64,000 nucleotides of DNA. Origin: Minisyncoccota bacterium (lineage in GTDB: Bacteria > Patescibacteriota > Minisyncoccia > Phycocordibacterales > UBA9973). The translations under genes were made by a program, and so were the position numbers. Positions 1 through 64,000 of the stretch are shown piece after piece. The stretch lies in the NCBI GenBank assembly GCA_041666225.1, contig JBAYHJ010000001.1:1881-65880 (forward strand), read 5' to 3'. Under the pieces are notes generated by a model. That model ran no database searches, had not been told where the DNA came from, and was given only the letters and a program-made list of their open reading frames with translations. Numbering within the stretch: position 1 is the stretch's first letter; every line of letters begins with the position of its first letter.

Positions 1-153
1 ATTAAGTCATCCATACTAAGAACATTAATGGATGAATCCCGCGCTGAGTTAATATAACTTTTAACCTCAGTTCCATTTCCTAGAAAGATAGGGTCCTGTT
101 TAACTATTTCGCTAAATTCCTTGATTTTTAAATTTGTTTTCATCTTTTTTGGT
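1..153 (-). CDS. hypothetical protein, N-terminal part (gene continues beyond window start)
   Basis: ATG at 153-151 on minus strand; translation MKTNLKIKEFSEIVKQDPIFLGNGTEVKSY... open to window edge; not recognisable as rpsN/rpsH. Confidence 0.4.
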
Positions 154-157
154 TTTA

Positions 158-210
158 TTGGTTTTCACAAAAGATAAACATTTATCTCCTCTGAAAACCA
201 ATAAAACCAA
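158..210. promoter_or_regulatory. perfect 19-bp inverted repeat (ttggttttattggttttca / tgaaaaccaataaaaccaa) with inner palindrome gataaacatttatc, in 5' leader of the minus-strand gene at 1..153
   Basis: read directly from sequence; related half-site ttggttttcaca recurs at 42344-42356 immediately upstream of another minus-strand ATG. Confidence 0.5.
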
Positions 211-275
211 ATATCAAAGGACTTAATTTCTGGTGGTATTATATCACACAAATAGCCATTTTGTCAACCCATATT

Positions 276-301
276 AAAAACCCTTATTTCTAAGGGTTTT
301 T
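276..301. terminator. intrinsic terminator hairpin aaaaaccctta-tttc-taagggttttt downstream of rplE (bidirectional)
   Basis: perfect GC-containing stem flanked by A/T runs. Confidence 0.7.
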
Positions 302-315
302 AATATTTTTAATTT

Positions 316-855
316 TTATTTCTTAAATGGTACACCGATAAGTTCAAAGAACTCTGTTGCTTCGGCTTTGGTTTTGGCTGTAGTCACAATTGTGACCGCT
401 AGACCAAAGACGTCTTTTAATTCTTCGTCACCTGTTTCGGGAAAGATTGTGTGCTCTTTAATACTCATTGTTAGATTTCCAATATTATCAACAATTTTCT
501 TATCAATACCGCGGAAATCTTTCGTTCGAGGAATAGCCACATTTATTAATTTATCTAAAAATCCATACATCCGTGCACCACGAAGTGTCACCATGACACC
601 AACTGGGTCCCCTAAACGAATCTTGAAAGAAGCAATTGATTTCTTTGCACTTTTTGTGGCAGGGCGTTGACCTGTAATCTTTGCAAGTCTTTCAAGCACA
701 AGTTTATTGTGATCTTTGTTTCTCTTTAGCCCTGAACCAGTACCACTTGCAATCACTACTTTCACCAAGCGAGGTGAAGCCATTACGTTTTTGTAGCCGT
801 ATTTACTCTTGAGTGCTGTATATGCTTTTTTTTCTTTTTGTTTAACTGTTTCCAT
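316..855 (-). CDS. rplE: 50S ribosomal protein L5
   Basis: 179 aa; L5 signature region (LERLAKITGQRP...GFLDKLINVAIPR); position after rplX. Confidence 0.9.
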   Translation of the reverse strand: METVKQKEKKAYTALKSKYGYKNVMASPRLVKVVIASGTGSGLKRNKDHNKLVLERLAKITGQRPATKSAKKSIASFKIRLGDPVGVMVTLRGARMYGFLDKLINVAIPRTKDFRGIDKKIVDNIGNLTMSIKEHTIFPETGDEELKDVFGLAVTIVTTAKTKAEATEFFELIGVPFKK

Positions 856-899
856 TGTATTTTAAATTCGTAATTCTTAATTCTTAATTCGTAATTACT

Positions 900-1118
900 T
901 TAGTCTCTTTTAGCAACATTTGATACGTGTATTGGCATTGCCATTTCTAAAATCTGACTGATATCGCCTTTCTTTTTAGCCTTGTGAGCTTTCTTTCTCA
1001 TGTTTACACCTTCAACAACCACTTTATTTTCGGCTGGCATAGCTCTTAGAACTTTACCTTTTTTGCCTTTGTTTGCTCCAGCGATAACTATTACATTGTC
1101 TCCTTTCTTAATCTTCAT
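900..1118 (-). CDS. rplX: 50S ribosomal protein L24
   Basis: 72 aa, KOW motif MKIKKGDNVIVIAG; operon position. Confidence 0.9.
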   Translation of the reverse strand: MKIKKGDNVIVIAGANKGKKGKVLRAMPAENKVVVEGVNMRKKAHKAKKKGDISQILEMAMPIHVSNVAKRD

Positions 1119-1160
1119 AGTATTTTAATTCTTAATTCGTAATTATTAATTCGTAATTAC

Positions 1161-1532
1161 TTATATAACTTCTTGGGCTAATGAAATAATTTTCTGATAC
1201 CCACGCTCTGCAAGCTCTCTTGGGATAGGACCAAATACGCGACCTCCTTTTGGATCAAGTTTATCTTTTTCGAGAATAACTACAGCATTGTCATCGAAAC
1301 GAATATAAGAACCATCTTTTCGGCGATATGACTTCACTGTTCGAACAACAACCGCTTGACAGACATCCTTTTTCTTAATTCCTTTTCTTGGTTCTGCTAC
1401 TTTAACAGATAAGATAACTTTATCACCAATACCAGCATAACGACGACGAGATGATCCAAGCACCTTGAAAATCTTTCCGATCTTTCCTCCGGCGTTGTCT
1501 GTGATATTTACAATTGTTCCATCTTGAATCAT
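1161..1532 (-). CDS. rplN: 50S ribosomal protein L14
   Basis: 123 aa MIQDGTIVNITDNAGGK... typical L14. Confidence 0.9.
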   Translation of the reverse strand: MIQDGTIVNITDNAGGKIGKIFKVLGSSRRRYAGIGDKVILSVKVAEPRKGIKKKDVCQAVVVRTVKSYRRKDGSYIRFDDNAVVILEKDKLDPKGGRVFGPIPRELAERGYQKIISLAQEVI

Positions 1533-1539
1533 ATAATTA

Positions 1540-1785
1540 TTATGCTATTACTTTAAAATGCTTATCTTTTGAAATAGGTTTTGTTTCTTCTATTTCGACA
1601 ACATCCCCTATCTTTTTAATATTCTCTTCATCATGTGCCTTGTATTTCTTTGTTTTCTTTATACGTTTACCATACTTTTTGTGTTCAACGAAGCGAGTAA
1701 CCTTAACAACAATAGTTTTATCCATTTTGTCTGAAGTAACTACTCCTTTTAAAATTTTATTTGTTTTTTTGATTTTTGTTTCCAT
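1540..1785 (-). CDS. rpsQ: 30S ribosomal protein S17
   Basis: 81 aa; S17 OB-fold pattern ([17 protein letters not shown]...YKAHDEEN). Confidence 0.85.
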
Positions 1786-1795
1786 AATGATTAGT

Positions 1796-1872
1796 TAATC
1801 AAGTTATAAAGTTTTTAAAGTTGAAAGTAATTTCTTCTTTATAACTTTATGAACTTTTTACTTTATAACTTC
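1796..1872. repeat. MITE-like ~75-bp element copy 1 with terminal inverted repeats AGTTATAAAG / CTTTATAACT; occupies the rplP-rpsQ spacer where rpmC (L29) normally lies
   Basis: near-identical copies at 3438..3511 and 10861..10949, all in same orientation. Confidence 0.7.
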
Positions 1873-1873
1873 G

Positions 1874-2290
1874 TTATCTAGCAACTACGCGAGTAGTAAC
1901 TGGTAATTTTGTTCCTGCTTTACGAAGAGCTTCTTTGGCTGTCGCTTCAGGAACACCATCAACTTCAAATATTATTCGGCCTGGGCGAACATCTAGACAG
2001 TATCCTTGTGGATCTCCTTTACCTTTTCCCATTCCTACTTCAGCTGGCTTTGCTGTAAAAGGTCGGTCAGGAAAAATTCTAATCCACATTCTACCAGTCT
2101 TTCCAAGTGTTCTTGAAGTAACCTTACGTGCTGATTCTATCTGATTTGCGCGGACACGTCCACCACTTGTGGCTTTGAGGCCATATGATCCAAAAGCCAC
2201 TGTAATACCTCGAGTATCAGGAGTAACCTTAGTCATATCAGTACGACCTGTTTGCCATTTTCTAAATTTTACTTTCTTTGGTGTTAACAT
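1874..2290 (-). CDS. rplP: 50S ribosomal protein L16
   Basis: 138 aa MLTPKKVKFRKWQTGR... canonical L16. Confidence 0.9.
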   Translation of the reverse strand: MLTPKKVKFRKWQTGRTDMTKVTPDTRGITVAFGSYGLKATSGGRVRANQIESARKVTSRTLGKTGRMWIRIFPDRPFTAKPAEVGMGKGKGDPQGYCLDVRPGRIIFEVDGVPEATAKEALRKAGTKLPVTTRVVAR

Positions 2291-2298
2291 AAAATATT

Positions 2299-2991
2299 TT
2301 AATTACTTTTATCATTTCTACTTGTTGAAGTAGCAGTAGGAGCAGAAAAGACTTCTCCACGATATATCCAAACTTTAATACCAATATCTCCATAACTCAT
2401 ATGAGCCTTTTCACGAGCAAAATCAACATCAGCGCGGAATGTTTGAAGTGGAATTGAACCACGTTTGATTTGTTCACTTCGAGCAATTTCGGCTCCACCC
2501 AAACGGCCTCCCAAGTAAATACGCGCTCCTTTTACTCCTCGAGCTGACATTACTTTTTCAATAGCTTGTTTGATAACACGACGATATGGTAGACGTTTTT
2601 CAAGACCTTCGGCAATAGAGCAAGCCACAATAGCTGCATCAGCATCTGGATTTGTAACTTCAAGAATATCAAATTTAAAATCTTCAGGAATTGCAATACC
2701 TTTTCGATTTAGGGTGTTTACCATCTCAGTCTTTAGTTTACTAACACCTTCACCTGAACGGCCAATAATCATACCTGGACGAGAAGTATAAACCATTATT
2801 CGTGTAGCTTTTACACTTCTTTCAATTTCAATACGAGAAATATAAAAACCTCGTAGTTTCTTTGTTAAAAATTCACGAATAACTACATCACTTTGTAAAA
2901 GAGTTTTGTATTTTTTATCAGCAAACCAGCGTGATTTCCAATCGCGGAGGGTTACTAGTCTATGAGCATATGGGTGAACTACTTTTGACAT
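2299..2991 (-). CDS. rpsC: 30S ribosomal protein S3
   Basis: 230 aa, KH + S3 C-terminal domain (GRLGGAEIARSE). Confidence 0.9.
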   Translation of the reverse strand: MSKVVHPYAHRLVTLRDWKSRWFADKKYKTLLQSDVVIREFLTKKLRGFYISRIEIERSVKATRIMVYTSRPGMIIGRSGEGVSKLKTEMVNTLNRKGIAIPEDFKFDILEVTNPDADAAIVACSIAEGLEKRLPYRRVIKQAIEKVMSARGVKGARIYLGGRLGGAEIARSEQIKRGSIPLQTFRADVDFAREKAHMSYGDIGIKVWIYRGEVFSAPTATSTSRNDKSN

Positions 2992-2997
2992 AAATAA

Positions 2998-3429
2998 TTA
3001 AGCTTTTGTTTCTTTAGTTTTTTCCGACTTTTTAACTTTTGATTTAATTGCTTTTTTTTCTACTTTTTCAGCCTTTTTAACAGTTTTTACTTTTTTAGCT
3101 TCAACTCCTTTTTCTATAAGAGTAAGCATGACATGACTTGTACGCTTATTTATACGAGATGCCGATCCACGAGCACGAGGCATACTACGCTTTAAAACGA
3201 TACCCTTATTTACTGTTACATTTTCAACATATAGGCCTTCCACTGCAATACCAGCTTGTTTTGCGTTTGCAATAGCTGAAGCGAGAAGTGTCTGGACTGG
3301 GCCAGAGGCTCTCTTTGGTAATGTATCAAGAATTAGAATTGCATCAGCAACCCTTTTGCTTTTGATTAGTTCCGCTACAAGGCGAACCTTGCGGGGGGAC
3401 TGTCTGTAGTTTTTAAGAAATGCTTTCAT
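2998..3429 (-). CDS. rplV: 50S ribosomal protein L22 with Lys-rich C-terminal extension
   Basis: 143 aa; L22 core MKAFLKNYRQSPRKVRLVAELIK. Confidence 0.85.
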   Translation of the reverse strand: MKAFLKNYRQSPRKVRLVAELIKSKRVADAILILDTLPKRASGPVQTLLASAIANAKQAGIAVEGLYVENVTVNKGIVLKRSMPRARGSASRINKRTSHVMLTLIEKGVEAKKVKTVKKAEKVEKKAIKSKVKKSEKTKETKA

Positions 3430-3437
3430 GATTTAGT

Positions 3438-3511
3438 TTATCAAGTTGTAAAGTTTTTAAAGTTGAAAGTAAATTCTTCTTTATAACTTTATGAACTTTC
3501 TACTTTATAAC
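3438..3511. repeat. MITE-like element copy 2 (rpsS-rplV spacer)
   Basis: tatcaagttgtaaagtttttaaagttgaaagtaaattcttctttataactttatgaactttctactttataactt, ~90% identical to 1796..1872. Confidence 0.7.
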
Positions 3512-3856
3512 TTACTTCTTCTTGGAATCAACTGCGGCCTTGGCTGATTTTGATGCGGTAATTTCGGCTTCTTTCTTCTTCATTTCTAATTCTTTCTGCA
3601 TCTTACCTCCGTGTCGGACAAATTTTCGTGTAAGTGAGAATTCTCCAAGTCTGTGTCCTACCATATCTTCACTTACTAGTACTTCTACGTGGGTCTTTCC
3701 GTTGTGAACACCAAAGACAAATCCAACCATTTCTGGGGAGATTTGACAGGCTCTTGCCCAAGTCTTAATCATCCCTGTTTCAATAGGTTTTTTACCGGCA
3801 ATCTTTTTTAATAGCCTTTCATCAACGTATGGACCTTTTTTAAGTGATCGTGTCAT
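3512..3856 (-). CDS. rpsS: 30S ribosomal protein S19 with Lys-rich C-terminal tail
   Basis: 114 aa; S19 core [15 protein letters not shown]. Confidence 0.85.
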
Positions 3857-3931
3857 ATTGTATAAATATAAATAAGCTCTTTTGAGCTCGTGGAATTCAT
3901 GTTAACAAATATAAGATAGAGAGTCAAGTGT

Positions 3932-4342
3932 TTACAAAAACACTACTATTTTCGGCAAAAAGATTATTATCCCTATAACACCAGCCACTATTACAGATAT
4001 TAGAACTGCTCCTGCAGCTACGTCTTTTGTGTCTTTTGCATAGGGGTGAAAAGTAGGAGAAGTTAAGTCAATATCAATCTCAAAAGCGGTATTTAGTGCT
4101 TCAGCAATAATGACTAGACCTATCGAGAAAATTATCATTACCCATTCAATATTTGATATTTTCAAAATAAAACCTAAATAAATAGCCAATATCGCAAAAA
4201 ATATATGAGCCCAGGAGTTGTGAGTAGACCGAATAAAAATACCCAATCCTCGCCATGCATTTCTTGTGCTTTTCAATCTAGCCACAATTGAAAATCTTTT
4301 CTTCTCTGATATTTTTTTATCCATTTTCCTATTATACATCAA
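3932..4342 (-). CDS. dgkA: diacylglycerol/undecaprenol kinase (DgkA family) membrane protein
   Basis: 136 aa, 3 TM helices, DgkA motifs RNAWRGL...HNSWAH and AEALNTAFEIDIDL. Confidence 0.7.
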   Translation of the reverse strand: MMYNRKMDKKISEKKRFSIVARLKSTRNAWRGLGIFIRSTHNSWAHIFFAILAIYLGFILKISNIEWVMIIFSIGLVIIAEALNTAFEIDIDLTSPTFHPYAKDTKDVAAGAVLISVIVAGVIGIIIFLPKIVVFL

Positions 4343-4384
4343 AAAAGCCCCAACCGTAGTCGGGGTATTGATATTTTAATGGGA

Positions 4385-5131
4385 TTAAGTTATTCTTTTT
4401 TTTCTAGCTGGTGTAAGACGATTAACTGTCCACACGATTAAACTTGCTATAATAATTCCAGCCGATCCGAAATAAAAAAAGAAAATGGAGGAAGGGATTA
4501 TTAAATAAAAGAACACAAACAACAAAGCAATAATCATTCCCCCTGATATTCGCCGGGCAATTTTCTCTATGTCGTCAAAAGAAAGAATTAAACAAGCATT
4601 TACAATTGGAATAGCAAGTATTATCCAACAAAATGTCACCAATGTTATATTTTCTTTTGGCGATCCAAAATATAACCACACTAATTCTATTACAGACAAT
4701 ACAATTAACATCGCTGCCAAAACAAGACTCCGCGTTGAATTGTTTTTAACAACAAACCCCCAATAAAGAAATATAATAAACAACACTACCCCAGCCATTG
4801 ATGAATCTCCCATTGAAGAAGAAATATCCTTAGCGAACTGAGTACTTACTGGTACATTTTTGTGAAGTTTTTCATTGTATAACAGCCCGGCGCCTTGTAC
4901 AGAATCTATCTTTAAATTGCCTTTATAATGAATAGATTCTTTGTGGAATAAAATGGTAAGCCCATTTTTGTAAGCTAGATCATTCTGTTCCGGAGTTGCG
5001 TCTTTGTAGGCAACTGAATCTGGAGTAATCGATTTATAACTCGATCCCTCCGATGAGGAAGACGTATTGTTTTTGAAGTATAAAAATACTCCCAAAGACA
5101 ATATCAGGGTAATTAAAAAAAGATTTTTCAT
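4385..5131 (-). CDS. membrane protein, signal peptide/N-terminal anchor plus C-terminal multi-TM domain
   Basis: 248 aa, hydrophobic N-terminus and 4-5 predicted TM segments. Confidence 0.55.
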   Translation of the reverse strand: MKNLFLITLILSLGVFLYFKNNTSSSSEGSSYKSITPDSVAYKDATPEQNDLAYKNGLTILFHKESIHYKGNLKIDSVQGAGLLYNEKLHKNVPVSTQFAKDISSSMGDSSMAGVVLFIIFLYWGFVVKNNSTRSLVLAAMLIVLSVIELVWLYFGSPKENITLVTFCWIILAIPIVNACLILSFDDIEKIARRISGGMIIALLFVFFYLIIPSSIFFFYFGSAGIIIASLIVWTVNRLTPARKKRIT

Positions 5132-5436
5132 GGTTTATTTTTTTAAAATGTTTGCCTTTAGATTACTCCTCATAAAACTTTTGTCAACCACATGATTTTG
5201 ATATATAATGAATTTAAATATTCTTTAAAAATTGTTTTTCTGTCAGACCGCACAAGGTTGAATCAGGTAAAAACTCTAACCAGAGCTTCGTGTCTTTGAC
5301 ACTTAAAGCTATCCTACTAACTGAATCCAAATTTTTTGGTTTCATAACACTTATCAAAGTATTGTCTTAATACTTTTGCTTAAACTAAAAACTTGTATAA
5401 GTATGAATGAAAAACTAAAAAGACAAAAAAGGGAAA

Positions 5437-5781
5437 TTGCACGGCTTCAAAAATAGAGCAGGTTGGAACGATGAACATCATATTAAAACACCTTGTTCAA
5501 GAGGTGGTGAAACAATCGATTCAAATTTACTTTTAATTGATGTCTACCGTCACGATGCGTGGCATTTACTTTTTAGTAATCAAACATTGCGCGAAATAAT
5601 TGCACACCTAAAAAACTACTGTAGCACTAAAGATTTTTTGCTTTCAGTTAACAATTACTATAAGCACCCTGCTTTTCGTTTACTATTTGGGAGTAAACCA
5701 CTAAACGAAATAATAGCATTACTACTAAGAATACAACATGCAAAAGATTCGCAACGAATTAGAATAAAACTAGCTGCATAA
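5437..5781 (+). CDS. hypothetical protein with internal duplicated motif (LLFSNQTLREIIAHL / LLFGSKPLNEIIALL); TTG start
   Basis: ORF-track entry begins at TTG; plausible -35/-10 (ttgtcaa..N17..tatataat) at ~5176-5210; hairpin terminator 5787-5816. Confidence 0.3.
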   Translation: MHGFKNRAGWNDEHHIKTPCSRGGETIDSNLLLIDVYRHDAWHLLFSNQTLREIIAHLKNYCSTKDFLLSVNNYYKHPAFRLLFGSKPLNEIIALLLRIQHAKDSQRIRIKLAA

Positions 5782-5819
5782 AATTAAAAGTCGTTCTGGA
5801 AACAGAACGACTTTTTAGT

Positions 5820-6548
5820 TTACCGAAGCCTTGCTTCGGTAGGTTCTATTTCTTCTATCTCTAACCATTCAAATATTTCTTTCTTGAAAATATTTGGGTC
5901 CTCAAAATAATCAGGGAATTTCTCTTTATTTAAAATCAAATTTTCTGGTCTTTTAGATAAAAGATAATCATTATAACTACTCCATTTGTATGAATTAAGA
6001 AAATTAATAGCTTCTGTTTTATTATTTATCCCTACTTCCTTCCAGTCAGATTGAATCAATTTAATAGGATTTAAGTGTATATATGAAAATAAATATTTTG
6101 CTTGTATTTCATCTTCAATATGAATAGATTTAAATTTACCTTCAAATAAAGACCCTGTTCTGTTATGTTTTTTATTAAAATATTTTGCATATGCGGTACA
6201 GAGTTTTCCCATAAATTCAGTTATATTATTCCTCTCTTCATCTTTCCCATTAGACCTACCGAAGCCTTGCTTCGGTAAAGCTATTAAATACAAGTGGAAA
6301 TGGTTGGGCATCAGTACCCATGCACCAATAGCTACTAACTGGTCCCCCCTTTCAAAATCCCAAGCACTTATTTTGGGTTGAATGATATCATCTTTAAAAT
6401 TAATTCCTTTGGTTGAATTACAAAGAAATAAAAGCTTGATAAAGCGATCTCTATCTTCATCATCAAGAAAGATTATTTGTTTATTGTTTCCTCTATTGTA
6501 AATATGATAATATTCACCATCCACAAGTGGAACTTTTCTTAAAGACAT
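5820..6548 (-). CDS. REP-associated tyrosine transposase (RAYT, IS200/IS605 TnpA-like HuH-Y1), copy 1
   Basis: 242 aa; N-terminal YHIYNRGNNKQIIF, HuH motif LMPNHFHLYL, C-terminal WSSY...Y motif; flanked and interrupted by REP1 palindromes. Confidence 0.8.
   Translation of the reverse strand: MSLRKVPLVDGEYYHIYNRGNNKQIIFLDDEDRDRFIKLLFLCNSTKGINFKDDIIQPKISAWDFERGDQLVAIGAWVLMPNHFHLYLIALPKQGFGRSNGKDEERNNITEFMGKLCTAYAKYFNKKHNRTGSLFEGKFKSIHIEDEIQAKYLFSYIHLNPIKLIQSDWKEVGINNKTEAINFLNSYKWSSYNDYLLSKRPENLILNKEKFPDYFEDPNIFKKEIFEWLEIEEIEPTEARLR
5821..5841. repeat. REP1 palindrome taccgaagccttgcttcggta (copy a)
   Basis: perfect 8-bp arms; copies at 6256..6276, 6573..6593, 24612..24632. Confidence 0.8.
6256..6276. 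repeat. REP1 palindrome (copy b), located in-frame inside the RAYT-1 ORF (translates LPKQGFGRS)
   Basis: sequence identity to other REP1 copies. Confidence 0.8.
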
Positions 6549-6572
6549 ATATTACATTATACTACAAAGGTT

Positions 6573-6593
6573 TACCGAAGCAAGGCTTCGGTG
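6573..6593. repeat. REP1 palindrome (copy c, loop inverted: taccgaagcaaggcttcggtg)
   Basis: sequence. Confidence 0.75.
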
Positions 6594-6641
6594 GATATCT
6601 CGTTTCCCATGATTTTTTATTAAGTTAATTTTAATACCTTA

Positions 6642-6671
6642 ATAATACCCCCCCCCGAAAAATGAAGTCAG
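6642..6671 (-). promoter_or_regulatory. putative sigma70-like promoter with 9-nt poly-G in spacer (minus strand: ctgact-N18 incl. G9-tattat) upstream of RAYT-1
   Basis: C9 tract at 6648..6656 on plus strand; same architecture at 7748..7777, 23865..23895, 25464..25494. Confidence 0.45.
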
Positions 6672-6677
6672 CACATC

Positions 6678-6703
6678 AAAAAATACCCTTGCGGGTATTT
6701 TTT
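6678..6703. terminator. hairpin terminator aaaaaataccc-ttgc-gggtatttttt (duplicate of the rplB terminator at 7825..7851)
   Basis: sequence. Confidence 0.65.
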
Positions 6704-6760
6704 GATGATAGATTTTATATTTTTTTCTAAAATTATTTTGCTTTTCCAACTTTTCGGCGG

Positions 6761-6893
6761 GAGACAATCCACATGTTTGAGTATTTCTTTGGTGTTCTTG
6801 TCTTCTGTCCTTTTCCTGTTGGTTTACCCCACATACTTTTGGCTCGGCGTAGTCCGCGTCCTTGGCGTCCTTCACCTCCGCCGTGGAAACTCG
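6761..6893 (-). pseudogene. duplicated 3' fragment of rplB (encodes ...GGGEGRQGRGLRRAKSMWGKPTGKGQKTRTPKKYSNMWIVSRRK), no start codon
   Basis: near-identical to 7984..8116 of the intact rplB; the overlapping ORF-track entry 6639..6944 is in a different frame and judged spurious. Confidence 0.75.
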
Positions 6894-7016
6894 CAATAAC
6901 GGTTCATTAGAATTCCTTAATATATTATGAGATAAAACAAGCAAAAACGGTTATTTTAGAAAGATTACAAACAAAAAGCAACCACCTTAATCACAGTTAC
7001 ACTAAGATTATATTAA

Positions 7017-7745
7017 TTAATATTTATGTTTATTTTTTTTATTGGCAAGATCACCACGTAAATTTTCTATTAAATAAGTTGATTTGCCTGATTTTTCATT
7101 ATTTTTTTCGTATTTTATTGCTAATTTATCAAACATCTCTTCATTTTCGTCATCTACTGCTTTATAAAGTGCCCTGGAAATATATTTGTCTTCTAAGTGT
7201 AAATGAGCATTTTCAAGAGACCATGTTCTTTCAATTAAATTTTTACCAACAGCTTCATCGAGAATATTTTTTACTTTCCTTTCATCAAATTTTATACCAA
7301 GTTCAATTGCCCTTTCTGCCCAGCAATATAAATTAAACGGTGTTTTATAATCATGTCCCTCCTTTTCTTTTTTATAGAGTTCAATAAAATCATTAATATA
7401 TCCCAATATTTCAATAGGATCATTTACTCTATATTCTTTTGATTCTTTTATTACTTCTAGTAAAAAAGCGTCAACGTCCTCACTTTTTAACTGACCTACT
7501 TTTTCTTGAGTTCCATCTTTAATAATCTTACTTTTTTCATTAAATTCTCTATTTTCTATCTCTGCCTCATCTCGAACATTTTCAGATTCTTGAGCAAGAT
7601 TATTAAGCTCAAAATAAGCCTCCCTTGCATCTTTCCCCCCCGCCTCAATTTTTTCTTGAGTAGCTATTGTTCTTTTATTTAAATCCTCTGCATTAGTAAA
7701 ATTTTCCATATAAATATTCAAAAATATTATTAATAATATACACAT
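7017..7745 (-). CDS. hypothetical acidic/Lys-rich protein (likely true start MENFTNAEDL at ~7711)
   Basis: 242-aa ORF; driven by poly-G promoter 7748..7777; contains an internal G7 tract at ~7626-7632. Confidence 0.55.
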   Translation of the reverse strand: MCILLIIFLNIYMENFTNAEDLNKRTIATQEKIEAGGKDAREAYFELNNLAQESENVRDEAEIENREFNEKSKIIKDGTQEKVGQLKSEDVDAFLLEVIKESKEYRVNDPIEILGYINDFIELYKKEKEGHDYKTPFNLYCWAERAIELGIKFDERKVKNILDEAVGKNLIERTWSLENAHLHLEDKYISRALYKAVDDENEEMFDKLAIKYEKNNEKSGKSTYLIENLRGDLANKKNKHKY

Positions 7746-7747
7746 CT

Positions 7748-7777
7748 ATAGTACCCCCCCCAGACATACATTGTCAA
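7748..7777 (-). promoter_or_regulatory. putative poly-G spacer promoter (minus strand ttgaca-N18 incl. G8-tactat)
   Basis: C8 tract 7754..7761 on plus strand. Confidence 0.45.
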
Positions 7778-7824
7778 TAAAGATAAAAATATAAAAAACT
7801 ATCAAACCAACTTTTTTAAAAAAC

Positions 7825-7851
7825 AAAAAATACCCTTTCGGGTATTTTTTG
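7825..7851. terminator. hairpin terminator downstream of rplB (aaaaaataccc-tttc-gggtatttttt)
   Basis: sequence. Confidence 0.65.
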
Positions 7852-7956
7852 TTGATAGAGTTTTTTATTTTTAAGGCTATTTTGCTTTTCCCTGCCCGCC
7901 CTCGTGTACTCGGGAGCAGGCGGGCAACTTTTCGTTCTATTTGATATGACTAAATA

Positions 7957-8799
7957 TTATTTAGCCTTACCTACCTTCCTTCGAGAGACAATCCACATGT
8001 TTGAGTATTTCTTTGGTGTTCTTGTCTTCTGTCCTTTTCCTGTTGGTTTACCCCACATACTTTTGGCTCGGCGTAGTCCGCGTCCTTGGCGTCCTTCACC
8101 TCCACCGTGTGGATGGTCAACTGGGTTCATGGCTGTACCACGAACTGTTGGGCGAATTCCTTTCCATCGTGAACGTCCTGCTTTTCCAAAGTTTTGAAGT
8201 TTGTATTCACTGTTTGAAACTTCACCAATACATGCCCAGGCATTTTCTGAAACTTTTCGAACTTCAGTTGATGGCATTTTGATATTTGTATACCCAAGGT
8301 CATTGGCAACAACTTGTCCAAATGTACCTGCGGAACGAGCCAATTTTGCTCCATTACCAGCTTTAATCTCTACGTTATACACAAATGTTCCAACTGGAAT
8401 TATTTTAAGAGGTAAACGATTTCCAACTGCAAGTGGAGCTGTTTCGGAAACTATAAATTTATCTCCAACTTTCATTGATTTAGGTACAACCACGTATCTT
8501 TTTTCTCCGTCAGCGTAGCAAGCTAAACTGATGAAGGCATTACGATTTGGATCATATTCTATTGAAGTTATTTTGGCAGGAATATCGTGCTTGTTGTACA
8601 TGAAATCGATTTCACGATAAAGACGCTTATGTCCACCCCCTTTATGGCGAGTAGTGATACGTCCCTGATTATTTCTTCCAACAGATCTCTTAAAACCTTT
8701 TGTTAAAGATTTTTCTGGAGTACTTGTCGTCAACACATTACGGTATGTTACCGTAGTTTGGTGACGCTTTGATGGAGTTGTAGGTCTATATGTTTTCAT
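7957..8799 (-). CDS. rplB: 50S ribosomal protein L2
   Basis: 280 aa; L2 signature (HPHGGGEGR, RNNQGRITTRHKGGGHKR). Confidence 0.92.
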   Translation of the reverse strand: MKTYRPTTPSKRHQTTVTYRNVLTTSTPEKSLTKGFKRSVGRNNQGRITTRHKGGGHKRLYREIDFMYNKHDIPAKITSIEYDPNRNAFISLACYADGEKRYVVVPKSMKVGDKFIVSETAPLAVGNRLPLKIIPVGTFVYNVEIKAGNGAKLARSAGTFGQVVANDLGYTNIKMPSTEVRKVSENAWACIGEVSNSEYKLQNFGKAGRSRWKGIRPTVRGTAMNPVDHPHGGGEGRQGRGLRRAKSMWGKPTGKGQKTRTPKKYSNMWIVSRRKVGKAK

Positions 8800-8801
8800 A
8801 A

Positions 8802-9128
8802 TTATGCGAATGTTATCTTATCTCCTTTTTTCAAATGTACGACCGCTTTTTTTCCACCTTGTTTTACACTTACAATTCCACGACGTGTAACTGTCTTTTT
8901 TGCAATTGTCGTAACTGAAATACGCTCTGGTGTTACTCCGTAAACAAATTTAATGGCTTTTTTAAGTTCATTTTTGTTTGCAGTTTGAGCAACATTAAAA
9001 GTATAAACACCGCGTTCAGCATCAATTGCAGATTTCTCAGTAATACGAGGACCTTTTATAAGTATATGTGTCTTTTCTTTACTTTCTACAACTTCTTTTG
9101 TATTCTTTTTTGTTTTTGTAGTTGCCAT
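8802..9128 (-). CDS. rplW: 50S ribosomal protein L23
   Basis: 108 aa; operon position, L23-like core. Confidence 0.8.
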   Translation of the reverse strand: MATTKTKKNTKEVVESKEKTHILIKGPRITEKSAIDAERGVYTFNVAQTANKNELKKAIKFVYGVTPERISVTTIAKKTVTRRGIVSVKQGGKKAVVHLKKGDKITFA

Positions 9129-9129
9129 A

Positions 9130-9885
9130 TTATTTCTTTTCTATTTTACCACCCAAAAAAGCAATACTTTCTTTTGGCTGTGTAATAATAATATATCTGA
9201 AGGCAAGTAAATCAACAGGATTTATATTTCTGATTTCATCAATCTCTGCTGTTTTAATATTTGCAAAACTTTTCTTTAATGAATCACTTTTTGCTGGTAC
9301 AGTTATGTATAGGTTCGTCTTCTTTCCTCCTGTAATTTTCTCAAAACCTTTTACACCACTTAAATCCTTCACAATAGCGATAGCATCTTTTGTCTTGATA
9401 TTTTTAAGAGCAAACTCTTCCACAAAAAGGATTTGACCTTTCCGCAACTTTTCAGATAGTACTGTAAAGAGTGCCTTGATTTTCATTTTCTTATTTATTT
9501 TTTGTTCGTAAGATTTTTCATTACGAGGTCCGTGAGTTACTCCTCCACCTTTCCAAATAGGAGAGCGGCTTGACCCATGACGGGCTCGTCCTGTTCCTTT
9601 TTGTTTCCAAGGTTTTCTGCCTCCTCCACGAACATCTGAGCGATCCTTAGTATGAGCAACTGGGGTACGAGCATTTGCTTGCATCGCAGTTACGACTTGG
9701 TGAACTAAGTCACCATTCCAAGGTAAACCAAATATTGTTTCTGGTAGTTCAAGTTTTCCAACAGATTTACCTTTTTGATTGTAAACTTCTGTTTCCATAA
9801 CAGCATCACTAACAACTTTAGTTTTCTTTACCGCGGTAGTTTTATTACTTTTTGTAGTTTCTTTTGTAGTCATAAAATTAGCCAA
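9130..9885 (-). CDS. rplD: 50S ribosomal protein L4 (with N-terminal extension)
   Basis: 251 aa; L4 core (GGGRKPWKQKGTGRARHGS). Confidence 0.85.
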   Translation of the reverse strand: MANFMTTKETTKSNKTTAVKKTKVVSDAVMETEVYNQKGKSVGKLELPETIFGLPWNGDLVHQVVTAMQANARTPVAHTKDRSDVRGGGRKPWKQKGTGRARHGSSRSPIWKGGGVTHGPRNEKSYEQKINKKMKIKALFTVLSEKLRKGQILFVEEFALKNIKTKDAIAIVKDLSGVKGFEKITGGKKTNLYITVPAKSDSLKKSFANIKTAEIDEIRNINPVDLLAFRYIIITQPKESIAFLGGKIEKK

Positions 9886-10498
9886 TAATTTCTACGAGCG
9901 TTCCGCGGCGTCCTGGAATCGCACCTTTAATAAGTAATTGATTGTTTTCTGTATCAACTCCGATAATTTCTAGATTTTTGATTGTGATACGATCACCTCC
10001 CATACGACCTCCCATGCGCATTCCCTTTGGAACTTTATTTCGAAGACCTCCTCCGATAGAACCTGGTTCACGTTCTGAGTGTTTTTGTCCGTGTGATCTT
10101 GGTCCTCCGTGAAATCCATGGCGTTTAACAACACCCTGGAATCCTTTACTCTTTGAAATTCCAGAAACAATAACAACGTCACCTTTTGCGAAAGCGCTGA
10201 CAGTTATTTTGTCTCCTTCTTTTATATCTTCAATATCACGAAACTCTCGTAAATGCTTAAATGCACCACCTTCCTTTTCTGTCTGAGATGCTAAAACATG
10301 TCCAAGATGTGCCTTTGTAGCACGACTTGTTTTTTGTTCTTCGAACGCTACTTGTACTGCTGTATAACCATCTACGTCTGGACTCTTAACTTGAGTCACA
10401 ACAAGAGGGCCAGCGGAAATTACCGTTGCTGGAACTGCGGTGCCATCATCTTGAAAGCACTGCATCATATGCTGTTTTTTTCCTAAAATAAATTTCAT
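9878..10498 (-). CDS. rplC: 50S ribosomal protein L3
   Basis: 206 aa; L3 motifs (FKGDVVIVSGISKSKGFQGVVKRHGFHGGP). Confidence 0.9.
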   Translation of the reverse strand: MKFILGKKQHMMQCFQDDGTAVPATVISAGPLVVTQVKSPDVDGYTAVQVAFEEQKTSRATKAHLGHVLASQTEKEGGAFKHLREFRDIEDIKEGDKITVSAFAKGDVVIVSGISKSKGFQGVVKRHGFHGGPRSHGQKHSEREPGSIGGGLRNKVPKGMRMGGRMGGDRITIKNLEIIGVDTENNQLLIKGAIPGRRGTLVEIIG

Positions 10499-10502
10499 AT
10501 AA

Positions 10503-10856
10503 TTACATCATTTTCACATCTATATCAACACCAGATGGTAGTGATAGGTTTGTGAGTGCCTCAATAGTCTTCGCATTTGGATTGAGAATATCGATGACAC
10601 GCTTATGGATTCTTATTTCAAACTGTTCTCGAGCATTTTTAAATACAAACGATGCTCTGTTGACTGTGTATTTTTTAATTTCGGTAGGAAGTGGAATTGG
10701 TCCTACAATCTTTGCATCATAACGCAGAGCAGTATCAATAATCTGCTTGACTGAAGTGTCAAGAATTTTATTCTCATAGGCTCGTACGCGGATACGAAGT
10801 TGTACAACTACATCTTCTTTTCCCTTTTTTGGTTTTAGAACTTTCTTTGTTGTCAT
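10503..10856 (-). CDS. rpsJ: 30S ribosomal protein S10
   Basis: 117 aa; S10 core (IRIRVRAYENKILD...GPIPLPT). Confidence 0.85.
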   Translation of the reverse strand: MTTKKVLKPKKGKEDVVVQLRIRVRAYENKILDTSVKQIIDTALRYDAKIVGPIPLPTEIKKYTVNRASFVFKNAREQFEIRIHKRVIDILNPNAKTIEALTNLSLPSGVDIDVKMM

Positions 10857-10860
10857 GGTA

Positions 10861-10949
10861 CTTAGTTATAAAGTTTGTAAAGTTGAAAGTTTGTAAAGCA
10901 AATGCATTTTTAATCTACTTTATAACTTTATGAACTTTATGAACTTTCT
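10861..10949. repeat. MITE-like element copy 3 (tuf-rpsJ spacer), with extra tatgaactt repeat
   Basis: ttagttataaagtttgtaaagttgaaagt...ctactttataactttatgaactttatgaactttctact. Confidence 0.65.
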
Positions 10950-10951
10950 AC

Positions 10952-12154
10952 TTACTTAATGATCTTAGTAACAACTCCTGCTCCGACAGTTTTACCTCCT
11001 TCACGGATAGCAAAGTGCATAGTTTCTTCTAGGGCTACAGGTGTTACTAGTTTAACCGAGAGTTTAACTGTATCTCCTGGCATAACCATTTCTACACCGC
11101 TCGGAAGTGTTGATTCTCCTGTTACGTCTGTTGTACGGATATAGAATTGAGGTTTGTATCCAGTAAAGAATGGAGTGTGACGTCCTCCTTCTTCTTTTTT
11201 CAAAATGTAAACTTCACATTCGAATTCAGAGTGAGGAGTAACTGTTCCTGGTTTAACAAGAACTTGACCACGAGTAACGTCTTCTTTTTTAATTCCACGA
11301 ATAAGAATACCGGCGTTGTCTCCTGCCATACCTTGTTTTAGGTTTTTATTAAACATTTCAATACCAGTAACTGTTGTCTTTGCAGTATCTTTAATACCAA
11401 CAATTTCAACATCTTCACCGACGTTGATAACTCCACGTTCGATTTTACCAGTCACAACTGTTCCACGTCCTTCGATTGAGAAAATATCTTCAATAGGCAT
11501 TAGGAATGGTTTTGTAACATCACGTTCTGGAACTGGAATATAAGTATCAAGAGCATTTACAAGATCCATGATCTTTACAGCCCAAGCATCTGTATTGTCA
11601 GCTGATTCAAGAGCTTTCAAAGCTGAACCACGAATAACTGGAGCGTTTGCACCATCAAAACCTTGTTTTGTAAGAAGTTCACGAACTTCTTCTTCGACTA
11701 GATCAAGCATGTCTGGATCATCAACCATGTCGCATTTATTTAGAAATACGATTATTTTTGGAACGTTAACTTGTTTAGCAAGGAGGATATGCTCACGAGT
11801 TTGTGGCATAACTCCGTCTGTCGCAGCGACAACGATAACTGCACCGTCCATTTGAGCGGCACCTGTAATCATGTTTTTAATATAGTCAGCGTGTCCTGGC
11901 GCATCAATGTGTGCGTAGTGACGTGCTGGTGTCCAATATTCATTGTGAGAAAGGGCAATCGTGATACCACGAGCTTTTTCTTCTGGGGCTGAGTCAATTT
12001 GATCAACTCCTTTTATTTTAGCACCATATTCACCACCTTGGCGTGCTAAAACTTGTAAAATAGCCGCAGTCAATGTAGTTTTGCCGTGATCGACGTGACC
12101 AATGGTACCTACATTAACGTGAGGCTTGTCTCTTTTAAATTCTTCTGCTGCCAT
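10952..12154 (-). CDS. tuf: elongation factor Tu
   Basis: 400 aa; [23 protein letters not shown]-motifs. Confidence 0.97.
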
Positions 12155-12436
12155 ATATTTTTATTGGTTGATAATTTCCAATTTAATTCTTAATTACTAA
12201 TTCGTAATTCTTAATTAATTAAAAGCTACCAACATAAATTATTAATAAATGTACCTCGCCTGTGGCAAGATAACGCAAAAATTGCGATTGACCTACATAG
12301 TAGCAGATTTAAAAATAAATGCAAATAAAGTTAGAACTTCTACTGACCTCCAAAAATAAACCATATAAAATATAGCCATTCTGGCTGACTCCGAACTTGA
12401 GACAATGTTCAAATGAGGATAACTGAGGTAAAAGAA

Positions 12437-12467
12437 TAGGGCCGACTAAAAATGATTAGTCGGCCCT
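12437..12467. terminator. hairpin agggccgacta-aaaatga-ttagtcggccct
   Basis: sequence. Confidence 0.6.
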
Positions 12468-12473
12468 TTATAT

Positions 12474-13277
12474 TTATAATTCAAGGACAAGTAATCCTTT
12501 CTTAATCAAAAGTTCAATAACATCTTTCCTCCAGTTATATTTATATATAAATTCGGGAATAGTCATAAGCTCTCTTTCAAGAGCATCTTCTTTGGGAATA
12601 AATTCTGCCAATTTACACTCTTTCGAAGCATAAAACAACATAATTTTTTCTTTACCCTCAAATTGAACTGTTGCAAATGGAATAGCCTCACCAATTGTAA
12701 TTCCTGCTTCTTCGTCTGCTTCTCTTCTAAGAGAATCCATTAAATTTAAATCAATAGATCCAACATGTCCACCAGGGATATCCCAACCCCGTTCATTCCT
12801 TGCTGCTACTATTTTATTATCAACAAAACCAATAAGAAATACAGCGCTTACATTTTTTATATCTGGCAATAATTCCGTATTAATAAAACGAATTTTAATA
12901 TTCTCAATTGAAAACTCATTTACTTCTTTTATCACAGCTTCATTACCATTTGAAATCATATGTACGATGATACCATTTTTAAGACCAGAAGTTAATTCTT
13001 CATTTATATGAATGACGAATTCAATTCTATCATCCTCATAAACTGAGTATTGCAAATGATCATGTGAGCGTTTATTCGGATGCGTAATGATAAGACCAAT
13101 CTTCTTATTCATTTTTAGTGACAAGGAACTTAGAAATGTAAATAATGATTCCCCCAATTCATGTTTAACAACAAAAATACGAATATACTCATTCATGTAT
13201 CCTTCTTGAAAGTCTAAAGTGTATTTTTCTTTCACATTATATTTTTCAATTTGTAAAGTCAATAGATTAGTAAGCAC
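12474..13277 (-). CDS. hypothetical protein with C-terminal Nudix-like hydrolase box
   Basis: 267 aa; ...LRREADEEAGI matches REUxEExGU of Nudix box; N-terminal domain unknown. Confidence 0.5.
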   Translation of the reverse strand: MLTNLLTLQIEKYNVKEKYTLDFQEGYMNEYIRIFVVKHELGESLFTFLSSLSLKMNKKIGLIITHPNKRSHDHLQYSVYEDDRIEFVIHINEELTSGLKNGIIVHMISNGNEAVIKEVNEFSIENIKIRFINTELLPDIKNVSAVFLIGFVDNKIVAARNERGWDIPGGHVGSIDLNLMDSLRREADEEAGITIGEAIPFATVQFEGKEKIMLFYASKECKLAEFIPKEDALERELMTIPEFIYKYNWRKDVIELLIKKGLLVLEL

Positions 13278-13348
13278 AAAATCCCCCTAACGGGGGATTT
13301 TGTGCATACTACCTACTTACTACTTACTACCTGCTACTTATTATTATT

Positions 13349-16300
13349 TTAATTCTCCTTTATAACTGGAATTATAACTTTAACCGTTGCAACACTGGAG
13401 GGCGAACTTGTCCCATTTGTACAAGTCAAAGTATAAGTCTTCGTCGAAGTTGGAGTTACTTTCACTCCTGGATTCATATTCTGTGCAGCTCCCTGGGTAT
13501 CAAAATCAGGACTAGAACACGAAGTTGCATTGTCTGCTGACCAAGTAAGAGTAGAGGATCGGCCCTTCAATACTTTATCTGGTGTTGCAATAAATGTTAT
13601 CACAATAGGTTGAATTTTAGCTTCTGAACAACTTGCATTAGTTCCTCCTCCACTTCCTTCACATGTCCAAAGATGAAAAGCTGGACTATCTGGATTATCT
13701 ACCATAGTTCCTTTACTACAGAGATTGTGAACCACTCCACAAATTCCATCTACTGCTATTGGCTCACAAGAATTACCATCCCAACTTGTTCCTATTGTAC
13801 ATGTTGCTTGTACGATAAGACCTTTTCCATTTGGAGATTCTGCTGTTGGAACAAGTGATTTAGCATTATTGTAAAGATAAAATATTTTAGCAGAAGGAGA
13901 TGTGAAAGTATAAGTCTTAGTCCCTGAATAATCATTACCAATAGTTGGGGTACTTAGATTTATAGGGCTCATATCATTAGCAGTTATCTGAGAAGGAATT
14001 GCTTCGGTATTGTCTATCGTCCAAGCTAGAGTTGTATTACAACTATTTCCTCCAGATAGAATCGTACAATTAGGGCCAGTAAGAGTTCCCCGAAGTGCAT
14101 CCGCTGCAATTACTTTCACTTGAGACCAAGAACCACTACAGTTATTACTTTCATTTGATTCAGCAATAGCTCCAGTATCTCCCGCCGAATTCTTATCTGC
14201 ACAAGCTCGTATATAATAATTTCCTACAACAGGGAATGTGATATTCACCGAAGAGATAGCTGACGCCCCAATCCCAAGAGCTGGCATTGCTCCATCTGGA
14301 TAATCTTTTAAATCTATCGGCCCAGTTTGAAGCACTGGATCCGCAAAACCTGTCGCCGTCTGAAATAGATTTTCAAACTTCAAAATAGTGGAGGCAGTTC
14401 CTTGGTTCGTAATAGTTGACTTATAAACTGTTGATACTCCCGCAACAGCACTTGCTGGACTTGGATTTGAGGCCACAAGATCAGCAGAAATAACAGCCGA
14501 GGCCACGCAAACACTCTCATCCCATTTCGATGTCGCCGTATCACAATCCGCCATTGCTACGGCCTGATCCAAGAGAGTAGAATTATATAAATAGAAATCT
14601 CTACTTCCATAATCGACAGACCATTTCTTTGTCCCATTATTGGCTGTCGCTACTACGACGTTCTTTGGAGTTGTAACTTGCGAGGTAACTCCAGCATTGG
14701 GATTTGTGGTACTCCATGTCAAATCTGTCATACAGCTACTTGCCCCGATTGGAATTACACAATTAGTTGCTGTCAATGTCCCCTTCGCTTGTTTTGCACA
14801 AGTTGTTCCATTCCAGACATCACCTGTAAATGCCGAACACATTGCTCTCGCATTCTTACTAGAAAGCACTACATTATTGTGACTTAGATCAAATTTCCTT
14901 ACTCCATAAGCCATTGAATAAGAAAATGGTAGTGAACTATTGTTACCTGTTGCTACTATAATATTTGTTGGAGTTATAATTTTTGAAGTGACTCCAGCCT
15001 TAGGATTCGAAGTACTCCAAGTCAATTTTGTAGCACAAGTACCTGCTCCTGTCGGAATTATACAATTTGTAACATTTAGTACCCCTGTAGGATTTGTTGT
15101 CGCTTCACATTTTTTACTTAAAGTATTATAAACTGTTCCAGATGTACAATCCGCCGTAGCAGTAACTGAACCAAGCGGAGCATTGGCATGATAAAGGAAA
15201 AATTCACGGGTACCAAAAGCGACAGGGTAAGGCACTCCCGTATTATTTGTATTCCCTGTTCCAACTGTTATATTCGTCGGTGTTGTAACCGCAGAAATAA
15301 ACGAGGGCTTTGGATTGTATGTCTCCCATTTTACATTTGTATTACAACTTCCTGCCCCAAGGGCAATCAAGCAATCAGGAGCTGTTATCACCCCCGTTGG
15401 AGGAATAGGAGCCGTAGTGGCTTCGCATTTATTGGTTACGATACTCCACTCAGAATCACTGGCACAAACTGTATTGATGGTTATTGTATCAAGTTCATTG
15501 GGGGCAGTTTTACGAATATTCATAGTATTTCCTTCATCGTCAACTGTATTTTCAGCTTTATATATTGCTCCGTATGAGGAATGATAAATATTTGTAATGC
15601 CAGAGCCAGTGTTGGTGGGGCTAAAAACAGCGAGACCATCCCTTGTAATTTTTGTATAAAGATTTGAAGGATAAACCGATGAATAAGGACTCGTCGTACC
15701 CCAGTTAAGCGTTACCCCAGGGCAACTACTTCCACCTATGGGGATAGTACAACTCATTGTTGTTGTGCCTGTACAATTAGTGCAAGCCAAATCCCCCGAC
15801 TGAGCACTTACGGGAACAATGACACTTTTCAACGACGGTGAAGATGAGTTCGTACAATCAAGCTGAAAATTATTTGTTGCAAGTTGTAGATTTGAAACTG
15901 TTTTATTTTGAATAAACGTACTATCGTAAAAAGTTCCATAATTATTCGTCACTGGATTTGAGTCACTAGTGTTTATTAAATCACAACTTCCAGTAATATT
16001 TTTAACATTGACTTTTAAATACGCCGTTCCAATAGGATCTGGAACTCCTTTTTTAACCACATTTTTAATTTGTGTTTGATCCAAATCAAGAGTAGCCACA
16101 GGTTCATCTGGTGGTGGAACTGCTGGTTGAATAACAATACTTACATCTTTAATAACTGAAATATTTCCAGGATCAACTCCTTCAGCGAAAATTTTAGGAA
16201 TGATATTTGAAAAGAAATTCTTTACTTTTTCAATGATAGCTACTTTAGGAATATCATTTTTAGTATTGCTATAGATAGCATCAGCAGGTGAGAAGGCCAT

Positions 16301-17335
16301 ATTCCCGCTTGCCCCTGGTCCATTACAATCACCCGAGGCAGGGTTATTAAACGCACCACCTACTCCACAAGTTATCGAATAATGTGTGGTAATATTTGAA
16401 CTCCCTGTATTAGTTAACGCTCCTGTGTAATATCGTCCCGAAGTTGGGCAACTAAGACCCCCGCTATCCGTAACACCTCCGACAGAGTCAATCTTTACGA
16501 TATTACAAGATTTCGAACCTAACGCACTATAGTTAATAAACGAACCATCGTTAGAATAAACAGGCGATAAGGTATTGGCTGTAATTGACGGGGGAACTAC
16601 ATTAACTATTACTTCTGCCGTCACAACTTGTCCACCAGCACCATTATTACATTCGTAAGAAAAGACTGTTGATTGCAATAAGCCTGTAGTAGTAATGGAA
16701 CCAGAAGTAGGGTCGGGTAGTGGTGCAGAAGCATCAAGCCACCAACAAGATATCCCTGTAGTTGGATAATTCTGCCAATGAATTACTGAAGACCCACCAT
16801 AATATACAGAACTCGGAGTGGCCCACATATTCAAAACAATAGTTGCTGGGTTATATACCGAAAAGTCATAAGTGCGATTTTCTATTTTATCACCAAAAGC
16901 TTTCGCTTCAATCTTTATACGATAATTCCCCAATAGTGGAGCTAAATTAAAAGATGTATTACCAGATACTGTGTCGTGAGTAGTAAAAACAAGATTTGAA
17001 GGACTAATTATATACTGAGAAGGTACCACGATGGTTTCGGCTCCACCAGTACCAACAGAATACAGAGTGGCTTTCATAGACACCGTAGTATTACCAAGAC
17101 TAAATATTCTATTATCAGTTTCCATCTGCCCGGCAATCATAAGAGCCCCAGTGGAAGGGTAATTCGTAATATCTGGAATAGTTTCTTTAACACTGACAAA
17201 CCTTATTGTTGTCCAGTTTTCAAAAATATCAAAAGTATTTTCGTAGGCAAAAGCTCTTTGGCTAAAACCTACAAAAGAAATGATTGTTACAATTAAAACT
17301 AAAACTCCGACAAAAGATTTTTTAAATAATTTCAT
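13349..17335 (-). CDS. giant secreted/cell-surface protein (1328 aa), Thr/Ser/Gly/Asn/Cys-rich with ~100-aa tandem domain repeats
   Basis: N-terminal signal peptide MKLFKKSFVGVLVLIVTIISFVGFSQRAFA; at least four repeats around the motif CxTxLTWSTxNPxAGVTSxxTTPTNxxVATxNN; repeat periodicity also visible as similar antisense ORFs at 14640-15580. Confidence 0.8.
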   Translation of the reverse strand: MKLFKKSFVGVLVLIVTIISFVGFSQRAFAYENTFDIFENWTTIRFVSVKETIPDITNYPSTGALMIAGQMETDNRIFSLGNTTVSMKATLYSVGTGGAETIVVPSQYIISPSNLVFTTHDTVSGNTSFNLAPLLGNYRIKIEAKAFGDKIENRTYDFSVYNPATIVLNMWATPSSVYYGGSSVIHWQNYPTTGISCWWLDASAPLPDPTSGSITTTGLLQSTVFSYECNNGAGGQVVTAEVIVNVVPPSITANTLSPVYSNDGSFINYSALGSKSCNIVKIDSVGGVTDSGGLSCPTSGRYYTGALTNTGSSNITTHYSITCGVGGAFNNPASGDCNGPGASGNMAFSPADAIYSNTKNDIPKVAIIEKVKNFFSNIIPKIFAEGVDPGNISVIKDVSIVIQPAVPPPDEPVATLDLDQTQIKNVVKKGVPDPIGTAYLKVNVKNITGSCDLINTSDSNPVTNNYGTFYDSTFIQNKTVSNLQLATNNFQLDCTNSSSPSLKSVIVPVSAQSGDLACTNCTGTTTMSCTIPIGGSSCPGVTLNWGTTSPYSSVYPSNLYTKITRDGLAVFSPTNTGSGITNIYHSSYGAIYKAENTVDDEGNTMNIRKTAPNELDTITINTVCASDSEWSIVTNKCEATTAPIPPTGVITAPDCLIALGAGSCNTNVKWETYNPKPSFISAVTTPTNITVGTGNTNNTGVPYPVAFGTREFFLYHANAPLGSVTATADCTSGTVYNTLSKKCEATTNPTGVLNVTNCIIPTGAGTCATKLTWSTSNPKAGVTSKIITPTNIIVATGNNSSLPFSYSMAYGVRKFDLSHNNVVLSSKNARAMCSAFTGDVWNGTTCAKQAKGTLTATNCVIPIGASSCMTDLTWSTTNPNAGVTSQVTTPKNVVVATANNGTKKWSVDYGSRDFYLYNSTLLDQAVAMADCDTATSKWDESVCVASAVISADLVASNPSPASAVAGVSTVYKSTITNQGTASTILKFENLFQTATGFADPVLQTGPIDLKDYPDGAMPALGIGASAISSVNITFPVVGNYYIRACADKNSAGDTGAIAESNESNNCSGSWSQVKVIAADALRGTLTGPNCTILSGGNSCNTTLAWTIDNTEAIPSQITANDMSPINLSTPTIGNDYSGTKTYTFTSPSAKIFYLYNNAKSLVPTAESPNGKGLIVQATCTIGTSWDGNSCEPIAVDGICGVVHNLCSKGTMVDNPDSPAFHLWTCEGSGGGTNASCSEAKIQPIVITFIATPDKVLKGRSSTLTWSADNATSCSSPDFDTQGAAQNMNPGVKVTPTSTKTYTLTCTNGTSSPSSVATVKVIIPVIKEN

Positions 17336-17459
17336 AATAATAAAAAGTTAATAATAATGTTTTTGATTCGTAATTCTTTAAATATTATATCACACAATAT
17401 ATATAAAAAAGATACTTTATCCCCACACTCACTTTACTATATTGTTATTACCCCTTTTT

Positions 17460-17506
17460 GAAGTAGCGAGGTATTTCTTCCGGAAGAAGTAATTCCTCGC
17501 TACAAC
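17460..17506. repeat. nested hairpin gtagcgagg-tatttcttccggaagaagtaatt-cctcgctac; related copy at 30755..30800
   Basis: sequence. Confidence 0.5.
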
Positions 17507-17536
17507 AATAATTCCCCAGAAAATTTCAACAATAAA

Positions 17537-17570
17537 AAAGACTGCTTCAAAAAGAAGCAGTCGATTTCAT
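17537..17570. terminator. hairpin gactgcttc-aaaaa-gaagcagtc downstream of lipoprotein gene
   Basis: sequence. Confidence 0.65.
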
Positions 17571-17588
17571 TTTAATCCAAATAAATGG

Positions 17589-18554
17589 TTATTTCGTTTG
17601 AAGACGTACAAAAGTTTCCCTAGTAGCATCTTGTTGACCACCTGGGTGGTAAACCCAAACCAAAGTATCTTGAGTAATGATGATGTCGAAATTATTATAC
17701 TCATCAACCGTCAATATAGATCCCCGTAAAGTCCATGGACCTTCTTGAGTTCGATCCTCAGTTCCACAACGAATTTCTCCGTTGTCATATACCACTTTTT
17801 TGGGTGAAAAATAAAATGTCCTTAAATCATCTTTCCTGCAATCACTTATAGTTCCTTCATACCAAGGTAATCCGGGTCCATCCTGAAATTCCAACTTAAC
17901 CATTTTCCATGGTCCAGCACAGAGATATGCTTCATCCTGTGTTGGTGGAATTTGTTGTGCTACCACAACAGTGATACTTTCAGTGACTTCACCTCCAGGA
18001 CCTATAACTTTGAAGTCATAAGTCTTAGTTTCGGTAACGGTAAAATTAAACGTTACCGGTGAATTTTCATATTTTATACCATTGAGCTCAAGAGCCCCAT
18101 TGGTAAAAATACAATTTATCACAACTGGTCCTCCAAAGTAAGGAAGGGTATCAATCACTTGGTCATTAAAAGTAAACGAGATGTTGATTGTGGGAGGAAG
18201 AGGATTCGCAGGCACGGTCACCGTCAAATACTTCTGGCTTTTTACACCAGAAGCGTTCTCAACGATAAAGGTAAGGAGTTTAGTCTCACCTTTTTTCATT
18301 GAAAAAATAGTATCTCCGTTTGGGGTTCTAAGATTGTCCCCATTAACAGTTCCTTTAACCACATTTTGCGTGATCCAGGATACCGTTACCGAAACGGTTA
18401 CGCTTTTTGAATCGGTCGTGCCGATAACAAAAGTCGGAGTAATTGTCGGTTTACCCACCGACACGGGTGTTTCTGGCTTATCTTTTTCACATCCTACAAG
18501 CAGCAGGGAGAGAAAAAGACCCAAAAATGCGAGCATTCTCATCATCTTTTTCAT
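17589..18554 (-). CDS. secreted lipoprotein (lipobox LLVGC)
   Basis: 321 aa; signal peptide + Cys lipobox; beta-rich Thr/Val sequence. Confidence 0.7.
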   Translation of the reverse strand: MKKMMRMLAFLGLFLSLLLVGCEKDKPETPVSVGKPTITPTFVIGTTDSKSVTVSVTVSWITQNVVKGTVNGDNLRTPNGDTIFSMKKGETKLLTFIVENASGVKSQKYLTVTVPANPLPPTINISFTFNDQVIDTLPYFGGPVVINCIFTNGALELNGIKYENSPVTFNFTVTETKTYDFKVIGPGGEVTESITVVVAQQIPPTQDEAYLCAGPWKMVKLEFQDGPGLPWYEGTISDCRKDDLRTFYFSPKKVVYDNGEIRCGTEDRTQEGPWTLRGSILTVDEYNNFDIIITQDTLVWVYHPGGQQDATRETFVRLQTK

Positions 18555-18754
18555 GATTTATTTAGTGAATATTTGGATTATTTATTTTTGATAAGATTCG
18601 TTTAAGTTTCTCCCGACAAATTCCTCATCTCTGGAAGTCCGACTTTCTTAATTTTCTATAAACCAACTTAATCAATTTAATGAAGTCTGACTTCCTTAAA
18701 TTTTGAATAAATAGGCTTTTTATCAAGAAAAACTTAAACAAATCCAAACAATTA

Positions 18755-18798
18755 TTATTTACCTAATTATCTAATTAATAAAGCTTCGTGTCAAGGAT
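18755..18798 (-). promoter_or_regulatory. candidate sigma70 promoter for the lipoprotein gene (minus strand ttgaca-N17-gataat)
   Basis: sequence; leaves a ~200-nt leader containing degenerate REP2 half-sites. Confidence 0.35.
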
Positions 18799-18872
18799 TT
18801 TCACTCCATTTATCCACTTTTTATCCCCAGTCCCAAATACCCCCAAAACCCATTAATCCCAAGCCTCCAAAT

Positions 18873-18896
18873 TGTTGGAAGTCGGACTTCCAACAT
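18873..18896. repeat. REP2 palindrome tgttggaagtcggacttccaaca
   Basis: copies at 19529..19557, 19773..19800, 58654..58680, 61013..61035; degenerate half-copies at 18632-18650 and 18683-18700. Confidence 0.8.
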
Positions 18897-18900
18897 TTTG

Positions 18901-18996
18901 TTAACTTCCAACTTAACTTCCAACTTAACTTCCAACTTAACTTCCAACTTAACTTCCAACTTAACTTCCAACTTAACTTCCAACTTAACTTCCAAC
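18901..18996. repeat. tandem repeat, 12-nt unit ttaacttccaac x8 (derived from REP2 half-site)
   Basis: perfect 8 tandem units; produces the spurious EVKL-repeat ORF 18810..18995. Confidence 0.9.
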
Positions 18997-19024
18997 CTTT
19001 AACTTTCCATTTATTTATTCTTAT

Positions 19025-19798
19025 TTATTCTAATGTAGTCCCTGATAAATTATCAATATTAAACGATTCAATCCAGTCGGAAATTTGTTTATACTGTTTA
19101 TCTTCATCTCCAAATAATTCAATCAAAAAATCTTTTTTAATTATCGAGGGAAAATTTTTCTTTCCAATATAATCAAGCAAACTACTCCACCTATAATTCA
19201 AAAGGAATTCTAAAGCTTTTTCAGGGTCAGAAATCTTGCCGTTTCGCCATTCTTTAAATTCAAAGTCGAGTGGATTTAAATGAATATATATAGGGAGGTA
19301 CATAAAGTGTGCATCATTTTCTATGTGAATTGATTTAAATTTGCCCTGGAAAAGCGCTCCGTTTCTTTTGTACTTTTGATTAAAATAATTCGTATAACCA
19401 GTTCCAAGCTTTCTCATAAAATTCGTAATTCCATTTTCTTCTTTTTGTCTAATGAGCATATGAAAATGATTGTCCATCAAACAATAAGCCAAAATCTCCA
19501 CAATCGGCTCTTTCCTCTTGTTTTTTATAATTGTTGGAAGTCCGACTTCCAACAATTTGCTTTGACTTTGGTGACGAGAGATTAAATTATTAATATTAAT
19601 TGAAGGATTTTTATCATTAAATTCATACATATCATGAATAAATCTAAAATTATCTCTTTCATTAATAAAAATATTCCTTTTATCTACCCCTCTGTTGTAA
19701 ATATGATAAATCTCATTTGTGGCAAATTTTGATTTTCTAATTGACATATAACTATTATAACAAATTAAATAAATTGTTGGAAGTCGGACTTCCAACAA
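19025..19798 (-). CDS. REP-associated tyrosine transposase (RAYT), copy 2; probable true start MSIRKSKF at ~19744
   Basis: IYHIYNRGVDKRNIF, HuH CLMDNHFHMLI, C-terminal YRWSSLLDY; REP2 palindrome in-frame at 19529..19557 (LEVGLPTI) and another at the 5' end. Confidence 0.75.
   Translation of the reverse strand: MLEVRLPTIYLICYNSYMSIRKSKFATNEIYHIYNRGVDKRNIFINERDNFRFIHDMYEFNDKNPSININNLISRHQSQSKLLEVGLPTIIKNKRKEPIVEILAYCLMDNHFHMLIRQKEENGITNFMRKLGTGYTNYFNQKYKRNGALFQGKFKSIHIENDAHFMYLPIYIHLNPLDFEFKEWRNGKISDPEKALEFLLNYRWSSLLDYIGKKNFPSIIKKDFLIELFGDEDKQYKQISDWIESFNIDNLSGTTLE
19529..19557. repeat. REP2 palindrome inside RAYT-2 coding sequence
   Basis: aattgttggaagtccgacttccaacaatt. Confidence 0.8.
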
Positions 19799-19800
19799 TT
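19773..19800. repeat. REP2 palindrome at RAYT-2 5' end
   Basis: sequence. Confidence 0.8.
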
Positions 19801-19979
19801 GACTTTTTGGGGTGATTATAATAACATTTGTGAGTAGTAAGTCCGTTCTCGAACCGGGCTTTTATTTTTAGAAAACCATGAAAATGGCTCCTGAAAAAAA
19901 TTTAATAGTTAGTAAAATTTAATAAAAACAATTTTTAATTTTAATAATTTATTTTAATTAATAATTCGTAATAATTCAT

Positions 19980-21170
19980 ATGTTGGATTTAAAAACAATG
20001 AAGTCTGCTCTAGAGCAACTCGAGCAGGAACGCAAAATACCGCGTGAAAAAATTATAGATGCTATCGAGCAAGCACTCGCAGCCGCTTATAAAAAAGACT
20101 ACGGTAAAAAAGGTCAAATTATTCGTGCAAAGATAGATATCGAATCTGGTGTAATGGAATTTCATCAAATCAAAATCGTCGTCGATGATTCGCTTGTCAG
20201 AATGACGCAAGAAGACGATGAAGATGAGGAAGAAATCGCAGAAGACGATGAGAGAGTTCGCTTCAACGAAGAACATCATATCCTAATTGAGGATGCTAAA
20301 AAAATAAAAAGTGATGTTGTGCCGGGTGAAGAATTAATCTTCCCTCTTGAGAATAAAGATGACTATGGACGCATCGCCGCACAAACAGCAAAACAAGTTA
20401 TTATTCAAAAAATCCGCGAAGCAGAACGTGGTGCTATTATCGACGAGTATGGAAGTAAAGAAGGAGAAATCATAAATGGTTTCGTTTCAAAAATGGAACG
20501 TGGAATTGTTTATATTGATTTCAATCGTGCCACTGGAATAATTTTACCCGAAGAACAAATCCCTGGAGAATTTTATCGCCGAGGAGAAAGAATTCGTGCT
20601 TATCTTTATTCTGTTGAAGAAACTCCTCGTGGAGTAAATCTAAAACTTTCCCGCACTCATCCTGAATTAATCGAAGGATTATTTGCAATGGAGGCTCCTG
20701 AAATCGCATCCGGTGTAGTTGAGATAAAATCGATCGCTCGTGAAGCCGGAAGTCGTTCAAAGATTGCCGTATTTTCAAATGACGAACATGTAGACCCTGT
20801 TGGATCATGTGTTGGTCAAAAAGGAGTTCGTGTCACTACTGTCATGAGTGAACTAAACGGTGAAAAGATCGATATTATTCCTTGGTCTCCTGATCCTGAA
20901 ACTTACATTGCAAGTGCAATCTCACCAGCCAATGTTTTAAAAATCGAAGTAAACGAGTCTGAACATAAAGCAATTCTCGAAGTTGCAAACGATCAGCTCT
21001 CTCTTGCAATCGGAAAAGGTGGACAAAATGTTCGTCTTGCTGCCAAGCTTACAGGTTGGAGAATTGATATTAAAAGTGTAGAAGCAAAGGGTGATGAACC
21101 TAGAGAAGTAATCGGTAGTGATGATATACTAGATGTAGATGATGGTATCGTTGATGACGGTACAAATTAG
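19980..21170 (+). CDS. nusA: transcription termination/antitermination factor NusA
   Basis: 396 aa; NusA N-domain, S1 and two KH domains (GSCVGQKGVRV, IGKGGQNVRLAAKLTGWRIDI). Confidence 0.9.
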   Translation: MLDLKTMKSALEQLEQERKIPREKIIDAIEQALAAAYKKDYGKKGQIIRAKIDIESGVMEFHQIKIVVDDSLVRMTQEDDEDEEEIAEDDERVRFNEEHHILIEDAKKIKSDVVPGEELIFPLENKDDYGRIAAQTAKQVIIQKIREAERGAIIDEYGSKEGEIINGFVSKMERGIVYIDFNRATGIILPEEQIPGEFYRRGERIRAYLYSVEETPRGVNLKLSRTHPELIEGLFAMEAPEIASGVVEIKSIAREAGSRSKIAVFSNDEHVDPVGSCVGQKGVRVTTVMSELNGEKIDIIPWSPDPETYIASAISPANVLKIEVNESEHKAILEVANDQLSLAIGKGGQNVRLAAKLTGWRIDIKSVEAKGDEPREVIGSDDILDVDDGIVDDGTN

Positions 21171-21281
21171 TTTATAGGTTCTAGTTGCTAGTGATTAGTA
21201 AGTAGAACAAAAAAGGTCATTTTATTAAAAATTTATTAGAAATAATTCTACTAGCCCCTAGTCACTAGGTACTAGTAACTC

Positions 21282-23300
21282 ATGCATATGAATCCATTTA
21301 TTATTTTTGCTCTTGTTTCTTCAGTTATCGCAATATTATATGGTTTACTTTTAATCAAAGTTGTTCTTAAAAAAGGTACTGGTGATGCTAAAATGCAAGC
21401 TATTGCAAAAGCAATCCAAGAAGGTGCAAGTGCATATTTAAATCGCCAATACAAAACTATTGGAATTATCGCGATCGTTCTATTCTTAATAATCGGTCTA
21501 GTGCCAATGCTCGGCTGGATGATGGCAATCAGTTTTATTTTTGGAGCTATTTTATCAGCAGTTGCAGGATACATCGGCATGAACGTTTCCGTTCGTGCAA
21601 ATGTCCGCACCACAGAAGAAGCAAAGAAAGGTTTGAAGGAAGCTCTGTCACTTGCTTTCAAAGGCGGAACAGTTACAGGACTTTTGGTTGTTGGTTTAGC
21701 CTTGCTTGGAGTTACTGTTTTCTACATGATTACCGGGGATGTGAAGTCTCTTATTGGTTTATCATTCGGAGCAAGTTTGATTTCAGTTTTCGCTCGACTA
21801 GGCGGTGGAATATTTACAAAAGCTGCGGACGTCGGTGCTGACCTTGTCGGCAAAGTTGAGGCTGGAATTCCAGAAGATGATCCTCGTAATCCTGCTGTTA
21901 TCGCTGATAATGTTGGAGACAATGTTGGAGACTGTGCTGGTATGGCCGCTGACTTATTTGAAACATATGCTGTGACTTCTGTTGCAACAATGCTTCTAGG
22001 CTCTCTCATGTTTGCTGGTTTTGGAAATGCAATTATCTACCCGCTCGCTATTGGTGGAGTTGCAATAATTTCTTCAATCATCGGTACATGGTTTGTAACA
22101 CTTGGAAAAAATAAAAATATCATGGGTGCTTTGTACAAAGGATTAATCGCTGCAGGAATTCTTTCTGCTATTAGTTTCTACCCTATTACAAAATGGCTTA
22201 TGGCTGACAATGGACTCTACTCAGTTGGAGCATTATATGTAAGTGCTTTAGTTGGTATATTTGTTACAGCTTTAATAATAGTTATAACAGAGTACTACAC
22301 TTCAACAGCTTACAATCCTGTGAAATCAATTGCGCAAGCAAGTCTCTCAGGTCACGGTACAAACGTGATTCAAGGACTTGCTGTTTCGATGAAATCTACT
22401 GCTTTCCCATTACTTACAATCGTGGCTGGTATTTTAGTCTCTTATCATTTTGCTGGTTTGTATGGAATAGCAATCGCAGCGATGTCCATGCTTTCTCTTA
22501 CCGGAATCATCGTCGCTATCGATTCATTTGGCCCTATCACTGACAATGCTGGTGGTATTGCTGAGATGGCAGGACTTCCAGATTCTGTCCGCGCAGTTAC
22601 TGACCCACTAGATGCTGTTGGAAATACAACAAAGGCGGTGACAAAAGGTTACGCTATCGGTTCAGCTGGACTTGCAGCTCTTGTACTCTTTGCTTCATAC
22701 ACACAAGAATTTGCAAACCTAGGACATTCTCTAACTTTTGATTTAAGTAATCCTAAAGTTATCGCAGGTCTACTTATAGGAGGATTACTTCCTTACTACT
22801 TCAGTGCTCTATGTATGGAAGCCGTAGGGAAAGCTGCCGGAAAAGTTGTTGAAGAAGTTCGCCGACAATTCAGAGAAATTAAAGGTATCATGGACGGAAC
22901 AGGTAAACCTGATTACGCTACTTGTGTAGATATCGTTACAACTGGTGCTCTTAAACAAATGATTCTTCCAGCTGTTATTGCCGTTCTCTCTCCAATCCTA
23001 GTTGGATTTATTTTAGGCCCTGAAGCTCTTGGTGGTTTACTTGTCGGTTCAATCATCACAGGGATATTCCTCGCAATCTCAATGACTTCCGGTGGTGGAG
23101 CATGGGACAATGCTAAGAAATATATTGAACTTGGAAACTTTGGTGGTAAAGGTAGTGACGCTCACAAGGCAGCCGTCACAGGAGATACTGTCGGAGACCC
23201 CTATAAAGACACAGCCGGCCCAGCCATCAACCCAATGATTAAAATCCTAAATATCATTGCTTTGATTCTGGTTCCAATTCTCGTTTCCTTTTGGTTTTAA
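21282..23300 (+). CDS. hppA: membrane-bound H+/Na+-translocating pyrophosphatase
   Basis: 672 aa; multi-TM; motifs [62 protein letters not shown]. Confidence 0.92.
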
Positions 23301-23329
23301 TTAATTTAAAAATTAATTAAATAGATAAT

Positions 23330-23380
23330 AAAAAATCCCCCGCCAACATCTTATGAAGTTGTGGCGGGGGATTTTTTAAT
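23330..23380. terminator. hairpin aaaaaatcccccgcc...ggcgggggatttttt after hppA
   Basis: sequence. Confidence 0.7.
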
Positions 23381-23400
23381 TTACTTTTCTATTCTAATAA

Positions 23401-23802
23401 TTAACCTTTCTTATTCATAAATTTATATACTATATCAATTTGTTCTCTTAACTTTTTACCTTCTTCTGGATTCATTATTTCAGCTGCTCTCACAAAAATT
23501 TCCATATTCTTATATTGAGATATCCACTCCCTATTATTCAAGAGATGATCCTTCACGGATCCAGGTTGTCCTGAGCCGGCTTTTCCTTCTAATATTTCTT
23601 TGGAATTATAAAACAACTTTGTTTTATAACTATTAAAATTACGTTCATAAAGTCTTGAATCTTTTTTATAAACCTCAATCATATTTAAGGTTTCTTTTTC
23701 TGCATTATCCATTATTTCTAAATACGCAGGACTAACATCATTACTCTCCTCTTTTTTACTATCACCCTCATTGTTATTTTGAACTTTATCAAATTGTCCC
23801 AT
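23401..23802 (-). CDS. hypothetical acidic protein
   Basis: 133 aa; immediately downstream of poly-G promoter 23865..23895. Confidence 0.5.
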   Translation of the reverse strand: MGQFDKVQNNNEGDSKKEESNDVSPAYLEIMDNAEKETLNMIEVYKKDSRLYERNFNSYKTKLFYNSKEILEGKAGSGQPGSVKDHLLNNREWISQYKNMEIFVRAAEIMNPEEGKKLREQIDIVYKFMNKKG

Positions 23803-23864
23803 AAATTTTATATTTTAATCCGCCTCAGCAGATAAGTTAATAATGCAAACTTTCTAATACCCTC

Positions 23865-23895
23865 ATTCTACCCCCCCCCTCATATGAGGTGTCAA
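23865..23895 (-). promoter_or_regulatory. putative poly-G spacer promoter (minus strand ttgaca-N19 incl. G9-tagaat)
   Basis: C9 at 23871..23879; ~90-nt block 23803..23895 is ~90% identical to 25402..25494. Confidence 0.5.
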
Positions 23896-23979
23896 GGAAA
23901 ATGTAATGCTTGACAATAATATAGCAATTTTGCTATATTAGTAATAAGTGGTATTTTATGTTGTGATATAATAATATTA

Positions 23980-24285
23980 ATGAATAAATTCAAGGTATTA
24001 TTTATAAATGAAGTTAGAAATTTTATTAATTCGCTTCCAGATGAAGATAAAGGTAAAATCAACTGTGATTCAAATGCTATGGAATTAGGTAATTTTGATT
24101 CCTTATACATCAAAACACTTAGTACTCCTATCAAGGAATTAATTATTAAAAAATACAGACTAATCTTTTTTATAAATAAAAATGAAATCTGGTTTATAGG
24201 AGCATTTATAAAGAAAACTTCCAAAACTCCAAAAAATGAAATAGAAAATGCTAAAAAGTTATACAAAGAAATTATTAATTTATAA
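23980..24285 (+). CDS. HigB/Gp49-like (RelE/ParE superfamily) toxin
   Basis: 101 aa; C-terminal IWFIGAFIKKTSKTPKNEIENAKKLYKEI typical of Gp49/HigB family; plus-strand promoter ttgaca-N18-tatatt at 23914-23943. Confidence 0.6.
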   Translation: MNKFKVLFINEVRNFINSLPDEDKGKINCDSNAMELGNFDSLYIKTLSTPIKELIIKKYRLIFFINKNEIWFIGAFIKKTSKTPKNEIENAKKLYKEIINL

Positions 24286-24295
24286 CAAAAAATAT

Positions 24296-24601
24296 ATGAA
24301 AACAATTAAAACAAAAAATGGTAAAACTTTAAAGTTTTATACTGCAGATGAAGTATTTAAAAAAGATTCAAAATCTAAAGTTTTTGTTGAGGCTTATAAC
24401 GAAGAACTTATTCGGTTAAATCTCGTAGGTGAAATTAAAAAGTTACGACTTGCAAAAAAATATACTCAGAAAGACCTCGCCCAAAAAGCACAAATGCCTC
24501 AATCTGTAATAGCCCGAATAGAGAGTGGAGAACATAGTTTCTCTCTTGGTACTCTTAGCCGTATCGCAAAAGTATTCAAAAAAGAAATACAATTAGTCTA
24601 A
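24296..24601 (+). CDS. XRE-family HTH antitoxin (HigA-like)
   Basis: [33 protein letters not shown]; overlaps/abuts toxin gene. Confidence 0.6.
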
Positions 24602-24611
24602 AATAAAATTC

Positions 24612-24632
24612 CACCGAAGCAAGGCTTCGGTA
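24612..24632. repeat. REP1 palindrome (copy d) abutting the hppA 3' fragment
   Basis: caccgaagcaaggcttcggta. Confidence 0.8.
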
Positions 24633-24635
24633 AAT

Positions 24636-24737
24636 TACAAAGATACCGCAGGACCCGCAATCAATCCAATGATTAAAATATTAAATATCATTGCTCTCAT
24701 TATCGTTCCGATCTTGGTTGCAATTTGGTTTAAATAA
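24636..24737 (+). pseudogene. orphan diverged copy of hppA 3' end (encodes [33 protein letters not shown])
   Basis: ~78% nt identity to 23193..23300, differences mostly synonymous; followed by hairpin terminator 24758..24796. Confidence 0.75.
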
Positions 24738-24757
24738 AATCTAATCGAATTATCAAC

Positions 24758-24796
24758 ATTAAAAAATCCCTCACTCGAGGGATTTTTTAATGTGGG
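24758..24796. terminator. hairpin aaaaaatccctcactcgagggatttttt
   Basis: sequence. Confidence 0.65.
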
Positions 24797-24798
24797 TT

Positions 24799-25401
24799 TT
24801 ATTTTTCCCCATGGGGAAGTTCTTCAATTGCCTGAGGTCCATCCCAAGCAAAATGCAGATATTTATTTTCTATTTTTTCTTTTAGGGCAAAAGATAAATA
24901 CAAGTTAAACCCTTTTTTGACTGAATCTTGTTCAATTCTTTCTTCTCTATTTTGAATAGAAGTAGAAATATTTTCTGGCCTCTGATTTTGACTCAAATTA
25001 TAAAGAACTGCCTTATCTACATCAGCAACAAAATTAATTTTTTCTAGTTCTTCTTTACTCAACTGATTAACGAATTCTTTAACTATTTTTGGATCTTTTA
25101 TAATTAGAGATTGATATCGACCTCCATTTTTTACATCATTTTCCCAACTTTTATCTTCTTTGTTTACAGGAAATTCTTCTAGAAAAAGATTTTTAAGACT
25201 TTCGACTTTTTCATCTGGAACATAAGAAACTTCTCTGTCTATAAAATCTGCATCTTCATCATTACCGTGATAATCCACAGGTAAAAACCAAGTGTATTTA
25301 TAATTTTCAATTAAATCACTAACCACTTTTCTTATTTTTTGTTTTTCGACAGTATTTTCATCTTTTTTTACTGCTTCGTTTTTATTTAATCCTTCATTCA
25401 T
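24799..25401 (-). CDS. hypothetical acidic protein
   Basis: 200 aa; preceded by poly-G promoter 25464..25494. Confidence 0.5.
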   Translation of the reverse strand: MNEGLNKNEAVKKDENTVEKQKIRKVVSDLIENYKYTWFLPVDYHGNDEDADFIDREVSYVPDEKVESLKNLFLEEFPVNKEDKSWENDVKNGGRYQSLIIKDPKIVKEFVNQLSKEELEKINFVADVDKAVLYNLSQNQRPENISTSIQNREERIEQDSVKKGFNLYLSFALKEKIENKYLHFAWDGPQAIEELPHGEK

Positions 25402-25463
25402 AAATTTTATATTTTAATCTGCCTCAACAGATAGTTAATAATGCAAACTTTTCTAATACCCTC

Positions 25464-25494
25464 ATTCTACCCCCCCCCTCATATAACCTGTCAA
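25464..25494 (-). promoter_or_regulatory. putative poly-G spacer promoter (ttgaca-N19 incl. G9-tagaat), paralog of 23865..23895
   Basis: C9 at 25470..25478. Confidence 0.5.
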
Positions 25495-25574
25495 TACAAC
25501 CCCTTAAAACCATATTTACTTTTAACCCAGCGTGCGCTATAGCGTAATATGAGTTAGGATGATATAATCTAATT

Positions 25575-26057
25575 ATGTCTATAAAGAATGAAATACTGGA
25601 AATATTAAAAACCCCTAAATTCTATTATAAAGGTATTCCTATGAATGCTTTTTTCCTCCCAGCTTTTCAAAATTATAAAAAACAATCAATTAGAAATAAA
25701 TTTTCCTCACTATATGATGATGGGTATTTGGATAAAAAGAATGGGCATTATTTTCTAAATAAAAAAGGGAAAGAATTTTTAGAAAAATCACCTAAATTAC
25801 AATTAAAAATATTCGAGCCAATAAAAAATAATGGTCCAAAAAATTTACTTTTACTTTATGACATTCCCGAGAGTATGAAAAAGGAACGTGATTGGTTTCG
25901 TAGGACATTAATCAAATTTAGTTTCATTATGATTCAAAGGAGTGTCTGGGTTGGTCCATCTCCTCTTCCTAAAGAATTCTTAGATTATGTAAAATCAATT
26001 GGTTTAAAAAATTCAATTAAAACATTCAAATTAGAAAAGGGATTGGTGAATAATTGA
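25575..26057 (+). CDS. hypothetical protein with C-terminal Cas2/PaaX_C-like segment
   Basis: 160 aa; LLLLYDIPESMKKERDWFRRTLIKFSFIMIQRSVWVG resembles Cas2 / PaaX C-domain pattern; -10 gatataat at 25552-25559; 36-nt palindrome terminator 26062..26097. Confidence 0.45.
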   Translation: MSIKNEILEILKTPKFYYKGIPMNAFFLPAFQNYKKQSIRNKFSSLYDDGYLDKKNGHYFLNKKGKEFLEKSPKLQLKIFEPIKNNGPKNLLLLYDIPESMKKERDWFRRTLIKFSFIMIQRSVWVGPSPLPKEFLDYVKSIGLKNSIKTFKLEKGLVNN

Positions 26058-26161
26058 TTTTAACTCACTATGCGCGATAGCATACAGTGAGTTAAAATCA
26101 ATTTAGTGATAATTATTTAAGGTTTGAAAATATATTAATTTTAGTATAAGATGTAAAAACT

Positions 26162-27247
26162 ATGCAAACAACAATTAAAAAATTAGATAAAAGTGAGTTA
26201 GAAATCATCGGTACTATCGAAGCCGTCGAGTTTGAAAAATATGAAGCGAAAGCTCTAGAGAAAGCTGGTGAAAGGCTTGAACTTCCTGGGTTTCGAAAAG
26301 GAAAAGCTCCTGTGGCAATGATCAAAGAAAATATCCCAGAAATGGAATTACTCGAAGAGATGGCGGAGATTGCAATGATGGATAATTACATGAAAATCTT
26401 AGAAGAAAATAAAATCGATGCAATCGGTCGCCCACAGATTGCAATTACAAAAATTGGCAAAGGTTCTGATTTGGAATTTAAAATTATCACTGCAGTTCTT
26501 CCAGAAGTAAAACTCCCTGATTATAAAAAAATATCAAAAGAACAGTGTTCAAAAGAAGATTTTAAAAAAGAAATTAACATTGAGGAATCTGAAGTTGAAA
26601 AAACAATTCTTGAACTTCGAAAAATGAGAGCCGAACAAGCCAAAGGTACAAGTCATGAGGGGCATGAACATATGACAGAGGAAGAACATACAAAAATTCA
26701 CGCGGAGGTTAAAGAAATTCCTGAGAGTGAATACCCAGCATTTGATGATGAGTTTGCAAAAAGCTTTGGTGATTTTAAAAATGCGGATGAACTTCGTGAA
26801 AAAATAAAAAATAATTTAAAAATTGAAAAACAAACTGAGTTAAAAGACAAACTTCGTTTAGCAATAGTTGAAGACCTAGTGAAACAAACTGAAGTTGAGA
26901 TTCCTGAGATTTTAACTCAAAGTGAAACTGACAAAATCATGTATCGCCTTCAAGCAGATATAACCAATGTTGGTTTTAAAATGGAAGATTATTTAAAACA
27001 AATAGGAAAAACTGAGGAAGATCTACGAAGTGAGTGGAAACCCGAAGCAGAGAAACGTGCAAAACTACAAATGATAATCCACACCATTTCAGAAAAAGAA
27101 AATCTCGCCCCAACAGAAGAAGAAATAGAAAAAGATGTTACACAAATTACAACTATGTACAAAGATGCTGACCCAAATCGCGCCCGAGCTTACGTGGAAC
27201 AAATGCTTGAAAATGAAAAAGTGTTTAAGTTTCTTGAAACACAATAA
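26162..27247 (+). CDS. tig: trigger factor (short form, apparently lacking PPIase domain)
   Basis: 361 aa; N-terminal ribosome-binding signature GFRKGKAP. Confidence 0.8.
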   Translation: MQTTIKKLDKSELEIIGTIEAVEFEKYEAKALEKAGERLELPGFRKGKAPVAMIKENIPEMELLEEMAEIAMMDNYMKILEENKIDAIGRPQIAITKIGKGSDLEFKIITAVLPEVKLPDYKKISKEQCSKEDFKKEINIEESEVEKTILELRKMRAEQAKGTSHEGHEHMTEEEHTKIHAEVKEIPESEYPAFDDEFAKSFGDFKNADELREKIKNNLKIEKQTELKDKLRLAIVEDLVKQTEVEIPEILTQSETDKIMYRLQADITNVGFKMEDYLKQIGKTEEDLRSEWKPEAEKRAKLQMIIHTISEKENLAPTEEEIEKDVTQITTMYKDADPNRARAYVEQMLENEKVFKFLETQ

Positions 27248-27264
27248 TTTGATATAATAACCTT

Positions 27265-27855
27265 ATGTTAATCCCAACAGTTATAGAAAAATCACAATTT
27301 GGCGAAAGAGCGTATGACATATACTCACGTCTTTTGAACGAAAGAATTATATTCCTTGGTGGTCCAATCGATGACCATGTGGCCAATTTGGTTATTGCCC
27401 AACTTCTTTATTTAGATCACACGGATTCCAAAAAAGATGTCTATCTTTATATAAATTCTCCTGGTGGTTCAGTCACCGCTGGCCTTGCTATCATCGATAC
27501 GATGAATTTTATTAAGAGTGACGTCTCTACCATCTGCGTCGGTATCGCTGCTTCGATGGGAGCGTTGATTCTTTCTTCTGGTAAAAAGGGTAAAAGATTT
27601 TCATTACCGAATTCAGAAGTAATGATTCATCAAGTGATGGGCGGTACTGAAGGCCAAGCATCGGACATTGCGATCAACGCAAAGCACATCCTCCGCACCA
27701 AAGATACTCTCAATAAAATTCTTGCCCAAAATACTAACAAAAAAATAGACCAAGTAGAAAAAGATTCTGACCGTGACTACTGGATGACTTCTGATGAAGC
27801 CAAGAAGTACGGTATCATAGACGACATTATTTCAAAACCAAAATCCGGAAAATAA
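27265..27855 (+). CDS. clpP: ATP-dependent Clp protease proteolytic subunit
   Basis: 196 aa; catalytic region [19 protein letters not shown]. Confidence 0.95.
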
Positions 27856-27877
27856 CATCAAAACTAGCTCTGAAAGC

Positions 27878-27912
27878 CGGTCATAAGCGTTGCTTATGAC
27901 CGGCTTTTTATT
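27878..27912. terminator. hairpin aagccggtcataagc-gttg-cttatgaccggctt + T-run
   Basis: sequence; clpX does not follow. Confidence 0.7.
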
Positions 27913-28042
27913 TAACTTTCTATTTGTTGCATTATTTGTTGCAAATTAACTTTTCAGTGCAAGGAAAATAAAAAAGGATTTTTACTAACAAAATACTAAT
28001 CTATTTGCTTTTAAAAGAGCAATTTGTTATTATCTGTATTAT

Positions 28043-29158
28043 ATGATAATATATCAACGCAAAATAGAATCCAAAATTAAATCTTTAATATTTAAAAACA
28101 AAATGATTGCTATCCTAGGGCCTAGGCAATCTGGTAAAACTACCTTATCTAAAAAATTAGTAAGTCAATATGGAAAAGATGGAGAGTATTTTGATTGTCA
28201 GATAAATGAAGTAAGAGAGTATTTTAAGGTTGGTGAACCCAAGACTCTATTGAAACTTATAAAAGATAAAAAAATTGTTGTATTTGATGAAGCTCAAACA
28301 ATTCAAGATATTGGTACAATTCTAAAAGTATTTCATGATACATATCCAGAAATACAAATAATAGCTACGGGTTCATCTTCTTTTGATTTAGCAAATAAAA
28401 TAAATGAACCTATGACAGGGAGAGTCTTTGAATTTATATTAATGCCTCTATCTATTGAAGAAATCAAATTATCAAAAAAAATAACAAGGGAAGATTTGAT
28501 GGATTATTTTCTATTAGGAACATACCCCGCTGTAGTAGCGGCAGAATCTAGAGAAGAAAAAGAAATTATTCTTAAAAATATTTCTACAAATTATTTATAC
28601 AAAGATATATTTGTATTTGAAGCAATAAGAAATCCTCAAATTTTTGAAAACTTGGTTAAATTACTTGCAATGCAAGTCGGACAAATGGTTTCTGTCCGAG
28701 AATTGTCATTAAATTTAGGTATTAGTCGTTCTGTAATACAAAAATATCTTAGATTATTAGAACAGTCCTTTATTATTAAAATAGTACATTCTTTCTCTCA
28801 GAATTCACGAAATGAATTAAAGAAAGCATTTAAAGTCTACTTTCTTGATAATGGAGTTCGCAATTCGCTTGTTGATATAAAAAGGCAAATGGAAGGGAGA
28901 ATTGATAAGGGATTTATATTTGAAAATTTCTTTATCTCTGACAGACTAAAACAGGGAACACTAGAAACATTCCCGCCTGAAATTATGTTCTGGCGGACTA
29001 GAACAGGATTAGAAATAGATGTAATTGAAAAATCAGGACTAGATATTTATGCTTATGAGTGTAAATGGACTCAAATAAATATTTCATTTAAAGAATTTCT
29101 CAAATTATATCCCGAAGCAAAAACTGAAATAATCACACCAGATTATTTCCTAAAATAA
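28043..29158 (+). CDS. AAA+ ATPase, AAA_14/DUF4143 family (COG1373-like)
   Basis: 371 aa; Walker A GPRQSGKTTL, Walker B VVFDEAQ, IIATGSSSFDL. Confidence 0.8.
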   Translation: MIIYQRKIESKIKSLIFKNKMIAILGPRQSGKTTLSKKLVSQYGKDGEYFDCQINEVREYFKVGEPKTLLKLIKDKKIVVFDEAQTIQDIGTILKVFHDTYPEIQIIATGSSSFDLANKINEPMTGRVFEFILMPLSIEEIKLSKKITREDLMDYFLLGTYPAVVAAESREEKEIILKNISTNYLYKDIFVFEAIRNPQIFENLVKLLAMQVGQMVSVRELSLNLGISRSVIQKYLRLLEQSFIIKIVHSFSQNSRNELKKAFKVYFLDNGVRNSLVDIKRQMEGRIDKGFIFENFFISDRLKQGTLETFPPEIMFWRTRTGLEIDVIEKSGLDIYAYECKWTQINISFKEFLKLYPEAKTEIITPDYFLK

Positions 29159-29174
29159 TATACAAGCTGAGCAC

Positions 29175-29209
29175 AAAAAACCGACGAGACAAGACCTAGT
29201 CGGTTTTTT
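29175..29209. terminator. hairpin aaaaaaccgacgagacaagacctagtcggtttttt
   Basis: sequence. Confidence 0.65.
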
Positions 29210-29210
29210 C

Positions 29211-29366
29211 TTACCACCATAATTCTGTCGGTTAATGATTAATTAATCGCAACTCCATCATCTTGTATAAAATTTTGGAGCGAGGAGAGAGATTCATAAA
29301 TTAATTACAGTATAATTAATTTACCGCGATGTCTTCAAATATTAGCCGACAAAATTATGGTGGTAA
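29211..29366. repeat. ~156-bp element bounded by 26-bp inverted repeats (ttaccaccataattctgtcggttaat / attagccgacaaaattatggtggtaa)
   Basis: 24/26 complementarity; AT-rich interior with attaattaat repeats; MITE-like or structured RNA. Confidence 0.55.
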
Positions 29367-29590
29367 AAAATCTACAAGGTCTTTCCTCAAGTGCTCCCGA
29401 AGTAAGTCCATGTAGATTTATAATTTATATTTCTTTTTCCTTTTCTCTCTCCTGTTTCTTCCCTATGAATCCACAAATCAAATGGCTAAAAATGTTTGTG
29501 AACTCAATAAGGATTTCAAGCTATTTATGACTTAAAAGTTATCCACATAAACGTCTTTACAATCGCGTTTTTAGGTATATAATTGATATT

Positions 29591-30715
29591 ATGATAATAA
29601 AAAGATGGCTAAAATCAAAAATAATAGAATCATTAAAGGACAATCGTATTACGATAATATATGGGGCTAGGCAGGTCGGCAAAACAACACTAGTAAAACA
29701 AATTACTGAAGAATTTAATGGTAAATATTTACTTTGTGAAGAACCCGATGTAAACGAAGCTTTAACAAAGAAAACTTCTACGGAAATGAAATTTTTCTTT
29801 GGAGATCATAAGCTAATTATTTTAGATGAAGCTCAGTCAATAGAAAATATTGGTTTATCTCTAAAAATAATTCATGACACCTACCCAGATATAAAAATAA
29901 TAGCCACAGGATCAAGTTCTTTTGATCTTATGAGTAAAATTTCTGAACCATTAACAGGTAGAAATATCCCATTTATGCTTTACCCTATCTCCTATCAAGA
30001 ATATTCCGAATCGATTGGACACATAGAGTCTAAGCGTCTTTTAAAAGAAAGAATCCTTTACGGTATGTACCCCCACATTATCAACTCAAATGATATTAAA
30101 CGAGACCTGAAAATACTTAGTTCAGACTATCTATTAAGAGATGTTCTAAGGATAGATCAAGTTCGTAAACCAATTATTTTAGAAAAATTAGTAAAGTTAC
30201 TTGCCCTACAATCAGGATCAGAAGTTTCATTCCAAGAAATTGCTCAAAAACTTGAAGTGAGCAGGGGCTTAGTGATGGATTATGTACGACTACTTGAACA
30301 AGCTTTTATTATCTTTCGCTTACCACCACTTGCAAAAAATCCTCGCGATGAAATAACTCGTTTTGAAAAAGTATTTTTCTATGATACTGGTATTCGTAAT
30401 GCATTAATAGACACATTTACAACACTTGAAAATAGGCAAGATAGTGGACAGCTATTTGAAAATTTTTTCATTAGTGAAAGAATGAAACAATATCAAAGAT
30501 TTGAAAATGAACCAAAACCTCACTTTTGGAGAACAAAAAACCAAAGCGAAATAGATCTTGTAGAAGAATATCACGACAAATTAGATGCTTTTGAATGCAA
30601 AATAAATTCTAAAAAATCTATAAAAACTCGTGCTTGGAATAATTCCTACCCAAACTATAAAGTTAAATCTGTATCGCTTGATACAATCTTTGAAATAATT
30701 ACTACTGATAAATAA
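29591..30715 (+). CDS. AAA+ ATPase, AAA_14/DUF4143 family, paralog
   Basis: 374 aa; GARQVGKTTL, ILDEAQ, IIATGSSSFDL; downstream motifs cttccctatgaa(c/t)ccacaaat and tttgtgaactcaataag repeated at 29457-29520 and 30740-30830. Confidence 0.8.
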   Translation: MIIKRWLKSKIIESLKDNRITIIYGARQVGKTTLVKQITEEFNGKYLLCEEPDVNEALTKKTSTEMKFFFGDHKLIILDEAQSIENIGLSLKIIHDTYPDIKIIATGSSSFDLMSKISEPLTGRNIPFMLYPISYQEYSESIGHIESKRLLKERILYGMYPHIINSNDIKRDLKILSSDYLLRDVLRIDQVRKPIILEKLVKLLALQSGSEVSFQEIAQKLEVSRGLVMDYVRLLEQAFIIFRLPPLAKNPRDEITRFEKVFFYDTGIRNALIDTFTTLENRQDSGQLFENFFISERMKQYQRFENEPKPHFWRTKNQSEIDLVEEYHDKLDAFECKINSKKSIKTRAWNNSYPNYKVKSVSLDTIFEIITTDK

Positions 30716-30754
30716 TTTCGACCACGCCCATTTTAATCTTCCCTATGAACCCAC

Positions 30755-30800
30755 AAATAATTTCGAGGTATTTCTTCACTCAACAGAGGGAAGTGATTCC
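30755..30800. repeat. hairpin cgagg-tatttcttcactcaacagagggaagtgatt-cctcg, related to 17460..17506
   Basis: sequence. Confidence 0.45.
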
Positions 30801-30981
30801 TCGTAAATATTTGTGAACTCAATAAGAATGCGGAATTTTCTTTCGAAAATTCCGCAAACATTTTTTGTGCTTACTTTGGGTAACCATTCCCATTTCAGCA
30901 AACCCGTTATTTTGAGACAGCTTTTCACTAAGCTTCTGTTTCTGTCTCGGTCCCCTTGTAGCTCAGGGGTTATTATATTTC

Positions 30982-31344
30982 TCAAATTTTATCCCTATAT
31001 ATTATTAATATGATAGGGATTATTATAGAAAATAAATATATAAAATAGTATATAAGTTTCAACTTTTTCTTAATAAGAAGAAACCCTGCACTATACATAA
31101 TACAAATTAAATATAATAAAAATTTAATCATACCCATTTCCCCCGATAACACAACTACTGAAAAAATGATTGTGTAAATCCATGAAAAAAATAGAGCAGC
31201 CATGACTAATGCCACAACGGGGTGATTTTCATCAGAATCAAACCCTTGGTACCATTCCCCTTTTTTTACTCCTCGGAAATTTAAAAGAGAAAATAGTATA
31301 TTCAGTAATGAATATACTATTATTATTTTTAAAATTTCTTCCAT
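30982..31344 (-). CDS. small membrane protein (3 TM)
   Basis: 120 aa, hydrophobic. Confidence 0.45.
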   Translation of the reverse strand: MEEILKIIIVYSLLNILFSLLNFRGVKKGEWYQGFDSDENHPVVALVMAALFFSWIYTIIFSVVVLSGEMGMIKFLLYLICIMYSAGFLLIKKKLKLIYYFIYLFSIIIPIILIIYRDKI

Positions 31345-31350
31345 TTAGAG

Positions 31351-32241
31351 TTATAAATTAACATCATCACCCCAATACAAACACGGAGTTAAATCCCTGT
31401 CTATATTGTATTCTATACTGGAGTCAAAACCATCCCCAGTATAGACACTCTTCCATCCTGCAAAAATGGCCTTCGCCAGGGTTACAAGATAATCATATTC
31501 TTTTCGTGGAAGAGTATTTTTAGGGCAAACGTTATGCCCATCAAACAATAACCCATTTTCCAATAAAGAAAATATTTTATTGTTTACAACTGTTTGAGAC
31601 AGAACACCTGTCCCAATCCTATCTTCCAAAAACCTAACAACAGAAAAGGGAAGATCTCTCTTCCATATCCTTTCAAATCCTGTCTCTTTTTCAAAAAACA
31701 GGGTACTTTTGTCACCACTCACAAAGAGTGGTGAACCTATCGCTCCTACACTGAATTGATATTTAGAGTAGGAGCTGTTTGGAGACTCAGGATATAATCC
31801 TGGGTCTATCTGGAATTCTCTTTTATCCATACAGAGAAAAGAAGATTCCAGTAATGGAGTATACTCTACTCCGCTCCCAAAACTTGGAGCCTCATCTGGC
31901 CCCCAAATTGAAAATTTAGGGAGTGCCCTTACCCCCTCACTTTTACACACCCTTATCAGGCATGGAAATCCCCCGCTTTGAACGAGGTAAAATTCCGTTG
32001 TTTCCCACTTTTCGCAGGAAACAACAAAAGATACCACCGAGGTAATATCTTTTAAATTTTTATTGCTTCCCCATTTTGCAATGGGGATACTTGTTTTGAA
32101 ATTTTCTGGAGTGTGTTCCACCCCAGAAAAATAAAAATTTCCCTCAACTGGAAATTTTAGATTTACCAAAATTTCAGTTGATTTGCCACAGAAATCAATG
32201 CTACCATTAATTTCTGAAAAATTTAAAAAACTTCTTTCCAT
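31351..32241 (-). CDS. hypothetical protein
   Basis: 296 aa, no recognisable motif; its start and ~110 nt upstream lie in direct repeat copy 1. Confidence 0.55.
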   Translation of the reverse strand: MERSFLNFSEINGSIDFCGKSTEILVNLKFPVEGNFYFSGVEHTPENFKTSIPIAKWGSNKNLKDITSVVSFVVSCEKWETTEFYLVQSGGFPCLIRVCKSEGVRALPKFSIWGPDEAPSFGSGVEYTPLLESSFLCMDKREFQIDPGLYPESPNSSYSKYQFSVGAIGSPLFVSGDKSTLFFEKETGFERIWKRDLPFSVVRFLEDRIGTGVLSQTVVNNKIFSLLENGLLFDGHNVCPKNTLPRKEYDYLVTLAKAIFAGWKSVYTGDGFDSSIEYNIDRDLTPCLYWGDDVNL

Positions 32242-32350
32242 CTTTCTGCCCCGTTCCCAGGGACTTTTTTTAGTTAGTTAAAATTGTATTTGAATTCCCA
32301 TCTCTAATATCTAAAGTAAATATCAAAGATGAGAATTCAAATTTAACTAA
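32226..32350. repeat. ~125-bp direct repeat copy 1 (ccccgttcccagggactttttttagtt...gaattcccatctctaatatctaaagtaaatatcaaagatgagaattcaaat...)
   Basis: copy 2 at 33822..33950, ~88% identical; contains imperfect hairpin gaattcccatc...gatgagaattc. Confidence 0.8.
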
Positions 32351-32536
32351 AAAAAACAAAAACTTCCCTATCAATCCACCAATTCTGATGAACTGAATAA
32401 GAAAGGAAACCAACAGAAGCTGGTTTCCAATTCTAATTTTAAACCCGTAACCCGAGTTAGATATTTTTTCCCTAGAGGTTACCTTTCCTCTATTTAGTCC
32501 ATTTTACGCATCAACTAGCCTTTTTGCGCCTGGTTT

Positions 32537-33553
32537 TTACGACTGTGGCTTGTCATAGGCTCCAGCGAAGCCTCGGTTGGCATCCCCATAAGGCTGATGC
32601 AAACCATTTTGGCTTGCCCACCCGTTTGGGTAGGTCGGTCGGCCCTCAACCATGAAGACCTCACCCAAGAAGTCAGCCACGACTTCCTTGGTGCCCGACA
32701 AGTTAACCTTGTCGGGGAACCGTTTATCCCCCTTTGCCATATAAGGGGTACCGGTCATTACACCGGCCTCAATCGTGAAAGGGATATTCCCCAATTCACG
32801 AATATCGGCAACCCGCTTGCCACCAAGCAGAACGGTTGCCGGAGGATTATTCAGTATATGAAGGGCTTCCTCAATGCCCTTCATAGCATCTGATTCAGAT
32901 GAAACATTTTCGCGTTTCATCAGTTCTGGCAGACGCATAACCAGAACTTCTTCGGCTGTTACACCAGGGCAAAGCCCGGCGTAAGCAGCCGAAAGGCAAT
33001 GATCGGCGGCTGCAATAACGCGGTCTTCCTGGGTTGCCTCTATCCCCAGGAAATTCAGGAGTTGTCCGAGACTCGATGCCTCGAAAAACTCACCTGCTGG
33101 CTTGCCAAAACCAGCGTCGCCAGGGTTATGGTGGTCGCATCTTGCAACCACTTTCAACCCCTGGGCAGCAGTTGGAGCGCATTCAAAAAGAATGCAGGTG
33201 GTCTTCTCATAGCGGACCTGCCCCGGATCCATTATGAACCCATCTGCTTTGTAGGCAGTCATGGGATTGCATATTACGCCACCCATGGTCGCGGTGGCGG
33301 TTTGTATTCTGTACTCGTCAGCAATCTGGCGAGCTTTTTGCTCCTCGATGTCAGGAGCACCAAAAATAATTGTGAGGTAGGATAAATCCCTACCTCCACA
33401 ATTTGGACACCGGTTACCATCCCGATGCCCATGGAATAGGTCACCCTGATGGTAACCCATTTTAATTAATTCCTCGTCAGTGACGGGAATTGACTTGGCA
33501 TAAAGCCCAGTCCAAAAACATGAAGGGCAGTACACTGCCCAATCTTTTTTCAT
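32537..33553 (-). CDS. hypothetical protein with N-terminal CxxC...CxxC zinc ribbon and DHH-like motif; GC-rich (~55%) gene
   Basis: 338 aa; CPSC...CPNCGG; ...VARCDHHNPGDAG; strong compositional contrast with flanks. Confidence 0.6.
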   Translation of the reverse strand: MKKDWAVYCPSCFWTGLYAKSIPVTDEELIKMGYHQGDLFHGHRDGNRCPNCGGRDLSYLTIIFGAPDIEEQKARQIADEYRIQTATATMGGVICNPMTAYKADGFIMDPGQVRYEKTTCILFECAPTAAQGLKVVARCDHHNPGDAGFGKPAGEFFEASSLGQLLNFLGIEATQEDRVIAAADHCLSAAYAGLCPGVTAEEVLVMRLPELMKRENVSSESDAMKGIEEALHILNNPPATVLLGGKRVADIRELGNIPFTIEAGVMTGTPYMAKGDKRFPDKVNLSGTKEVVADFLGEVFMVEGRPTYPNGWASQNGLHQPYGDANRGFAGAYDKPQS

Positions 33554-33688
33554 TTTTTAATTTTTTAAAAAATCCTTCGTTGTCTCGCCAACTCAGGTCA
33601 AGCGTCTCCTTTTTAAACGTCAGTGAGAATGACAAACTTCAATACTACCAAGTAATTTTGAAGATTTCTTTGGTAGATTTACTTGCCA

Positions 33689-33756
33689 CCAATACTATTT
33701 CGTTCGCACGAAATAGTATTTGATCTCCCAAAAACGTCTCTTCAGAAGTTTTTGGA
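33689..33756. promoter_or_regulatory. two perfect palindromes (aatactatttcg-ttcgca-cgaaatagtatt; ccaaaaacgtctcttcagaagtttttgg) in the leader upstream of the GC-rich gene; second overlaps the stop codon of a 31-codon leader ORF (33837..33742, minus)
   Basis: sequence. Confidence 0.45.
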
Positions 33757-33821
33757 GACCAACGAGTGTCCGTACCATCCAGTATAGACACCCTCAATGG
33801 AGATTATTTCCTCCACTTTAA

Positions 33822-33950
33822 ATTTTTTTTCTTCCATTTTCTTGCCCCGTTTCCAGGGACTTTTTTTAAGTTAAATTTAAGTTTGAATTCCCATCTCCAA
33901 TATCTAAAATAAATATCAAAGATGAGAATTCAAATTATTTAACTAAAAAA
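33822..33950. repeat. ~125-bp direct repeat copy 2
   Basis: see 32226..32350. Confidence 0.8.
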
Positions 33951-33959
33951 TGAAAACTA

Positions 33960-34560
33960 TCTGCCACGCAAATTTAATAATTTGCGGGGCTTGTTGTACG
34001 TTCAAAAACTGGTTCATCCGAGGAATTACTTCCTAAGGGAAGAAAGACCTCGGATTCCATTCTTAATCGCACAATATTTTATTTTCAAAGAAATTGTCTA
34101 TTACCCTAGATCTGGTCTCTCTCCTCTCTAGGCTCTCATTATTAACTCTCTCTTTAATAATGAATTCCTTCGTAAAGACATTTCAGATCACAATAGTGGG
34201 TTAAGCTATTATGGTCTGTCGATCTCTTTACGAGACGGTTGTGAATGTATGTTTGATAGTCTCGGTTTGCGGCTTCAACTATTAAACTATTCACGGTGCA
34301 AACAGATATGTCTTGAAAATTGTGATAGAACACTCTCTCTTTCTACCTAACTTACAGGCTTAGGTGCCATCCCTCGACTTTCGTCTCGGTTCAGAGGTGA
34401 ACATCAATCTTCTATATCTCCTTGAAGGTACTCTCTCCTCGTGTGGTTGAGCTATTCTTTCGAAAGGCTCCTCCAACTCTCTTGTGGATAGTATAGCACT
34501 TTATTTACATAATGTCAATGCTATGTGATAATGATAAATTAATATAAATAAATATATTGA
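33960..34560. ncRNA. candidate structured non-coding region (~600 nt, no ORF >=60 aa in any frame, CT-rich, ~42% GC, multiple long-range complementary segments e.g. cgagacg/cgtctcg)
   Basis: sequence inspection only; no match recognised to RNase P, tmRNA, SRP or group I/II intron cores. Confidence 0.25.
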
Positions 34561-34659
34561 TAAATAAGGATATTTTAAATCTATGTATTGTCATATTTGC
34601 GTGAAAATAATGACTATGCTATACTTTAAACAGCTATTAATTAACTTTAAATAAAATAT

Positions 34660-35454
34660 ATGAACCAAAATACAGATGAAAAAATATTAATAGAAGCTGG
34701 TCTGTCAGAAGAACAATCGGCTATATATAGTGCCCTATTAGATAAGGGTCCATTAAAAGCAGGGTCTATTGCTACTTGGACAGGGTTAAAAAGAGGCCTT
34801 ATTTACAAAGTCCTTGATCAATTAGAAAATATGGGGTTAGTTTCTAAGAAAGGGGGCGATGGTACTGTAGCAGTATTTGCACCAGAACACCCATCGCAAC
34901 TTGCAGTTATAATGGAACGTAAAGAAAAGTCCTTTGCTTTAGCTAAAGAAACGGTAAATTTTTCTCTTGGTGCACTTTCTTCAAAATTTAATCTTCTTTC
35001 TGGAAAACCAAATGTGCAATTCTACGAGGGGAAAGATGGGGTAGAAAAAGTTTTAGAAGACACATTAAATGCAAAAGGTGAGGTATTAACTTATGCTGAT
35101 ATAGAAATAGTTGAAAAATATTTCAAAAAGATAAATGAACAATATGTAGCAAAAAGAGAAAAATTTAATATTAAAAAAAGGGCATTAATTATCGAGAATG
35201 ATTTTTCTAAAAAATTTTTTAATGATTTATATAATAAAGATCCAGAATATTTTTCTATTACAGATGTAAAAATGGCCAAAACTTCAATCTACGAAGTAGA
35301 GGGGGCTATCCAAATATATGAAAACAAAATAGGAATTATCACTATCTCAAATGAAAATTTGATTAGTATTATAATCGAAGACGAAAGAATAAATAAATTA
35401 TTTAAAAGTATGTTTGAGGCACTTTATTTAGTTTCTCCAAGATTCATTCCATAG
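34660..35454 (+). CDS. TrmB-family winged-helix transcriptional regulator (paralog 1)
   Basis: 264 aa; N-terminal wHTH LSEEQSAIYSALLDKGPLKAGSIATWTGLKRGLIYKVLDQLENMGLV. Confidence 0.65.
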   Translation: MNQNTDEKILIEAGLSEEQSAIYSALLDKGPLKAGSIATWTGLKRGLIYKVLDQLENMGLVSKKGGDGTVAVFAPEHPSQLAVIMERKEKSFALAKETVNFSLGALSSKFNLLSGKPNVQFYEGKDGVEKVLEDTLNAKGEVLTYADIEIVEKYFKKINEQYVAKREKFNIKKRALIIENDFSKKFFNDLYNKDPEYFSITDVKMAKTSIYEVEGAIQIYENKIGIITISNENLISIIIEDERINKLFKSMFEALYLVSPRFIP

Positions 35455-38189
35455 TCTTCTTTAATTGTTTCATAGACAGCATACCATTCTCCATTATTTA
35501 TAAAACATCTAACTAAGGATTTTCCTGCTGGAATATCACTGTGTAGAGATTCAAGGTCTTTTGATTTTCTAATTTCAATATCTTCAGTATTTGTATTTCC
35601 ATACATACCTATCAATTCTTCTGTACTTTTTTGTTTAGACAAGATATCTTTATTTTTATTCTCATCCCAAATTAAATCTAACTGATTAGTATTATTAACC
35701 TTCTTAAAATTTCTTGAAATAAATCCTTTCTCAAAATATCTCATATTACTTTGATTGTTTATCAAACAAGTTGCATGTAAAATATTTTCCTTAGCTTCAC
35801 GACTAAGAGCTTCATCCATCATGGCTTCTCCTAGACCAAAGTTTTTACTAGCTTCATCTACATTTAATGCACTAGCATAGAAACTTGCATCATTTTGTTT
35901 TTCAAATCTAACAAAGGCTCTAATCTTATTATCCTTTTCAAAGGTATAAAAGAAGTTTTTCTTTTTATTATCTTCTGGAACAAAAGCAGTGGCAAAATAA
36001 TCTTTAACCTTGGTGATAAATTCTCGATCTGGGTGATCTTTATAATTACGATCGTATAATTCAAACATTTCTTCTTTTTGATCAGTTGATATAGCTCCTG
36101 CTTCTTTTTTTGAAAAAATTGAACCTTCAATACTCTCTATTGGGAGTTTCTCTCCATTTTTTATAGCTTGTTTAAATATTGCAAAAGTAGTTATAGTATC
36201 TGCATTTATACGATCTAATTGTCTCCCAATATCTTCGAAGTTTACTTCTATTTTATTATTTACATCTTCATATGCCCTAGAAAGCAATTGTTTACCTTTT
36301 GTATACAAAGTCTCTTCTATTTTTTGAATAAGCTCAGGATTTGTTTCTATTTCTTTTTTAAAATTACTTCTTGCAAATTCAGTTATTTTATTAACATTAT
36401 CAATTATTTCTCCGTATTTTGTAAAAACCTTCCTAGCTATATCTTCGGGTAATTTTTCTCCAAGTGCCAATATTTTGTCTCCGATTCCAATATCAATTCC
36501 ACTTTGCTGAATAGAAAGAAAAGTACGCATACCTGATTCTTTGTAAATTTTTACAAAATTTATAAGTTTTTCTTTCCTTAATTTTTCATTATTTTTATCT
36601 TCGTCTTTATTTATATCATTTAAGTAAAAAATAAATGATCCTTGTTCTTTAAAGGTTAAATTGTTCAAATAAACACCCGTTTCTTTAAATATTTTATCTT
36701 GTGATAATTTGTGATATTTTAAAGTAAATTCATTTAAATATTCTAGGCGTTGATTCTTTTCTTCATTTGTTTCATTTGATTTGGGTAAAAATAATGTCTC
36801 ATATACAAAATCTAGAATTTCAGCTTTTATATTTACATTTTCGTCTACAATATTTCCTAACTCAAAATATTTTATGAGTTTTTCTTCTTCGTTAAAGATA
36901 CCCATCTCTCCTTTTGGAGTCAATCTTTCAACACTATAGTTTGCATTATTATATTCACCCAAATCATACATTCTTTCTAAATATTTGACTCCTTCATTTG
37001 AAATACCTATCTTTCCAAATTCTAATCTATATAAAATAGAAGCTAAATGATTCTTGTCTTTTTTTTCTTTTCTTACAGCTTCGAGTAATTTTTTTGATGC
37101 ATAATTTGGGTCAAGTTTCGAAAGTGCCTCTGCAACATATACTCCAAAAATTGGATCACGATTTTTATTCCAGAAATCAATAAGAAAATTAATTGTTTCT
37201 TCTTTATTTTCCTTCAACTCACCCATTTTATCCAGTAAAGCATCTATGAGTTTAATAAACCCATATTCAAAAACTGGACCATCTGGACTATATGGATTTA
37301 ATGATAAGTTGTCTAAAAATTTCTTATCTTTATCTTTATAGATACTATTGGAATGTTTAGTCTTATAAACTAAAGAGTGCCCAAAATAAACATCTTGACC
37401 AAATTCATTATTTCTATCTGCTGACTTCTCATTAAGATCACCACTGTTCCAAATTTCCTGATATAACAATGAATTATGAAGATATGATAAAAATTTAATT
37501 AATAATTCTTTCTTTTTTTGTTCTCCTATTTTTTCAAAATTTTCATCAAATAAATCATCTGTATTTATATAACCATCTCCTCCTCTGATTAAATCATCAG
37601 CAATATCAAGTTTATCTAATAATTTTTTTCCAACTTTACCATACTCAAGTAAAAAACTATCACTCATATTACCATCACCCATAACTACCTCTTGTGCATG
37701 ATTCATTCTATCTGCCCTTAACCAATAATCATAACTATTACCCTCTGTCCACCCTCTTTTTTGAGGACAGTTTTTATTGTGTTTATTCCATATACCCAAT
37801 GTAGTAATTGATATTATCCCAGATTTACTTGGTGAATAACGTGGATTTTTTACAATATCTGATATTTTATCTATAACATCTTTATCAAAAGGAAATTCTG
37901 AAAGATATAAACTCGCTTTATCTGGTGAATTTAAGAGAAAATTATTAATTGCCATAGATACAATATAAATTCTCTTTTCAGTAGAAAAACTTCTCAAGAA
38001 TTCCACACTTTTTTCAGAAAAAATATCAGCCTTTATTTCTATTGGTAATTTATTATAAATATTTTTATATTTTCCACCATCCATATCTATGAAGCCATAA
38101 GCTTCGTCTAAAATTTTAGATTCTAGATCAAATTTTTCCTTATCATTATTTAGTTTATCTGTTTTTGATGGTGGTATATCAAATTTCAT
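35424..38189 (-). CDS. large hypothetical protein (921 aa), helical-repeat architecture with possible C-terminal GNAT-like motif
   Basis: long ORF; C-terminal ...KNFGLGEAMMDEAL resembles the GNAT acetyl-CoA-binding motif; otherwise unrecognised. Confidence 0.6.
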   Translation of the reverse strand: MKFDIPPSKTDKLNNDKEKFDLESKILDEAYGFIDMDGGKYKNIYNKLPIEIKADIFSEKSVEFLRSFSTEKRIYIVSMAINNFLLNSPDKASLYLSEFPFDKDVIDKISDIVKNPRYSPSKSGIISITTLGIWNKHNKNCPQKRGWTEGNSYDYWLRADRMNHAQEVVMGDGNMSDSFLLEYGKVGKKLLDKLDIADDLIRGGDGYINTDDLFDENFEKIGEQKKKELLIKFLSYLHNSLLYQEIWNSGDLNEKSADRNNEFGQDVYFGHSLVYKTKHSNSIYKDKDKKFLDNLSLNPYSPDGPVFEYGFIKLIDALLDKMGELKENKEETINFLIDFWNKNRDPIFGVYVAEALSKLDPNYASKKLLEAVRKEKKDKNHLASILYRLEFGKIGISNEGVKYLERMYDLGEYNNANYSVERLTPKGEMGIFNEEEKLIKYFELGNIVDENVNIKAEILDFVYETLFLPKSNETNEEKNQRLEYLNEFTLKYHKLSQDKIFKETGVYLNNLTFKEQGSFIFYLNDINKDEDKNNEKLRKEKLINFVKIYKESGMRTFLSIQQSGIDIGIGDKILALGEKLPEDIARKVFTKYGEIIDNVNKITEFARSNFKKEIETNPELIQKIEETLYTKGKQLLSRAYEDVNNKIEVNFEDIGRQLDRINADTITTFAIFKQAIKNGEKLPIESIEGSIFSKKEAGAISTDQKEEMFELYDRNYKDHPDREFITKVKDYFATAFVPEDNKKKNFFYTFEKDNKIRAFVRFEKQNDASFYASALNVDEASKNFGLGEAMMDEALSREAKENILHATCLINNQSNMRYFEKGFISRNFKKVNNTNQLDLIWDENKNKDILSKQKSTEELIGMYGNTNTEDIEIRKSKDLESLHSDIPAGKSLVRCFINNGEWYAVYETIKEDYGMNLGETK

Positions 38190-38429
38190 CCCTCTATTCT
38201 ACCAAATTCTCTAAATCTAGACAAAACTGCCATTTTGGAGTATTATAAATGTATCGAAATTTAAAAGTTTTATTGAAATGTTCGCTTTCGAAATGCAGTC
38301 ACGATATGAATTTTTTATGAATTTAAACAATTTTCAGTTCTGTTCTAAATCAATCATACATGTTTTGATAAATTGCCTTAAAATAAGGGTGGTTTAATCT
38401 CTGTGTTTTAAAAGCGGCAAAAAAGTCGC

Positions 38430-39956
38430 ATGAATTTAACAATAATAATGATAGGTGCTCTTGCTCTTGCATTGGGAGTTGGAGTTGGGTATTATTTGCG
38501 CCTAATTATTTCACTTGGGAAAAAGGGTTCTATGGAACTTGAAATCAAGCAAATAATGTTGGGGGCAAAAGAAGATGCTCAAAAAGTTATTGATGAAGCA
38601 AAGAAAAAAGGAGAGGCGCATCTTAATGAAGTTAGTAAAGAGACAAAACACAAAGAGGAAGAGTGGAAACAAACAGAAAACCGTCTAATAAAAAAAGACG
38701 AAATGCTCGACAATCGTCAAGCTGAAATAGATAAAGAGGTTGAGAAAATAAAGCTAAAGATTGAAGAAGTTAAAAAAGTTAAAGAAAGAGTAGACAGTAT
38801 GGAAGAAGAGAAAGAAAAAGTACTTGAAAAAGTTGCTGGTCTTTCACGTGATGATGCAAAAGAAATTTTATTTAAAGATATTGAAACAAAATATGAAGAA
38901 GATTTAGTTGTTCGTATGCAAAAAATGGAAGGGATCAATGCTGAAAAGCTTGATCGACGAGCTAAAGACATCCTCTCAGCAAGTATCAATCGCCTAGCTG
39001 CTTCTACAGCTAGTGAAATGATGACAACTTCCGTTAATATTCCAAACGATGAAATTAAAGGTAAGATTATCGGAAAAGAAGGCCGTAATATTCGTGCTTT
39101 TGAAAAAGGTTCAGGTGTTGAGTTGATTATCGACGAAACACCAGGAGCAATTGTGATATCGTCTTTTGATCCAGTGCGCCGACAAGTGGCTCGCCTTGCT
39201 CTTGAGAACTTAATCCTAGATGGCCGAATTCAACCAGCAAAAATTGAAGAAGTTGTCGCCAAAGCTCAAGAAGATATAAATAAAATAATTAAAGAAAAAG
39301 GAGACCAAGCAGTTTATGAATGTGGAATCTTTAATTTAGACCCAAGAATCAGTGCCATTGTCGGACGTCTATACTTCCGAACATCATATGGCCAAAATGT
39401 TCTACAGCACTCAATAGAGATGGCTCACATCGCAGGAATGCTTGCCGAAGAACTAGGTGCAGATGTTCAAGTCGCAAAAGCAGGTGCATTAGTACACGAT
39501 ATTGGTAAAGCCTTAGACCACGAGGTTCAAGGAACACATATAGATATTGGTATTAGAATCCTTCAAAAGTTTGGAGCAGACCCTCGTATTGTCACAGCCA
39601 TGAAGAGTCACCATGATGATACTCCTCACGAATCCATAGAAGCGGTAATCGTCCAAACAGCTGACCACATCTCAGGTGGACGCCCAGGAGCACGTAGAGA
39701 CAGTGTTGAGAACTATATTAAGCGTTTACAAGACTTGGAAGCCCTAACAAAAACGTTTGATGGAGTAGAAAAATCTTACGCCTTATCAGCCGGCCGTGAA
39801 ATAAGGATATTTGTAACCCCTGAAAAAGTTACAGACTTACAAGCAAAAGAAATGGCCCGTGATATAGCCAAAAAGATTGAACAAGAACTCACCTACCCTG
39901 GTGAAATAAGAGTCACAATGATAAGAGAAAATAGAATTATTGAATACGCAAGATAA
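38430..39956 (+). CDS. rny: ribonuclease Y
   Basis: 508 aa; N-terminal TM, coiled coil, KH (GKIIGKEGRNIRAFE), HD domain (VHDIGKA...HH). Confidence 0.9.
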   Translation: MNLTIIMIGALALALGVGVGYYLRLIISLGKKGSMELEIKQIMLGAKEDAQKVIDEAKKKGEAHLNEVSKETKHKEEEWKQTENRLIKKDEMLDNRQAEIDKEVEKIKLKIEEVKKVKERVDSMEEEKEKVLEKVAGLSRDDAKEILFKDIETKYEEDLVVRMQKMEGINAEKLDRRAKDILSASINRLAASTASEMMTTSVNIPNDEIKGKIIGKEGRNIRAFEKGSGVELIIDETPGAIVISSFDPVRRQVARLALENLILDGRIQPAKIEEVVAKAQEDINKIIKEKGDQAVYECGIFNLDPRISAIVGRLYFRTSYGQNVLQHSIEMAHIAGMLAEELGADVQVAKAGALVHDIGKALDHEVQGTHIDIGIRILQKFGADPRIVTAMKSHHDDTPHESIEAVIVQTADHISGGRPGARRDSVENYIKRLQDLEALTKTFDGVEKSYALSAGREIRIFVTPEKVTDLQAKEMARDIAKKIEQELTYPGEIRVTMIRENRIIEYAR

Positions 39957-39967
39957 ACCAAAATCAA

Positions 39968-40002
39968 AAATTCCCATAGGTCAGACCTATGGGAATTTTT
40001 TT
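39968..40002. terminator. bidirectional hairpin aaaaattcccataggtc-aga-cctatgggaattttttt
   Basis: sequence. Confidence 0.7.
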
Positions 40003-41725
40003 ATACTACTGTTTTTAAATAATGTTCTTTACAATACAAATTTGGAGTATTCTCACTGTAAGCCGTGATGATTTCTTTATCACATAGAGAGAACGTGCAC
40101 TTCCCTGTTCTAAATATTGGTCCGTTGCGAAGTTTCATACGCTCAGCATGTCTGCAATTGGGGCACTTGGAAGGAAGAGGAATATTGAATCGTTGATAAA
40201 ATCCAAATTCATCGGGAATAATTTTAAAGGCTGTTGCACAATTCTTGTTCTCATCGCCATTATTTTCACATTCTATAATTTCCCCTGTAATGTTTTCAGT
40301 TACTTCAGAAATTAAATCTGGAATATCATCTACCAAAATAGTTGGTTTATAATTTCTTTGCTCTCTTATATACCACTCATACCCCTTCTCTTTTGCAACC
40401 CTTTCATTGAGTGGGAAGAATTCTTGTGCCGTAGTTTCATTATAAGCAAAAGGAGAAAGTTCAGACGGGAAGAATTCCCCATAACCATACGACAGTCCTT
40501 GATTGTCTTTGTAAGGCATCGCTTTCATCTGTTCAATAATTTTCTCTCGCAATATTTTATATTCCTCTTCTGTGTATTCTTTATTTAAAATATAAAATCC
40601 CTTTTTCCTTAAACCAATACAGCCAAACATATCGTGAGAGGTCATAATCTGAATACAATAATCTAGGTTCATATTCTCACTTGCAGAGAACCAAGAAAAA
40701 TTTACTCTTGAACCTCCATTGCCCCCTTGTAGGACTTCATATTGCAACTCAGTATTGAAACCAAATTGAGTATAATCATAACAATCTTTAGTATTTGAAG
40801 CCACTAAATATTGACAATATTTCAGATTACGTCCTTCATGAACAATCCAACTTTCTTTAATATCTTTTGAATTATAAATATAATCTCCTGTTGCATTGTC
40901 GTTCTGCTTTTCATGCATATACTTTGTAATTCCAGTTTTCCAGAATTCAACTACTTTTCTTTTAATATTTTTAATTCCTTTTCTAGAATCCAATTTCAAT
41001 TCTTTCAGTTTTTCCATATAGGCTTCTTTACTACCCATTGGTTCATTGAAAATGCAAAAGCTTTGTTTGCGTAAATTCACACAACCGAAACAATCAGTAC
41101 ATCCATTACAATCACGGCAAAACAGAATATCCGAAGAACTTTCACAATCAATAGAATAAAATGCCCTATAACAATTCTGAATATTCACACATTCATAGCA
41201 CATTTCTCCTTTATCTGTTAGATTAGTATCAAAACAATTTTTAGATTTTTCAACTTCACAGCCATACGAACAATCTTCATTAAAATCAGAATTAAACATT
41301 AGATAACAATTACGAAGATCAAGAACCATATTATTATATGGTGAATTTACCATACGTGATTCATCCACTACAAAGTTCGTCATGAAAGGCACTTCACTCA
41401 TTAATTCTTTATACTGTTCGAAGAATGGCTTTGAGAAATCGTAATCCCTCCCATATTTTGTCGCATCGAAATCATCACCCCACCAGCATTTCTGGCAAAC
41501 TATTTTGGTTTTTCCTCCTGGATGATAAATAGAAATTACATCATTATTACACATTTCACATGTCCTTTTGTATAAAGTTCTGTCATTTCTAAAAGTTAAA
41601 CGACGAATAAGCCGACACTCGGGGCAAAAGGTTGGTGCTGGCACTCCAATTTTCTCATAGAAATCAAAATCTTCACTTTCAATTTCAAAACTTTTTTTAC
41701 ATTGTTGGCAATTTTTTGTTTCCAT
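40001..41725 (-). CDS. cysteine-rich protein with N- and C-terminal zinc-ribbon modules (paralog A)
   Basis: 574 aa; N-terminal CQQC...FYEKIGVPAPTFCPECRLIRRLTFRNDRTLYKRTCEMC repeated near C-terminus (FYQRFNIPLPSKCPNCRHAERMKLRN); central region with dense CxxC/CxC repeats; paralog at 59219..60904. Confidence 0.7.
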   Translation of the reverse strand: METKNCQQCKKSFEIESEDFDFYEKIGVPAPTFCPECRLIRRLTFRNDRTLYKRTCEMCNNDVISIYHPGGKTKIVCQKCWWGDDFDATKYGRDYDFSKPFFEQYKELMSEVPFMTNFVVDESRMVNSPYNNMVLDLRNCYLMFNSDFNEDCSYGCEVEKSKNCFDTNLTDKGEMCYECVNIQNCYRAFYSIDCESSSDILFCRDCNGCTDCFGCVNLRKQSFCIFNEPMGSKEAYMEKLKELKLDSRKGIKNIKRKVVEFWKTGITKYMHEKQNDNATGDYIYNSKDIKESWIVHEGRNLKYCQYLVASNTKDCYDYTQFGFNTELQYEVLQGGNGGSRVNFSWFSASENMNLDYCIQIMTSHDMFGCIGLRKKGFYILNKEYTEEEYKILREKIIEQMKAMPYKDNQGLSYGYGEFFPSELSPFAYNETTAQEFFPLNERVAKEKGYEWYIREQRNYKPTILVDDIPDLISEVTENITGEIIECENNGDENKNCATAFKIIPDEFGFYQRFNIPLPSKCPNCRHAERMKLRNGPIFRTGKCTFSLCDKEIITAYSENTPNLYCKEHYLKTVV

Positions 41726-41944
41726 ATAATTTTTTTATTATTTATATTATCTCACAATTAATTCACAAATAATACTATTCACGAACTAAATAATGAGGGT
41801 TAATTTTAAAAAACTAACCCAAAATTATTAATACCATTTTACTATCATCACGACAGTTTTGAGTTTCAAGGAGGCATGGTGTCCACCTAACCAGAGGTTT
41901 CGATTACTTCATTCATCGAACTTTGTTTGGATTTTTCCAAGGCT

Positions 41945-42253
41945 CTAGGATCCAAGAAGAAATATGCGGATACTAGTTAGACATTCAATGTAATCTTTTG
42001 AAAAATTATCACCAATGCTAACCAAATATTCAATATGACTCCTCAGCGTCTTACCTTCGTACACATCTTCTAGGAGATTGTTATACTGAATGTTAGAGAA
42101 AACCTCCCTAGCACTTTCAACAGCTAACAACTCATGAAGCAGACAAAGTTTGAGCTCGAGAATTGAATTGAACATTATCATTATTTTTTCCAAAAAACTT
42201 CCACAAACTCGTGGTTCCAAGCAAGAAATCCTGATAAATGAAGAATATACCAT
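41945..42253 (-). CDS. small hypothetical ORF (possibly spurious; alternative 50-codon membrane ORF MKKMKEFLRDFSQNHPFLIVLIIFVIAWYILHLSGFLAW at 42330..42178)
   Basis: weak; overlapping alternatives. Confidence 0.2.
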   Translation of the reverse strand: MVYSSFIRISCLEPRVCGSFLEKIMIMFNSILELKLCLLHELLAVESAREVFSNIQYNNLLEDVYEGKTLRSHIEYLVSIGDNFSKDYIECLTSIRIFLLGS

Positions 42254-42504
42254 GCTATAACAAATATAATTAGTACAATTAAGAATGGATGGTTTTGAGA
42301 AAAATCCCTTAAAAACTCTTTCATTTTTTTCATGGCTTTTGATTTAATTGGTTTTCACAATTACTAAATAGGAACTCTGAGAACCAATCAAATCTTTTTT
42401 AATGAACTTTATTTACTATAATTATCCCATGTATTTAGTAATATGTCATATTTGTCGTCAATATTCAAAATTATGGACAAATACGCTTATATGGTATAAA
42501 ATAT

Positions 42505-43287
42505 ATGTTGTCGGTTTGTCCGACATATATGATTAAAGTTAAAAATGATATTAAACTATTAGAAAACTTGCATGAGTTCGGATTGCAGGAAAATGAAGCA
42601 AAAGTATATCTTGCTTCCCTTTCTCTTGGTCCCACCACAATACTTAATCTTTCTAAATATGGAGAAGTAAAGAGAACTACAGTATATGAAGTTGTGGATA
42701 GTCTTGAAAAGAAAGGTTTAATGAAAAAGGAGGTTCATGGATTTAAAACTTTATATTCACCAGAACATCCTGAACGATTAGAAAATACATTGGAATCAAA
42801 AAGAGTTCTTCTTTTTCGTGTACTTCCAGAACTTGAGGGTAAATATCACTTAAAAGGAACCGAAAGTTCTATTAAATATTACGAAGGGCTTAGTGCAATA
42901 AAAAATATTTATGATGACTTATTAAAAGATCTTAAACCACATGATTTTTACTATGCCATTTCAAATATCAGAGAATGGCAAGGGCTTGATGAAGATTTTT
43001 TTATAAAAAACCATGTTGAAAAAAGAGCTAAAATGAGTATAAATACCAAGCTTATTTTTACAGACTCCCCTACTGCTCAAAATAGAAAGAAAACTGAACG
43101 CAATTTTAATGAAGAAATAAAAATAATTCCAGATAGTACAAACATACACTTGGACTTCGTAATTACTCCATATAAATTAGTTATGTTTCAGCTTCACAAT
43201 CCTCTTATCGCTCTTGTAATAGAAAATCAAAGCATGATAAATGCCCAAAAAGAAATTTTCGATCTTCTTTGGAGTAAGAGTTCGTAG
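42505..43287 (+). CDS. TrmB-family transcriptional regulator (paralog 2)
   Basis: wHTH LQENEAKVYLASLSLGPTTILNLSKYGEVKRTTVYEVVDSLEKKGLM. Confidence 0.65.
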   Translation: MLSVCPTYMIKVKNDIKLLENLHEFGLQENEAKVYLASLSLGPTTILNLSKYGEVKRTTVYEVVDSLEKKGLMKKEVHGFKTLYSPEHPERLENTLESKRVLLFRVLPELEGKYHLKGTESSIKYYEGLSAIKNIYDDLLKDLKPHDFYYAISNIREWQGLDEDFFIKNHVEKRAKMSINTKLIFTDSPTAQNRKKTERNFNEEIKIIPDSTNIHLDFVITPYKLVMFQLHNPLIALVIENQSMINAQKEIFDLLWSKSS

Positions 43288-43496
43288 TAAAAAATACTAC
43301 AAATTCTGCCATGACAAAATTTGTAGCATTTTTCATAATACAAAGACTTAATTTGTCAAACACATAAAACCCTTGTTTTAAAATTAGCTTGGTATATAAT
43401 AGGATTACACCTATTTATTAGGGATCGTTTGCAAACGGTCGAATTATTATTCAATAGCATTTTATATTTTTGAAAGAAATTATAAAAACTAAAATA

Positions 43497-43769
43497 ATGA
43501 ATAAACAAGCATTAGTAGAACTAGTTCATGAAAAGCTCGGCGGTACAAAAGTACAAGCTGAAGAAGTTGTAAATGGATTGTTTGACGCTATCGTTGCTAC
43601 TTTGAAAAAAGGAGGCGAAGTATCAATCGCAGGTATTGGAATCTTTTCTGTTAAGGCACGTGCAGCCCGCATGGCTCGCAACCCTAAGACAGGAGAGCAA
43701 GTAAAAGTAGCTGCTACAAAAGTTCCAAAATTCCGTGCAGCAAAAGCTCTTAAAGACGCTGTAAAATAA
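43497..43769 (+). CDS. hup: DNA-binding protein HU
   Basis: MNKQALVELVHEKLGGTKVQAEEVVNGLFDAI...GIGIFSV..RNPKTGE; terminator hairpin 43793-43830. Confidence 0.9.
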   Translation: MNKQALVELVHEKLGGTKVQAEEVVNGLFDAIVATLKKGGEVSIAGIGIFSVKARAARMARNPKTGEQVKVAATKVPKFRAAKALKDAVK

Positions 43770-43950
43770 TTCACCACTCGGCGAATTAAATATTAACCAC
43801 TCTATTCTATCTAGGAGTGGTTTTTATTTTTAAAAAACAAAAACAAATAGTCTTATCAAAGGGGCTTTGGAGCGCGTCGGCGCGAGAACGGAGCAAATTT
43901 CTAGCAAGAAATTTGCGTACCCTTTGAGAAGAGCTATTTGTTGAAGTTTT

Positions 43951-44700
43951 TTATTCTAATAATAGTAATGCGAGCATTGATAAAACTCCAATCAATATAA
44001 TAAAAATTTGGATTATTGAGTGTTTAACATTTTTGGTTTTATGGAGTTCAGGGATAAGATCAGCAATAGCTATATAAATAAATCCCCCTGCGGCAATTGG
44101 GATAAAAAACAATGCTGTATTTTCAATTATATTCCCAAATAGAAAAACTATGAGAAGCCCAAAGATAGAAGCAAGTGCTGAAAGAAAATTAAACCATAAT
44201 GCTCTTTTTTTACTATAACCAGAATGAATCAATACCGCAAAATCACCTATCTCTTGTGGGATCTCGTGCAAAATAACAGCAATAGTCGTCGCAATACCGA
44301 CTGGGATACTAACCAAAAAACTTGCTCCAATTATTGCTCCATCTATAAGATTATGAAAACCATCTGTAAACAAAACCAACTTCCCTACCGGATGAATATG
44401 ATCTTCATTTTTATCTTCTCCGTGGTGATGCCAATGAATAAATTTTTCTATTATAAAAAATAATAAAATCCCAACTATAATTAAAATACTAGATAAATTA
44501 ACTCCGAGTTTGCCTTCAAATGCTTCCGGAATAATATGAAGAAAAGCATCACCAAGCAATGCCCCAATTGCCAAACTTATAAAAAAATTAATATATTTTT
44601 TTAATATTTCTTCTTTTAAAGATAAAGAAAAAACGCCAACCAAAGAAACAAGGCTCACAAGTATCACACTTCCAAATGCATATAAATAATTTGTTAACAT
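43951..44700 (-). CDS. zupT: ZIP-family zinc transporter
   Basis: multi-TM; ZIP signature HEIPQEIGDFAVLIHSGYS; start trimmed to MLTNYLY to avoid overlap with tRNA-Pro. Confidence 0.8.
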   Translation of the reverse strand: MLTNYLYAFGSVILVSLVSLVGVFSLSLKEEILKKYINFFISLAIGALLGDAFLHIIPEAFEGKLGVNLSSILIIVGILLFFIIEKFIHWHHHGEDKNEDHIHPVGKLVLFTDGFHNLIDGAIIGASFLVSIPVGIATTIAVILHEIPQEIGDFAVLIHSGYSKKRALWFNFLSALASIFGLLIVFLFGNIIENTALFFIPIAAGGFIYIAIADLIPELHKTKNVKHSIIQIFIILIGVLSMLALLLLE

Positions 44701-44707
44701 AATATTG

Positions 44708-44780
44708 TCGGGGTGCCGGGATTCGAACCCGGAGTCGCCTGTTCCCAAAACAGGAATGTTAGCCGTTACACCACACCCCG
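44708..44780 (-). tRNA. tRNA-Pro (anticodon UGG)
   Basis: manual cloverleaf: C1:G72 acceptor CGGGGUG/CACCCCG, anticodon stem CCUGU/ACAGG, loop UUUGGGA, T-loop UUCGAAU. Confidence 0.85.
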
Positions 44781-44879
44781 ATGTAATTTTCTTATAGTAT
44801 CATATTTTACAATAAATACAATTTTATATAGTTTTTAGTTGAATTAATATTTCAAATAGTGTATATTATTTTAGTGTTT

Positions 44880-44950
44880 GCGGGATTAGTTTATCGGTAA
44901 AATAACAGTTTTCCAAACTGTGGTGAAGGGTTCGACTCCCTTATCCCGCA
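44880..44950 (+). tRNA. tRNA-Gly (anticodon UCC)
   Basis: acceptor GCGGGAU/AUCCCGC, anticodon stem ACAGU/ACUGU, loop UUUCCAA, T-arm AAGGG-UUCGACU-CCCUU. Confidence 0.85.
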
Positions 44951-45083
44951 CAGAAAAAAATCACCCATTGGGGTGTTTTTTGTGCGGGATAGCAAGTAAA
45001 CTTCTTTACTTGCGTAAGGGAGGCGAAAGATTTTTCTTTATTTTGATTTTAATCAAAATAGAAAAATACCCGAATAGGTTGTA

Positions 45084-45110
45084 TTCGACTCCCTTATCCC
45101 GCACTATAAA
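45084..45110 (+). repeat. direct repeat of the tRNA-Gly(UCC) 3' end (ttcgactcccttatcccgcac), 133 nt downstream of the intact gene
   Basis: 23-nt exact match to 44928..44950; intervening 44951..45083 is hairpin-rich. Confidence 0.75.
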
Positions 45111-45520
45111 ATTATATTTTCAATCTTTTTAACTCTGGCTTTTCTATTTTCGAGATCTAAATAAACAACCAATAAATCAAATTGCCAATCAGTATACCCC
45201 AATCTTTTACTTATAAGATACGTTTCCACTACCCTTCGCAATCTTTTCAATTTCCATGGATGCATATTTTCTTCTGGTCTTCCACTTGTGTTTATGTTTA
45301 ATTCATTCTGTTTAAAATAATAATCTAAATCAGAAACACTCTTGGATTTAACTTCAATAAAATATAAAATCTCATCTTTTTTAGCAATAATATCTATTTC
45401 TCCCCATTTTTTCGTATAGTTTCGTTCCAATACCGAAAAACCTAAATTGGAAAGATAATTGCAGGCAACATCTTCTCCTATCTCACCTATTTTCTGAGAA
45501 TTTGAAGTAAAATTCTTCAT
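45104..45520 (-). CDS. yraN: YraN/UPF0102-family putative endonuclease
   Basis: 138 aa; IGEIGEDVACNYL...GEIDIIA motif. Confidence 0.75.
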   Translation of the reverse strand: MKNFTSNSQKIGEIGEDVACNYLSNLGFSVLERNYTKKWGEIDIIAKKDEILYFIEVKSKSVSDLDYYFKQNELNINTSGRPEENMHPWKLKRLRRVVETYLISKRLGYTDWQFDLLVVYLDLENRKARVKKIENIIL

Positions 45521-45900
45521 ATATAATAGTTTTGTGACATGCGATTTAGCAAAATCGTGTCGCGCAGTGTCGACTAAAGCGCGACGAACCCATAATTAGT
45601 TTCATGTGTAACTTGATATTTGTCATAATATCTTGGTTTATTTACAATCAATCGTTTCACGTGAAACGATTTCAATATAATGGACATGAAATTCGATTCA
45701 TAATAATATTTCATAAAAATATTCTTATTTATCAAGGTATTTATCGCTTCATCTAAAATTTGTCTTACAAAAACTTAATCTCAATAGTTGTCTTTTATAA
45801 ACAATACACACATGGTTATCCACAAAATTCTTAATTTCCAAGGCTTTTCAATGTGGATAAGGGACGAATAAAGGTCAAAGTATTTTATGATATTATATTT

Positions 45901-45974
45901 TGGTGCGGGATAGGGGAATCGGACCCCTGTCAAATGATTGGCAACCATTTGTTCTACCACTGAACCAATCCCGC
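45901..45974 (-). tRNA. tRNA-Gly (anticodon GCC), CCA encoded
   Basis: GCGGGAUUGGUUCAGUGGUAGAAC...anticodon loop UUGCCAA...GGUCCGAUUCCCCUAUCCCGCACCA. Confidence 0.85.
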
Positions 45975-46110
45975 AAACATAAAATAACTCATAAATTATA
46001 ATCATTTTTGACAAAAAATGCAATTGTAATAATATGCTTATTTTAAAAGCTTATTTACTAAATTATCAAACTAGTGTACAATTAAATAGTAAAATTATTA
46101 AAAGTAACTC

Positions 46111-46182
46111 TGCGCCCGTAGCTCAACGGATAGAGTACCGGTCTTCGGAACCGTGGATGTGGGTTCAATTCCTGCCGGGCGC
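46111..46182 (+). tRNA. tRNA-Arg (anticodon UCG; isotype from manual fold)
   Basis: acceptor GCGCCCG/CGGGCGC, D-arm GCUC-AACGGAUA-GAGU, anticodon loop CUUCGGA, T-loop UUCAAUU. Confidence 0.7.
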
Positions 46183-46335
46183 ACAAGTGTTTATTAATCT
46201 TCACTTCTGTAGATTGATAGCTTGTGCGAAGTGGAGCCCTGTTTTGTTAGTAAACAAAACAGGCGAGCCAGGGTCGTGAAAATATATTTGTGACGACAAA
46301 TAAATTATTCCTGACCACAAGCGATATATTTAAAT

Positions 46336-47895
46336 ATGTTTCCCATGAAACAAACAACCATAAACAACAATCTAATTCCTAACTATGTTACACATGTAAC
46401 ACAAACACTCGAAAATGCTGGTTTTGAGGTCTTTTTGGTTGGTGGTTGTGTTCGTGATCTTATTATGTCGCAGATACTGGAAGTAAAAAGGGGACCAAAA
46501 GACTGGGATATTACTACAAATGCTATTCCTGAAGAAATCATTCCATTATTTGAAAAAACTATATACGAGAATAATTTTGGAACAGTTGGAGTTTGTATTC
46601 CCGTTGATGATGTTACACATGAAACAGATTCAAACGTTACACATGTAACAAATAGTATAAAATATAACATTTTGGAGGTTACACCGTATAGAACTGAAGC
46701 AAAATATAGTGATTTTAGACATCCAGACGAAGTACAATTTAGTGATAACATAGAAGATGACCTTAAGAGACGTGACTTCACAATAAATGCCCTGGCTTAT
46801 AATCCACATAAAGGACAGATTATTGACCTTTATAAAGGACAAGAAGATATAAAAGACATGGTGATTAGAGCTGTTGGAAATCCTAATGATAGATTCCAAG
46901 AAGATGCTCTTAGGATGCTACGTGCCATACGATTCGGAACTCAATTAAATTTCGCCTTATCATATGACACTATGCAGGCAATAGTGGATAATGCTCATTT
47001 ATTAAAAAATATCTCATTTGAAAGAATCCGAGATGAATTTGTAAAAATCATAATGTCTGAATCTCCAATGATTGGAATTGGTTTACTTTCAAAGCTTGAT
47101 CTCCTAAAATATATTATTCCTGAACTTGAAGAGGGAATTGGATGCGAACAAAAAGGTGAACATATATATGATGTATGGGAACACCTTCTTCATGCTCTTG
47201 ACCATGCAGGCAATAAAGGCTGGTCGCTTGAAGTACGCTTGGCTGCACTGTTTCACGATATTGGAAAACCAAAAACTAGACGCTGGGATGGAACCAAAGC
47301 TGGAGGGAAGGGGAAATATACATTTTACGGACACGAAGTAGTGGGAGCAAGAATGACAAAAATAATATTAGAAAGACTTAAATTCCCAAAGAAAACTAGC
47401 GATTTAGTTTTAAAACTTGTCCGTGGACATATGTTTTTCTCTGATACTGAAATGATCACGCTCTCGGCTGTTCGTCGAGTTGTTCAAAATGTTGGGAAAG
47501 AACACATTTGGGATCTCATGAATGTTCGTGAGTGTGACCGGGTAGGAATGAAAAAGAAAGAAGCCCCTTATCGCTTGCGAAAATACCACGCTATGATAGA
47601 CGAGGTTCTACATGATCCAATATCTGTCGGCCAGCTAGTAATTGATGGTAAATATATGATTGAGGTGTTACACATGAAACCAAGTCCGAGAATGGGCTGG
47701 ATTCTGAGTGCTTTACTTGAGGAAGTACTAGATGATCCAAATAAAAATACAGAGGAACACTTAGCTGAATTAGTAAGATCCCTAGATATGCTCGGCGATG
47801 CCGAACTTAAAACCTTGGGAGATAGGGGAAAAGAAAAACAAGAAAAGCTAGAGGAAGAAGAAATTGACAAACTTCACAAAAAGCATGGGGTATAA
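46336..47895 (+). CDS. cca: CCA-adding enzyme / poly(A) polymerase-family tRNA nucleotidyltransferase with HD domain
   Basis: 519 aa; GGCVRDLIM, RRDFTINALAY, HD motif LAALFHDIGKP; contains VTHVT-encoding palindromic gttacacatgtaac repeats at 46387, 46634. Confidence 0.85.
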   Translation: MFPMKQTTINNNLIPNYVTHVTQTLENAGFEVFLVGGCVRDLIMSQILEVKRGPKDWDITTNAIPEEIIPLFEKTIYENNFGTVGVCIPVDDVTHETDSNVTHVTNSIKYNILEVTPYRTEAKYSDFRHPDEVQFSDNIEDDLKRRDFTINALAYNPHKGQIIDLYKGQEDIKDMVIRAVGNPNDRFQEDALRMLRAIRFGTQLNFALSYDTMQAIVDNAHLLKNISFERIRDEFVKIIMSESPMIGIGLLSKLDLLKYIIPELEEGIGCEQKGEHIYDVWEHLLHALDHAGNKGWSLEVRLAALFHDIGKPKTRRWDGTKAGGKGKYTFYGHEVVGARMTKIILERLKFPKKTSDLVLKLVRGHMFFSDTEMITLSAVRRVVQNVGKEHIWDLMNVRECDRVGMKKKEAPYRLRKYHAMIDEVLHDPISVGQLVIDGKYMIEVLHMKPSPRMGWILSALLEEVLDDPNKNTEEHLAELVRSLDMLGDAELKTLGDRGKEKQEKLEEEEIDKLHKKHGV

Positions 47896-47930
47896 GAAAA
47901 ACCGACTCATTTATGAATCGGTTTATTAAA

Positions 47931-48194
47931 TTATGCTAGCAGGTATGTGATGCCTACTTTTACGGTTTCTCCTTCTATTTGATTAAAATGAAATCCCGTA
48001 AGATCTTCAAGCTTTTTGATGAAGCAAAAAGAGTTTTCTATTAAAATGTAGGTCCTGGTTGATCCTGAGCTATCGCTCTCAAATTCAAGCTTTTCCCCAT
48101 TTCGCGTAACTTGAAATGTTACGCCAATTGATACTTCCCATATTTTAAATATGTCTCCAGCTTGTAATCCTGTGTGTTTTCCGTTTAGTTTCAT
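47931..48194 (-). CDS. small hypothetical protein
   Basis: 87-aa ORF, no recognised motif. Confidence 0.3.
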   Translation of the reverse strand: MKLNGKHTGLQAGDIFKIWEVSIGVTFQVTRNGEKLEFESDSSGSTRTYILIENSFCFIKKLEDLTGFHFNQIEGETVKVGITYLLA

Positions 48195-48365
48195 CTTTTT
48201 TGTTTTAAATATTTTTATTTAATATAATAGTATCATTATTATTACTATTTGTCAATCGTTAATAACATTGGTATTGAGAATATTGTTATAAATTAAGGTA
48301 TACTGATAAATATTATTATTTGTCAGTATAGTTGACATTTAGCATATTAAGAATATACTATTGTT

Positions 48366-49115
48366 ATGACATTGGAACTTATAAAATCACTTGAAAAATT
48401 AGGATTAAGTGAAAAGGAATCAAAAATATATATTGCTGGACTTGGTTTGAGTAAATTTTCAGTTATGGCTATTTCTGAAAAGACTGGGATAAAAAGGCCG
48501 ACCTGCTATTTAATTTTGGAAGATTTAAAAAAGAAAGGCCTTATCACAACCTTTCCGAAAGCAAAAAAAATTTTATATGTAGCCGAACATCCAAACAATC
48601 TTCTAAAAAATACAGAAAATTCTTTCAAATTAGCAAAAGAATTGATGCCCGAATTACAAAATTTAATTGGTTCTACTTCTGAAAAACCAATTTTAAAAGT
48701 ATATGTTGGGCAAAGTGGAATTCATAATATTTTTGAAGATATATTAGAAGACAAAAAAGATTTTTATTATATTGCTTCGGTGACAGATTTAGTTGAAGAA
48801 CTCGGCCAAGAATATCAAGATGAGTGGATTAAAAGAAGGGTTGCTAAAGGAATGCAGTCAACAAGTATCAGAATTCGGGAAGGAGAAACAGATTATCCTC
48901 TTTATGGAAATGCTCCAGAAAATCCAAGAGTAATAAGATATGCCCCCGAAGGATTTAAAATGCCATATACTGTTTTTATTTATGGTAAAAAAGTTGCTTT
49001 TATTTCAAAGAAAAAAGAATTTTTTGGATTTATTGTTGAAAGTAATGATATGTCTATATCTATAAAAGCCCTTTTTGATGTTTTGTGGAATATCTCCTCG
49101 GAAAGTTTAAATTAG
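48366..49115 (+). CDS. TrmB-family transcriptional regulator (paralog 3)
   Basis: wHTH LSEKESKIYIAGLGLSKFSVMAISEKTGIKRPTCYLILEDLKKKGLI. Confidence 0.65.
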   Translation: MTLELIKSLEKLGLSEKESKIYIAGLGLSKFSVMAISEKTGIKRPTCYLILEDLKKKGLITTFPKAKKILYVAEHPNNLLKNTENSFKLAKELMPELQNLIGSTSEKPILKVYVGQSGIHNIFEDILEDKKDFYYIASVTDLVEELGQEYQDEWIKRRVAKGMQSTSIRIREGETDYPLYGNAPENPRVIRYAPEGFKMPYTVFIYGKKVAFISKKKEFFGFIVESNDMSISIKALFDVLWNISSESLN

Positions 49116-49224
49116 TTGGTAAAAAAATTGCCGATGAACAAAAAAAGTTTTCGAATTGGCGTGGTTAGGAGCTAAAAGTTTGAGGAAATAAATATCAAGT
49201 AAGTTTTAGTGATATAATTAATAT

Positions 49225-50190
49225 ATGAAAAAAAATGAAAACAAAATAATAATATATCAGGCTCCTTCTGGAGCCATTGAATTTCGTGGGGATATCAAAA
49301 GTGAAACAATTTGGGCAACACAGGCTCAGATTGCTGAAGTTTTTAATGTAGAAAGATCAGTTATTACAAAACATATTAGAAATATATTAAAAGATAAGGA
49401 ACTTGAAAGATCTTCAGTATGTGCAAAATTTGCACATACTGCCAGTGATGGAAAAACCTACCAAGTAGAACACTACAATTTGGATGTTGTTTTGTCTGTG
49501 GGCTATCGTACAAACTCAAAGATTGCCATAGCTTTTCGACAATGGGTGACTAAGACCTTGCGAGAGCATATTACAAAAGGTTACACCATAAACCGTAAAC
49601 AGATAGCCAAGAATTATGATTCCTTTATGCAAACTGTTGCTAGTATTCAAAATTTATTACCAGAGAATATTACTCTTGACCCAAAGGTAGTTTTGGAATT
49701 AATCAAAGAATTCGCAAGTACTTGGATATCACTCGATGCCTATGATAAAGAATTACTTCAAATAAAAGGAGTTACAAAGAAAAGTATTAAATTAACAGGG
49801 GGTGAATTACTTTCTGCTATTTCAAATTTAAAAAATGAATTAATTAAAAAAGGAGAAACCACAGATTTATTTGCGACCGAAAGACAAAAAGGAAGTGTGG
49901 AGGGTATAGTTGGTAATGTAATGCAAACATTTGGAGGTAAACCACTTTATGAAACTGCTGAAGAAAAAGCAGCGCATCTTCTGTATTTCATGGTGAAGAA
50001 TCATCCTTTCATAGATGGGAATAAACGTTCAGGTGCATTCACTTTCATTTGGTTTATAAGAAAAACAAGAATAAAAGGTTTTAAAAATATAAATCCAGCA
50101 ACATTAACCACACTCACACTTCTAATTGCCGAAAGTGATCCTAAAGATAAAGAGCAGATGGTTGCACTCGTTACCCAATTACTAAAATAA
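49225..50190 (+). CDS. RhuM-family N-domain fused to Fic/Doc domain protein
   Basis: 321 aa; RhuM-like ...ETIWATQAQIAEVFNVERSVITKHIRNI...HYNLDVVLSVGYR; Fic motif HPFIDGNKRSGA. Confidence 0.8.
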   Translation: MKKNENKIIIYQAPSGAIEFRGDIKSETIWATQAQIAEVFNVERSVITKHIRNILKDKELERSSVCAKFAHTASDGKTYQVEHYNLDVVLSVGYRTNSKIAIAFRQWVTKTLREHITKGYTINRKQIAKNYDSFMQTVASIQNLLPENITLDPKVVLELIKEFASTWISLDAYDKELLQIKGVTKKSIKLTGGELLSAISNLKNELIKKGETTDLFATERQKGSVEGIVGNVMQTFGGKPLYETAEEKAAHLLYFMVKNHPFIDGNKRSGAFTFIWFIRKTRIKGFKNINPATLTTLTLLIAESDPKDKEQMVALVTQLLK

Positions 50191-50198
50191 TATTTTTA

Positions 50199-50966
50199 TT
50201 AAAATTCAATCATTATCGGGCAATGATCTGAGCCATAGTAATCAGATATAGTTTTAAAACTTTTTATATTTTTCACAAAAGATTGATTTGTAAAAAAGTA
50301 ATCTATTCGCCAGCCGACGTTGCGGTCGCGAGCACGAGTTTTCTGATCCCAGTATGTGTAAACATCTTTTTTGTTTGGATATAAATTACGAAAAATATCT
50401 ACCCAACCATTATTTATCAACTCATCCATCCAAGCACGTTCAATAGGTAGGAATCCTGTATTTCCTTCATTTGCCTTTGGCCTTGCAAGGTCTATTTCTT
50501 CATGAGCAGTATTTATATCACCACAAAAAATAACATTTTTACCTTGTTTCTTTAATTTATTTATAAATTCTAAAAAAGCATCATAAAATTCCAACTTGTA
50601 TTTCAATCTTTCTGGACCTCCACCTCCGTTAGGGAAGTAGCAGTTGATGAGAACAAAGTTTTTATAGTAAGCAACTAGAGTTCGCCCTTCATCGTCAAAT
50701 CTTTTTTCACCGATTCCATATTCAACTTTTTCTGGTTTTTCTTTTGAATAAATCGCGACACCACTGTAACCTTTTCTTAATTTTGAGTATGAAAAATATG
50801 AATTATAACCCTTTAGATTTCTAGTATCTGCATCAAGTTGTTCTGGTTCGCATTTTGTTTCTTGAAGGCAGACAATATCGGGATTGTTAAAAGAAAACAA
50901 AGGCACAAAATGACCTTGTTTAACCGTCGCTCGCAATCCATTTGTGTTCCAAGAAATTATTTTCAT
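50199..50966 (-). CDS. xth: exodeoxyribonuclease III (AP endonuclease)
   Basis: 255 aa; MKIISWNTNGLRA...CLQETK...GDINTAHEEIDL...SDHCP. Confidence 0.9.
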   Translation of the reverse strand: MKIISWNTNGLRATVKQGHFVPLFSFNNPDIVCLQETKCEPEQLDADTRNLKGYNSYFSYSKLRKGYSGVAIYSKEKPEKVEYGIGEKRFDDEGRTLVAYYKNFVLINCYFPNGGGGPERLKYKLEFYDAFLEFINKLKKQGKNVIFCGDINTAHEEIDLARPKANEGNTGFLPIERAWMDELINNGWVDIFRNLYPNKKDVYTYWDQKTRARDRNVGWRIDYFFTNQSFVKNIKSFKTISDYYGSDHCPIMIEF

Positions 50967-51060
50967 AATAGTATTATTTTACTACAAAAAATTAAATAAT
51001 GCTTATATGTAATCATGTTGGTCTCTAAAAAAGAGGCTGGAATTATTTTCCGGCCTCTTT

Positions 51061-51990
51061 TTACTTACTATGAAACTTTTTATGAACATCTCGAAGTTGT
51101 TTATCTGTTATATGTGTATATATCTGGGTTGTAGCAATGTTGGCATGACCAAGCATCATTTGGACAGAACGAATATCCGCCCCGTTTGAAAGTAAGTCTG
51201 TCGCAAATGAGTGGCGAATGATATGTGGAGTTACTTTTTTTGATATTCCAGCCACGATTGCATAGTATTTTACAATGCGTTCTATCGAACGGGGAGTTAG
51301 CCTATTTCCTTTCGCTCCATTTTGAGAATATTGGATAAATAAAGGCTCATCCATATCTTTACGAATTTTTAAATATTCTCGAATTGCATCTTTAGCAGAA
51401 TCAGATAAAAATACTACTCGCACCTTTTCCCCCTTACCACGAATAGAAAATTCATCTTTTGATAAATCTAGATCACGATTAATAGAGCAAAGCTCAGAAA
51501 GACGAAGCCCCGTTGAAAAAAATAGCTCCAAAATAGCCTTATCTCGCAACATTTTCCCCAGCCCTAAGTCGGACTTAGGGCTGTTAAGAGGGGCATTTAA
51601 AAGTCGATTTAATTCATCTGTTGATATTAAGTCGAGAGAACGCTCTTTTATTTTAGCTAAGTCTATACGTTCAGGAGAAAGGGAAGTAATACCCCTTTTC
51701 ATCAAGTATTTAAGAAATGAACGAAGAGCAATAAGATGATAATTCTGAGTATTTTTCTTGAGAGTTCCGGCTTGTTGACCTTTTGTTTTAGCACCAGGCT
51801 GACGATTGAGATATAATCTAAACTCTCGAATTTTGTCATCTGTTATTTCTTTCGGTTCGGAAATTTTAGCAAAAGTGAAAAAACGAGTTAAATAGTGGTC
51901 GTAATTATTGACCGTTTTTAGACTGTTTCCTTTCTCAATTTCTACATGTTCAAGGAATTCTCTTTTTAATTGTTCGAATTCTGTGGTCAT
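51061..51990 (-). CDS. xerD: tyrosine site-specific recombinase (XerC/XerD-type)
   Basis: 309 aa; catalytic RHSFATDLLSNGADIRSVQMMLGHANIATTQIYTHI. Confidence 0.85.
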   Translation of the reverse strand: MTTEFEQLKREFLEHVEIEKGNSLKTVNNYDHYLTRFFTFAKISEPKEITDDKIREFRLYLNRQPGAKTKGQQAGTLKKNTQNYHLIALRSFLKYLMKRGITSLSPERIDLAKIKERSLDLISTDELNRLLNAPLNSPKSDLGLGKMLRDKAILELFFSTGLRLSELCSINRDLDLSKDEFSIRGKGEKVRVVFLSDSAKDAIREYLKIRKDMDEPLFIQYSQNGAKGNRLTPRSIERIVKYYAIVAGISKKVTPHIIRHSFATDLLSNGADIRSVQMMLGHANIATTQIYTHITDKQLRDVHKKFHSK

Positions 51991-52081
51991 AATTAATGTC
52001 GTACAATAATTGTATCATAAGATGCCTAAATTATGCATATATGGCCGACCCCTTGCATTTTTTAACAATTTATGCTAATAT

Positions 52082-52351
52082 ATGCTCACGATGTTAACAA
52101 CAAAGAAAAAGCAAAATATTATAAAAAAGAACCAACTGCACGATAAAGACACTGGAAGTGCATCAGTTCAGATCGCTATTTTGAGTAAAAGGATAGATGA
52201 GCTTGCTGGTCACCTAAAAGAACACAAAAAAGACAACAGTTCTCGTCGTGGATTGATAAAAATGGTTGCTGATCGTAGAAATCATTTAAAACATCTCGAA
52301 AAAACTGATAAGGAAAGATACGCGACAGAAACTAAAAAATTAAAAGCCTAA
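52082..52351 (+). CDS. rpsO: 30S ribosomal protein S15
   Basis: GSASVQIAILSKRIDELAGHLKEHKKDNSSRRGLIKMVADRRNHLKHL; terminator cccgacactgtcggg at 52368-52390. Confidence 0.9.
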   Translation: MLTMLTTKKKQNIIKKNQLHDKDTGSASVQIAILSKRIDELAGHLKEHKKDNSSRRGLIKMVADRRNHLKHLEKTDKERYATETKKLKA

Positions 52352-52562
52352 CAAAATTCCCGACACTGTCGGGTCTTTTGTTATATAATGGAATTGTTGT
52401 TAACATGACAATAGGTCGATAATTAATTTTTAATATAAAAAGCTTCACAAATTATATTCTAAAAAAAGTCCTCGGATGAGGGAGGACAAGGAGCCACCCA
52501 GTAGGTGATTCTCCTGAATCAGACATTTTTTCATAAAATAATTTGTTTCGCTATTAAACTAT

Positions 52563-53069
52563 ATGAGTGTAATAAAACACAAAGAACAAAGAGTAGGGGT
52601 TTTTATAGATACATCAAATCTATATCACTCTGCAAAAAATTTATATAAAAGGAAAGTAAACTTCGGGGCAGTTTTAAAAGATGCAGTAGCAGGACGCAAA
52701 CTTGTCCGTGCAATTGCTTACGTTATCACAAGTGAGGGCGGTGAAGAAAAAAACTTTTTTGATGCATTAACAAAACTTGGAATTGAAACAAAAACAAAAG
52801 ATTTACAAATTTTTTCAGGTGGAGCAAAAAAGGGGGATTGGGATGTCGGACTTGCAGTTGATGCCATGAAGATGGCTCCAAAACTCGACGCAGTTATATT
52901 GGTCGCAGGGGATGGAGATTTTGTCCCTCTAGTAGAATATTTACAAAGTACATCTGGAGTTCAAGTGGAAGTAGTATCTTTTGGAAAGAGTGCTTCAATG
53001 AAACTAAAAGAACAAGCCGATGATTTCCTAGACCTCTCAAATAATTATCGTAAGTATTTAATTTATTAA
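52563..53069 (+). CDS. NYN-domain (LabA-like) protein
   Basis: 168 aa; VFIDTSNLYHS...VAGDGDFVPLV; terminator 53073-53105. Confidence 0.75.
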   Translation: MSVIKHKEQRVGVFIDTSNLYHSAKNLYKRKVNFGAVLKDAVAGRKLVRAIAYVITSEGGEEKNFFDALTKLGIETKTKDLQIFSGGAKKGDWDVGLAVDAMKMAPKLDAVILVAGDGDFVPLVEYLQSTSGVQVEVVSFGKSASMKLKEQADDFLDLSNNYRKYLIY

Positions 53070-53118
53070 ATAAAAAAACCGCGCTGACATCAGTGCGGTT
53101 TTTTGTTTCAAAAATATA

Positions 53119-53406
53119 TTAATACTCCCCGTCGTCTATTCCTTCAACAGAGAAATTGAATGCGTGTTGACGTTGTTTAATTAGAAATAATTGTTTCCAA
53201 AAAAATAACGTCTCTGTGGATTTTATTTCCACAAGGTCGTATGCCATTTTAGTTGGACTAAAAACCATTCTTTTAAATACTTTTAATATAAAAGAGCGAG
53301 TGTTGCCTTCGTTGGCAACTTCACCAATGATGGTTTCTATCCTACCGTCTGGCATCAGTTTACAAATCTCTAGATTTTCACCTGAAGATATTTTTATTTT
53401 TTTCAT
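53119..53406 (-). CDS. small hypothetical protein
   Basis: 95-aa ORF. Confidence 0.3.
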   Translation of the reverse strand: MKKIKISSGENLEICKLMPDGRIETIIGEVANEGNTRSFILKVFKRMVFSPTKMAYDLVEIKSTETLFFWKQLFLIKQRQHAFNFSVEGIDDGEY

Positions 53407-53572
53407 GGCTGTGGTTTTTCTTTTACATTATAACAATAATCTATCATTGTCAATCAGCGTTTTTTTTGCTATTATAGTTCTATTAATAGTTATTTAATTT
53501 GTTAATCTCCGAACAATTAGCGTTGAAACAAAAAGTTTCAAAACTAGAGTTTGGAGAGTAGCACTAAAATAT

Positions 53573-55708
53573 ATGCAAAGTAAAGAATACGAAGTAGAAA
53601 TCGGTGGCAAGAAAATTGTCGCATTTTTTAGTGATTTAGCTGACCAAGCAAATGGTTCAGTAATTTTAAAAAGTGAGGGGACAGTAGTTATGGCTACAGC
53701 CGTCATCTCAAAAGATGGAAGTAAAAATTTAGGATTTTTTAATCTAACAGTCGAGTATTTAGAAAAGTTTTACGCTGCTGGAAAAATTCTTGGTGGACAA
53801 TACAATAAGAGGGAGGGCCGACCAAGTGACCAAGCTATCTTGGCTGCTCGCATGATCGATCGTACTATCCGTCCGCTTTTCGATCATCATATAAAAAATG
53901 CTGTGCAAGTAATTGTCACAGTAATTGCAGTAGGAGAAACTGATCCAAAAGTTTTAGGAATCAATGCGGCATCAGTGGCATTACAAATGTCTGACATCCC
54001 TTGGAACGGTCCAATTGGTGCAGTTCAAATAAGTAAAACAAGTGATGACAAAGAAGTAAAAGTAAATCACTATATCCCAAGTCAAGACGAATCAGTGTAC
54101 GCACTTGATCTTCTTGTTTGTGGAAAAGATAAAACAATCAACATGATCGAAGCGATGGCATATGAATTAAACGAAGAAGAAATGGGGAGTTGTTTTGATC
54201 TTGCTTCTAGTGAAATCACAAAGTGGGAAGATTTCCAAAAGAAACTTCAAGGTGAATTTGGTAAGACGAAACTTGTATTTCCAAAGCCGGTAATAGATGA
54301 AAGTGTTACCACTCTCTTTAATGAAAAAATTAAATCAACACTCGATGCAAAACTTTTCACTAAAGAAAGTAAAAAAATTTCAAGTGAAGTTGAGGCTCTT
54401 TGGAGTGAATTATTAAAAGAAAAATATCCAAATGAAGAAGATGAAGCAACACTTAGTGCGGCTGAAGATTATTTACATCATTACTTAGACAATGAGTTCC
54501 ATAGAGTTGCATTGGAAAATGGAACTCGTGCTGATGGAAGAAAAGTTGATGAGATACGAAAACTTTTTGCTAAAGCAGGTGGAGTGTCTCCTGTGTTACA
54601 CGGTTCTGGAATATTTTACAGAGGGGAAACACACGTTCTATCGGTGCTCGCACTTGGTGGGCCTGAAGATATGCTACTTGTGCAAGGAATGGAATCTGAA
54701 TTAAAAAAACGTTTCATACATCACTACAATTTCCCTCCGTACTCAGGTGGTGAGACAGGGCGTGTTGGTGGAATCAATCGTCGTGAAATGGGTCACGGAT
54801 TTTTAGCAGAAAAAGCACTCACTCCAATTATTCCAAATAAAATAAATTTTCCTTATACGATTCGTGTTGTGTCTGAATCAACAGCTTCAAACGGTTCAAC
54901 TTCCCAAGCTTCAATCTGTGCAGCAACTCTTGCTTTGATGGATGGAGGTGTCCCAATCAAAAGTCCGGTAGCTGGAATTTCTGTCGGACTAATGGCAAGT
55001 GAAAAAGATGAAAATAAATATGTTTTACTTTCTGATATTCAAGGACCGGAAGATCACTACGGAGACATGGATTTCAAAGTTGCTGGCACAAAAGATGGTA
55101 TCACGGCAATTCAACTTGATGTGAAAGTAGATGGAGTCAGAATCCCGATTTTAAAAGAAGCACTTGTCCGCGCAAAAAATGCACGTCTAGAAATTCTTGA
55201 AACTATCACAAAAGAAATCGCATCACCACGCGCAAGTATTTCTCCAAGGGCTCCGATGATATTAACTATTAAAATTAAAAAAGATCAAATCGGAATGGTT
55301 ATTGGCCCCGGTGGAAAAAACATCAATGCAATTCGAGAAGAAACAGGAACTGAAATTACAATCGAGGAAGATGGAACAGTTTTTGTCACAGGTAAAAATG
55401 GAGGGGCGGAAAAAGCAGTCAAGATAATTGAGGATATGACTCATGAATACAAGATTGGAGAGAAAGCTGATGGCGAAGTTGTAAAACTTATGGATTTTGG
55501 AGCCTTTGTTCGCATTGGACATGACACTGAGGGCTTAGTTCACATTTCAGAAATAGCCCCATTCCGTGTTGAGAAAGTTTCTGATATTCTTAAGGAGGGG
55601 GATAAAGTTCCCGTGAAAATAATCAAAGTGGATGAGAGAGGCAGATTAAACTTTTCAATCAAAGATGCAGATAGTAATTTTTTCAAGAAACCAGAATTAG
55701 ATAAATAA
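53573..55708 (+). CDS. pnp: polyribonucleotide nucleotidyltransferase (PNPase)
   Basis: 711 aa; two RNase PH domains, KH (GMVIGPGGKNI) and S1 domains. Confidence 0.95.
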   Translation: MQSKEYEVEIGGKKIVAFFSDLADQANGSVILKSEGTVVMATAVISKDGSKNLGFFNLTVEYLEKFYAAGKILGGQYNKREGRPSDQAILAARMIDRTIRPLFDHHIKNAVQVIVTVIAVGETDPKVLGINAASVALQMSDIPWNGPIGAVQISKTSDDKEVKVNHYIPSQDESVYALDLLVCGKDKTINMIEAMAYELNEEEMGSCFDLASSEITKWEDFQKKLQGEFGKTKLVFPKPVIDESVTTLFNEKIKSTLDAKLFTKESKKISSEVEALWSELLKEKYPNEEDEATLSAAEDYLHHYLDNEFHRVALENGTRADGRKVDEIRKLFAKAGGVSPVLHGSGIFYRGETHVLSVLALGGPEDMLLVQGMESELKKRFIHHYNFPPYSGGETGRVGGINRREMGHGFLAEKALTPIIPNKINFPYTIRVVSESTASNGSTSQASICAATLALMDGGVPIKSPVAGISVGLMASEKDENKYVLLSDIQGPEDHYGDMDFKVAGTKDGITAIQLDVKVDGVRIPILKEALVRAKNARLEILETITKEIASPRASISPRAPMILTIKIKKDQIGMVIGPGGKNINAIREETGTEITIEEDGTVFVTGKNGGAEKAVKIIEDMTHEYKIGEKADGEVVKLMDFGAFVRIGHDTEGLVHISEIAPFRVEKVSDILKEGDKVPVKIIKVDERGRLNFSIKDADSNFFKKPELDK

Positions 55709-55735
55709 AATAATAGTTTTGTTTATAAAAAAAAT

Positions 55736-56638
55736 ATGGATGAAAATAAACCACAACAAAATGACACCGACATAAAAGTTCTCCGAACATATACTTCTGA
55801 TATGGCCGATGCTGTTCGAATAAACGAAATGTCTGTGATCAAAATAGCTCTTGCTGAAAAAGAAAAACGTGAAAGGGAAGAGATATACAAAAAAGCCGAA
55901 GGAACAAATACTTCAAAAACTTTTCTAGTAATTGGAGGTATAATTTTAATCGCTGTTGCAATTTTTGGATCTTATTTTATTTTTCAAAAAACAAAAGAAA
56001 AGAAAATCCCACCACAGATAACGACAAATATTGAGACAATTATAACATATGATTCAAAATCAAATATAGATGTAACAAATATAACTGGTATAAGTGATTT
56101 AATTTCTGAAATAAAAAAAGGGCAAGATTCAAATCCAAGTTTGATTAAAGCACTTTTCTTTATAAAAAATAATAATGGTATAACCGAAAATATTAGTTCT
56201 AGTAATTTTCTCTCATTAATTAAAACATCAGCACCCGGAGCACTCATAAGATCATTGTCTGATAAATATTTGTTTGGAAAATATTCAAACTCAAATGCAA
56301 TAAATGAAAAAGATAAATATGCAACTTTTTTAATCTTTCAAACAAACAATTATACTCAAACCTATGCTTCAATGCTTGATTGGGAAAAAACAATGTTAAA
56401 AGATTTATTTACTATTTTTGAAATCACTATACCAGAATCAGAAAATTCATTATTTGAAAAACCATGGAAAGATCTAATTGTAAACAATAAAGATGTTCGT
56501 GTATTATATGGAGACACCGGAGAAGGCATACTGTATTATGTTTTTGTAAACAAAGATAATCTTGTTATTGCCAATAACTTGGAAACACTGAAAGAAGTTA
56601 TGTCGAGAATAATAATAAAAAATACTCAACCACTCTAA
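55736..56638 (+). CDS. hypothetical single-pass membrane protein
   Basis: 300 aa; TM FLVIGGIILIAVAIFGSYFIF. Confidence 0.5.
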   Translation: MDENKPQQNDTDIKVLRTYTSDMADAVRINEMSVIKIALAEKEKREREEIYKKAEGTNTSKTFLVIGGIILIAVAIFGSYFIFQKTKEKKIPPQITTNIETIITYDSKSNIDVTNITGISDLISEIKKGQDSNPSLIKALFFIKNNNGITENISSSNFLSLIKTSAPGALIRSLSDKYLFGKYSNSNAINEKDKYATFLIFQTNNYTQTYASMLDWEKTMLKDLFTIFEITIPESENSLFEKPWKDLIVNNKDVRVLYGDTGEGILYYVFVNKDNLVIANNLETLKEVMSRIIIKNTQPL

Positions 56639-56677
56639 ATAGTTGTCAAATACTCAATAAATGTTAATATAATAATT

Positions 56678-57040
56678 ATGAATGTTAAAATTTACAAAGA
56701 AAAATTAGAGGAGGAAAAGAAGTTATTAGTAGAAGAACTCGGAGGGCTTGGTCGTGTAGATAAGACAGGGGACTGGGAAGCTGTTCCAGAAAATGAGACA
56801 GCAAGCCAAGAAGTCCCAGATGAAGGAGATCTAGCAGAGAGAGCTGAAGATTATGAAGAACGTTCCATTAAACTCAATACCCTCGAATCAAGACTAGGGG
56901 ATATCAATAAAGCTTTAGAAAAAATCAATAGTGATAATTATGGAATCTGTGAAAATTGCAAAAAAGAAATCGAAGAAGACCGATTAGAAGTAAATCCTGC
57001 AGCTAAAACATGCAAGGATTGTATGGAAAAAGTGTTATAA
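56678..57040 (+). CDS. DksA/TraR-family C4 zinc-finger protein
   Basis: 120 aa; CENCKKEI...CKDCMEK; terminator 57044-57077. Confidence 0.7.
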   Translation: MNVKIYKEKLEEEKKLLVEELGGLGRVDKTGDWEAVPENETASQEVPDEGDLAERAEDYEERSIKLNTLESRLGDINKALEKINSDNYGICENCKKEIEEDRLEVNPAAKTCKDCMEKVL

Positions 57041-57086
57041 ATTAAAACCCCCAAAACAATTATTTTGGGGGTTTTACATTAAATAT

Positions 57087-58655
57087 ATGTCATTCTCGAG
57101 AATTTATTCAGCACAAACACATTTATTAAAAGGAAAAATTGTAACTATTGAAGTTGATATTACAAAAAAGACTCTTCACTCTTTTACTTTAGTTGGGCTG
57201 CCAGATAAAGCTGTCGACGAATCAAAAGACCGAATGAGTTCTGCTTTAAAAAACTCAGGATACAATTCTCCTAAAAATCAAAATCAAAAAATTGTTATTT
57301 CACTTTCTCCAGCTGATCTTAAAAAAGAGGGGCCATATTTTGATTTAGCAATTGCGCTTTCTTACCTTCTTTCTGCCGAAGAAATAAATTTTAATCCTGA
57401 TGGAAGAATTTTTCTGGGAGAATTGTCATTAAACGGTGAACTACGTCCCATAAAAGGGGCATTGCCATTAACTCAAGAAGCTAAAAAACTTGGTTATAAA
57501 GAAATATTCTTACCAATTGAAAATGCTGAAGAGGCTGCGCTTGTGGATGATATTAAAATATATGGAGCAAAAAATCTAAAAGAAGTAATTGATCATATTT
57601 ATATACCAAAGACAGATAAAAAGGGTAATTTAATAGAAAAAGAAAGACCCAAAATATCTATCTTCCCAAAAACTGAAATCCTACACAAAGAAAGATCTGG
57701 GAATATTGATTTTTCAGATATCAAAGGTCAAGAAGGGGCAAAAAGGGGACTTGAGATAGCAGCTAGTGGTGGACACAATATCGCTATGTCTGGCCCACCT
57801 GGTACAGGGAAAACAATGTTGGCGCGCGTTTTTTCGCACATTCTTCCCGATTTAGAAAAAGATGATTGTTTAGAAATTACAGGAATACACTCAGTTGTTG
57901 GACTACTTGAAGATGCATTAATTACCGAATCCCCCTTTCGTGCTCCGCACCATACCGCAAGTTATGTCTCAATGATTGGAGGTGGAACAAATCCAAAACC
58001 GGGAGAGGTTACACTTGCACACCGTGGAGTTTTATTTCTCGATGAATTTCCAGAATTTGAAAAAAGGGTTTTAGAAGCTCTTCGCCAGCCACTTGAAGAC
58101 AATGTCGTCTCAATTTCTCGCGCCCGTGGTTCAGCGATTTTTCCATCAAATTTTATCCTCGTTGCGGCAATGAATCCTTGTCCTTGTGGAAATAAAGGCA
58201 ACAAACAAAAAGAGTGTATTTGTAAACCAATTGATTTAGATCGGTATAAAAGAAAACTCTCAGGTCCTATAATGGATCGAATTGATATTTGGGTTACAGT
58301 TAGCAATGTAGATTATGAAAAGCTTTCAAATAACACACAGGAAGGTGAAAAAACTTTTACGATAAAAGAAAGGGTCAAAAAAGCTCGTGATATTCAAAAT
58401 AAACGGTTTAAAAATGCGGAGAGAAAAATAAACACAAATAGTGAAATAAATGTAAAAGAATTAAATATTTACGCTCCACTTGATAATGAAACAAAAAAAT
58501 TACTAAACCAAAGTGCTGAGCGCCTACAACTCTCAGCCCGAGCCTACCACCGCACCATCAAACTCGCTCGCACCATCGCCGACCTAGAAGGTAGTGAAAA
58601 TATAACTCAATCTCATATCTTGGAAGCACTCCAATACAGACCAAGAGAAAATTAA
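57087..58655 (+). CDS. comM: ComM/YifB-family Mg-chelatase-like AAA+ ATPase
   Basis: 522 aa; Walker A GPPGTGKT, Walker B VLFLDEFPEF, C-terminal ChlI-like domain. Confidence 0.85.
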   Translation: MSFSRIYSAQTHLLKGKIVTIEVDITKKTLHSFTLVGLPDKAVDESKDRMSSALKNSGYNSPKNQNQKIVISLSPADLKKEGPYFDLAIALSYLLSAEEINFNPDGRIFLGELSLNGELRPIKGALPLTQEAKKLGYKEIFLPIENAEEAALVDDIKIYGAKNLKEVIDHIYIPKTDKKGNLIEKERPKISIFPKTEILHKERSGNIDFSDIKGQEGAKRGLEIAASGGHNIAMSGPPGTGKTMLARVFSHILPDLEKDDCLEITGIHSVVGLLEDALITESPFRAPHHTASYVSMIGGGTNPKPGEVTLAHRGVLFLDEFPEFEKRVLEALRQPLEDNVVSISRARGSAIFPSNFILVAAMNPCPCGNKGNKQKECICKPIDLDRYKRKLSGPIMDRIDIWVTVSNVDYEKLSNNTQEGEKTFTIKERVKKARDIQNKRFKNAERKINTNSEINVKELNIYAPLDNETKKLLNQSAERLQLSARAYHRTIKLARTIADLEGSENITQSHILEALQYRPREN

Positions 58656-58680
58656 TGTTGGAAGTCGGACTTCCAACATT
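58654..58680. repeat. REP2 palindrome immediately after the comM stop codon
   Basis: aatgttggaagtcggacttccaacatt. Confidence 0.8.
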
Positions 58681-58799
58681 TTAAATTTCTTTATCGAGGC
58701 GCTTGGCTTCAGCCCAAGAAAGTTCGTAAATTTTTTTCATCGCATCAGCAATTTCAGCATTATTTTGTAAAGCTAATAAAAGATGTATTATTAATAGAT

Positions 58800-59210
58800 A
58801 TGGAAGAAAAAAGACACAACTCAATGCTCATTCCCTATTATTTTAAAAAAAATAATCTTTATGTTTTCTTACAAAGAAGAAATGATGACGCTCCAAGAAA
58901 CCCAAATATCTTAGGTGGATTCGGTGGAGGATTAGAAGGAGAAGAAAATAATGAGGATGCATTAATACGAGAAATGAATGAAGAATTAGAATATACTCCA
59001 AAAAATTATTCCCTTCTCGGAACTTTTGAAACTGATCATTCAATATCTAATTACTACATCGAAGAAGTCGATGAAAATTTTGAGAACAATGTTATTGTGC
59101 ATGAAGGAAAGAGAGGAGAATGGCATGAGGCAATAAAAGTTGTTGAGAGAGACGATATTAGTCCAAACACGAAAAGAGTTATTAATTCAATAATTTTAAA
59201 ATTTCGTTAA
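58800..59210 (+). CDS. Nudix-family hydrolase (divergent)
   Basis: 136 aa; GGFGGGLEGEENNEDALIREMNEEL approximates the Nudix box; 8-nt gap to the next gene. Confidence 0.55.
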   Translation: MEEKRHNSMLIPYYFKKNNLYVFLQRRNDDAPRNPNILGGFGGGLEGEENNEDALIREMNEELEYTPKNYSLLGTFETDHSISNYYIEEVDENFENNVIVHEGKRGEWHEAIKVVERDDISPNTKRVINSIILKFR

Positions 59211-59218
59211 TAAATTAT

Positions 59219-60904
59219 ATGACAAAAGAAAAATGCAAAACATGTGAGAAAGATTTTGTAATAAGAGATGAAGATCTTGTTTTTTATGAACAAATGAAAA
59301 CAGTCCCTCCAGTTGATTGCCCTGATTGTCGTATGGCAAGAAGGTTAGTTTTTCGCAATGAAAGAACCTTATATAAAAGAACTTGTGATCTTTGTAAAAA
59401 AGATATGGTCGCTTTGTATACTCAAGAATCAAAATTTAAAGTTTACTGTCATGATTGTTGGTGGAGCGATAATTGGAATCCAAAAGATTATGCACAAGAT
59501 TATGATTTCTCAAAAACATTTTTTGAACAGTTTAGAGAATTAATGATGAAAGTTCCACGGATTGGAATGCTGGCATTTAATAATGTTCGAAGTGAATACA
59601 CAAATGGCTCAGCCGAAAACAAAGATTGTTATTTAATTTTTGCAGCTGATTATAATGAGGACTGCTTATATAGCAGATTACTTCAACGTGACAAGGGTTG
59701 TGTAGATTGCGCCTTCCTCCATGAATCAGAGTTGTGTTATGAATGTATCGATACTCGAAAATGTTTTAAATGTATGTATTCGGAACAATGTCAGTCATCA
59801 AGTGATTTATTGTTTTGTTTTAATATGAGAGATTCTCAAAATTGTATTTTTTGTACAAATGGCAGGCATATGTCGAACTATATTCTAAATCAAAAGTGTA
59901 CAAAAGAAGAATATGATAAAAAGAAAAAAGAAATACTTTCAAATTATGAAAGTATTGAAAAAGCTAAAAAAGAATTTATAGAAATAAAAAAGAAGGCTAT
60001 CATGAAATTTACTTCTCAAAGTAAGTGCCACAATGTTACAGGGGACTATATTCACAACTGTTATGATGGAGTTAGGCTTTATGACACTTATGATGCAAAA
60101 AATTGTTCTTATATGAAGGACACCGAGAACCCAACTGACAGCTGGGATTGTAATAATTATTATTACAAATGTCAGTTTGGTTACAATATAATGGGCGCAT
60201 TACAAATTAGTAATTGTAAAAATTGTGCTTTTGTATTTTATTCGAATAATCTGGAATATTGTGAAAATTGTTATCATCTATCAAATGGATTTGGTTGTCT
60301 CGCAATTCGTAAGGGTCAAAATATGATTTTAAATAAAGAATATGAAAAAGAAGAATACCTAAAAATAAGAAAACAAATTGAGGATGAAATGAAAAAAGAT
60401 GGAACTTGGGGTCAATATTTCCCTGCAAGCATCGCTCCTTTCTCATACAACGAAGCGCTCTCACAAGACTTCTTTCCTTTATCAAAAGAAGAAGCAATAA
60501 AAAGAGGTTTTACTTGGCAAGAAAAAACAACTGGAACTTACGGAAAAGAAACCATCGAAAAAGGAGAAATTCCTAATTCTATAGAAAAGGTTACCGAAGC
60601 TATTTTAAAAGAAATTTTAGTTTGTGAAGATTGTAATAAAAATTATCGCCTTGTCCAAGCTGAATTGGAATTTTACAAAAGAATGAATTTACCAATCCCT
60701 CATAAAGATTTTGAGTGTCGTCATCAAGATAGAATGAAAAAAAGAAACACAAAAGAACTTTACCCTCGTTCATGTATGTGTAAAAACGAAAAACATATAA
60801 ATCACAATGGCGTTAATTGTTCAGAAAAACTTGAGACAACTTATGCTCCAGACCGACCAGAAATAATTTATTGTGAAAGTTGTTATCAACAAGAAGTAGC
60901 ATAG
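59219..60904 (+). CDS. cysteine-rich protein with terminal zinc-ribbon modules (paralog B)
   Basis: 561 aa; CKTCEKDF...FYEQMKTVPPVDCPDCRMARRLVFRNERTLYKRTC; same architecture as 40001..41725. Confidence 0.7.
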   Translation: MTKEKCKTCEKDFVIRDEDLVFYEQMKTVPPVDCPDCRMARRLVFRNERTLYKRTCDLCKKDMVALYTQESKFKVYCHDCWWSDNWNPKDYAQDYDFSKTFFEQFRELMMKVPRIGMLAFNNVRSEYTNGSAENKDCYLIFAADYNEDCLYSRLLQRDKGCVDCAFLHESELCYECIDTRKCFKCMYSEQCQSSSDLLFCFNMRDSQNCIFCTNGRHMSNYILNQKCTKEEYDKKKKEILSNYESIEKAKKEFIEIKKKAIMKFTSQSKCHNVTGDYIHNCYDGVRLYDTYDAKNCSYMKDTENPTDSWDCNNYYYKCQFGYNIMGALQISNCKNCAFVFYSNNLEYCENCYHLSNGFGCLAIRKGQNMILNKEYEKEEYLKIRKQIEDEMKKDGTWGQYFPASIAPFSYNEALSQDFFPLSKEEAIKRGFTWQEKTTGTYGKETIEKGEIPNSIEKVTEAILKEILVCEDCNKNYRLVQAELEFYKRMNLPIPHKDFECRHQDRMKKRNTKELYPRSCMCKNEKHINHNGVNCSEKLETTYAPDRPEIIYCESCYQQEVA

Positions 60905-60936
60905 ATAATTAAAAATGAAGAATTAGGAATTGAAAA

Positions 60937-60975
60937 CACGCATCTACGCTATAGCGTAGATGCGTGTTTTTGTTT
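60937..60975. terminator. 28-nt perfect palindrome acgcatctacgctatagcgtagatgcgt + T-run
   Basis: sequence. Confidence 0.7.
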
Positions 60976-61012
60976 ATCTTTTCTTGGCTGAGTATGGGGC
61001 AGTGTCAGGAGT

Positions 61013-61035
61013 GTTGGAAGTCGGACTTCCAACAT
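61013..61035. repeat. REP2 palindrome followed (61047..61080) by a ~30-nt duplicate of the 3' end of the upstream Cys-rich gene (ttattgtgaaagttgttatcaaca)
   Basis: match to 60869..60892. Confidence 0.75.
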
Positions 61036-61163
61036 TTTAGATCTCTTTATTGTGAAAGTTGTTATCAACAGGAGATATATTAGATGGGGATCAAAAAGAG
61101 CGGGTTGGCTTCGCCAACCCGCTCTTTTAATTAGTAATTAGTAATTTTTAATTAGTAATTATT

Positions 61164-62288
61164 CTAAAACGGTGGTCGCATCTTGGAACCATTAGCATTT
61201 TCTATTTCAAAGTGAAGATGTGGGCCAGTAGATAAACCAGTGTTTCCAAGTGATCCGATTTTATCCCCTTGAGCAACAGTTTCACCCATCTTAACATTTA
61301 CCTTACTCAAATGACCGTATCGAGTCATAGTTCCATTTGGATGTTCTATATCAATATAATTTCCATATCCACCACCGCAACCTCTCTTTCCTTCTTTACA
61401 ACCAGTAACAACCTTAGAAACAACACCGGAAGCGGCAGCCACAATTTGAGTTCCGCGAACATTTCCAAAGTCTATCCCCGGATGAAACCCTCTTCGTCTT
61501 GATCCATACGGAGATGTAACAATTCCAACTACTGGTCTTAGATAATAACCAGATGGGGCTTTTGTATTTGATGATTTAGTAGAAACTGGATTCTTTGTAT
61601 TTGAAGAAGGTGTAGGCTTTGCAACAACTGGTTTAATAATACCGTTTGGAACAAAGATTATATCTCCTTGCTTGAGATCTCCGTTTGAAATATCGTTGAA
61701 TATTGATATATCTTCAGATTCAGCTTCATATTTATCTGCAATCTTACTTAAAGTATCACCCTTTTTAACAACATGCTTTACTCCAGTAACAGGCAGAATA
61801 TTGAGCTTTTGGCCAACAGAAATCTTTGGGCTAGTAATATTATTTTCCCAACGAATTGTATTTACTGAAACATTAAAATATTCAGCAATTCCTGACAAAG
61901 TATCACCTTCTTTAACTGTGTAAACATTAATCTGGTCAGAAATTGAGCTTTTTTCAAAAGAAACATCCGGCCCCGGCCCAAAAATACCATCACTGTAGAT
62001 AAATGAGTCATCTTGAACTATCACAATATCTTCTTTATCATTTGTATTTTTAAGATCTGGATTAACCGAAGACTCTAAAAGAGGAATATTTTGGGAGTTA
62101 TGGATAACACTATTATCTATTTGAGGGGCAACTTCATTTGCTGTTACCTCGGTACCCAACACCATTGATGTTAAATCAGAAAAAAAGCTGGCATTTGCCA
62201 ACGTTGGAACTCCAAATATCATAGAAAGGGCTACAAAAAAAGAAGAAACCTTTATAATAGAAGGCTTGTAAGATAAGGCTATTTTCAT
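61164..62288 (-). CDS. M23-family peptidase with two LysM domains
   Basis: 374 aa; LysM (YTVKEGDTLSGIAEYF; VKKGDTLSKIADKY); M23 HPGIDFG...GHL...HLHFEI. Confidence 0.85.
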   Translation of the reverse strand: MKIALSYKPSIIKVSSFFVALSMIFGVPTLANASFFSDLTSMVLGTEVTANEVAPQIDNSVIHNSQNIPLLESSVNPDLKNTNDKEDIVIVQDDSFIYSDGIFGPGPDVSFEKSSISDQINVYTVKEGDTLSGIAEYFNVSVNTIRWENNITSPKISVGQKLNILPVTGVKHVVKKGDTLSKIADKYEAESEDISIFNDISNGDLKQGDIIFVPNGIIKPVVAKPTPSSNTKNPVSTKSSNTKAPSGYYLRPVVGIVTSPYGSRRRGFHPGIDFGNVRGTQIVAAASGVVSKVVTGCKEGKRGCGGGYGNYIDIEHPNGTMTRYGHLSKVNVKMGETVAQGDKIGSLGNTGLSTGPHLHFEIENANGSKMRPPF

Positions 62289-62801
62289 CGGATGATAACC
62301 TTCTTGCGAATAGCTATCTTCAGAATCTTTTATTTGAGGTTGAATAAGCCTAAATAAAGTAATTACACTATTTTACCCCTTGTTGAGGAATACAGTACGA
62401 CCGCATTAAGCGAGGGCTGTAATTATAAGTAAAATTGGCGTAATTGTTACAATCGTCTCAGAAATGTCTTTGTAAATAAAGCTCTTTTTGGATTTTCTGT
62501 AATATAAGACCCATACCAAAGGTCCTATACTTATAGGGTAGCCCAGATCAGTTTTATAGTCAACGAAGTAATCCACAGAGTTATATCACGACACAAATGC
62601 TGTTTTTGGCAAAAAGAACTACTTGACAGATACAACCCAGTATGCTATACTATAGGTAGAGCTTTAAGTTCTTTAATAAATTTCATTTTATTGATTTGGA
62701 AGTAATTCAATTAGTAAAAAGTCCTAAATTATTAAAAATATTTAGTAATTTGAGACTTTTTACTAATCCAAAATAATTATAAACCCAAAAAATCAAACAA
62801 A

Positions 62802-63296
62802 ATGAAAACACTTTATTGGATCATCATTATTTTTGTAGTAGTCGTAGTAGCATCTTTTGTAACGTTTACTGTGGCAAAACCACAAGTGACCAAAACGGCA
62901 CAAAAGGAATTCAACGATTCAATCACAAAAATTAACAAAATTGCCAGGGAAAGAATTGCCAAAGCCGATGCTGATCTCACAAAGGGAGTAGGAGAAGCAA
63001 TGCAAACAGCAAATGACGAAAAGGCAAAAGCAAAATTATTGTCAGATTCCCTTGATAAGGTGAATGCCGCCCTTGCTATCGCAACTGCAACCCCGGCCGC
63101 AAAAGCAAAAGCTGCCGCCGATGCTAAAGCAAAAATAGCTGCAGAAAAAGCCGCCGCAAAAGCCTATGCGAAAAAGATCAAAGGCCACCCGGCATTAGAT
63201 GATGACGAGGAGACATTTACTTGTTTAAAGTCGGATTCGGCTTCATTCTACTATTTAGCTCCAAGTGGGTATGAAATAATAATACTCCCCCAATAG
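62802..63296 (+). CDS. hypothetical N-terminally anchored Ala/Lys-rich protein
   Basis: 164 aa; TM IIIIFVVVVVASFVTFTV; terminator 63305-63345. Confidence 0.5.
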   Translation: MKTLYWIIIIFVVVVVASFVTFTVAKPQVTKTAQKEFNDSITKINKIARERIAKADADLTKGVGEAMQTANDEKAKAKLLSDSLDKVNAALAIATATPAAKAKAAADAKAKIAAEKAAAKAYAKKIKGHPALDDDEETFTCLKSDSASFYYLAPSGYEIIILPQ

Positions 63297-63391
63297 TTAG
63301 TAACAGGTAAAAAAAGAATAAGCCGGACTCATCCATGAGCCCGGCTTAATTATTTTTTATAAGAGAAATTATGTTAAAATAAAAAAGTAAT

Positions 63392-64000
63392 ATGATGAAG
63401 GTAGAAAAACCTATAAATAAAATAGAAGAAAACTCAAATTATGAATTTTTAAAGAATGAAATAGAAAAAGGTATTTCGAGCACTCCAGAAGGTAAAGATA
63501 AAAAAACGCATCTTTTGGAAATTTTAAATATGGATTATGGTATAGATTTGAGTCAAAAAATAATAGAATCCTTACCAAGTGATTATTTTGATAATATAGA
63601 AGAAACAAAAAAAGAAATTCCACCCATGGTAAGTGAAGAAAAAAATGAAACAAGACTAGAAGATACTCTAAAAAATGATTTCAAATTGCCAGCTGATAAA
63701 ATAAATGAGGTCAAAAAAGACCCACGAATAAAAAAAATATTAAAAATTGGAATATTTAGTGCACTAACTGTTGCTTCTATTGTTGGAATATTAAAAACAT
63801 CTGATTTTAAAAAGGGGGAGAAAGAAAATAATTTAGATAAAACAATAAGTTTTGACAAAAGATTTAGTGGGGAAATATATGCAACACTCCCCGAAGAAGG
63901 GAAGGATATTTATAAATACATGGCCGAAGAAAATCCAACTCCTGAAAGGTGGTACCAGGTGTTAGATAAAGACAGTGCAGTAATTTATGTTTTTAATTCA
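63392..64000 (+). CDS. hypothetical protein, partial (open to window end); C-terminal TM segment
   Basis: ATG at 63392, no stop through 64000 (MMKVEKPINKIEENSNYEF...); overlapping minus-strand ORFs 63411..63653 and 63583..63858 judged spurious. Confidence 0.45.
   Translation, partial: MMKVEKPINKIEENSNYEFLKNEIEKGISSTPEGKDKKTHLLEILNMDYGIDLSQKIIESLPSDYFDNIEETKKEIPPMVSEEKNETRLEDTLKNDFKLPADKINEVKKDPRIKKILKIGIFSALTVASIVGILKTSDFKKGEKENNLDKTISFDKRFSGEIYATLPEEGKDIYKYMAEENPTPERWYQVLDKDSAVIYVFNS

Follow-up and report, generated by a model that had tools for sequence, protein, structure and literature searches.

AT-rich array palindromes at ribosomal-protein junctions of a Nomurabacteria-like bacterium belong to an intergenic, REP/MITE-like repeat family present in several phyla

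Short repeats between bacterial genes have been described in several forms. The REP/BIME and REPIN elements of E. coli and Pseudomonas are short intergenic palindromes mobilised by RAYT (Y1/HUH) transposases; they often lie inside operons, are co-transcribed, and show a fixed polarity and a presence that varies among relatives. The Correia elements of Neisseria and the enterobacterial ERIC sequences are about 80-150 nt long, carry terminal inverted repeats, lie between the genes of operons and form long mRNA hairpins that can alter processing or stability. Ribosomal-protein operons have autoregulatory leaders, with the S10 leader bound by L4 and the spc operon bound by S8. Epsilon and omega are translational enhancers that act in bacteria independently of the Shine-Dalgarno sequence. 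The epsilon of T7 gene 10 is UUAACUUUA, and the omega leader of TMV consists of ACAAUUAC repeats (PMC12567214). TAACTGA heptamers are intergenic direct repeats of Beggiatoaceae, Cyanobacteria and Bacteroidetes (MacGregor 2015, PMC4679880). Their arrays are located just upstream of start codons, also inside ribosomal-protein operons, and are distributed across phyla without a known vehicle and with unknown function (PMC4679880).

The stretch of DNA analysed here, called the window (W), is 64 kb long. Its host is a tiny-genome bacterium of a Nomurabacteria-like clade (Paceibacterota, CPR), and loci of relatives are labelled L001 and so on. Three related elements filled the rplP-rpsQ, rpsS-rplV and tuf-rpsJ spacers, as the original prediction had claimed, where chance predicts none. 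The identities of tuf, rpsJ, rpsS, rplV, rplP and rpsQ were confirmed by Pfam, and every gene was on the minus strand. The three copies, which were characterized by repeat comparison and folding, and their flanking cistrons are as follows.

1540..1785, minus strand: rpsQ (S17), the cistron downstream of copy 1
1786..1873, minus strand: copy 1, 88 nt, the entire rplP-rpsQ intercistronic spacer
1874..2290, minus strand: rplP (L16), the cistron upstream of copy 1; the next cistron is rpsQ, with rpmC absent between them
2998..3429, minus strand: rplV (L22), the cistron downstream of copy 2
3430..3511, minus strand: copy 2, 82 nt, the entire rpsS-rplV spacer
3512..3856, minus strand: rpsS (S19), the cistron upstream of copy 2
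10503..10856, minus strand: rpsJ (S10), the cistron downstream of copy 3
10857..10951, minus strand: copy 3, 95 nt, the tuf-rpsJ spacer
10952..12154, minus strand: tuf (EF-Tu), the cistron upstream of copy 3

About 12 of the roughly 63 window spacers were flanked by tuf or ribosomal-protein genes, and all three copies were found there (p about 0.007); no further array of the AAAGTT/AACTTT vocabulary was present anywhere in the 64-kb window. The sequence CTTTATAACTTTATGAACTTT was exact in all three copies (chance expectation, 0.02 matches), and a 27-mer was common to them with at most one mismatch (chance expectation, 0). Copies 1 and 2 were 95% identical over 81 nt (1791-1871 versus 3433-3513), and copy 3 was a diverged member of the family whose arms were longer and whose loop differed. 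Read on the mRNA strand, copy 1 started with the stop codon TAA and CGA, followed by the 5′ arm of AAAGTT units (plus-strand positions 1837-1872), the loop AAGAAATTA (about 1828-1836), the 3′ arm of AACTTT units (1801-1828) and the tail GATTAACTAATCATT (1786-1800), which preceded the ATG of rpsQ. Copy 2 started immediately 3′ of the rpsS stop codon (3512-3514). In general, 0-3 nt separated an element from the stop codon upstream of it, and its end, AACUAA-N3-7, preceded the AUG of the next cistron. As short non-coding sequences of 82-95 nt with inverted repeats, they had the form of a MITE. The predicted 10-bp terminal pair, AGTTATAAAG/CTTTATAACT, was exact in copy 1 and retained at 9 of 10 positions in copy 2 (AGTTGTAAAG), and the predicted internal duplicate of the right repeat was seen in both. 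In copy 3, the right partner was internal (10918-10927) with two more units beyond it, so the strict description as terminal inverted repeats applied to copies 1 and 2 only. Compared with the element at the same junction of relatives, copy 3 was more similar when reverse-complemented (0.78) than as it stands (0.63), and it looks inverted relative to that element.

The 88-nt rplP-rpsQ spacer contained no gene for L29 (rpmC), in agreement with the original prediction, and no six-frame ORF of the window matched a small L29 HMM built from three sequences. In the window and in all relatives compared, the gene was lacking from this position, whether the element was present or not (L001-L007, L129 and L132-L136; L16 identity of 81-100% where measured). 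Relatives with identical or 81-92% identical L16 had rplP-rpsQ spacers of 1-13 nt, holding neither rpmC nor the element. The element as a replacement of rpmC was therefore ruled out, because relatives lacking rpmC also lacked the element there. Judged from gene order, the absence of rpmC is a trait separate from the element, probably a clade-wide loss. Lineage-specific loss of L29 in the CPR has already been published.

The elements were neither terminators, promoters nor known RNAs. They had no Rfam match and no promoter signature, and a terminator scan did not flag them, though it detected ordinary GC-stem terminators nearby. The G+C-rich stem and U-tract of an intrinsic terminator or attenuator at gene 3′ ends were not found in them, and arrays of this kind were rarer in convergent spacers (6% versus 17-18%, p=0.002), which ties them to gene starts rather than ends. 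The genome was without Shine-Dalgarno sequences and many of its genes were leaderless. GGAG was found upstream of 1 of 64 window genes, the upstream regions were G-poor, and -10 boxes were located about 7 nt before the ATG. The anti-Shine-Dalgarno motif is often missing in Parcubacteria.

A single subfamily of about 85 nt, with the loop AAGAAWTTA, was found at differing ribosomal-protein junctions of the S10 and spc operons in each genome: rplP-rpsQ and rpsS-rplV in the window, rplX-rplE in L001, rplF-rplR in L128-L131 and L089, and rpsQ-rplN in L129 and L136. L003, from the same strain as the window, had one copy at rpsN-rpsH in the spc operon; the proposed restriction to the S10 operon held within the window but not for this fourth copy of the strain. 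All copies of the subfamily were in the sense orientation, and the tail AACTAA-N3-7-ATG recurred among the ribosomal-protein copies. When a metagenome collection was scanned by sequence only with a 24-mer spanning the loop, all four matches fell in rplF-rplR. At tuf-rpsJ, W, L001, L132, L133 and L136 all had a palindrome, though not always of the same sequence. These placements would suit an RNA dedicated to cis-regulation of ribosomal-protein operons and selected for control of ribosomal-protein stoichiometry; it could be bound by an autoregulatory protein, act as an attenuator or processive antiterminator, or be processed by RNase III. This explanation is unlikely, however, since the site differed among genomes and the same junctions were empty (1-13 nt) in sister genomes entirely without the element. 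Sister genomes do well without it at these junctions, as L135 shows. L133 retained the 5′ arm alone, and the hairpin is therefore dispensable there; the apparent inversion of the window copy at tuf-rpsJ is also at odds with a dedicated regulator. The varying position and the absence from sisters, together with the lack of an Rfam match, set the elements apart from autoregulatory leaders and riboregulators. The subfamily occupies different intercistronic junctions of the S10 and spc operons, to which it was probably spread by duplication.

The window spacers were members of a large intergenic family of array palindromes occurring in several phyla. Each has a 5′ arm of 8-9-nt units, in which linkers varying from 2 to 4 nt join AAAGTT cores, and, beyond a short loop, a 3′ arm of units with the core AACTTT. 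An exact 21-mer from the window elements recurred in Patescibacteria, Bacteroidota and other phyla, at over 120 genome loci beside unrelated genes, and the unit structure was visible at all of them; homologs of the lgt gene gave an independent check of one Bacteroidales locus. Of 174 arrays, 164 were intergenic, and the arrays abutted stop and start codons. Their arms followed the polarity AAAGTT to AACTTT in 46 cases and the reverse order in none, so that they shared with REP/REPIN both the intergenic palindrome and the fixed relative orientation. With TRF periods of 8-9 nt, a position next to start codons and, in this genome, no Shine-Dalgarno sequences, they also had the character of short-unit intergenic tandem arrays of the TAACTGA/STRR type. 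Solo arrays adjoined start codons in both orientations, and no simple rule of which arm precedes the AUG accounts for the polarity. The family was often located at contig ends, and a high-copy Falkowbacteria genome contained 13 hairpins in 80 kb, all differing in loop and unit order. This hairpin-repeat family of AAAGTT/AACTTT units is widespread and apparently undescribed. The predicted restriction to ribosomal-protein junctions remained true of the window and close relatives, but in other genomes the vocabulary flanked 122 different Pfam families. The original prediction had itself named scattered copies as evidence against a regulatory role, and the occurrence beside unrelated genes in many phyla goes against a dedicated regulator.

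Expanded runs of units were observed at several loci, namely (CTTTATAA)x9 and (AGTAATCA)x6 at rpsN-rpsH of L129, a (AATTAAGA) run of at least 16 units downstream of rplF in L003, and long one-directional arrays in Bacteroidales. Such runs would be expected if the elements were low-complexity DNA generated locally, by in-place replication slippage of 8-9-nt units with no transfer between sites, in the manner of microsatellites or STRR sequences. As the source of the subfamily this is highly improbable and already largely refuted, because about 60 nt, including the loop, linker order and non-repeat tail, were nearly invariant among seven subfamily copies at 4-5 junctions of several genomes, which independent slippage cannot produce; a polarity of 46:0, too, calls for some directional process. 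Only where unit number changes is slippage likely to be at work.

Installed copies were well conserved. The rplF-rplR spacers were 0.88-1.00 identical, compared with 0.77-0.86 for rplF and 0.56-0.70 for third codon positions, and no high-identity flanking tract, a sign of recombination, was found around them. The tuf-rpsJ spacers of L001 and L136 were 0.88 identical, and the coding DNA 0.78-0.85. The copies persist, and this pattern suggests that they are kept under purifying selection. Conservation above the coding level is the part of the predicted regulatory or processing RNA that stood; no covariation (0 of 17 consensus pairs with a compensatory change among the seven subfamily copies, and several substitutions breaking pairs) and no stability advantage of the sense strand were found. 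The predicted hairpin after the stop codon did form on the mRNA strand of the window copies (-13 to -19.5 kcal/mol, z -2.0 to -3.6), but the antisense strand of all three folded better (-17 to -26 kcal/mol, z -3.0 to -4.9), which again argues against a regulatory RNA. Among 42 hairpins between co-directional genes, the sense strand was more stable in 21 and the antisense in 20 (p=0.6); in this comparison, the antisense folded better for copies 2 and 3 and for most of the relatives' copies tested.

The folding energy without strand bias fits another explanation, that of a MITE/REPIN-like palindromic repeat, purely selfish or neutral, which prefers operon-internal junctions or is tolerated only there and brings the host no benefit. 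Its presence varied among close relatives, it was multi-copy and scattered in some genomes, and unrelated GC-rich palindromes were found at other ribosomal-protein junctions of L001, L132 and L136. The window also encoded two proteins of RAYT-like type (NF047646, E about 1e-10).

5820-6548: RAYT-like gene
19025-19798: RAYT-like gene

These genes with REP hairpins of their own indicate that hairpin-mobilising systems exist in the genome. They were the only kind of transposase-like gene in the window and about 1 Mb of further loci, and in both window genes and their orthologs (L137-L139, L032) the flanking hairpins had the core GAAGTCSGACTTC, or ACCGAAGC...GCTTCGGT, and were not AAAGTT arrays. 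After one of the RAYT-associated REPs in the window, its 3′ arm was repeated in tandem. No insertion sequence with matching ends was found in the 64-kb window or in the roughly 1 Mb of further loci. At filled junctions the element and its tail replaced the whole short spacer, and no target-site duplication was seen in filled/empty comparisons at rplP-rpsQ, rpsS-rplV, rplF-rplR and rpsN-rpsH, between genomes about 10-20% diverged, in which a duplication of 2-3 nt could be hidden. The window had two near-identical copies and one diverged copy, and L003 had one more. The MITE reading of the original prediction thus kept the palindromic, MITE/REP-like form but gained neither a target-site duplication nor a matching transposase, and membership of the classical MITEs was not established. 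A purely selfish origin is a possible but doubtful account, because orthologous copies were conserved far above synonymous sites over long divergence, where neutral decay predicts otherwise, and because an exact unit vocabulary spanning phyla is unusual for lineage-specific MITEs.

We favor, with about even confidence, REP/MITE-like array palindromes that are copied between intercistronic junctions, co-transcribed and constrained, and that may serve as a spacer for initiation or coupling. A non-autonomous, REP/MITE-like copy-and-paste process or gene conversion would move the subfamily between junctions. Lying within an operon and showing no sign of a promoter or terminator, each copy is presumably transcribed inside the polycistronic mRNA. 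The unit arrays, rich in A/U and poor in G, could provide the region where translation of the downstream cistron initiates, and the hairpin could bring the stop and start codons together so that the two cistrons stay coupled across a spacer of 80-95 nt. Where a genome is compact and most of its genes are leaderless, internal operon junctions may be among the few places that tolerate inserts, and this would account for the clustering of the elements in ribosomal-protein operons. Counting against the favored reading are the missing target-site duplication and matching transposase, the differences among copies in high-copy genomes, the lack of covariation and of a sense-strand advantage, the arm-only copy of L133, the solo arrays in both orientations and the sister genomes that do well without the element.

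Among known systems, the leaders of the S10 and spc operons are placed much like the copies at tuf-rpsJ and, in L001, immediately before rplE, but the elements here have no Rfam match, fixed position, covariation or rRNA mimicry. The 3′-arm units (AACUUUA...) resemble epsilon, and other arrays of the window (AAUUACGA) are similar to the omega 8-mers. In this genome without Shine-Dalgarno sequences, both immediately precede start codons; the likeness is one of resemblance only, with solo arrays in both orientations. The Correia and ERIC elements are similar in length, inverted repeats, intra-operon placement and hairpin, whereas here no target-site duplication or parent IS was found and the vocabulary is cross-phylum; unlike typical MITEs, the copies in high-copy genomes are not near-identical. 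The window elements are like REP/REPIN in being short intergenic palindromes of fixed polarity and variable presence in a genome with two RAYT-like proteins. They differ in having AT-rich arms of degenerate 8-9-nt sub-repeats instead of a GC-rich 20-35-nt palindrome, in the other hairpins that flank the RAYT genes and in a low copy number in this genome. The TAACTGA and cyanobacterial STRR heptamer arrays are likewise short-unit tandem arrays upstream of non-Shine-Dalgarno starts and at ribosomal-protein operon junctions. Those are one-directional, perfect 7-nt repeats, whereas the units here are 8-9 nt long with a 6-nt core and variable linkers, usually form inverted pairs of absolute polarity, and show evidence of conservation at orthologous sites.

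The first 12 kb of the window carried, on the minus strand, the gene order tuf-rpsJ-rplC-rplD-rplW-rplB, a ~4-kb insert, and rpsS-rplV-rpsC-rplP-rpsQ-rplN-rplX-rplE. The window was AT-rich (34% G+C), and most junctions in this ribosomal-protein operon were 1-8 nt long, with three long exceptions, each occupied by one copy of the element:

1786-1873, minus strand: copy 1, rplP-rpsQ spacer, 88 nt
3430-3511, minus strand: copy 2, rpsS-rplV spacer, 82 nt
10857-10951, minus strand: copy 3, tuf-rpsJ spacer, 95 nt

Copies 1 and 2 were 95% identical over 81 nt. An exact 21-mer was common to all three copies (0.02 matches expected by chance), as was a 27-mer with at most one mismatch (chance expectation of 0). 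A long imperfect A/U-rich hairpin was predicted for the copies on both strands, with z-scores between -2.0 and -3.6 on the sense and between -3.0 and -4.9 on the antisense strand. The spacers, the shared 21-mer and 27-mer and the folding confirmed the three related spacer elements of the original prediction, whose interpretation of them was partly right. The terminal inverted repeats were also present as described, except that the right repeat of copy 3 was internal rather than terminal. All three copies fell within the ~12 of ~63 window spacers that are ribosomal-protein or tuf junctions (p ~0.007, by our own arithmetic), and no other AAAGTT/AACTTT arrays were found in the 64-kb window.

The element was more complex than a simple inverted repeat and had the same 5'-to-3' reading on either strand. 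Its 5' arm was built of 8-9-nt units with the core AAAGTT and variable linkers (ATA, CATA, TTTTA, GA, and others), followed by a loop and a 3' arm of units with the core AACTTT. Pairing was confined to the cores, with small internal loops at the linkers. In the mRNA sense, the element started 0-3 nt past the upstream stop codon and its tail was AACUAA, followed by 3-7 nt and the next AUG. Terminators, promoters, known RNA families and small ORFs were excluded as identities of the elements: the promoter/terminator scan gave no signal at them, Rfam returned no family at gathering or permissive thresholds, and in our reading stops were present in all frames and no ORF was conserved. Literature searches by sequence and by topic (Patescibacteria intergenic palindromic repeats) returned nothing relevant to the element.

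By its L16 homologs, the window organism fell among Nomurabacteria/Paceibacterota, and the loci of relatives were picked through L16 alone, independently of the element. The comparison showed that element copies come and go between relatives. A contig search past rplE of the window gave a sole match, the same-strain locus L003 (99.7% identical), which carried a fourth, variant copy in rpsN-rpsH. The original prediction had confined the element to the S10 operon; all three window copies did lie at ribosomal-protein or tuf junctions, but the rpsN-rpsH copy and the occurrence of the wider family elsewhere did not fit this restriction. In L001, a relative with ~90% identical coding DNA, the rpsS-rplV spacer was 9 nt long and lacked the element, a 30-nt GC hairpin took its place at rplP-rpsQ, and the same ~85-nt element was present at rplX-rplE. 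Further genomes whose L16 protein was identical had rplP-rpsQ spacers of 10-13 nt. All junctions were tight in the relative L135, and another, L136, had family members at tuf-rpsJ, rpsJ-rplC and rpsQ-rplN and GC-rich palindromes at three further junctions.

A loop-spanning 24-mer of this ~85-nt subfamily gave four matches in the metagenome collection, all at rplF-rplR and all sense, and a representative genome (L089) also carried the subfamily element at rplF-rplR. In L133 the 5' arm alone was kept, 32 nt long and 100% identical, directly 5' of the rplR ATG. Across genomes, one element thus occupied four or five ribosomal-protein junctions with constant orientation, showing that, in this clade, duplication has carried the subfamily to several operon-internal junctions.

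GC-rich perfect palindromes, such as CCTGCCCGCGCAGGCGGG and CCATAGGCCTTGCC...GGCAAGGCCTATGG, were observed at rplP-rpsQ of L001, rplD-rplW of L132, and rplN-rplX, rplX-rplE and rpsN-rpsH of L136, as well as at 7880-7925 of the window. Their presence at the junctions of relatives indicated that several unrelated hairpin families have colonised ribosomal-protein operons.

The retained copies were held under sequence constraint. About 60 nucleotides were nearly invariant among seven copies, drawn from six genomes and four junctions. Orthologous rplF-rplR spacers were 0.88-1.00 identical, whereas rplF itself was 0.77-0.86 and its third codon positions 0.56-0.70 identical. Recombination tracts were considered as the source of this conservation; the 50-nt coding windows flanking the rplF-rplR spacers were not elevated in similarity, so recent tracts are unlikely. 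The tuf-rpsJ elements of L001 and L136 were 0.88 identical, compared with 0.78-0.85 in the flanking genes. The window tuf-rpsJ copy matched that of L001 better when reverse-complemented (0.78) than directly (0.63), which suggests a flip of the palindrome. No compensatory variation was seen among the seven subfamily copies, and several substitutions disrupted pairs.

The elements proved to belong to a family of intergenic array palindromes that is widespread and crosses phyla. The 21-mer was scanned against a species-representative genome collection, giving more than 120 stretches among the matches listed, with record labels that included many Patescibacteria classes, Bacteroidales, Ignavibacteriaceae, Chloroherpeton, Nitrospinota and 'uncultured Gammaproteobacteria'. 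One Bacteroidales locus was cross-checked, and the lgt gene 3' of its array had Bacteroidota-labelled homologs only. Since the 21-mer had 0 matches in 2.9 million viral contigs, a phage vehicle was without support. Among the matches listed, the arrays were intergenic in 164/174 cases, close against stop and start codons and mainly between co-directional genes; convergent spacers were poor in arrays (6% vs 17-18% occupied, Fisher p=0.002). A specific tie between the wider family and translation genes was ruled out, because only 8/174 arrays listed adjoined S10-spc genes and the genes 3' of the listed arrays were unrelated (122 Pfam families in 125 genes). The loop and the unit order differed from copy to copy in a high-copy Falkowbacteria genome.

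Arm order was strictly polar. Among the matches listed, paired arrays had the AAAGTT arm 5' and the AACTTT arm 3' in 46 cases and the reverse in 0; the reversed order would be thermodynamically equivalent. A requirement for the AACUUU arm to stand before the AUG was rejected as the cause of this polarity, since true solo arrays in short spacers among the matches listed adjoined start codons in either orientation. Selection on a sense-RNA hairpin, sought through G-U asymmetry, gave a null result, with sense and antisense transcripts equally stable (21 vs 20 of the 42 hairpins among the matches listed).

Mobilisation of the element by a REP-associated tyrosine transposase (RAYT) was also considered. 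Two RAYT-like genes, both with HUH and YxxxNP motifs, were found in the window, one of them within the insert that splits the S10 operon; a large ORF lay ~1.2 kb 5' of tuf:

3857-7956: 4-kb insert between rplB and rpsS
5820-6548, minus strand: RAYT-like gene (NF047646, E 6.6e-10)
13349-17335, minus strand: 1328-aa ORF
19025-19798, minus strand: RAYT-like gene (NF047646, E 7.9e-11)

Each RAYT-like gene had its own REP hairpin in the flank and one more copy inside the coding region. The gene at 19025-19798 was syntenic beside nusA in two relatives (L137 and L138), with the REP core GAAGTCSGACTTC there. Analysis by jackhmmer over all loci and of ortholog flanks showed that these REPs differ from the element; the two genes were therefore rejected as its mobilising enzymes, with only a weak resemblance of GTTGGAAGT to GTTGAAAGT left. 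The stretch 18873-19020 carried the REP hairpin TGTTGGAAGTCGGACTTCCAACA and, immediately after it, a tandem array of perfect 12-nt repeats, (TTAACTTCCAAC)x8, that repeated the 3' arm of the hairpin; this arm was one base off an element unit, and we treat the likeness as a lead only. Further copies of the TGTTGGAAGTCGGACTTCCAACA hairpin lay at 19532, 19775, 58656 and 61012. No target-site duplication was seen at the elements.

The insert contained dagK, a RAYT-like gene and hypothetical ORFs, and duplicated the rplB 3' end (6729-6885 vs 7953-8109, 93% identical) together with a terminator. dagK was found at the insert position in L001 and L132-L135 and was absent in L136. The 1328-aa ORF, separated from tuf by a 267-aa ORF (12474-13277), had no NCBIfam match, and the identity of rpoB or rpoC that its position might suggest was rejected. 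In a relative, a 1387-aa protein with weak CARDB/TSP1 matches lay near the same nusA/RAYT neighbourhood.

The apparent loss of L29 was found to be known, clade-wide and separate from the repeat. No rpmC was present between rplP and rpsQ in the window, as the original prediction had stated, and an L29 HMM, a small profile built from three sequences, found nothing over the window. rpmC was absent from this position in every relative examined, with L16 identity down to 81%, whether or not the element was present, and element-free rplP-rpsQ spacers were 1-13 nt long, so the element is not what displaced rpmC. Lineage-specific loss of L29 in CPR has been published; elsewhere, too, L29 is one of the ribosomal proteins that are frequently lost.

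Among 64 ORF starts in the window, no Shine-Dalgarno (SD) signal was detected, with GGAG upstream of 1/64. Positions -11 to -1 were A/U-rich and G-poor, with T at -1 in 41/64. A TATAAT-like -10 box stood ~7 nt ahead of the ATG in many window genes, a hint that leaderless mRNAs are widespread. According to Tsurumaki et al., an anti-SD motif could not be detected in about half of Parcubacteria. A second array family, AATTACGA/AATTAAGA, with an 8-nt period, stood directly 5' of three genes:

856-899: array 5' of rplE
1119-1160: array 5' of rplX
12155-12220: array 5' of tuf

A (AATTAAGA) array of at least 16 units also lay 3' of rplF in the same-strain locus and ran up to the contig end (L003:12505-12636), and the same vocabulary was found in L128, L134, L080 and an Ignavibacteriaceae MAG (L070). 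Other array palindromes, of TTGGTTT/AAACCAA and CTAGNNN types, were observed at 144-215 of the window, at rplN-rplX and rpsH-rplF of L129, and at tuf-rpsJ of L133 and L132. In those observed, the arm containing G was 5' and the arm containing C 3', so this design may be general beyond AAAGTT.

G8-G9 tracts on the minus strand at 7748-7777, 6642-6671, 23871-23879 and 25470-25478 fell within sigma70-like promoters, in their spacers of 17-18 nt. Examples were TTGACA-N18-TACTAT directly 5' of the ATG of ORF 7017-7745, and TTGACA..G9..TAGAAT 5' of ORFs 23401-23802 and 24799-25401. Judged by their sequence, these G-tract promoters look like slipped-strand, phase-variable promoters of leaderless CPR genes.

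We tentatively suggest that the elements are co-transcribed and might serve as modular spacers that let translation of the downstream cistron start independently of an SD or stay coupled; a compact, largely leaderless genome would then tolerate such inserts at junctions inside operons. A bolder proposal, which we regard as rather unlikely, is that AAAGUU/AACUUU arrays and their sister vocabularies (such as AAUUACGA) are ancient, cross-phylum, functional intercistronic or 5'-leader modules of non-SD bacteria (CPR, Bacteroidota and relatives), recognised by a conserved cellular partner. The ribosome or S1, a Nus factor, or an RNA- or DNA-binding protein would be candidate partners, and the elements would still be mobile between operon junctions. 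Such recognition would explain the shared vocabulary, the absolute 5'-AAAGTT to AACTTT-3' polarity and the conservation above that of ribosomal-protein coding DNA. The element may bear on internal-cistron translation and operon stoichiometry in SD-less bacteria, which include many CPR and the Bacteroidota; a spacer module that is movable, yet conserved above the ribosomal-protein genes around it, offers a concrete signal candidate that can be tested. Should the elements prove selfish, it still holds that the ribosomal-protein operons of CPR, usually taken as rigid phylogenetic markers, are hot spots of palindromic inserts, arrays break assemblies (the L003 contig ends within one), and strict polarity and a cross-phylum vocabulary demand a mechanistic account.

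The T7 epsilon and TMV omega sequences act as enhancers in bacteria. The 3'-arm unit of the element resembles T7 epsilon, and AAUUAC units resemble the TMV omega repeats (sequences in PMC12567214); both are resemblances only and serve as leads. Arrays of the TAACTGA heptamer lie just 5' of SD-less start codons, including inside ribosomal-protein operons, and are known from Beggiatoaceae, Cyanobacteria and Bacteroidetes, where their function and spread were left unexplained (MacGregor 2015, PMC4679880). The element is kin to these known intergenic repeats, both to REP/MITE-like palindromes and to TAACTGA/STRR-like arrays, and its strict arm polarity, cross-phylum unit vocabulary and conservation above the coding level are the properties that call for explanation.

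Follow-up and report, generated by a model that had tools for sequence, protein, structure and literature searches.

A layered and variable gene slot between rplB and rpsS, at a predicted transcription-unit boundary inside the S10 ribosomal-protein cluster of a CPR lineage

The S10 ribosomal-protein cluster is normally contiguous, and within it rplB and rpsS are normally inseparable. In the DNA analysed here, a 64-kb stretch from an uncultured Minisyncoccota bacterium (hereafter the window), these two genes, both on the minus strand, lie 4,100 nt apart. The broken linkage had been claimed in a preliminary description of this DNA, and the interval it gave (3857–7956) proved exact, since rpsS begins at 3856 and the stop of rplB lies at 7957. 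The gene order is tuf-rpsJ-rplC-rplD-rplW-rplB-(gap)-rpsS-rplV-rpsC-rplP-rpsQ-rplN-rplX-rplE. The rplB gene (L2; 7957–8799, minus strand) is intact, encodes 280 aa with the Pfam domains Ribosomal_L2_N and Ribosomal_L2_C, and is 70–94% identical to that of 80 relatives; rpsS (S19; 3512–3856, minus strand) matches Pfam Ribosomal_S19 (E=9e-32). Elsewhere in the cluster, rpmC is missing from its usual place between rplP and rpsQ, where the window has a gap of 88 nt and the clade median is 8 nt, and L29 is encoded at this position in one out-clade relative. From rplB to rpsS, the interval holds the open reading frame orf230 with its poly-G promoter, a relic of the rplB 3' end, a REP-flanked RAYT-like gene, a small hypothetical gene (hyp114), a membrane-protein gene (memb248) and dgkA, so that each item listed in the preliminary description was found.

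Promoters and terminators are described throughout as predictions from consensus and conservation, and the consensus may not match CPR promoter rules. Relatives were compared over about 20 kb around rplB, and those with rplB at least 80% identical (n=48) are termed in-clade, a boundary defined by rplB identity and not by a species tree. Closest to rpsS on its upstream side is a predicted minus-strand promoter, TTGACT-17(TG)-TAACAT (3899–3927, within a feature spanning 3874–3927), followed by a conserved leader hairpin, GAGCTC-AAAA-GAGCT (3874–3889), and a U-rich stretch. Next comes dgkA (3932–4324/4342, minus strand), encoding a DgkA-family lipid kinase (PF01219, E=3.7e-31). A TATAAT box (4331–4336, in a feature spanning 4331–4365) lies 6 nt before the ATG at 4324 and is predicted to be a leaderless-type promoter; 42 of the 48 loci have a similar TAnAnT box 5–8 nt upstream of the dgkA start codon. 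Further upstream on the same strand is a hairpin followed by a T-tract (T3; 4348–4365). The memb248 gene (4385–5131, minus strand) encodes a polytopic protein with an N-terminal hydrophobic segment and at least four TM-like segments; its family has three members, and a homologue (57% identical) adjoins dgkA on the upstream side in L090–L093. The hyp114 gene (5437–5781) lies on the plus strand, antisense to the operon, and encodes a small basic protein from a family of 13 that shares the invariant motif HH..P.SRGG...N...D.YRH.A.HLLF. Its N-terminus is frameshifted within an A6G3 run relative to homologues, five of which (L039, L084, L085, L089 and L094) occupy the same slot in the same antisense orientation, and no fold match was found for its AF2 model. 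A hairpin, T2 (5786–5815), separates hyp114 from the convergent RAYT-like gene and is also found after the hyp114 homologue of L094.

The RAYT-like gene (5820–6548, minus strand) matches the NCBIfam REP_Tyr_transpos model with E=6.6e-10, at 39 bits against a cut-off of 80, and Pfam Y1_Tnp with E=0.004. Together with inverted flanking REPs it forms a REP-RAYT-REP unit (5820–6593, minus strand). The REP hairpin, TACCGAAGCCTTGCTTCGGTA, for which no copies are expected by chance, occurs at 5821, 6257 and 6573, with one more copy at 24613. The flanking copies (6573–6593 and 5821–5841) are inverted relative to each other, and the internal copy (6257–6277) encodes the conserved PKQGFG motif of the protein. 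The corresponding empty site is found in L094, where the rplB terminator-type hairpin T1 is followed after 23 nt by T2. The unit also lies directly after T1 in L035, with covarying REP stems, the sole relative with a RAYT-like gene in the slot. Upstream of the REP and the RAYT-like gene is a promoter-like site, CTGACT-18-TATTAT (6642–6671, minus strand), whose spacer ends in a G9 tract (6648–6656).

The rplB-proximal part of the interval is organised around two copies of the rplB 3' end and its hairpin. T1_B, AAAAAATACCCGAAAGGGTATTTTTT (7822–7854, minus strand), follows rplB and is of a type conserved in relatives; a second copy, T1_A (6674–6707, minus strand), carries the upstream flank TCTATCA. 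Between them lies orf230 (7017–7709, minus strand; the open frame extends to 7745, with the real start at 7709), which encodes an acidic, all-helical protein. Among 5.8 billion proteins its only match was to itself, Pfam, NCBIfam and PHROG offered no family for it, and its helical AF2 model found no fold match in the PDB. Upstream of orf230 is the promoter-like site TTGACA-18-TACTAT (7748–7777, minus strand), with a spacer ending in a G8 tract (7754–7761). Such G8–G9 tracts at the 3' end of an 18–19-nt spacer occur at four promoter-like sites in the window, two of them in the interval, and no variation in tract length was seen among four assemblies or two strains. The rplB relic (copy A; 6729–6885, minus strand) spans 154–157 nt, is 93% identical to 7953–8109, and comprises the last ~51 codons with a stop at 6732–6734; its 5' edge is not in frame, which makes it non-coding. 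It agrees with rplB at 124 of 125 positions and then shows nine differences, all synonymous, in the last nine codons. The direct repeat of rplB 3' end and T1 brackets the 1.2-kb orf230 segment only, and not the whole interval; orf230 looks like a new arrival in the slot, and its bracketing looks like a recombination scar. Directly after the rplB stop, alignment of copies A (relic) and B (rplB) delimits a further patch of ~77 nt (7873–7956, minus strand), made up of a 21–22-nt spacer and a relic of the older last eight codons (CGAAAAGTTG...GGAAAAGCAAAATAG). This relic is interrupted by a 33-nt GC-rich palindrome (within 7892–7928) that is unique within the window and has a strong predicted fold. 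The patch is filled in copy B and in L006 (96% identity over 76 nt) and empty in L005, L094 and copy A.

Across relatives, rplB|rpsS alone varies among the junctions between tuf and rplE. Of the 48 in-clade loci, 47 have a gap of more than 300 nt here and 32 a gap of more than 1 kb, with a median of 1636 nt and a maximum of 8555 nt, while the other 12 junctions measure at most 300 nt in every locus. There are distant relatives in which rplB and rpsS are adjacent, about 125 nt apart. The cargo varies by genome and includes pyrimidine genes (OMPdecase, DHO_dh, Amidohydro_1 and PRTases), which recur in at least 15 loci and are absent from the window's own slot, as well as an ECF sigma factor, a toxin-antitoxin-like pair, giant secreted proteins, an MA-type peptidase and ORFans. 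It occupies two sub-sites, either T1|dgkA or the junction of dgkA with the rpsS promoter, and many of the genes, such as hyp114, PRTases and amidohydrolases, are antisense. The dgkA gene itself lies between rplB and rpsS in 43 of the 48 in-clade loci; it can be lost or moved, since L004, L026, L027, L036 and L055 have no dgkA in the slot. It is nevertheless a clade-wide resident that, judged from its sequence, behaves as though vertically inherited, because its identity tracks that of rplB (Spearman 0.68, p=1e-7). A second predicted terminator-plus-promoter boundary follows rplE (window 238–306) and falls at another variable junction, rplE|rpsH, whose gap has a median of 972 nt and a maximum of 4863; the principle repeats there.

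The signals on either side of the slot are also conserved. T1, a hairpin built of an A-tract, a GC core and a T-tract, is found after rplB at about 47 of the 59 in-clade loci, with compensatory stem variants (TACCC/GGGTA, CACCC/GGGTG, CTCCC/GGGAG and GCGCC/GGCGC). The rpsS promoter pattern TTGAC(T/A)-17-(TG)nTAGTAT is present at 67 of the 68 loci, among them those of distant relatives where rplB adjoins rpsS. Because this promoter is kept even where the two genes are about 125 nt apart, the rplB/rpsS split is probably older than the cargo. Thus rplB is the predicted final gene of an upstream transcription unit and rpsS the predicted opening gene of a downstream one, and the rplB|rpsS junction is probably an ancestral transcription-unit boundary that acts as a permissive slot, gaining and losing genes.

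Under this explanation, this CPR lineage (Paceibacteria/Nomurabacteria-like) would have its S10 cluster divided at rplB|rpsS into two transcription units, with T1 closing the rplB unit and a dedicated promoter and short leader opening the rpsS unit. As each side would have its own signals, DNA placed between them would be harmless to ribosomal-protein expression, and the boundary would therefore have become permissive. The order of events may be read as a series of layers, beginning with the old boundary promoter before rpsS, followed by dgkA with its own leaderless-type promoter, presumably fixed early in the clade, and then by the antisense hyp114 and memb248, common to some relatives. The REP-RAYT-REP unit would have been placed subsequently between T1 and the hyp114 terminator. 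The ORFan orf230, with its poly-G promoter, would owe its position to a recombination, whether as newly introduced or as relocated DNA, in which the final 157 nt of rplB were duplicated together with T1. Last of all, a 77-nt micro-insertion with a palindrome would have entered right where rplB ends, leaving a restored coding end.

The preliminary description had viewed the interval as one accessory insertion of ~4 kb. Lineage-variable and mobile-element-like DNA is indeed present (the ORFan, the REP-flanked HUH/Y1 gene and the rplB relic), and these elements, with the duplicated, target-like rplB end, would suit a single, recently acquired genomic island. However, relatives have dgkA, hyp114 and memb248 in this same slot, the separate layers have separate empty sites, the direct repeat encloses just the orf230 segment, and no integrase or phage family was found among the slot proteins scanned (Pfam, NCBIfam and PHROG). 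The composition comparison proposed with that description gave no sign of foreign origin, since GC and GC3 of every insert gene fall within about 1.3 SD of the other window genes, and the proposed synteny comparison revealed a partly shared gene content, with dgkA conserved across most of the clade. A single island is therefore very improbable, and the interval is a layered, mostly inherited slot. Still harder to credit is a chimeric join made in assembly or binning at the duplicated rplB 3' end; a short-read assembler could be misled by a repeat of 157 nt, but the same arrangement is common to four independent assemblies. An ENA contig from another sample (L081) is colinear with window 1–10749, gap-free and 99.70% identical, the differences being 32 SNPs, and a JGI contig (L082) and a Logan contig (L083) independently cover parts of the slot at 100% identity (6942–8621, the rplB-orf230 junction, and 6850–7851, from orf230 into the 5' edge of the relic). 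Assembly error does not account for the arrangement.

Two further explanations concern why genes accumulate at this junction. T1 duplications around cargo in several genomes raise the possibility that the site may be actively targeted, in which case the slot would be a landing pad rather than simply a gap that is tolerated. Insertion would then be hairpin- or homology-directed and duplicative, through a Campbell-type single crossover of a small T1-bearing circle or the action of an HUH/Y1 enzyme on folded single-stranded DNA. Hairpins of the T1 type are specific to the locus: the window (64 kb) has two, and the loci of relatives, 1.24 Mb in all, have 31, of which 25 are the copy that follows rplB. 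Besides the bracketing of orf230 by T1 and 157 nt of rplB, L035 has a 57-nt direct repeat around its RAYT and peptidase genes, L002 an inverted second T1 copy and L047 a second copy directly upstream of dgkA. The RAYT unit lies immediately 3' of T1 in two genomes, and small palindromes occur beside restored gene ends, at the rplB stop in the window and L006 and at the rpsS start in L027 (with an ATGAC duplication), with another between the rplB stop and T1 in L002. Against such targeting, no recombinase is common to the cargo-bearing loci, the REPs are unrelated in sequence to T1, the dgkA|rpsS sub-site, which has no T1, accommodates much of the cargo, and duplication is seen in only 4 of ~12 loci with rplB|dgkA cargo. 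Selection could also simply explain why the T1 copy beside dgkA is kept, since its T-tract borders directly on the -10 box of dgkA, a position at which the window uses T3 instead. Active targeting is thus unlikely. Recruitment of slot genes into an expanded operon for co-regulation with growth, through envelope lipid recycling by dgkA and the relatives' pyrimidine genes, is quite unlikely. The recurrence of pyrimidine genes, and a dgkA that is conserved clade-wide, always in operon sense and just upstream of rpsS or downstream of rplB, could reflect selection for co-regulation as against mere permissiveness. Yet dgkA and rpsS each keep promoter-like signals of their own, many slot genes are antisense, the window's slot has no pyrimidine genes, and the content (ORFans, toxin-antitoxin-like pairs, sigma factors and a transposase-like gene) has no common theme.

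Several features of the locus resemble known systems. In the canonical S10 operon of E. coli and B. subtilis, the order is rpsJ-rplC-rplD-rplW-rplB-rpsS-rplV-rpsC-rplP-rpmC-rpsQ. The same order is found on either side of the gap here, but rplB and rpsS are 0.13–8.6 kb apart across the clade, rpsS has its own conserved, predicted promoter and rpmC is absent from its usual place. REP-associated tyrosine transposases reportedly form REP/RAYT systems, which the locus recalls in having a single-copy HUH/Y1-type gene, with an HFH motif and a YIHLNP tyrosine motif, flanked by short inverted hairpin repeats whose stems covary with those of the L035 orthologue. It differs in that the gene scores below the NCBIfam equivalog cut-off, the protein extends about 90 aa beyond the 146-position model at its C-terminus, just one further REP copy occurs in 64 kb and one copy lies inside the coding sequence. 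Homology-facilitated illegitimate recombination and Campbell-type single-crossover insertion are said to leave structures like that around orf230, which is bracketed by a direct duplication of recipient sequence with one functional rplB end and one truncated relic; unlike a simple case, the copies are near-identical over 125 nt and then diverge at nine synonymous sites, so an extra event would be needed, for which gene conversion and the 77-nt patch are candidates. Phase-variable promoters such as those of Neisseria porA and opc carry a homopolymeric tract in the -35/-10 spacer, as do the sites here, although the tracts here are constant in length, with no sign of switching. Finally, hotspots of horizontal transfer have reportedly been described, and as in integration hotspots and flexible genomic islets, conserved core genes flank a variable mix of metabolic genes, ORFans, toxin-antitoxin-like pairs and mobile-element remnants, and neighbouring junctions are invariant. 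Genome flexibility of this kind is already known, and the rplB|rpsS slot is a new instance of it, distinguished by involving no integrase or prophage, by flanks that lie inside the S10 ribosomal-protein cluster, by a resident gene, dgkA, that became fixed, and by its coincidence with a conserved, predicted pair of terminator and promoter.

Adjacency of rplB and rpsS serves as a near-universal gene-linkage marker, and in the canonical S10 arrangement rplB is followed directly by rpsS in one transcription unit. In the window, the S10 cluster lies on the minus strand and runs from tuf (10952–12154) through rpsJ, rplC, rplD and rplW to rplB (7957–8799), then from rpsS (3512–3856) through rplV, rpsC, rplP, rpsQ, rplN and rplX to rplE. 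The canonical arrangement is absent, as 4,100 nt (3857–7956, exactly the interval named in the preliminary description), a hairpin and a conserved rpsS promoter (both predicted signals) separate the two genes. The same arrangement occurs in three independent assemblies. An ENA contig obtained from a different sample (L081) aligns colinearly with window positions 1–10749 at 99.70% identity (32 substitutions, 0 indels). The other two match parts of the gap region at 100% identity: L082 (JGI) over 6942–8621, crossing the junction between rplB and the neighbouring gene orf230, and L083 (Logan) over 6850–7851, extending from orf230 into the 5′ edge of an rplB fragment. The rplB–rpsS arrangement is not an assembly artefact.

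A scan with the rplB protein, taking one genome per species, returned 80 loci, all from Candidatus Nomurabacteria, Paceibacterota or other Patescibacteria MAGs, and 20 window proteins were placed in these loci by tblastn. Both genes are present in 68 loci, and they border an interval in every one. Among the 48 such loci with rplB at least 80% identical (hereafter in-clade), 47 have a gap above 300 nt and 32 one above 1 kb (median 1636 nt, range 133–8555 nt); where rplB is 70–79% identical, the corresponding counts are 6 and 3 of 20 loci (median 134 nt, range 67–8126 nt). At the other 12 junctions between tuf and rplE, every locus stays at or below 300 nt, so that, as at integration hotspots, the core flanks are conserved and the content is variable against invariant neighbouring junctions. 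A literature search for S10-operon insertions in CPR bacteria or Parcubacteria returned no relevant paper, and none describing this rplB–rpsS arrangement. The interval had been described beforehand as an accessory insertion of ~4 kb; the comparison with relatives refutes that description for dgkA, which they share, but does not refute it in this way for the rest of the interval.

The dgkA gene (3932–4324; PF01219, E = 3.7e-31) lies inside the gap in 43 of the 48 in-clade loci, and the smallest gap state consists of rplB, a terminator-type hairpin (T1), dgkA and rpsS within ~535–560 nt (e.g. L010, L012, L045 and L057). Its identity declines with that of rplB (Spearman 0.68, p = 1.3e-7, n = 48), the pattern expected of vertical descent. 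The predicted product scores 107 bits against PF01219 (gathering threshold 22.3), covers profile positions 2–102 of 102 and has hydrophobic, transmembrane-like segments at residues 36–83 and 99–130, identifying it by sequence as a putative lipid kinase of the DgkA (diacylglycerol/undecaprenol kinase) family. A TATAAT-like box precedes the dgkA ATG by 5–8 nt in 42 of 48 loci, and by exactly 6 nt in 33, regardless of what lies upstream, predicting a leaderless transcript.

Both borders of the gap carry conserved signals. A hairpin with an A-tract, GC core and T-tract occurs within ~140 nt of the rplB stop in ~47 of 59 in-clade loci, and its stems vary among loci in a compensatory manner. The TACCC/GGGTA type of T1 is present in 2 copies in the 64-kb window and 31 copies in 1.24 Mb of loci, 25 of them after rplB; T1 is specific to the rplB locus. 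Upstream of rpsS, TTGAC(T/A)-17-TAnnnT is found in 67 of 68 loci, mostly as TTGACTTTATTTTTAnATTTGCTAGTAT, including distant relatives in which rplB and rpsS are ~125 nt apart, which makes this promoter older than dgkA. By conservation and consensus, the T1, rpsS and dgkA signals are predicted to act as a terminator and promoters. In-clade rpsS leaders additionally contain a conserved hairpin (GAGCTC-N3-5-GAGCT) and a U-rich stretch after the promoter. This hairpin, at 3874–3889 in the window and in ~55 relatives' loci, lies between the rpsS promoter and start codon and is followed by TTATTTATATT; it has no Rfam match and may be an attenuator or a ribosomal-protein leader. An Rfam search of the whole interval gave nothing at threshold, and its sub-threshold matches were terminator-driven.

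The cargo of the gap differs widely among relatives, with 182 gap ORFs falling into 72 clusters. Extra genes occupy the sub-site between T1 and dgkA in the window, L002, L021, L035, L039, L047, L048 and other loci, and the sub-site between dgkA and rpsS in L007, L013, L014, L017, L044 and others. Pyrimidine synthesis recurs among them (by Pfam: OMP decarboxylase, dihydroorotate dehydrogenase, a dihydroorotase-like amidohydrolase and phosphoribosyltransferases), and among the further cargo are an ECF sigma factor and a partner, a small toxin–antitoxin-like pair, a THDP-succinyltransferase-like gene, an MA-type peptidase and giant secreted proteins. For example, giant secreted proteins take up more than 10 kb downstream of rplB in the close relative L006 (11072–19446), where neither dgkA nor rpsS lies within 10 kb of rplB; they contain SSSDGTKLAA-type repeats and an S8-like peptidase region, and their C-termini are peptidoglycan-binding-like.

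The window's own cargo is layered. Nearest to rplB, a direct duplication comprising a 157-nt rplB repeat and T1 brackets a segment of ~1.2 kb (6886–7823) that contains the end of rplB, T1, a promoter-like site and orf230 (7017–7709). This gene is an ORFan, a search of 5.8 billion proteins returning only itself; it matched no family in Pfam, NCBIfam or PHROGs, nothing in the PDB matched its single-sequence AF2 model (pTM 0.43), and no relatedness to the other ORFans behind poly-G promoter-like sites was found. Beyond it lies a non-coding relic of the last ~51 rplB codons (6729–6885), whose reading frame is lost at its 5′ edge. From 6885 to 6732 this copy (copy A) matches the true rplB end (copy B) at 124 of 125 positions, after which the last 9 codons contain 9 differences, all synonymous, both copies encoding SRRKVGKAK-stop. 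T1 and its flank follow both copies (T1_A at 6674–6707; T1_B, AAAAAATACCCGAAAGGGTATTTTTT, at 7822–7854). Such a duplication is what a single-crossover (Campbell-type) or homology-facilitated illegitimate insertion leaves behind, and not what transposition leaves. Metagenomes scanned for an intact rplB ending like copy A gave 0 matches, and either copy may be the native one.

Directly 3′ of the rplB stop, copy B carries a patch of 77 nt (7873–7956). It consists of the functional last codons, a spacer of 21–22 nt and what is left of the former last 8 codons, which a GC-rich palindrome of 33 nt interrupts. This filled state also occurs in L006 (96% identical across 76 nt), while L005, L094 and copy A of the window show the empty state. 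The palindrome was considered as a repeat family and this was rejected, as it occurs only in the window and L006, with a loosely similar element in L027. That element (17170–17232, ~52 nt) lies at the rpsS start codon, combines a GC-rich hairpin (CCCGCCT...GGGCAGG) with an AT-rich tail and is flanked on both sides by a duplicated ATGAC, a design resembling the patch. A different palindromic insert of ~80 nt lies between the rplB stop and T1 in L002.

Four promoter-like sites in the window have a poly-G tract between −35 and −10 (TTGACA/CTGACT, 9–10 nt, G8–9, then TAnnAT; consensus matches only), with G-tracts at 6648–6656, 7754–7761, 23871–23879 and 25470–25478. Two lie in the interval, one with G8 at the end of the spacer (TTGACA-18-TACTAT, 7748–7777) and the other with G9 (6642–6671). 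The two outside it share a near-identical leader of ~60 nt and precede ORFans of 133 and 200 aa.

The next layer, ~880 nt between T1_A and the T2 hairpin (5786–5815), comprises the second poly-G site and a RAYT-like gene (5820–6548) with an inverted REP hairpin at each end, at 6573–6593 (loop AAG, plus strand) and 5821–5841 (loop CTT). This unit recurs in L035 at 79% identity and in the same layout, immediately past T1, and its REP stems differ from those of the window in a compensatory manner (CCCAAAGC...GCTTTGGG against ACCGAAGC...GCTTCGGT). L094, with the closest rplB found (98% identity), presents the empty site, namely rplB, T1, 23 nt, T2 and a hypothetical gene; an 11-nt repeat, TTTTTTGATGT, considered as the target duplication of a 2.3-kb block, was dropped on this ground. 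The RAYT-like protein has 11,593 relatives at E ≤ 1e-3 and falls below curated cut-offs (39.1 versus 80 bits for NCBIfam NF047646; 17.7 versus 23 for Pfam PF01797), and a sequence search of solved structures gave chance matches only. Putative HUH (NHFHLYL) and catalytic-tyrosine (YIHLNP) motifs are kept in the window, L035 and L018 proteins. Within the 64-kb window scanned, one further REP copy was found; this copy (24613–24631) directly follows a Gp49-like toxin and HTH_3 antitoxin pair (HigB/HigA-like; 23980–24631).

Past T2 lies hyp114 (5437–5781), antisense to the operon and one of a family of 13 members, of which full-length relatives stand directly past the rplB terminator, likewise antisense, in L039, L084, L085, L089 and L094. 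It has no match in Pfam, NCBIfam or PHROGs and no relatives in IMG/VR. An HH...N...H-like motif suggested an HNH nuclease, and this was dropped since the AF2 model has a disordered N-terminus, is otherwise helical and matches no fold. Its first ~11 codons (MNEKLKRQKRE; 5404–5440) are in another frame relative to homologues; the frameshift falls in an A6G3 run and is shared by the independent assembly L081. The gene either starts at TTG 5437 or is decaying. Truncated relatives (83–86 aa) occur in L086 (ENA ERZ3602258, 11.5 kb), a contig of numerous small ORFs in one orientation that also encodes an HNH endonuclease and an M15 peptidase and carries an exonuclease-like gene, and this phage-like context hints that the family may be of phage origin. 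The polytopic membrane protein memb248 (4385–5131), followed by the T3 hairpin (4348–4365) and dgkA, has only two relatives, one of which (57% identical) is encoded directly upstream of dgkA in L090–L093; no relatedness to the recurrent C2/C7 membrane proteins was found.

The interval is probably a permissive slot that lies at an old boundary between transcription units and in which dgkA is the one fixed resident while the rest turns over. The compositional departure looked for in an insertion is missing: GC and GC3 of the insert genes lie between −1.3 and +0.9 SD of 58 window ORFs, codon-usage distance is ordinary, and GC skew is negative through the interval, like its flanks. Apart from the RAYT-like HUH gene, no integrase, recombinase, phage or plasmid family was found among the slot proteins (Pfam, NCBIfam, PHROG), no att-like repeats surround 3857–7956 as a whole and no tRNA lies nearby. 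On recombinase, att sites and composition, the locus fails as an integrase-mediated mobile island. The leading alternative is active targeting of T1 for insertion. It might be suggested by the T1 duplicates that bracket cargo in the window, in L035 (as a direct repeat of 57 nt), in L002 (with one copy inverted) and in L047, and by the RAYT unit abutting T1 in two genomes. However, the loci have no recombinase in common, there is a second sub-site without T1, and the same picture would arise if selection kept a terminator past rplB and a T-tract ahead of the −10 box of dgkA, so we consider targeting unlikely. Its fuller form, in which T1 is a dedicated recombination site where cassettes and small palindromes would insert by a hairpin-directed duplicative mechanism, possibly via an HUH/Y1 enzyme such as the RAYT-like protein and sometimes with patches restoring the end of the essential gene, appears quite improbable; if true, the terminator of a ribosomal operon would serve CPR bacteria as a natural landing pad for cassettes. 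Functional co-regulation of dgkA and the pyrimidine genes with the ribosomal genes is possible, but leaves the antisense genes, ORFans and separate promoters unexplained.

At this boundary a whole clade of uncultured CPR bacteria regularly breaks the rplB–rpsS linkage with a fixed lipid-kinase gene and variable genes, which is relevant to CPR genome evolution, ribosomal-operon organisation and MAG curation. In binning, contigs that "leave" the ribosomal cluster past rplB need not be chimeras. The pyrimidine-synthesis cargo bears on the metabolic dependence of these reduced organisms, and the conserved terminator and promoter signals provide concrete predictions on CPR transcription. A second boundary lies after rplE, where a hairpin (271–306) and a perfect promoter, TTGACA-18(TG)-TATAAT (267–238), are found in the window. 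The rplE–rpsH distance in relatives has a median of 972 nt and a maximum of 4863 nt, exceeding 600 nt in 33 of 50 loci, and L081 (10435–11581) carries an unrelated 150-aa ORF there, which suggests a second variable slot of the ribosomal supercluster. The rplB–rpsS slot, and probably also the one past rplE, offers a defined site of strain-level gene flux in genomes with otherwise few recognisable mobile elements.

Compared with known systems, the rplB–rpsS locus behaves like the integration hotspots between core genes of other bacteria. The cluster also departs from the canonical S10 operon in that rpmC (L29) is absent between rplP and rpsQ, which are 88 nt apart in the window (1786–1873; in-clade median 8 nt) and ~240 nt apart in more distant relatives, where the out-clade L062 encodes a Pfam-confirmed L29. 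The four poly-G sites match the architecture of phase-variable promoters, although, unlike variable tracts, their length is identical at assembly level over the tracts covered by the gapless L081 (99.7%), L082 and L083 alignments. Similarly, the RAYT-like gene resembles a REP/RAYT pair in its HUH and tyrosine motifs and inverted flanking hairpins, but differs in its sub-threshold family scores.

What the first reader, a model, noticed from the sequence alone, without database searches (positions are those of the whole stretch)
5819..6593. REP1 palindromes with a RAYT-type transposase whose ORF carries its own REP in-frame
The 242-aa ORF has the IS200-like Y1-HuH signature (YHIYNRG..IF, LMPNHFHL, C-terminal WSSY..Y) that is typical of REP-associated tyrosine transposases. 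Four copies of a 21-nt palindrome, taccgaagc(c/a)(t/a)(t/g)gcttcggta, occur in the window: 5821, 6256, 6573 and 24612. One copy (6256-6276) lies inside the RAYT ORF without breaking the frame, inserted as LPKQGFGRS. REP/RAYT pairs are documented mainly in Proteobacteria, so a pair in a CPR-like genome with an in-gene REP is unusual.
Basis: partly seen in the sequence, partly recalled or inferred. Interest (0 to 1): 0.8.

Follow-up and report, generated by a model that had tools for sequence, protein, structure and literature searches.

The report
RAYT gene carrying its own hairpin
A transposase-like gene for cutting single-stranded DNA, in a small candidate-phyla (Patescibacteria) genome, is flanked by copies of a short DNA hairpin and carries one more copy in frame inside itself; a whole clade of such genes shares this layout, so it is a new variant of the known REP/RAYT arrangement and not a one-off accident.

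Summary
The palindrome TACCGAAGC-nnn-GCTTCGGTA occurs four times in the window (0 expected by chance). Three copies lie within 775 bp: just upstream of, inside, and at the stop codon of the 242-aa ORF 5820..6548(-).

The ORF is a HUH-Y1 protein. It has NHFH and YIHLNP motifs, and its predicted fold is closest to E. coli TnpAREP (4ER8). Its profile scores are below threshold until the hairpin-encoded loop is removed.

The in-ORF copy is not a private insertion. In 83 Patescibacterial homologues, hairpins occur almost only at three fixed positions. Stem sequences differ between loci (41 variants) but are identical within a locus (94 of 103 pairs). One clade (34 of about 42 genes) keeps the in-ORF copy, read in all three frames.

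Dispersed copies are rare (about 1 per 57 kb). In relatives they sit in frame inside ArgS, Mur ligase, TsaD and Xer genes.

The window holds a second, divergent RAYT paralogue with its own three hairpins. It also holds a third-family hairpin inside a xer gene.

In-frame REPs inside RAYT genes were already described for TnpAY1 subclass 2.4 (Quentin et al. 2018). This case is therefore a new variant in a new lineage, of moderate interest.

The parts
5820..6548 (-). RAYT/TnpAREP-like HUH-Y1 gene, 242 aa, paralogue 1. HUH is at H83/H85 (PNHFHL), the Y motif at Y152/Y156 (YLFSYIHLNP), and there is a WSSY tail.
6573..6593 (.). Upstream cognate hairpin, inverted relative to the other two copies at the gene. 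It lies 24 nt upstream of the ATG and is conserved base for base in orthologues.
6578..6583 (-). A -35-like TTGCTT formed by the loop and 3' arm of the upstream hairpin, 16 nt upstream of the -10 box. This is inferred. It matches only 3 of 6 positions of TTGACA and was not called by the consensus scan.
   Evidence: My reading. Conserved. Not listed.
6556..6561 (-). Perfect TATAAT -10 box, 7 nt upstream of the ATG at 6548. It is conserved in four orthologues and suggests a leaderless or near-leaderless mRNA (inferred).
6257..6277 (.). In-ORF cognate hairpin, read as LPKQGFG (residues 91-97). It encodes a low-confidence surface loop between the HUH strand (83-90) and helix 108-127.
5821..5841 (.). 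Downstream cognate hairpin. It is read as the last residues TEARLR and supplies the TAA stop codon.
5786..5815 (.). Separate 13-bp hairpin with an A-run and a T-run. It looks like a bidirectional intrinsic terminator between the RAYT gene and ORF 5437..5781(+).
24612..24632 (.). Solo dispersed copy of hairpin family 1. It lies 10 nt after the stop codon of an HTH_3 (XRE-type) gene, 24248..24601(+).
19025..19747 (-). Second RAYT-like paralogue, 38% identical to paralogue 1. It has DNHFH, LFQGKF, YIHLNP and RWSS motifs and scores 40.8 bits on Pfam Y1_Tnp (cut-off 23).
19772..19800 (.). Upstream hairpin of paralogue 2, family 2: AATTGTTGGAAGT-cgg-ACTTCCAACAATT (+ strand), followed by TTATAAT and then the ATG.
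19529..19557 (.). In-ORF hairpin of paralogue 2, read as LLEVGLPTI. It lies before the HUH strand, at a different site from the in-ORF hairpin of paralogue 1.
18873..18895 (.). Downstream hairpin of paralogue 2.
18901..18996 (.). Tandem array of eight copies of the 12-nt unit TTAACTTCCAAC, which resembles one arm of the family 2 hairpin. It lies between the stop codon of paralogue 2 and its downstream hairpin.
58654..58680 (.). Dispersed solo copy of hairpin family 2, overlapping the last two bases of the stop codon of the Mg-chelatase/ComM-like gene 57087..58655(+).
61012..61034 (.). Dispersed solo copy of hairpin family 2, in the intergenic space between 59219..60904(+) and 61164..62288(-).
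51559..51583 (.). Hairpin of a third family, CAGCCCTAAGT-cgg-ACTTAGGGCTG, in frame (SPKSDLGL) inside the xerC/D-like integrase gene 51061..51990(-). The same stem is the cognate hairpin of RAYT genes in loci L004 and L010.

Best explanation
This is a REPtron-like unit: a resident (domesticated-type) HUH-Y1 single-strand-DNA nuclease/ligase gene of the RAYT/TnpAREP kind, together with the short perfect palindrome it recognises.

Shown:
- The gene is bracketed by inverted copies of the palindrome and carries a third copy in frame.
- That third copy lies in a low-confidence surface loop directly after the HUH beta-strand.
- The three-hairpin layout is conserved in position across a large Patescibacterial family.
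- The stem sequence changes from lineage to lineage but stays the same among the copies of one gene.
- Orthologues occupy the same chromosomal site.
- Solo copies are few and include in-frame copies in housekeeping genes.

Inferred:
- The protein binds the hairpin when it is extruded on single-stranded DNA (as TnpAREP and IS200/IS605 TnpA do) and cleaves and rejoins next to it.
- This activity occasionally seeds new copies, and only stop-free copies whose length is a multiple of three survive inside genes.
- It also repeatedly converts or replaces existing copies, which would keep the copies at its own gene homogeneous and co-evolving with the protein.
- The in-ORF copy is an old insertion in the ancestor of one clade. 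It is tolerated because the loop is permissive and is kept matched by that conversion. It is dispensable, since a few members have lost it.
- The upstream copy overlaps the -35 position of the gene's own promoter, so it may also couple hairpin state or occupancy to expression.
For: Protein identity:
- NHFH and YIHLNP motifs are invariant in 29 homologues.
- The fold is closest to 4er8_A TnpAREP, followed by IS200-family TnpAs.
- Pfam reaches its cut-off once the loop is deleted.
- Paralogue 2 scores 40.8 bits on Y1_Tnp.

Architecture:
- In 83 homologue genes, GC-containing hairpins with stems of 7 bp or more fall at -300..-251 (59), +25..+49 (34) and +400..+524 (61) relative to the HUH codon. 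Almost none fall elsewhere.

Co-evolution:
- 94 of 103 within-locus hairpin pairs have identical 6-nt arms, against 3.4% of between-locus pairs.
- There are 41 distinct arm sequences.
- The orthologue L129 differs at the in-ORF hairpin by three compensatory pair changes.

Conservation at the nucleic-acid level, not the peptide level:
- The in-ORF hairpin centre falls in all three frames.
- The encoded peptides differ: PKQGFG, PKGLAFG, SRSKASG, NAEARL.

Age of the in-ORF copy:
- It is present in 34 of about 42 genes of one NJ clade and absent at that site in the other clade.

Permissive loop:
- pLDDT is below 50 for residues 95-105.

Resident gene:
- Orthologues at 79-84% identity (L129, L148, L195) lie in the same rplB-RAYT-dagK-rpsS context.
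- Paralogues within one genome are divergent (38% here), and each has its own hairpin family.

Mobility of the hairpin:
- Solo copies occur at 24612, 58654 and 61012.
- The same hairpin sits in frame in ArgS, Mur ligase, TsaD and Xer genes of relatives.
- It is present in the L104 xer gene but absent from the 85%-identical window orthologue, an 18-nt net indel.

Strand asymmetry typical of REPs:
- There is a conserved 5' foot, TAAAGGGTTT, and 26 of 34 copies have an AAG loop when oriented by that foot.

Promoter overlap:
- The upstream hairpin and the TATAAT box are conserved in four orthologues.
Against: - No biochemical evidence exists for binding or cleavage.
- Profile scores of the window protein are below the curated cut-offs.
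- Copy number is far below that of classical REPs: 16 extra copies in 911 kb of flanks, many within 1.5 kb of the gene. Dispersal by this protein is therefore weakly evidenced.
- The hairpins lack the GT[AG]G guide foot used by the characterised TnpAREP.
- Loop orientation is not fixed across the family. Replication-slippage inversion or gene conversion without any role for the protein could produce this.
- Identity among the copies of one gene could be maintained by ordinary gene conversion, or by selection on an RNA or promoter role.
- The -35 element is only a 3-of-6 match, and the consensus scan did not call it.
- My hairpin scans required perfect stems, so decayed copies are under-counted.
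Confidence: 0.7

Rival explanations
1. The whole unit (hairpin, gene, hairpin; about 770 bp) is an autonomous IS200-like insertion sequence. The flanking hairpins are its left and right ends, and the in-ORF copy is an accident.
For: - The unit is compact and bracketed by subterminal hairpins, like IS200.
- The fold also matches IS200, ISDra2 and IS608 TnpA.
- Several genomes hold 2-3 family members.
- In this window the gene sits inside an insertion-rich gap of the ribosomal protein operon.
Against: - The Y motif is Y---NP (class 2, TnpAREP-like), not the Y---Q of IS200 transposases (Table 1 of PMC6006769).
- Copies within a genome are divergent paralogues (38% here) with different hairpins, not near-identical IS copies.
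- Orthologues at 79-84% identity keep the same rplB/dagK/rpsS context.
- The flanking hairpins are inverted relative to each other, whereas IS200/IS605 ends are on the same strand (the comparison rests on my knowledge of the family).
- Solo hairpins exist without the gene.
- No relatives were found on viral contigs.
Confidence: 0.1
2. The hairpins are ordinary regulatory or terminator stem-loops that act as RNA (terminator, mRNA stabiliser, translation attenuator). They have no specific relation to the HUH protein.
For: - The consensus scan lists 5817-5845 and 6570-6596 as terminator-like.
- In some homologues the stems are flanked by A-runs and T-runs, for example L003 and L009.
- The solo copies at 24612, 58654 and 61012 all lie downstream of genes, two of them within about 10 nt of a stop codon.
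- REPs within 15 nt of a stop codon are known to affect translation in E. coli (my recollection of the literature, not checked here).
Against: - Three of the four copies are at one gene and 0 are expected by chance.
- One copy is inside the ORF, and copies occur inside housekeeping ORFs of relatives.
- Each RAYT paralogue has its own private hairpin sequence, repeated 2-3 times at the gene.
- The upstream copy lies upstream of the likely -10 box, so it would not be in the gene's own mRNA.
- Most copies lack a T-run.
- A real terminator-like hairpin follows separately at 5786-5815.
Confidence: 0.1
3. The in-ORF hairpin is a selected self-target. The protein binds or nicks its own coding strand (or the upstream copy at the promoter) to limit its own expression or to time its activity with replication. 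This would parallel HUH replication initiators whose origin lies inside their own gene.
For: - The in-ORF hairpin has been kept as a perfect palindrome, matched to the flanking copies, through diversification into more than 25 stem variants in one clade.
- An independent in-ORF insertion at another site exists in paralogue 2 and in L068.
- The upstream copy overlaps the -35 position next to a conserved TATAAT.
Against: - About 8 of 42 clade members have lost the perfect in-ORF hairpin while keeping the flanking copies.
- The other clade functions without it.
- The same hairpins sit in unrelated housekeeping genes, where self-regulation cannot apply.
- Quentin et al. interpret comparable insertions in subclass 2.4 as peripheral and probably neutral.
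Confidence: 0.1

Closest known systems
REPtrons: tnpAREP/RAYT genes flanked by REPs (E. coli TnpAREP, PDB 4ER8; Nunvar 2010 PMC2817692; Bertels & Rainey 2011 PMC3116915)
   Same: - HUH plus a single-Tyr (Y---NP) protein whose best structural match is 4er8_A.
- The gene is flanked by inverted copies of a cognate palindrome.
- Each paralogue has its own palindrome family.
- The genes are low-copy, divergent paralogues kept in syntenic positions.
   Different: - The palindromes are short and perfect (8-13 bp stem, 3-nt loop) and have no GT[AG]G foot.
- Only a handful of dispersed copies were found, not tens to hundreds.
- The protein is about 240 aa with a WSSY-containing tail, against 165 aa.
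- The host is a Patescibacterium with a very small genome.
TnpAY1 subclass 2.4 (Bertels group 4), with REPs inserted in frame inside tnpAREP (Quentin, Siguier, Chandler, Fichant 2018, PMC6006769)
   Same: A REP copy lies inside the RAYT gene without breaking the frame. [quoted passage not shown]
   Different: - The motif signature differs. This protein has NHFH / FE or FQ / YIHLNP / SS tail at about 240 aa. Subclass 2.4 has NH[IFV]H / WQ / YIxNNP at about 194 aa.
- Subclass 2.4 REPs are long, GTAG-tagged or 'double foot'.
- The paper did not report one fixed insertion site kept across a clade with stems co-varying with the flanking copies.
TnpAY1 subclass 2.1 (Bertels group 1; includes TIRYTs)
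   Same: This is the best match at motif level. The signature NH[YF]H, FQ, Y[IV]HLNP, a proximal tail with an SS motif and a median length of 238 aa fits both window paralogues.
   Different: - Subclass 2.1 was reported to have no REP-like sequences nearby, and some members have terminal inverted repeats instead.
- It has HTH-like C-terminal domains, which I did not detect.
- Membership cannot be tested here because the authors' HMMs are not available.
Intragenic REPs and Rickettsia palindromic elements (De Nocera et al. 2013, PMC3733652, and references there)
   Same: - Short palindromic repeats sit in frame inside genes for known proteins, including tRNA synthetases.
- REP ends supply stop codons to flanking ORFs.
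- Here the parallels are ArgS, Mur ligase, TsaD and Xer, and the RAYT stop codon itself.
   Different: - These elements are much shorter (about 21-35 nt, adding 6-9 codons) than RPEs.
- They are untagged.
- They occur in Patescibacteria.
IS200/IS605 TnpA with subterminal hairpins
   Same: The fold is the same. Recognition of DNA hairpins next to the gene is the presumed shared mechanism.
   Different: - The Y motif is Y---NP, not Y---Q.
- No near-identical multi-copy elements were found.
- The flanking hairpins are inverted relative to each other.
- Solo hairpins are dispersed.

Membership tests
HUH-Y1 (TnpAY1) superfamily | HuH motif and a single catalytic Tyr motif on a Y1_Tnp-type core | tested here: met
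   - NHFH (H83, H85) and YLFSYIHLNP are invariant in 29 homologues.
- Foldseek's top PDB hits are TnpAREP and IS200-family TnpAs with probability 1.0.
- Pfam PF01797 scores 17.7 bits as is and 23.1 bits (cut-off 23) after deleting the hairpin-encoded loop.
- 23 of 29 homologues hit PF01797.
RAYT / TnpAREP (TnpAY1 class 2) | Y motif of the Y---NP type (class 2), not Y---Q (IS200) | tested here: met
   YIHLNP is present in both window paralogues. The criterion comes from Table 1 of PMC6006769.
RAYT / TnpAREP (TnpAY1 class 2) | Gene flanked by copies of a cognate palindrome (REPtron arrangement), specific to each paralogue | tested here: met
   - Window copies lie at 6573 and 5821, inverted relative to each other.
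- Paralogue 2 has a different hairpin at 19772 and 18873.
- Among the homologue genes classed, 49 of 83 have both an upstream and a downstream hairpin; in the earlier 70-gene set it was 46 of 70.
- Within-locus identity is 94 of 103 pairs.
RAYT / TnpAREP (TnpAY1 class 2) | Cognate palindrome present in many dispersed copies in the genome (REP, typically more than 100 per genome; at least over-represented) | tested here: inconclusive
   - Dispersed copies exist, but they are few: 1 extra in this 64-kb window for family 1 and 2 for family 2.
- 16 extra copies were found in 911 kb of homologue flanks.
- At least 4 copies lie on one 593-kb metagenome contig.
- No complete genome could be counted.
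RAYT / TnpAREP (TnpAY1 class 2) | GT[AG]G (or CGTC) tetranucleotide at the foot of the hairpin | tested here: not met
   The consensus of 34 oriented copies is TAAAGGGTTT-ACCGAAGC-AAG-GCTTCGGT-RRA, with no GTAG or CGTC. Subclasses 2.6 and 3 also lack this tag according to PMC6006769.
RAYT / TnpAREP (TnpAY1 class 2) | Low copy number, divergent paralogues, vertical inheritance (domesticated, not IS-like) | tested here: met
   - The two window paralogues are 38% identical.
- Orthologues at 79-84% identity lie in the same rplB/dagK/rpsS context.
- No relatives were found on viral contigs.
RAYT / TnpAREP (NCBIfam NF047646 equivalog) | Score at or above the curated cut-off of 80 bits | tested here: not met
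   39.1 bits, residues 59-163. The protein is not an equivalog of the E. coli-type RAYT.
TnpAY1 subclass 2.4 | Motifs NH[IFV]H / WQ / YIxNNP, about 194 aa, long GTAG or double-foot REPs, REPs inserted in tnpAREP | tested here: not met
   The HuH motif and the in-gene REP fit. However, the W motif is FE or FQ, the Y motif is YIHLNP, the length is 242 aa and the hairpins are short and untagged.
TnpAY1 subclass 2.1 | Motifs NH[YF]H / FQ / Y[IV]HLNP, SS tail motif, about 238 aa; authors' subclass HMMs | not testable with these tools
   The motif signature and length fit. The subclass was described as lacking REPs.
IS200/IS605 insertion sequences | Y---Q Tyr motif, high-identity multi-copy elements, same-strand subterminal hairpins | tested here: not met
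   The Y motif is YIHLNP. No near-identical copies were found. The flanking hairpins are inverted.

The most novel reading that the evidence does not exclude
Patescibacteria may harbour a phylum-wide, previously undescribed system of RAYT-like genes and very short palindromes that are free of stop codons. Because intergenic space is scarce in these genomes, the palindromes would persist mainly at the RAYT gene itself and in frame inside essential genes (ArgS, Mur ligase, TsaD, Xer), writing 6-9-residue peptides into proteins. On this reading the in-ORF copy in the RAYT gene, and the upstream copy on its promoter, are selected self-targets that couple the enzyme's expression to its own substrate. 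They would not be tolerated passengers.
Probability: 0.2. Interest if true: 0.75.

Novelty: new variant of a known kind. Interest (0 to 1): 0.55.

Why it matters
RAYT/REP systems are the best-studied example of a domesticated transposase living with its own non-autonomous repeats, but they are known almost entirely from Proteobacteria, Cyanobacteria and Bacteroidetes.

This finding adds four things:
- The arrangement is widespread in the ultra-small Patescibacteria: at least 7,944 protein clusters and at least 551 loci in species-representative genomes.
- It occurs with a protein type (subclass 2.1-like) that was thought to lack REPs.
- A fixed three-hairpin layout allows hairpin-protein co-evolution to be read directly. 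There are 41 stem variants, each repeated 2-3 times at its own gene.
- The same hairpins appear as in-frame peptide insertions in essential genes, one possible source of the short lineage-specific insertions seen in these proteins here.

It also has an annotation consequence. The hairpin-encoded loop pushes these proteins below the Pfam and NCBIfam cut-offs.

Tried and rejected
- **Known RNA family.** An Rfam scan of 3000-9000 at E<=1 found only sub-threshold chance hits.
- **Generic terminator.** Rejected because of the clustering at the gene, the in-ORF copies and the paralogue-specific sequences.
- **LPKQGFG as a conserved protein motif.** Rejected because the hairpin centre falls in all three frames and the peptides differ while the palindrome is kept.
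- **Recent private insertion.** Rejected because all orthologues and most of the clade carry the hairpin.
- **Recently mobile gene or phage cargo.** Orthologues are syntenic and no viral relatives were found.
- **PDB sequence search.** The family profile gave only a marginal 4er8 hit (E=0.93). The fold search was needed.
- **Metagenome scan with the 19-mer.** It was still useful for finding orthologues and the in-frame copies.
- **Two literature searches for RAYT or REP in Patescibacteria/CPR.** Nothing relevant was found. This does not prove that no description exists.
- **DNA alignment of the third-family hairpin site in xer against L104.** My coordinates were badly chosen and the result is uninformative.
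- **First hairpin script.** It mishandled G.T closing pairs and undercounted; it was replaced.
Full report

Yes. The pattern TACCGAAGC-NNN-GCTTCGGTA, allowing up to two mismatches, occurs exactly four times in the 64-kb window (34% G+C). The copies are at 5821-5841, 6257-6277, 6573-6593 and 24612-24632, and none was found in 100 shuffles.

The ORF 5820..6548(-) is 242 aa and carries the quoted motifs.
- The copy at 6257 is read in frame as LPKQGFG.
- The copy at 5821 is read as the C-terminal TEARLR and supplies the TAA stop codon.
- The copy at 6573 lies 24 nt upstream of the ATG.

As single-stranded DNA each copy folds into a stem of 8-9 bp with a 3-nt loop, at -8.3 to -9.2 kcal/mol and z-scores of -3.8 to -5.8.

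**2. What is the protein?**

Profile searches alone are weak. Pfam Y1_Tnp scores 17.7 bits against a cut-off of 23 and matches only the part after the insertion. NCBIfam REP_Tyr_transpos scores 39 bits against a cut-off of 80.

Three further results settle the fold.
- Deleting the 16 residues encoded by and just after the hairpin raises Pfam to 23.1 bits, and the match then includes the HUH strand.
- 23 of 29 close homologues hit PF01797.
- An AlphaFold model (pLDDT 73, pTM 0.74) has 4er8_A as its best PDB match by Foldseek. 4er8_A is E. coli TnpAREP bound to a REP hairpin (E=1.1e-5). IS200, ISDra2 and IS608 transposases follow.

In the alignment H83, H85 (PNHFH), Y152 and Y156-I-H-L-N-P are invariant. 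The Y---NP signature is that of TnpAY1 class 2 (RAYT-like), not IS200 (Table 1 of Quentin et al. 2018, PMC6006769). The hairpin-encoded residues (about 91-106) form a low-confidence loop between the HUH strand (83-90) and the next helix (108-127).

**3. The hairpin inside the ORF is a family feature, not a private insertion.**

The family is large.
- At least 7,944 protein clusters match at E<=1e-3, and the named hits are all Patescibacteria or unclassified bacteria.
- At least 551 loci were found in species-representative genomes. All 80 loci retrieved come from Patescibacteria or from unclassified bacterial metagenome bins; some records carry other labels.

In the protein alignment the close homologues all have LPKQGFG after the HUH strand. 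More distant ones carry PKGLAFG, PEGLAFG, SRSKASG, NAEARL or KTEALL at the same place. These are the same or other palindromes read in other frames.

I scanned the DNA of 83 homologue genes for perfect stems of at least 7 bp with at least 35% G+C. Hairpins fall at three positions relative to the HUH codon:
- -300..-251 (59 hairpins)
- +25..+49 (34 hairpins)
- +400..+524 (61 hairpins)

Almost none fall elsewhere.

Stem sequences differ widely between loci: there are 41 distinct 6-nt arms. Within a locus they are the same: 94 of 103 within-locus pairs are identical, against 3.4% of between-locus pairs. The centre of the in-ORF hairpin falls in all three reading frames, so the palindrome is conserved and the peptide is not.

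A neighbour-joining tree separates two clades.
- One clade of about 42 genes includes the window gene. In it 34 genes keep the in-ORF hairpin.
- The other clade lacks any insertion at that site. Its sequence runs HFHILITE-kxxxGISKFMQK.

The simplest history is one old acquisition, long-term concerted evolution with the flanking copies, and a few losses (for example L007, L020, L022, L024 and L045).

Among four orthologues at 79-84% protein identity, the upstream and downstream hairpins are conserved base for base. One orthologue (L129) differs at the in-ORF hairpin by three compensatory changes on both arms.

**4. Is it a REP?**

Only partly. When oriented by the flanks, 34 distinct copies of this hairpin from the window and related contigs give an asymmetric consensus: (T)TAAAGGGTTT-ACCGAAGC-AAG-GCTTCGGT-(A/G)(A/G)A. 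On one strand G.T pairs can extend the stem. There is no GT[AG]G or CGTC foot.

At the gene, the upstream copy is inverted relative to the in-ORF and downstream copies. This is the arrangement described for REPs flanking RAYT genes.

Dispersed copies exist but are rare.
- The window has one extra copy, at 24612, 10 nt after an HTH_3 gene.
- 911 kb of homologue flanks hold 16 extra copies, many within 1.5 kb of the gene.
- One 593-kb metagenome contig holds at least four copies.

This is far below the tens to hundreds of copies of classical REPs. It is closer to the roughly 12-14 occurrences reported for the 16-mers flanking Bertels groups 1 and 4 (PMC5581495).

**5. The gene is resident, while the hairpin moves.**

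The window gene lies in a roughly 4-kb gap between rplB and rpsS of the ribosomal protein operon, together with dagK and several ORFs with no Pfam family above its cut-off. The orthologues L129, L148 and L195 occupy the same rplB-RAYT-dagK-rpsS context. This argues for vertical inheritance. No relatives were found on viral contigs.

By contrast, the same hairpin sits in frame inside housekeeping genes of related organisms.
- Read as LPKQGFG: arginyl-tRNA synthetase (L082, L109, L146, L189), a Mur ligase (L144, L177), TsaD (L100) and a XerC/D-type integrase (L104).
- Read as YRSKASV: a class-V aminotransferase (L171).

The window's own xer orthologue (51061..51990, 85% identical to L104) lacks that copy, a net 18-nt indel. 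The insertion is therefore polymorphic between close relatives.

The core of hairpin 1 has no stop codon in any of the six frames. Intragenic REPs, including some in tRNA synthetase genes, and REP ends that supply stop codons have been described in other phyla (De Nocera et al. 2013, PMC3733652).

**6. The window holds more of the same.**

A second, divergent RAYT-like gene (19025..19747(-), 38% identity, Pfam Y1_Tnp 40.8 bits) has its own hairpin family, AATTGTTGGAAGT-ccg/cgg-ACTTCCAACAATT.
- The upstream copy is at 19772-19800.
- The in-ORF copy is at 19529-19557. It is read as LLEVGLPTI and lies before the HUH strand, so it is an independent in-ORF insertion.
- The downstream copy is at 18873-18895.
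- Two solo copies lie at 58654-58680 and 61012-61034.
- A tandem array of eight copies of a 12-nt unit resembling one hairpin arm lies between the stop codon and the downstream copy.

A third-family hairpin (CAGCCCTAAGT-cgg-ACTTAGGGCTG, 51559-51583) sits in frame inside the xer gene, in the only frame that is free of stop codons. The same stem is the cognate hairpin of RAYT genes in L004 and L010.

**7. How it most likely works.**

Shown: the architecture, its positional conservation, the within-gene identity against between-gene diversity of the stems, the permissive loop, the synteny of the gene, and the polymorphic in-frame copies.

Inferred, by analogy with TnpAREP and IS200/IS605 TnpA:
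- The protein recognises the hairpin on single-stranded DNA and cuts and rejoins beside it.
- That activity occasionally creates or replaces copies.
- It keeps the copies at its own gene homogeneous, so that hairpin and protein co-evolve.

Two observations are consistent with replacement at existing hairpin sites. The in-ORF hairpin of L018 matches the hairpin of its paralogue L023. The in-ORF hairpin of L129 differs from its own flanking copies.

The upstream copy overlaps the -35 position (TTGCTT, 16-nt spacer) of a conserved TATAAT box that lies 7 nt from the ATG. This suggests a leaderless transcript and possible coupling of hairpin state to expression. That part is inference. The -35 element is weak and the consensus scan did not call it.

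I put about 0.7 on the overall explanation. The specific claim that the protein itself homogenises the copies deserves less, about 0.4. Ordinary gene conversion, or selection on a promoter or RNA role, could contribute.

**8. Comparison with what is known.**

The closest published description is TnpAY1 subclass 2.4 of Quentin et al. [quoted passage not shown] The phenomenon is therefore known.

The window proteins do not fit the subclass 2.4 motif signature. They fit subclass 2.1 better (NH[YF]H, FQ, Y[IV]HLNP, SS tail, about 238 aa). That subclass was reported to lack REPs. I could not run the authors' HMMs, so subclass membership remains open.

My searches found no description of RAYT/REP systems in Patescibacteria. 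JGI's automatic annotation does label some homologues 'REP element-mobilizing transposase RayT'.

**9. Verdict.**

It is a new variant, in a new lineage, of a known kind of system. Its distinguishing features are:
- untagged, very short, low-copy palindromes;
- a protein of the subclass 2.1 type;
- a fixed three-hairpin layout that evolves in concert.

Interest is moderate (0.55). The most novel reading still open is that the in-ORF and promoter copies are selected self-targets, and that these coding-compatible palindromes are a general source of peptide insertions in Patescibacterial proteins. I give that about 0.2.

Noticed in passing
window 18868-19805, 58654-58680, 61012-61034: A second RAYT-like paralogue (19025..19747(-), 38% identical) has its own hairpin family, AATTGTTGGAAGT-ccg/cgg-ACTTCCAACAATT. 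Copies lie upstream, in the ORF (before the HUH strand, peptide LLEVGLPTI) and downstream, and there are two solo copies elsewhere in the window.
   Followed up: yes
window 18901-18996: A perfect tandem array of eight copies of the 12-nt unit TTAACTTCCAAC, which resembles one arm of the family 2 hairpin. It lies between the stop codon of paralogue 2 and its downstream hairpin. Its origin (slippage on a half-hairpin?) is unexplained.
   Followed up: partly
window 51559-51583 (inside 51061..51990(-)): A third-family palindrome, CAGCCCTAAGT-cgg-ACTTAGGGCTG, lies in frame (SPKSDLGL) inside the xerC/D-like integrase gene. The same stem is the cognate hairpin of RAYT genes in loci L004 and L010. No matching RAYT is in this window.
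   Followed up: partly
L104 2092-2110 compared with window about 51290-51310: The family 1 hairpin is present in frame (NLPKQGFGK) in the xer gene of a relative but absent from the 85%-identical window orthologue, a net 18-nt indel. The insertion is polymorphic between close lineages.
   Followed up: yes
L082 5981, L109 9393, L146 270, L189 670 (ArgS); L144 12348, L177 3583 (Mur ligase); L100 8016 (TsaD); L171 64 (class-V aminotransferase): The same hairpin as in the window sits in frame inside essential housekeeping genes of related metagenome contigs. It is mostly in the sense orientation and read as (K)GLPKQGFG.
   Followed up: partly
window 6761-6879 and 7985-8103: A 119-nt exact direct repeat. 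An internal 3' part of rplB (7957..8799(-)) is duplicated upstream of the RAYT gene. The two copies bracket a roughly 1.1-kb segment holding ORF 7017..7745(-) (242 aa, no Pfam hit). That ORF was not detected in the orthologous contexts L129 and L148.
   Followed up: partly
window 3857-7956: About 4 kb is inserted between rplB and rpsS of the ribosomal protein operon. It contains dagK, a predicted membrane ORF, a 114-aa ORF, the RAYT gene, the rplB fragment and ORF 7017. In L075 rplB and rpsS are only 43 nt apart. The RAYT and dagK genes are also found between rplB and rpsS in L129 and L148.
   Followed up: partly
L020 about 2507-2560; L022; L062 and L057 upstream regions: In some homologues two inverted copies of the cognate hairpin lie 6 nt apart and form a longer palindrome. 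An example is TTTCCCACATGTCGGACATGTGGG-aacgct-CCCACATGTCCGACATGTGGGAAA. This is a REPIN-like doublet next to the gene.
   Followed up: no
L088, L093, L099, L114, L120, L121, L126, L136, L137, L156-L158, L160, L162 and others: The metagenome scan also returned a recurrent, unrelated conserved context, (T)CGAAAT(C/T)ACCGAAGCCATGCTTCGGTATTT(C/T)AT, in many contigs of 42-65% G+C. Its reverse complement, GATGAAATACCGAAGCATGGCTTCGGTGATCTCGA, was returned as well. This is probably a conserved structured element of unrelated organisms. It was not identified.
   Followed up: no
window 6651-6659 and 6674-6707: A run of nine C residues is followed by a 15-bp-stem terminator-like hairpin, CATCAAAAAATACCC-ttgc-GGGTATTTTTTGATG, upstream of the RAYT promoter region.
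   Followed up: no
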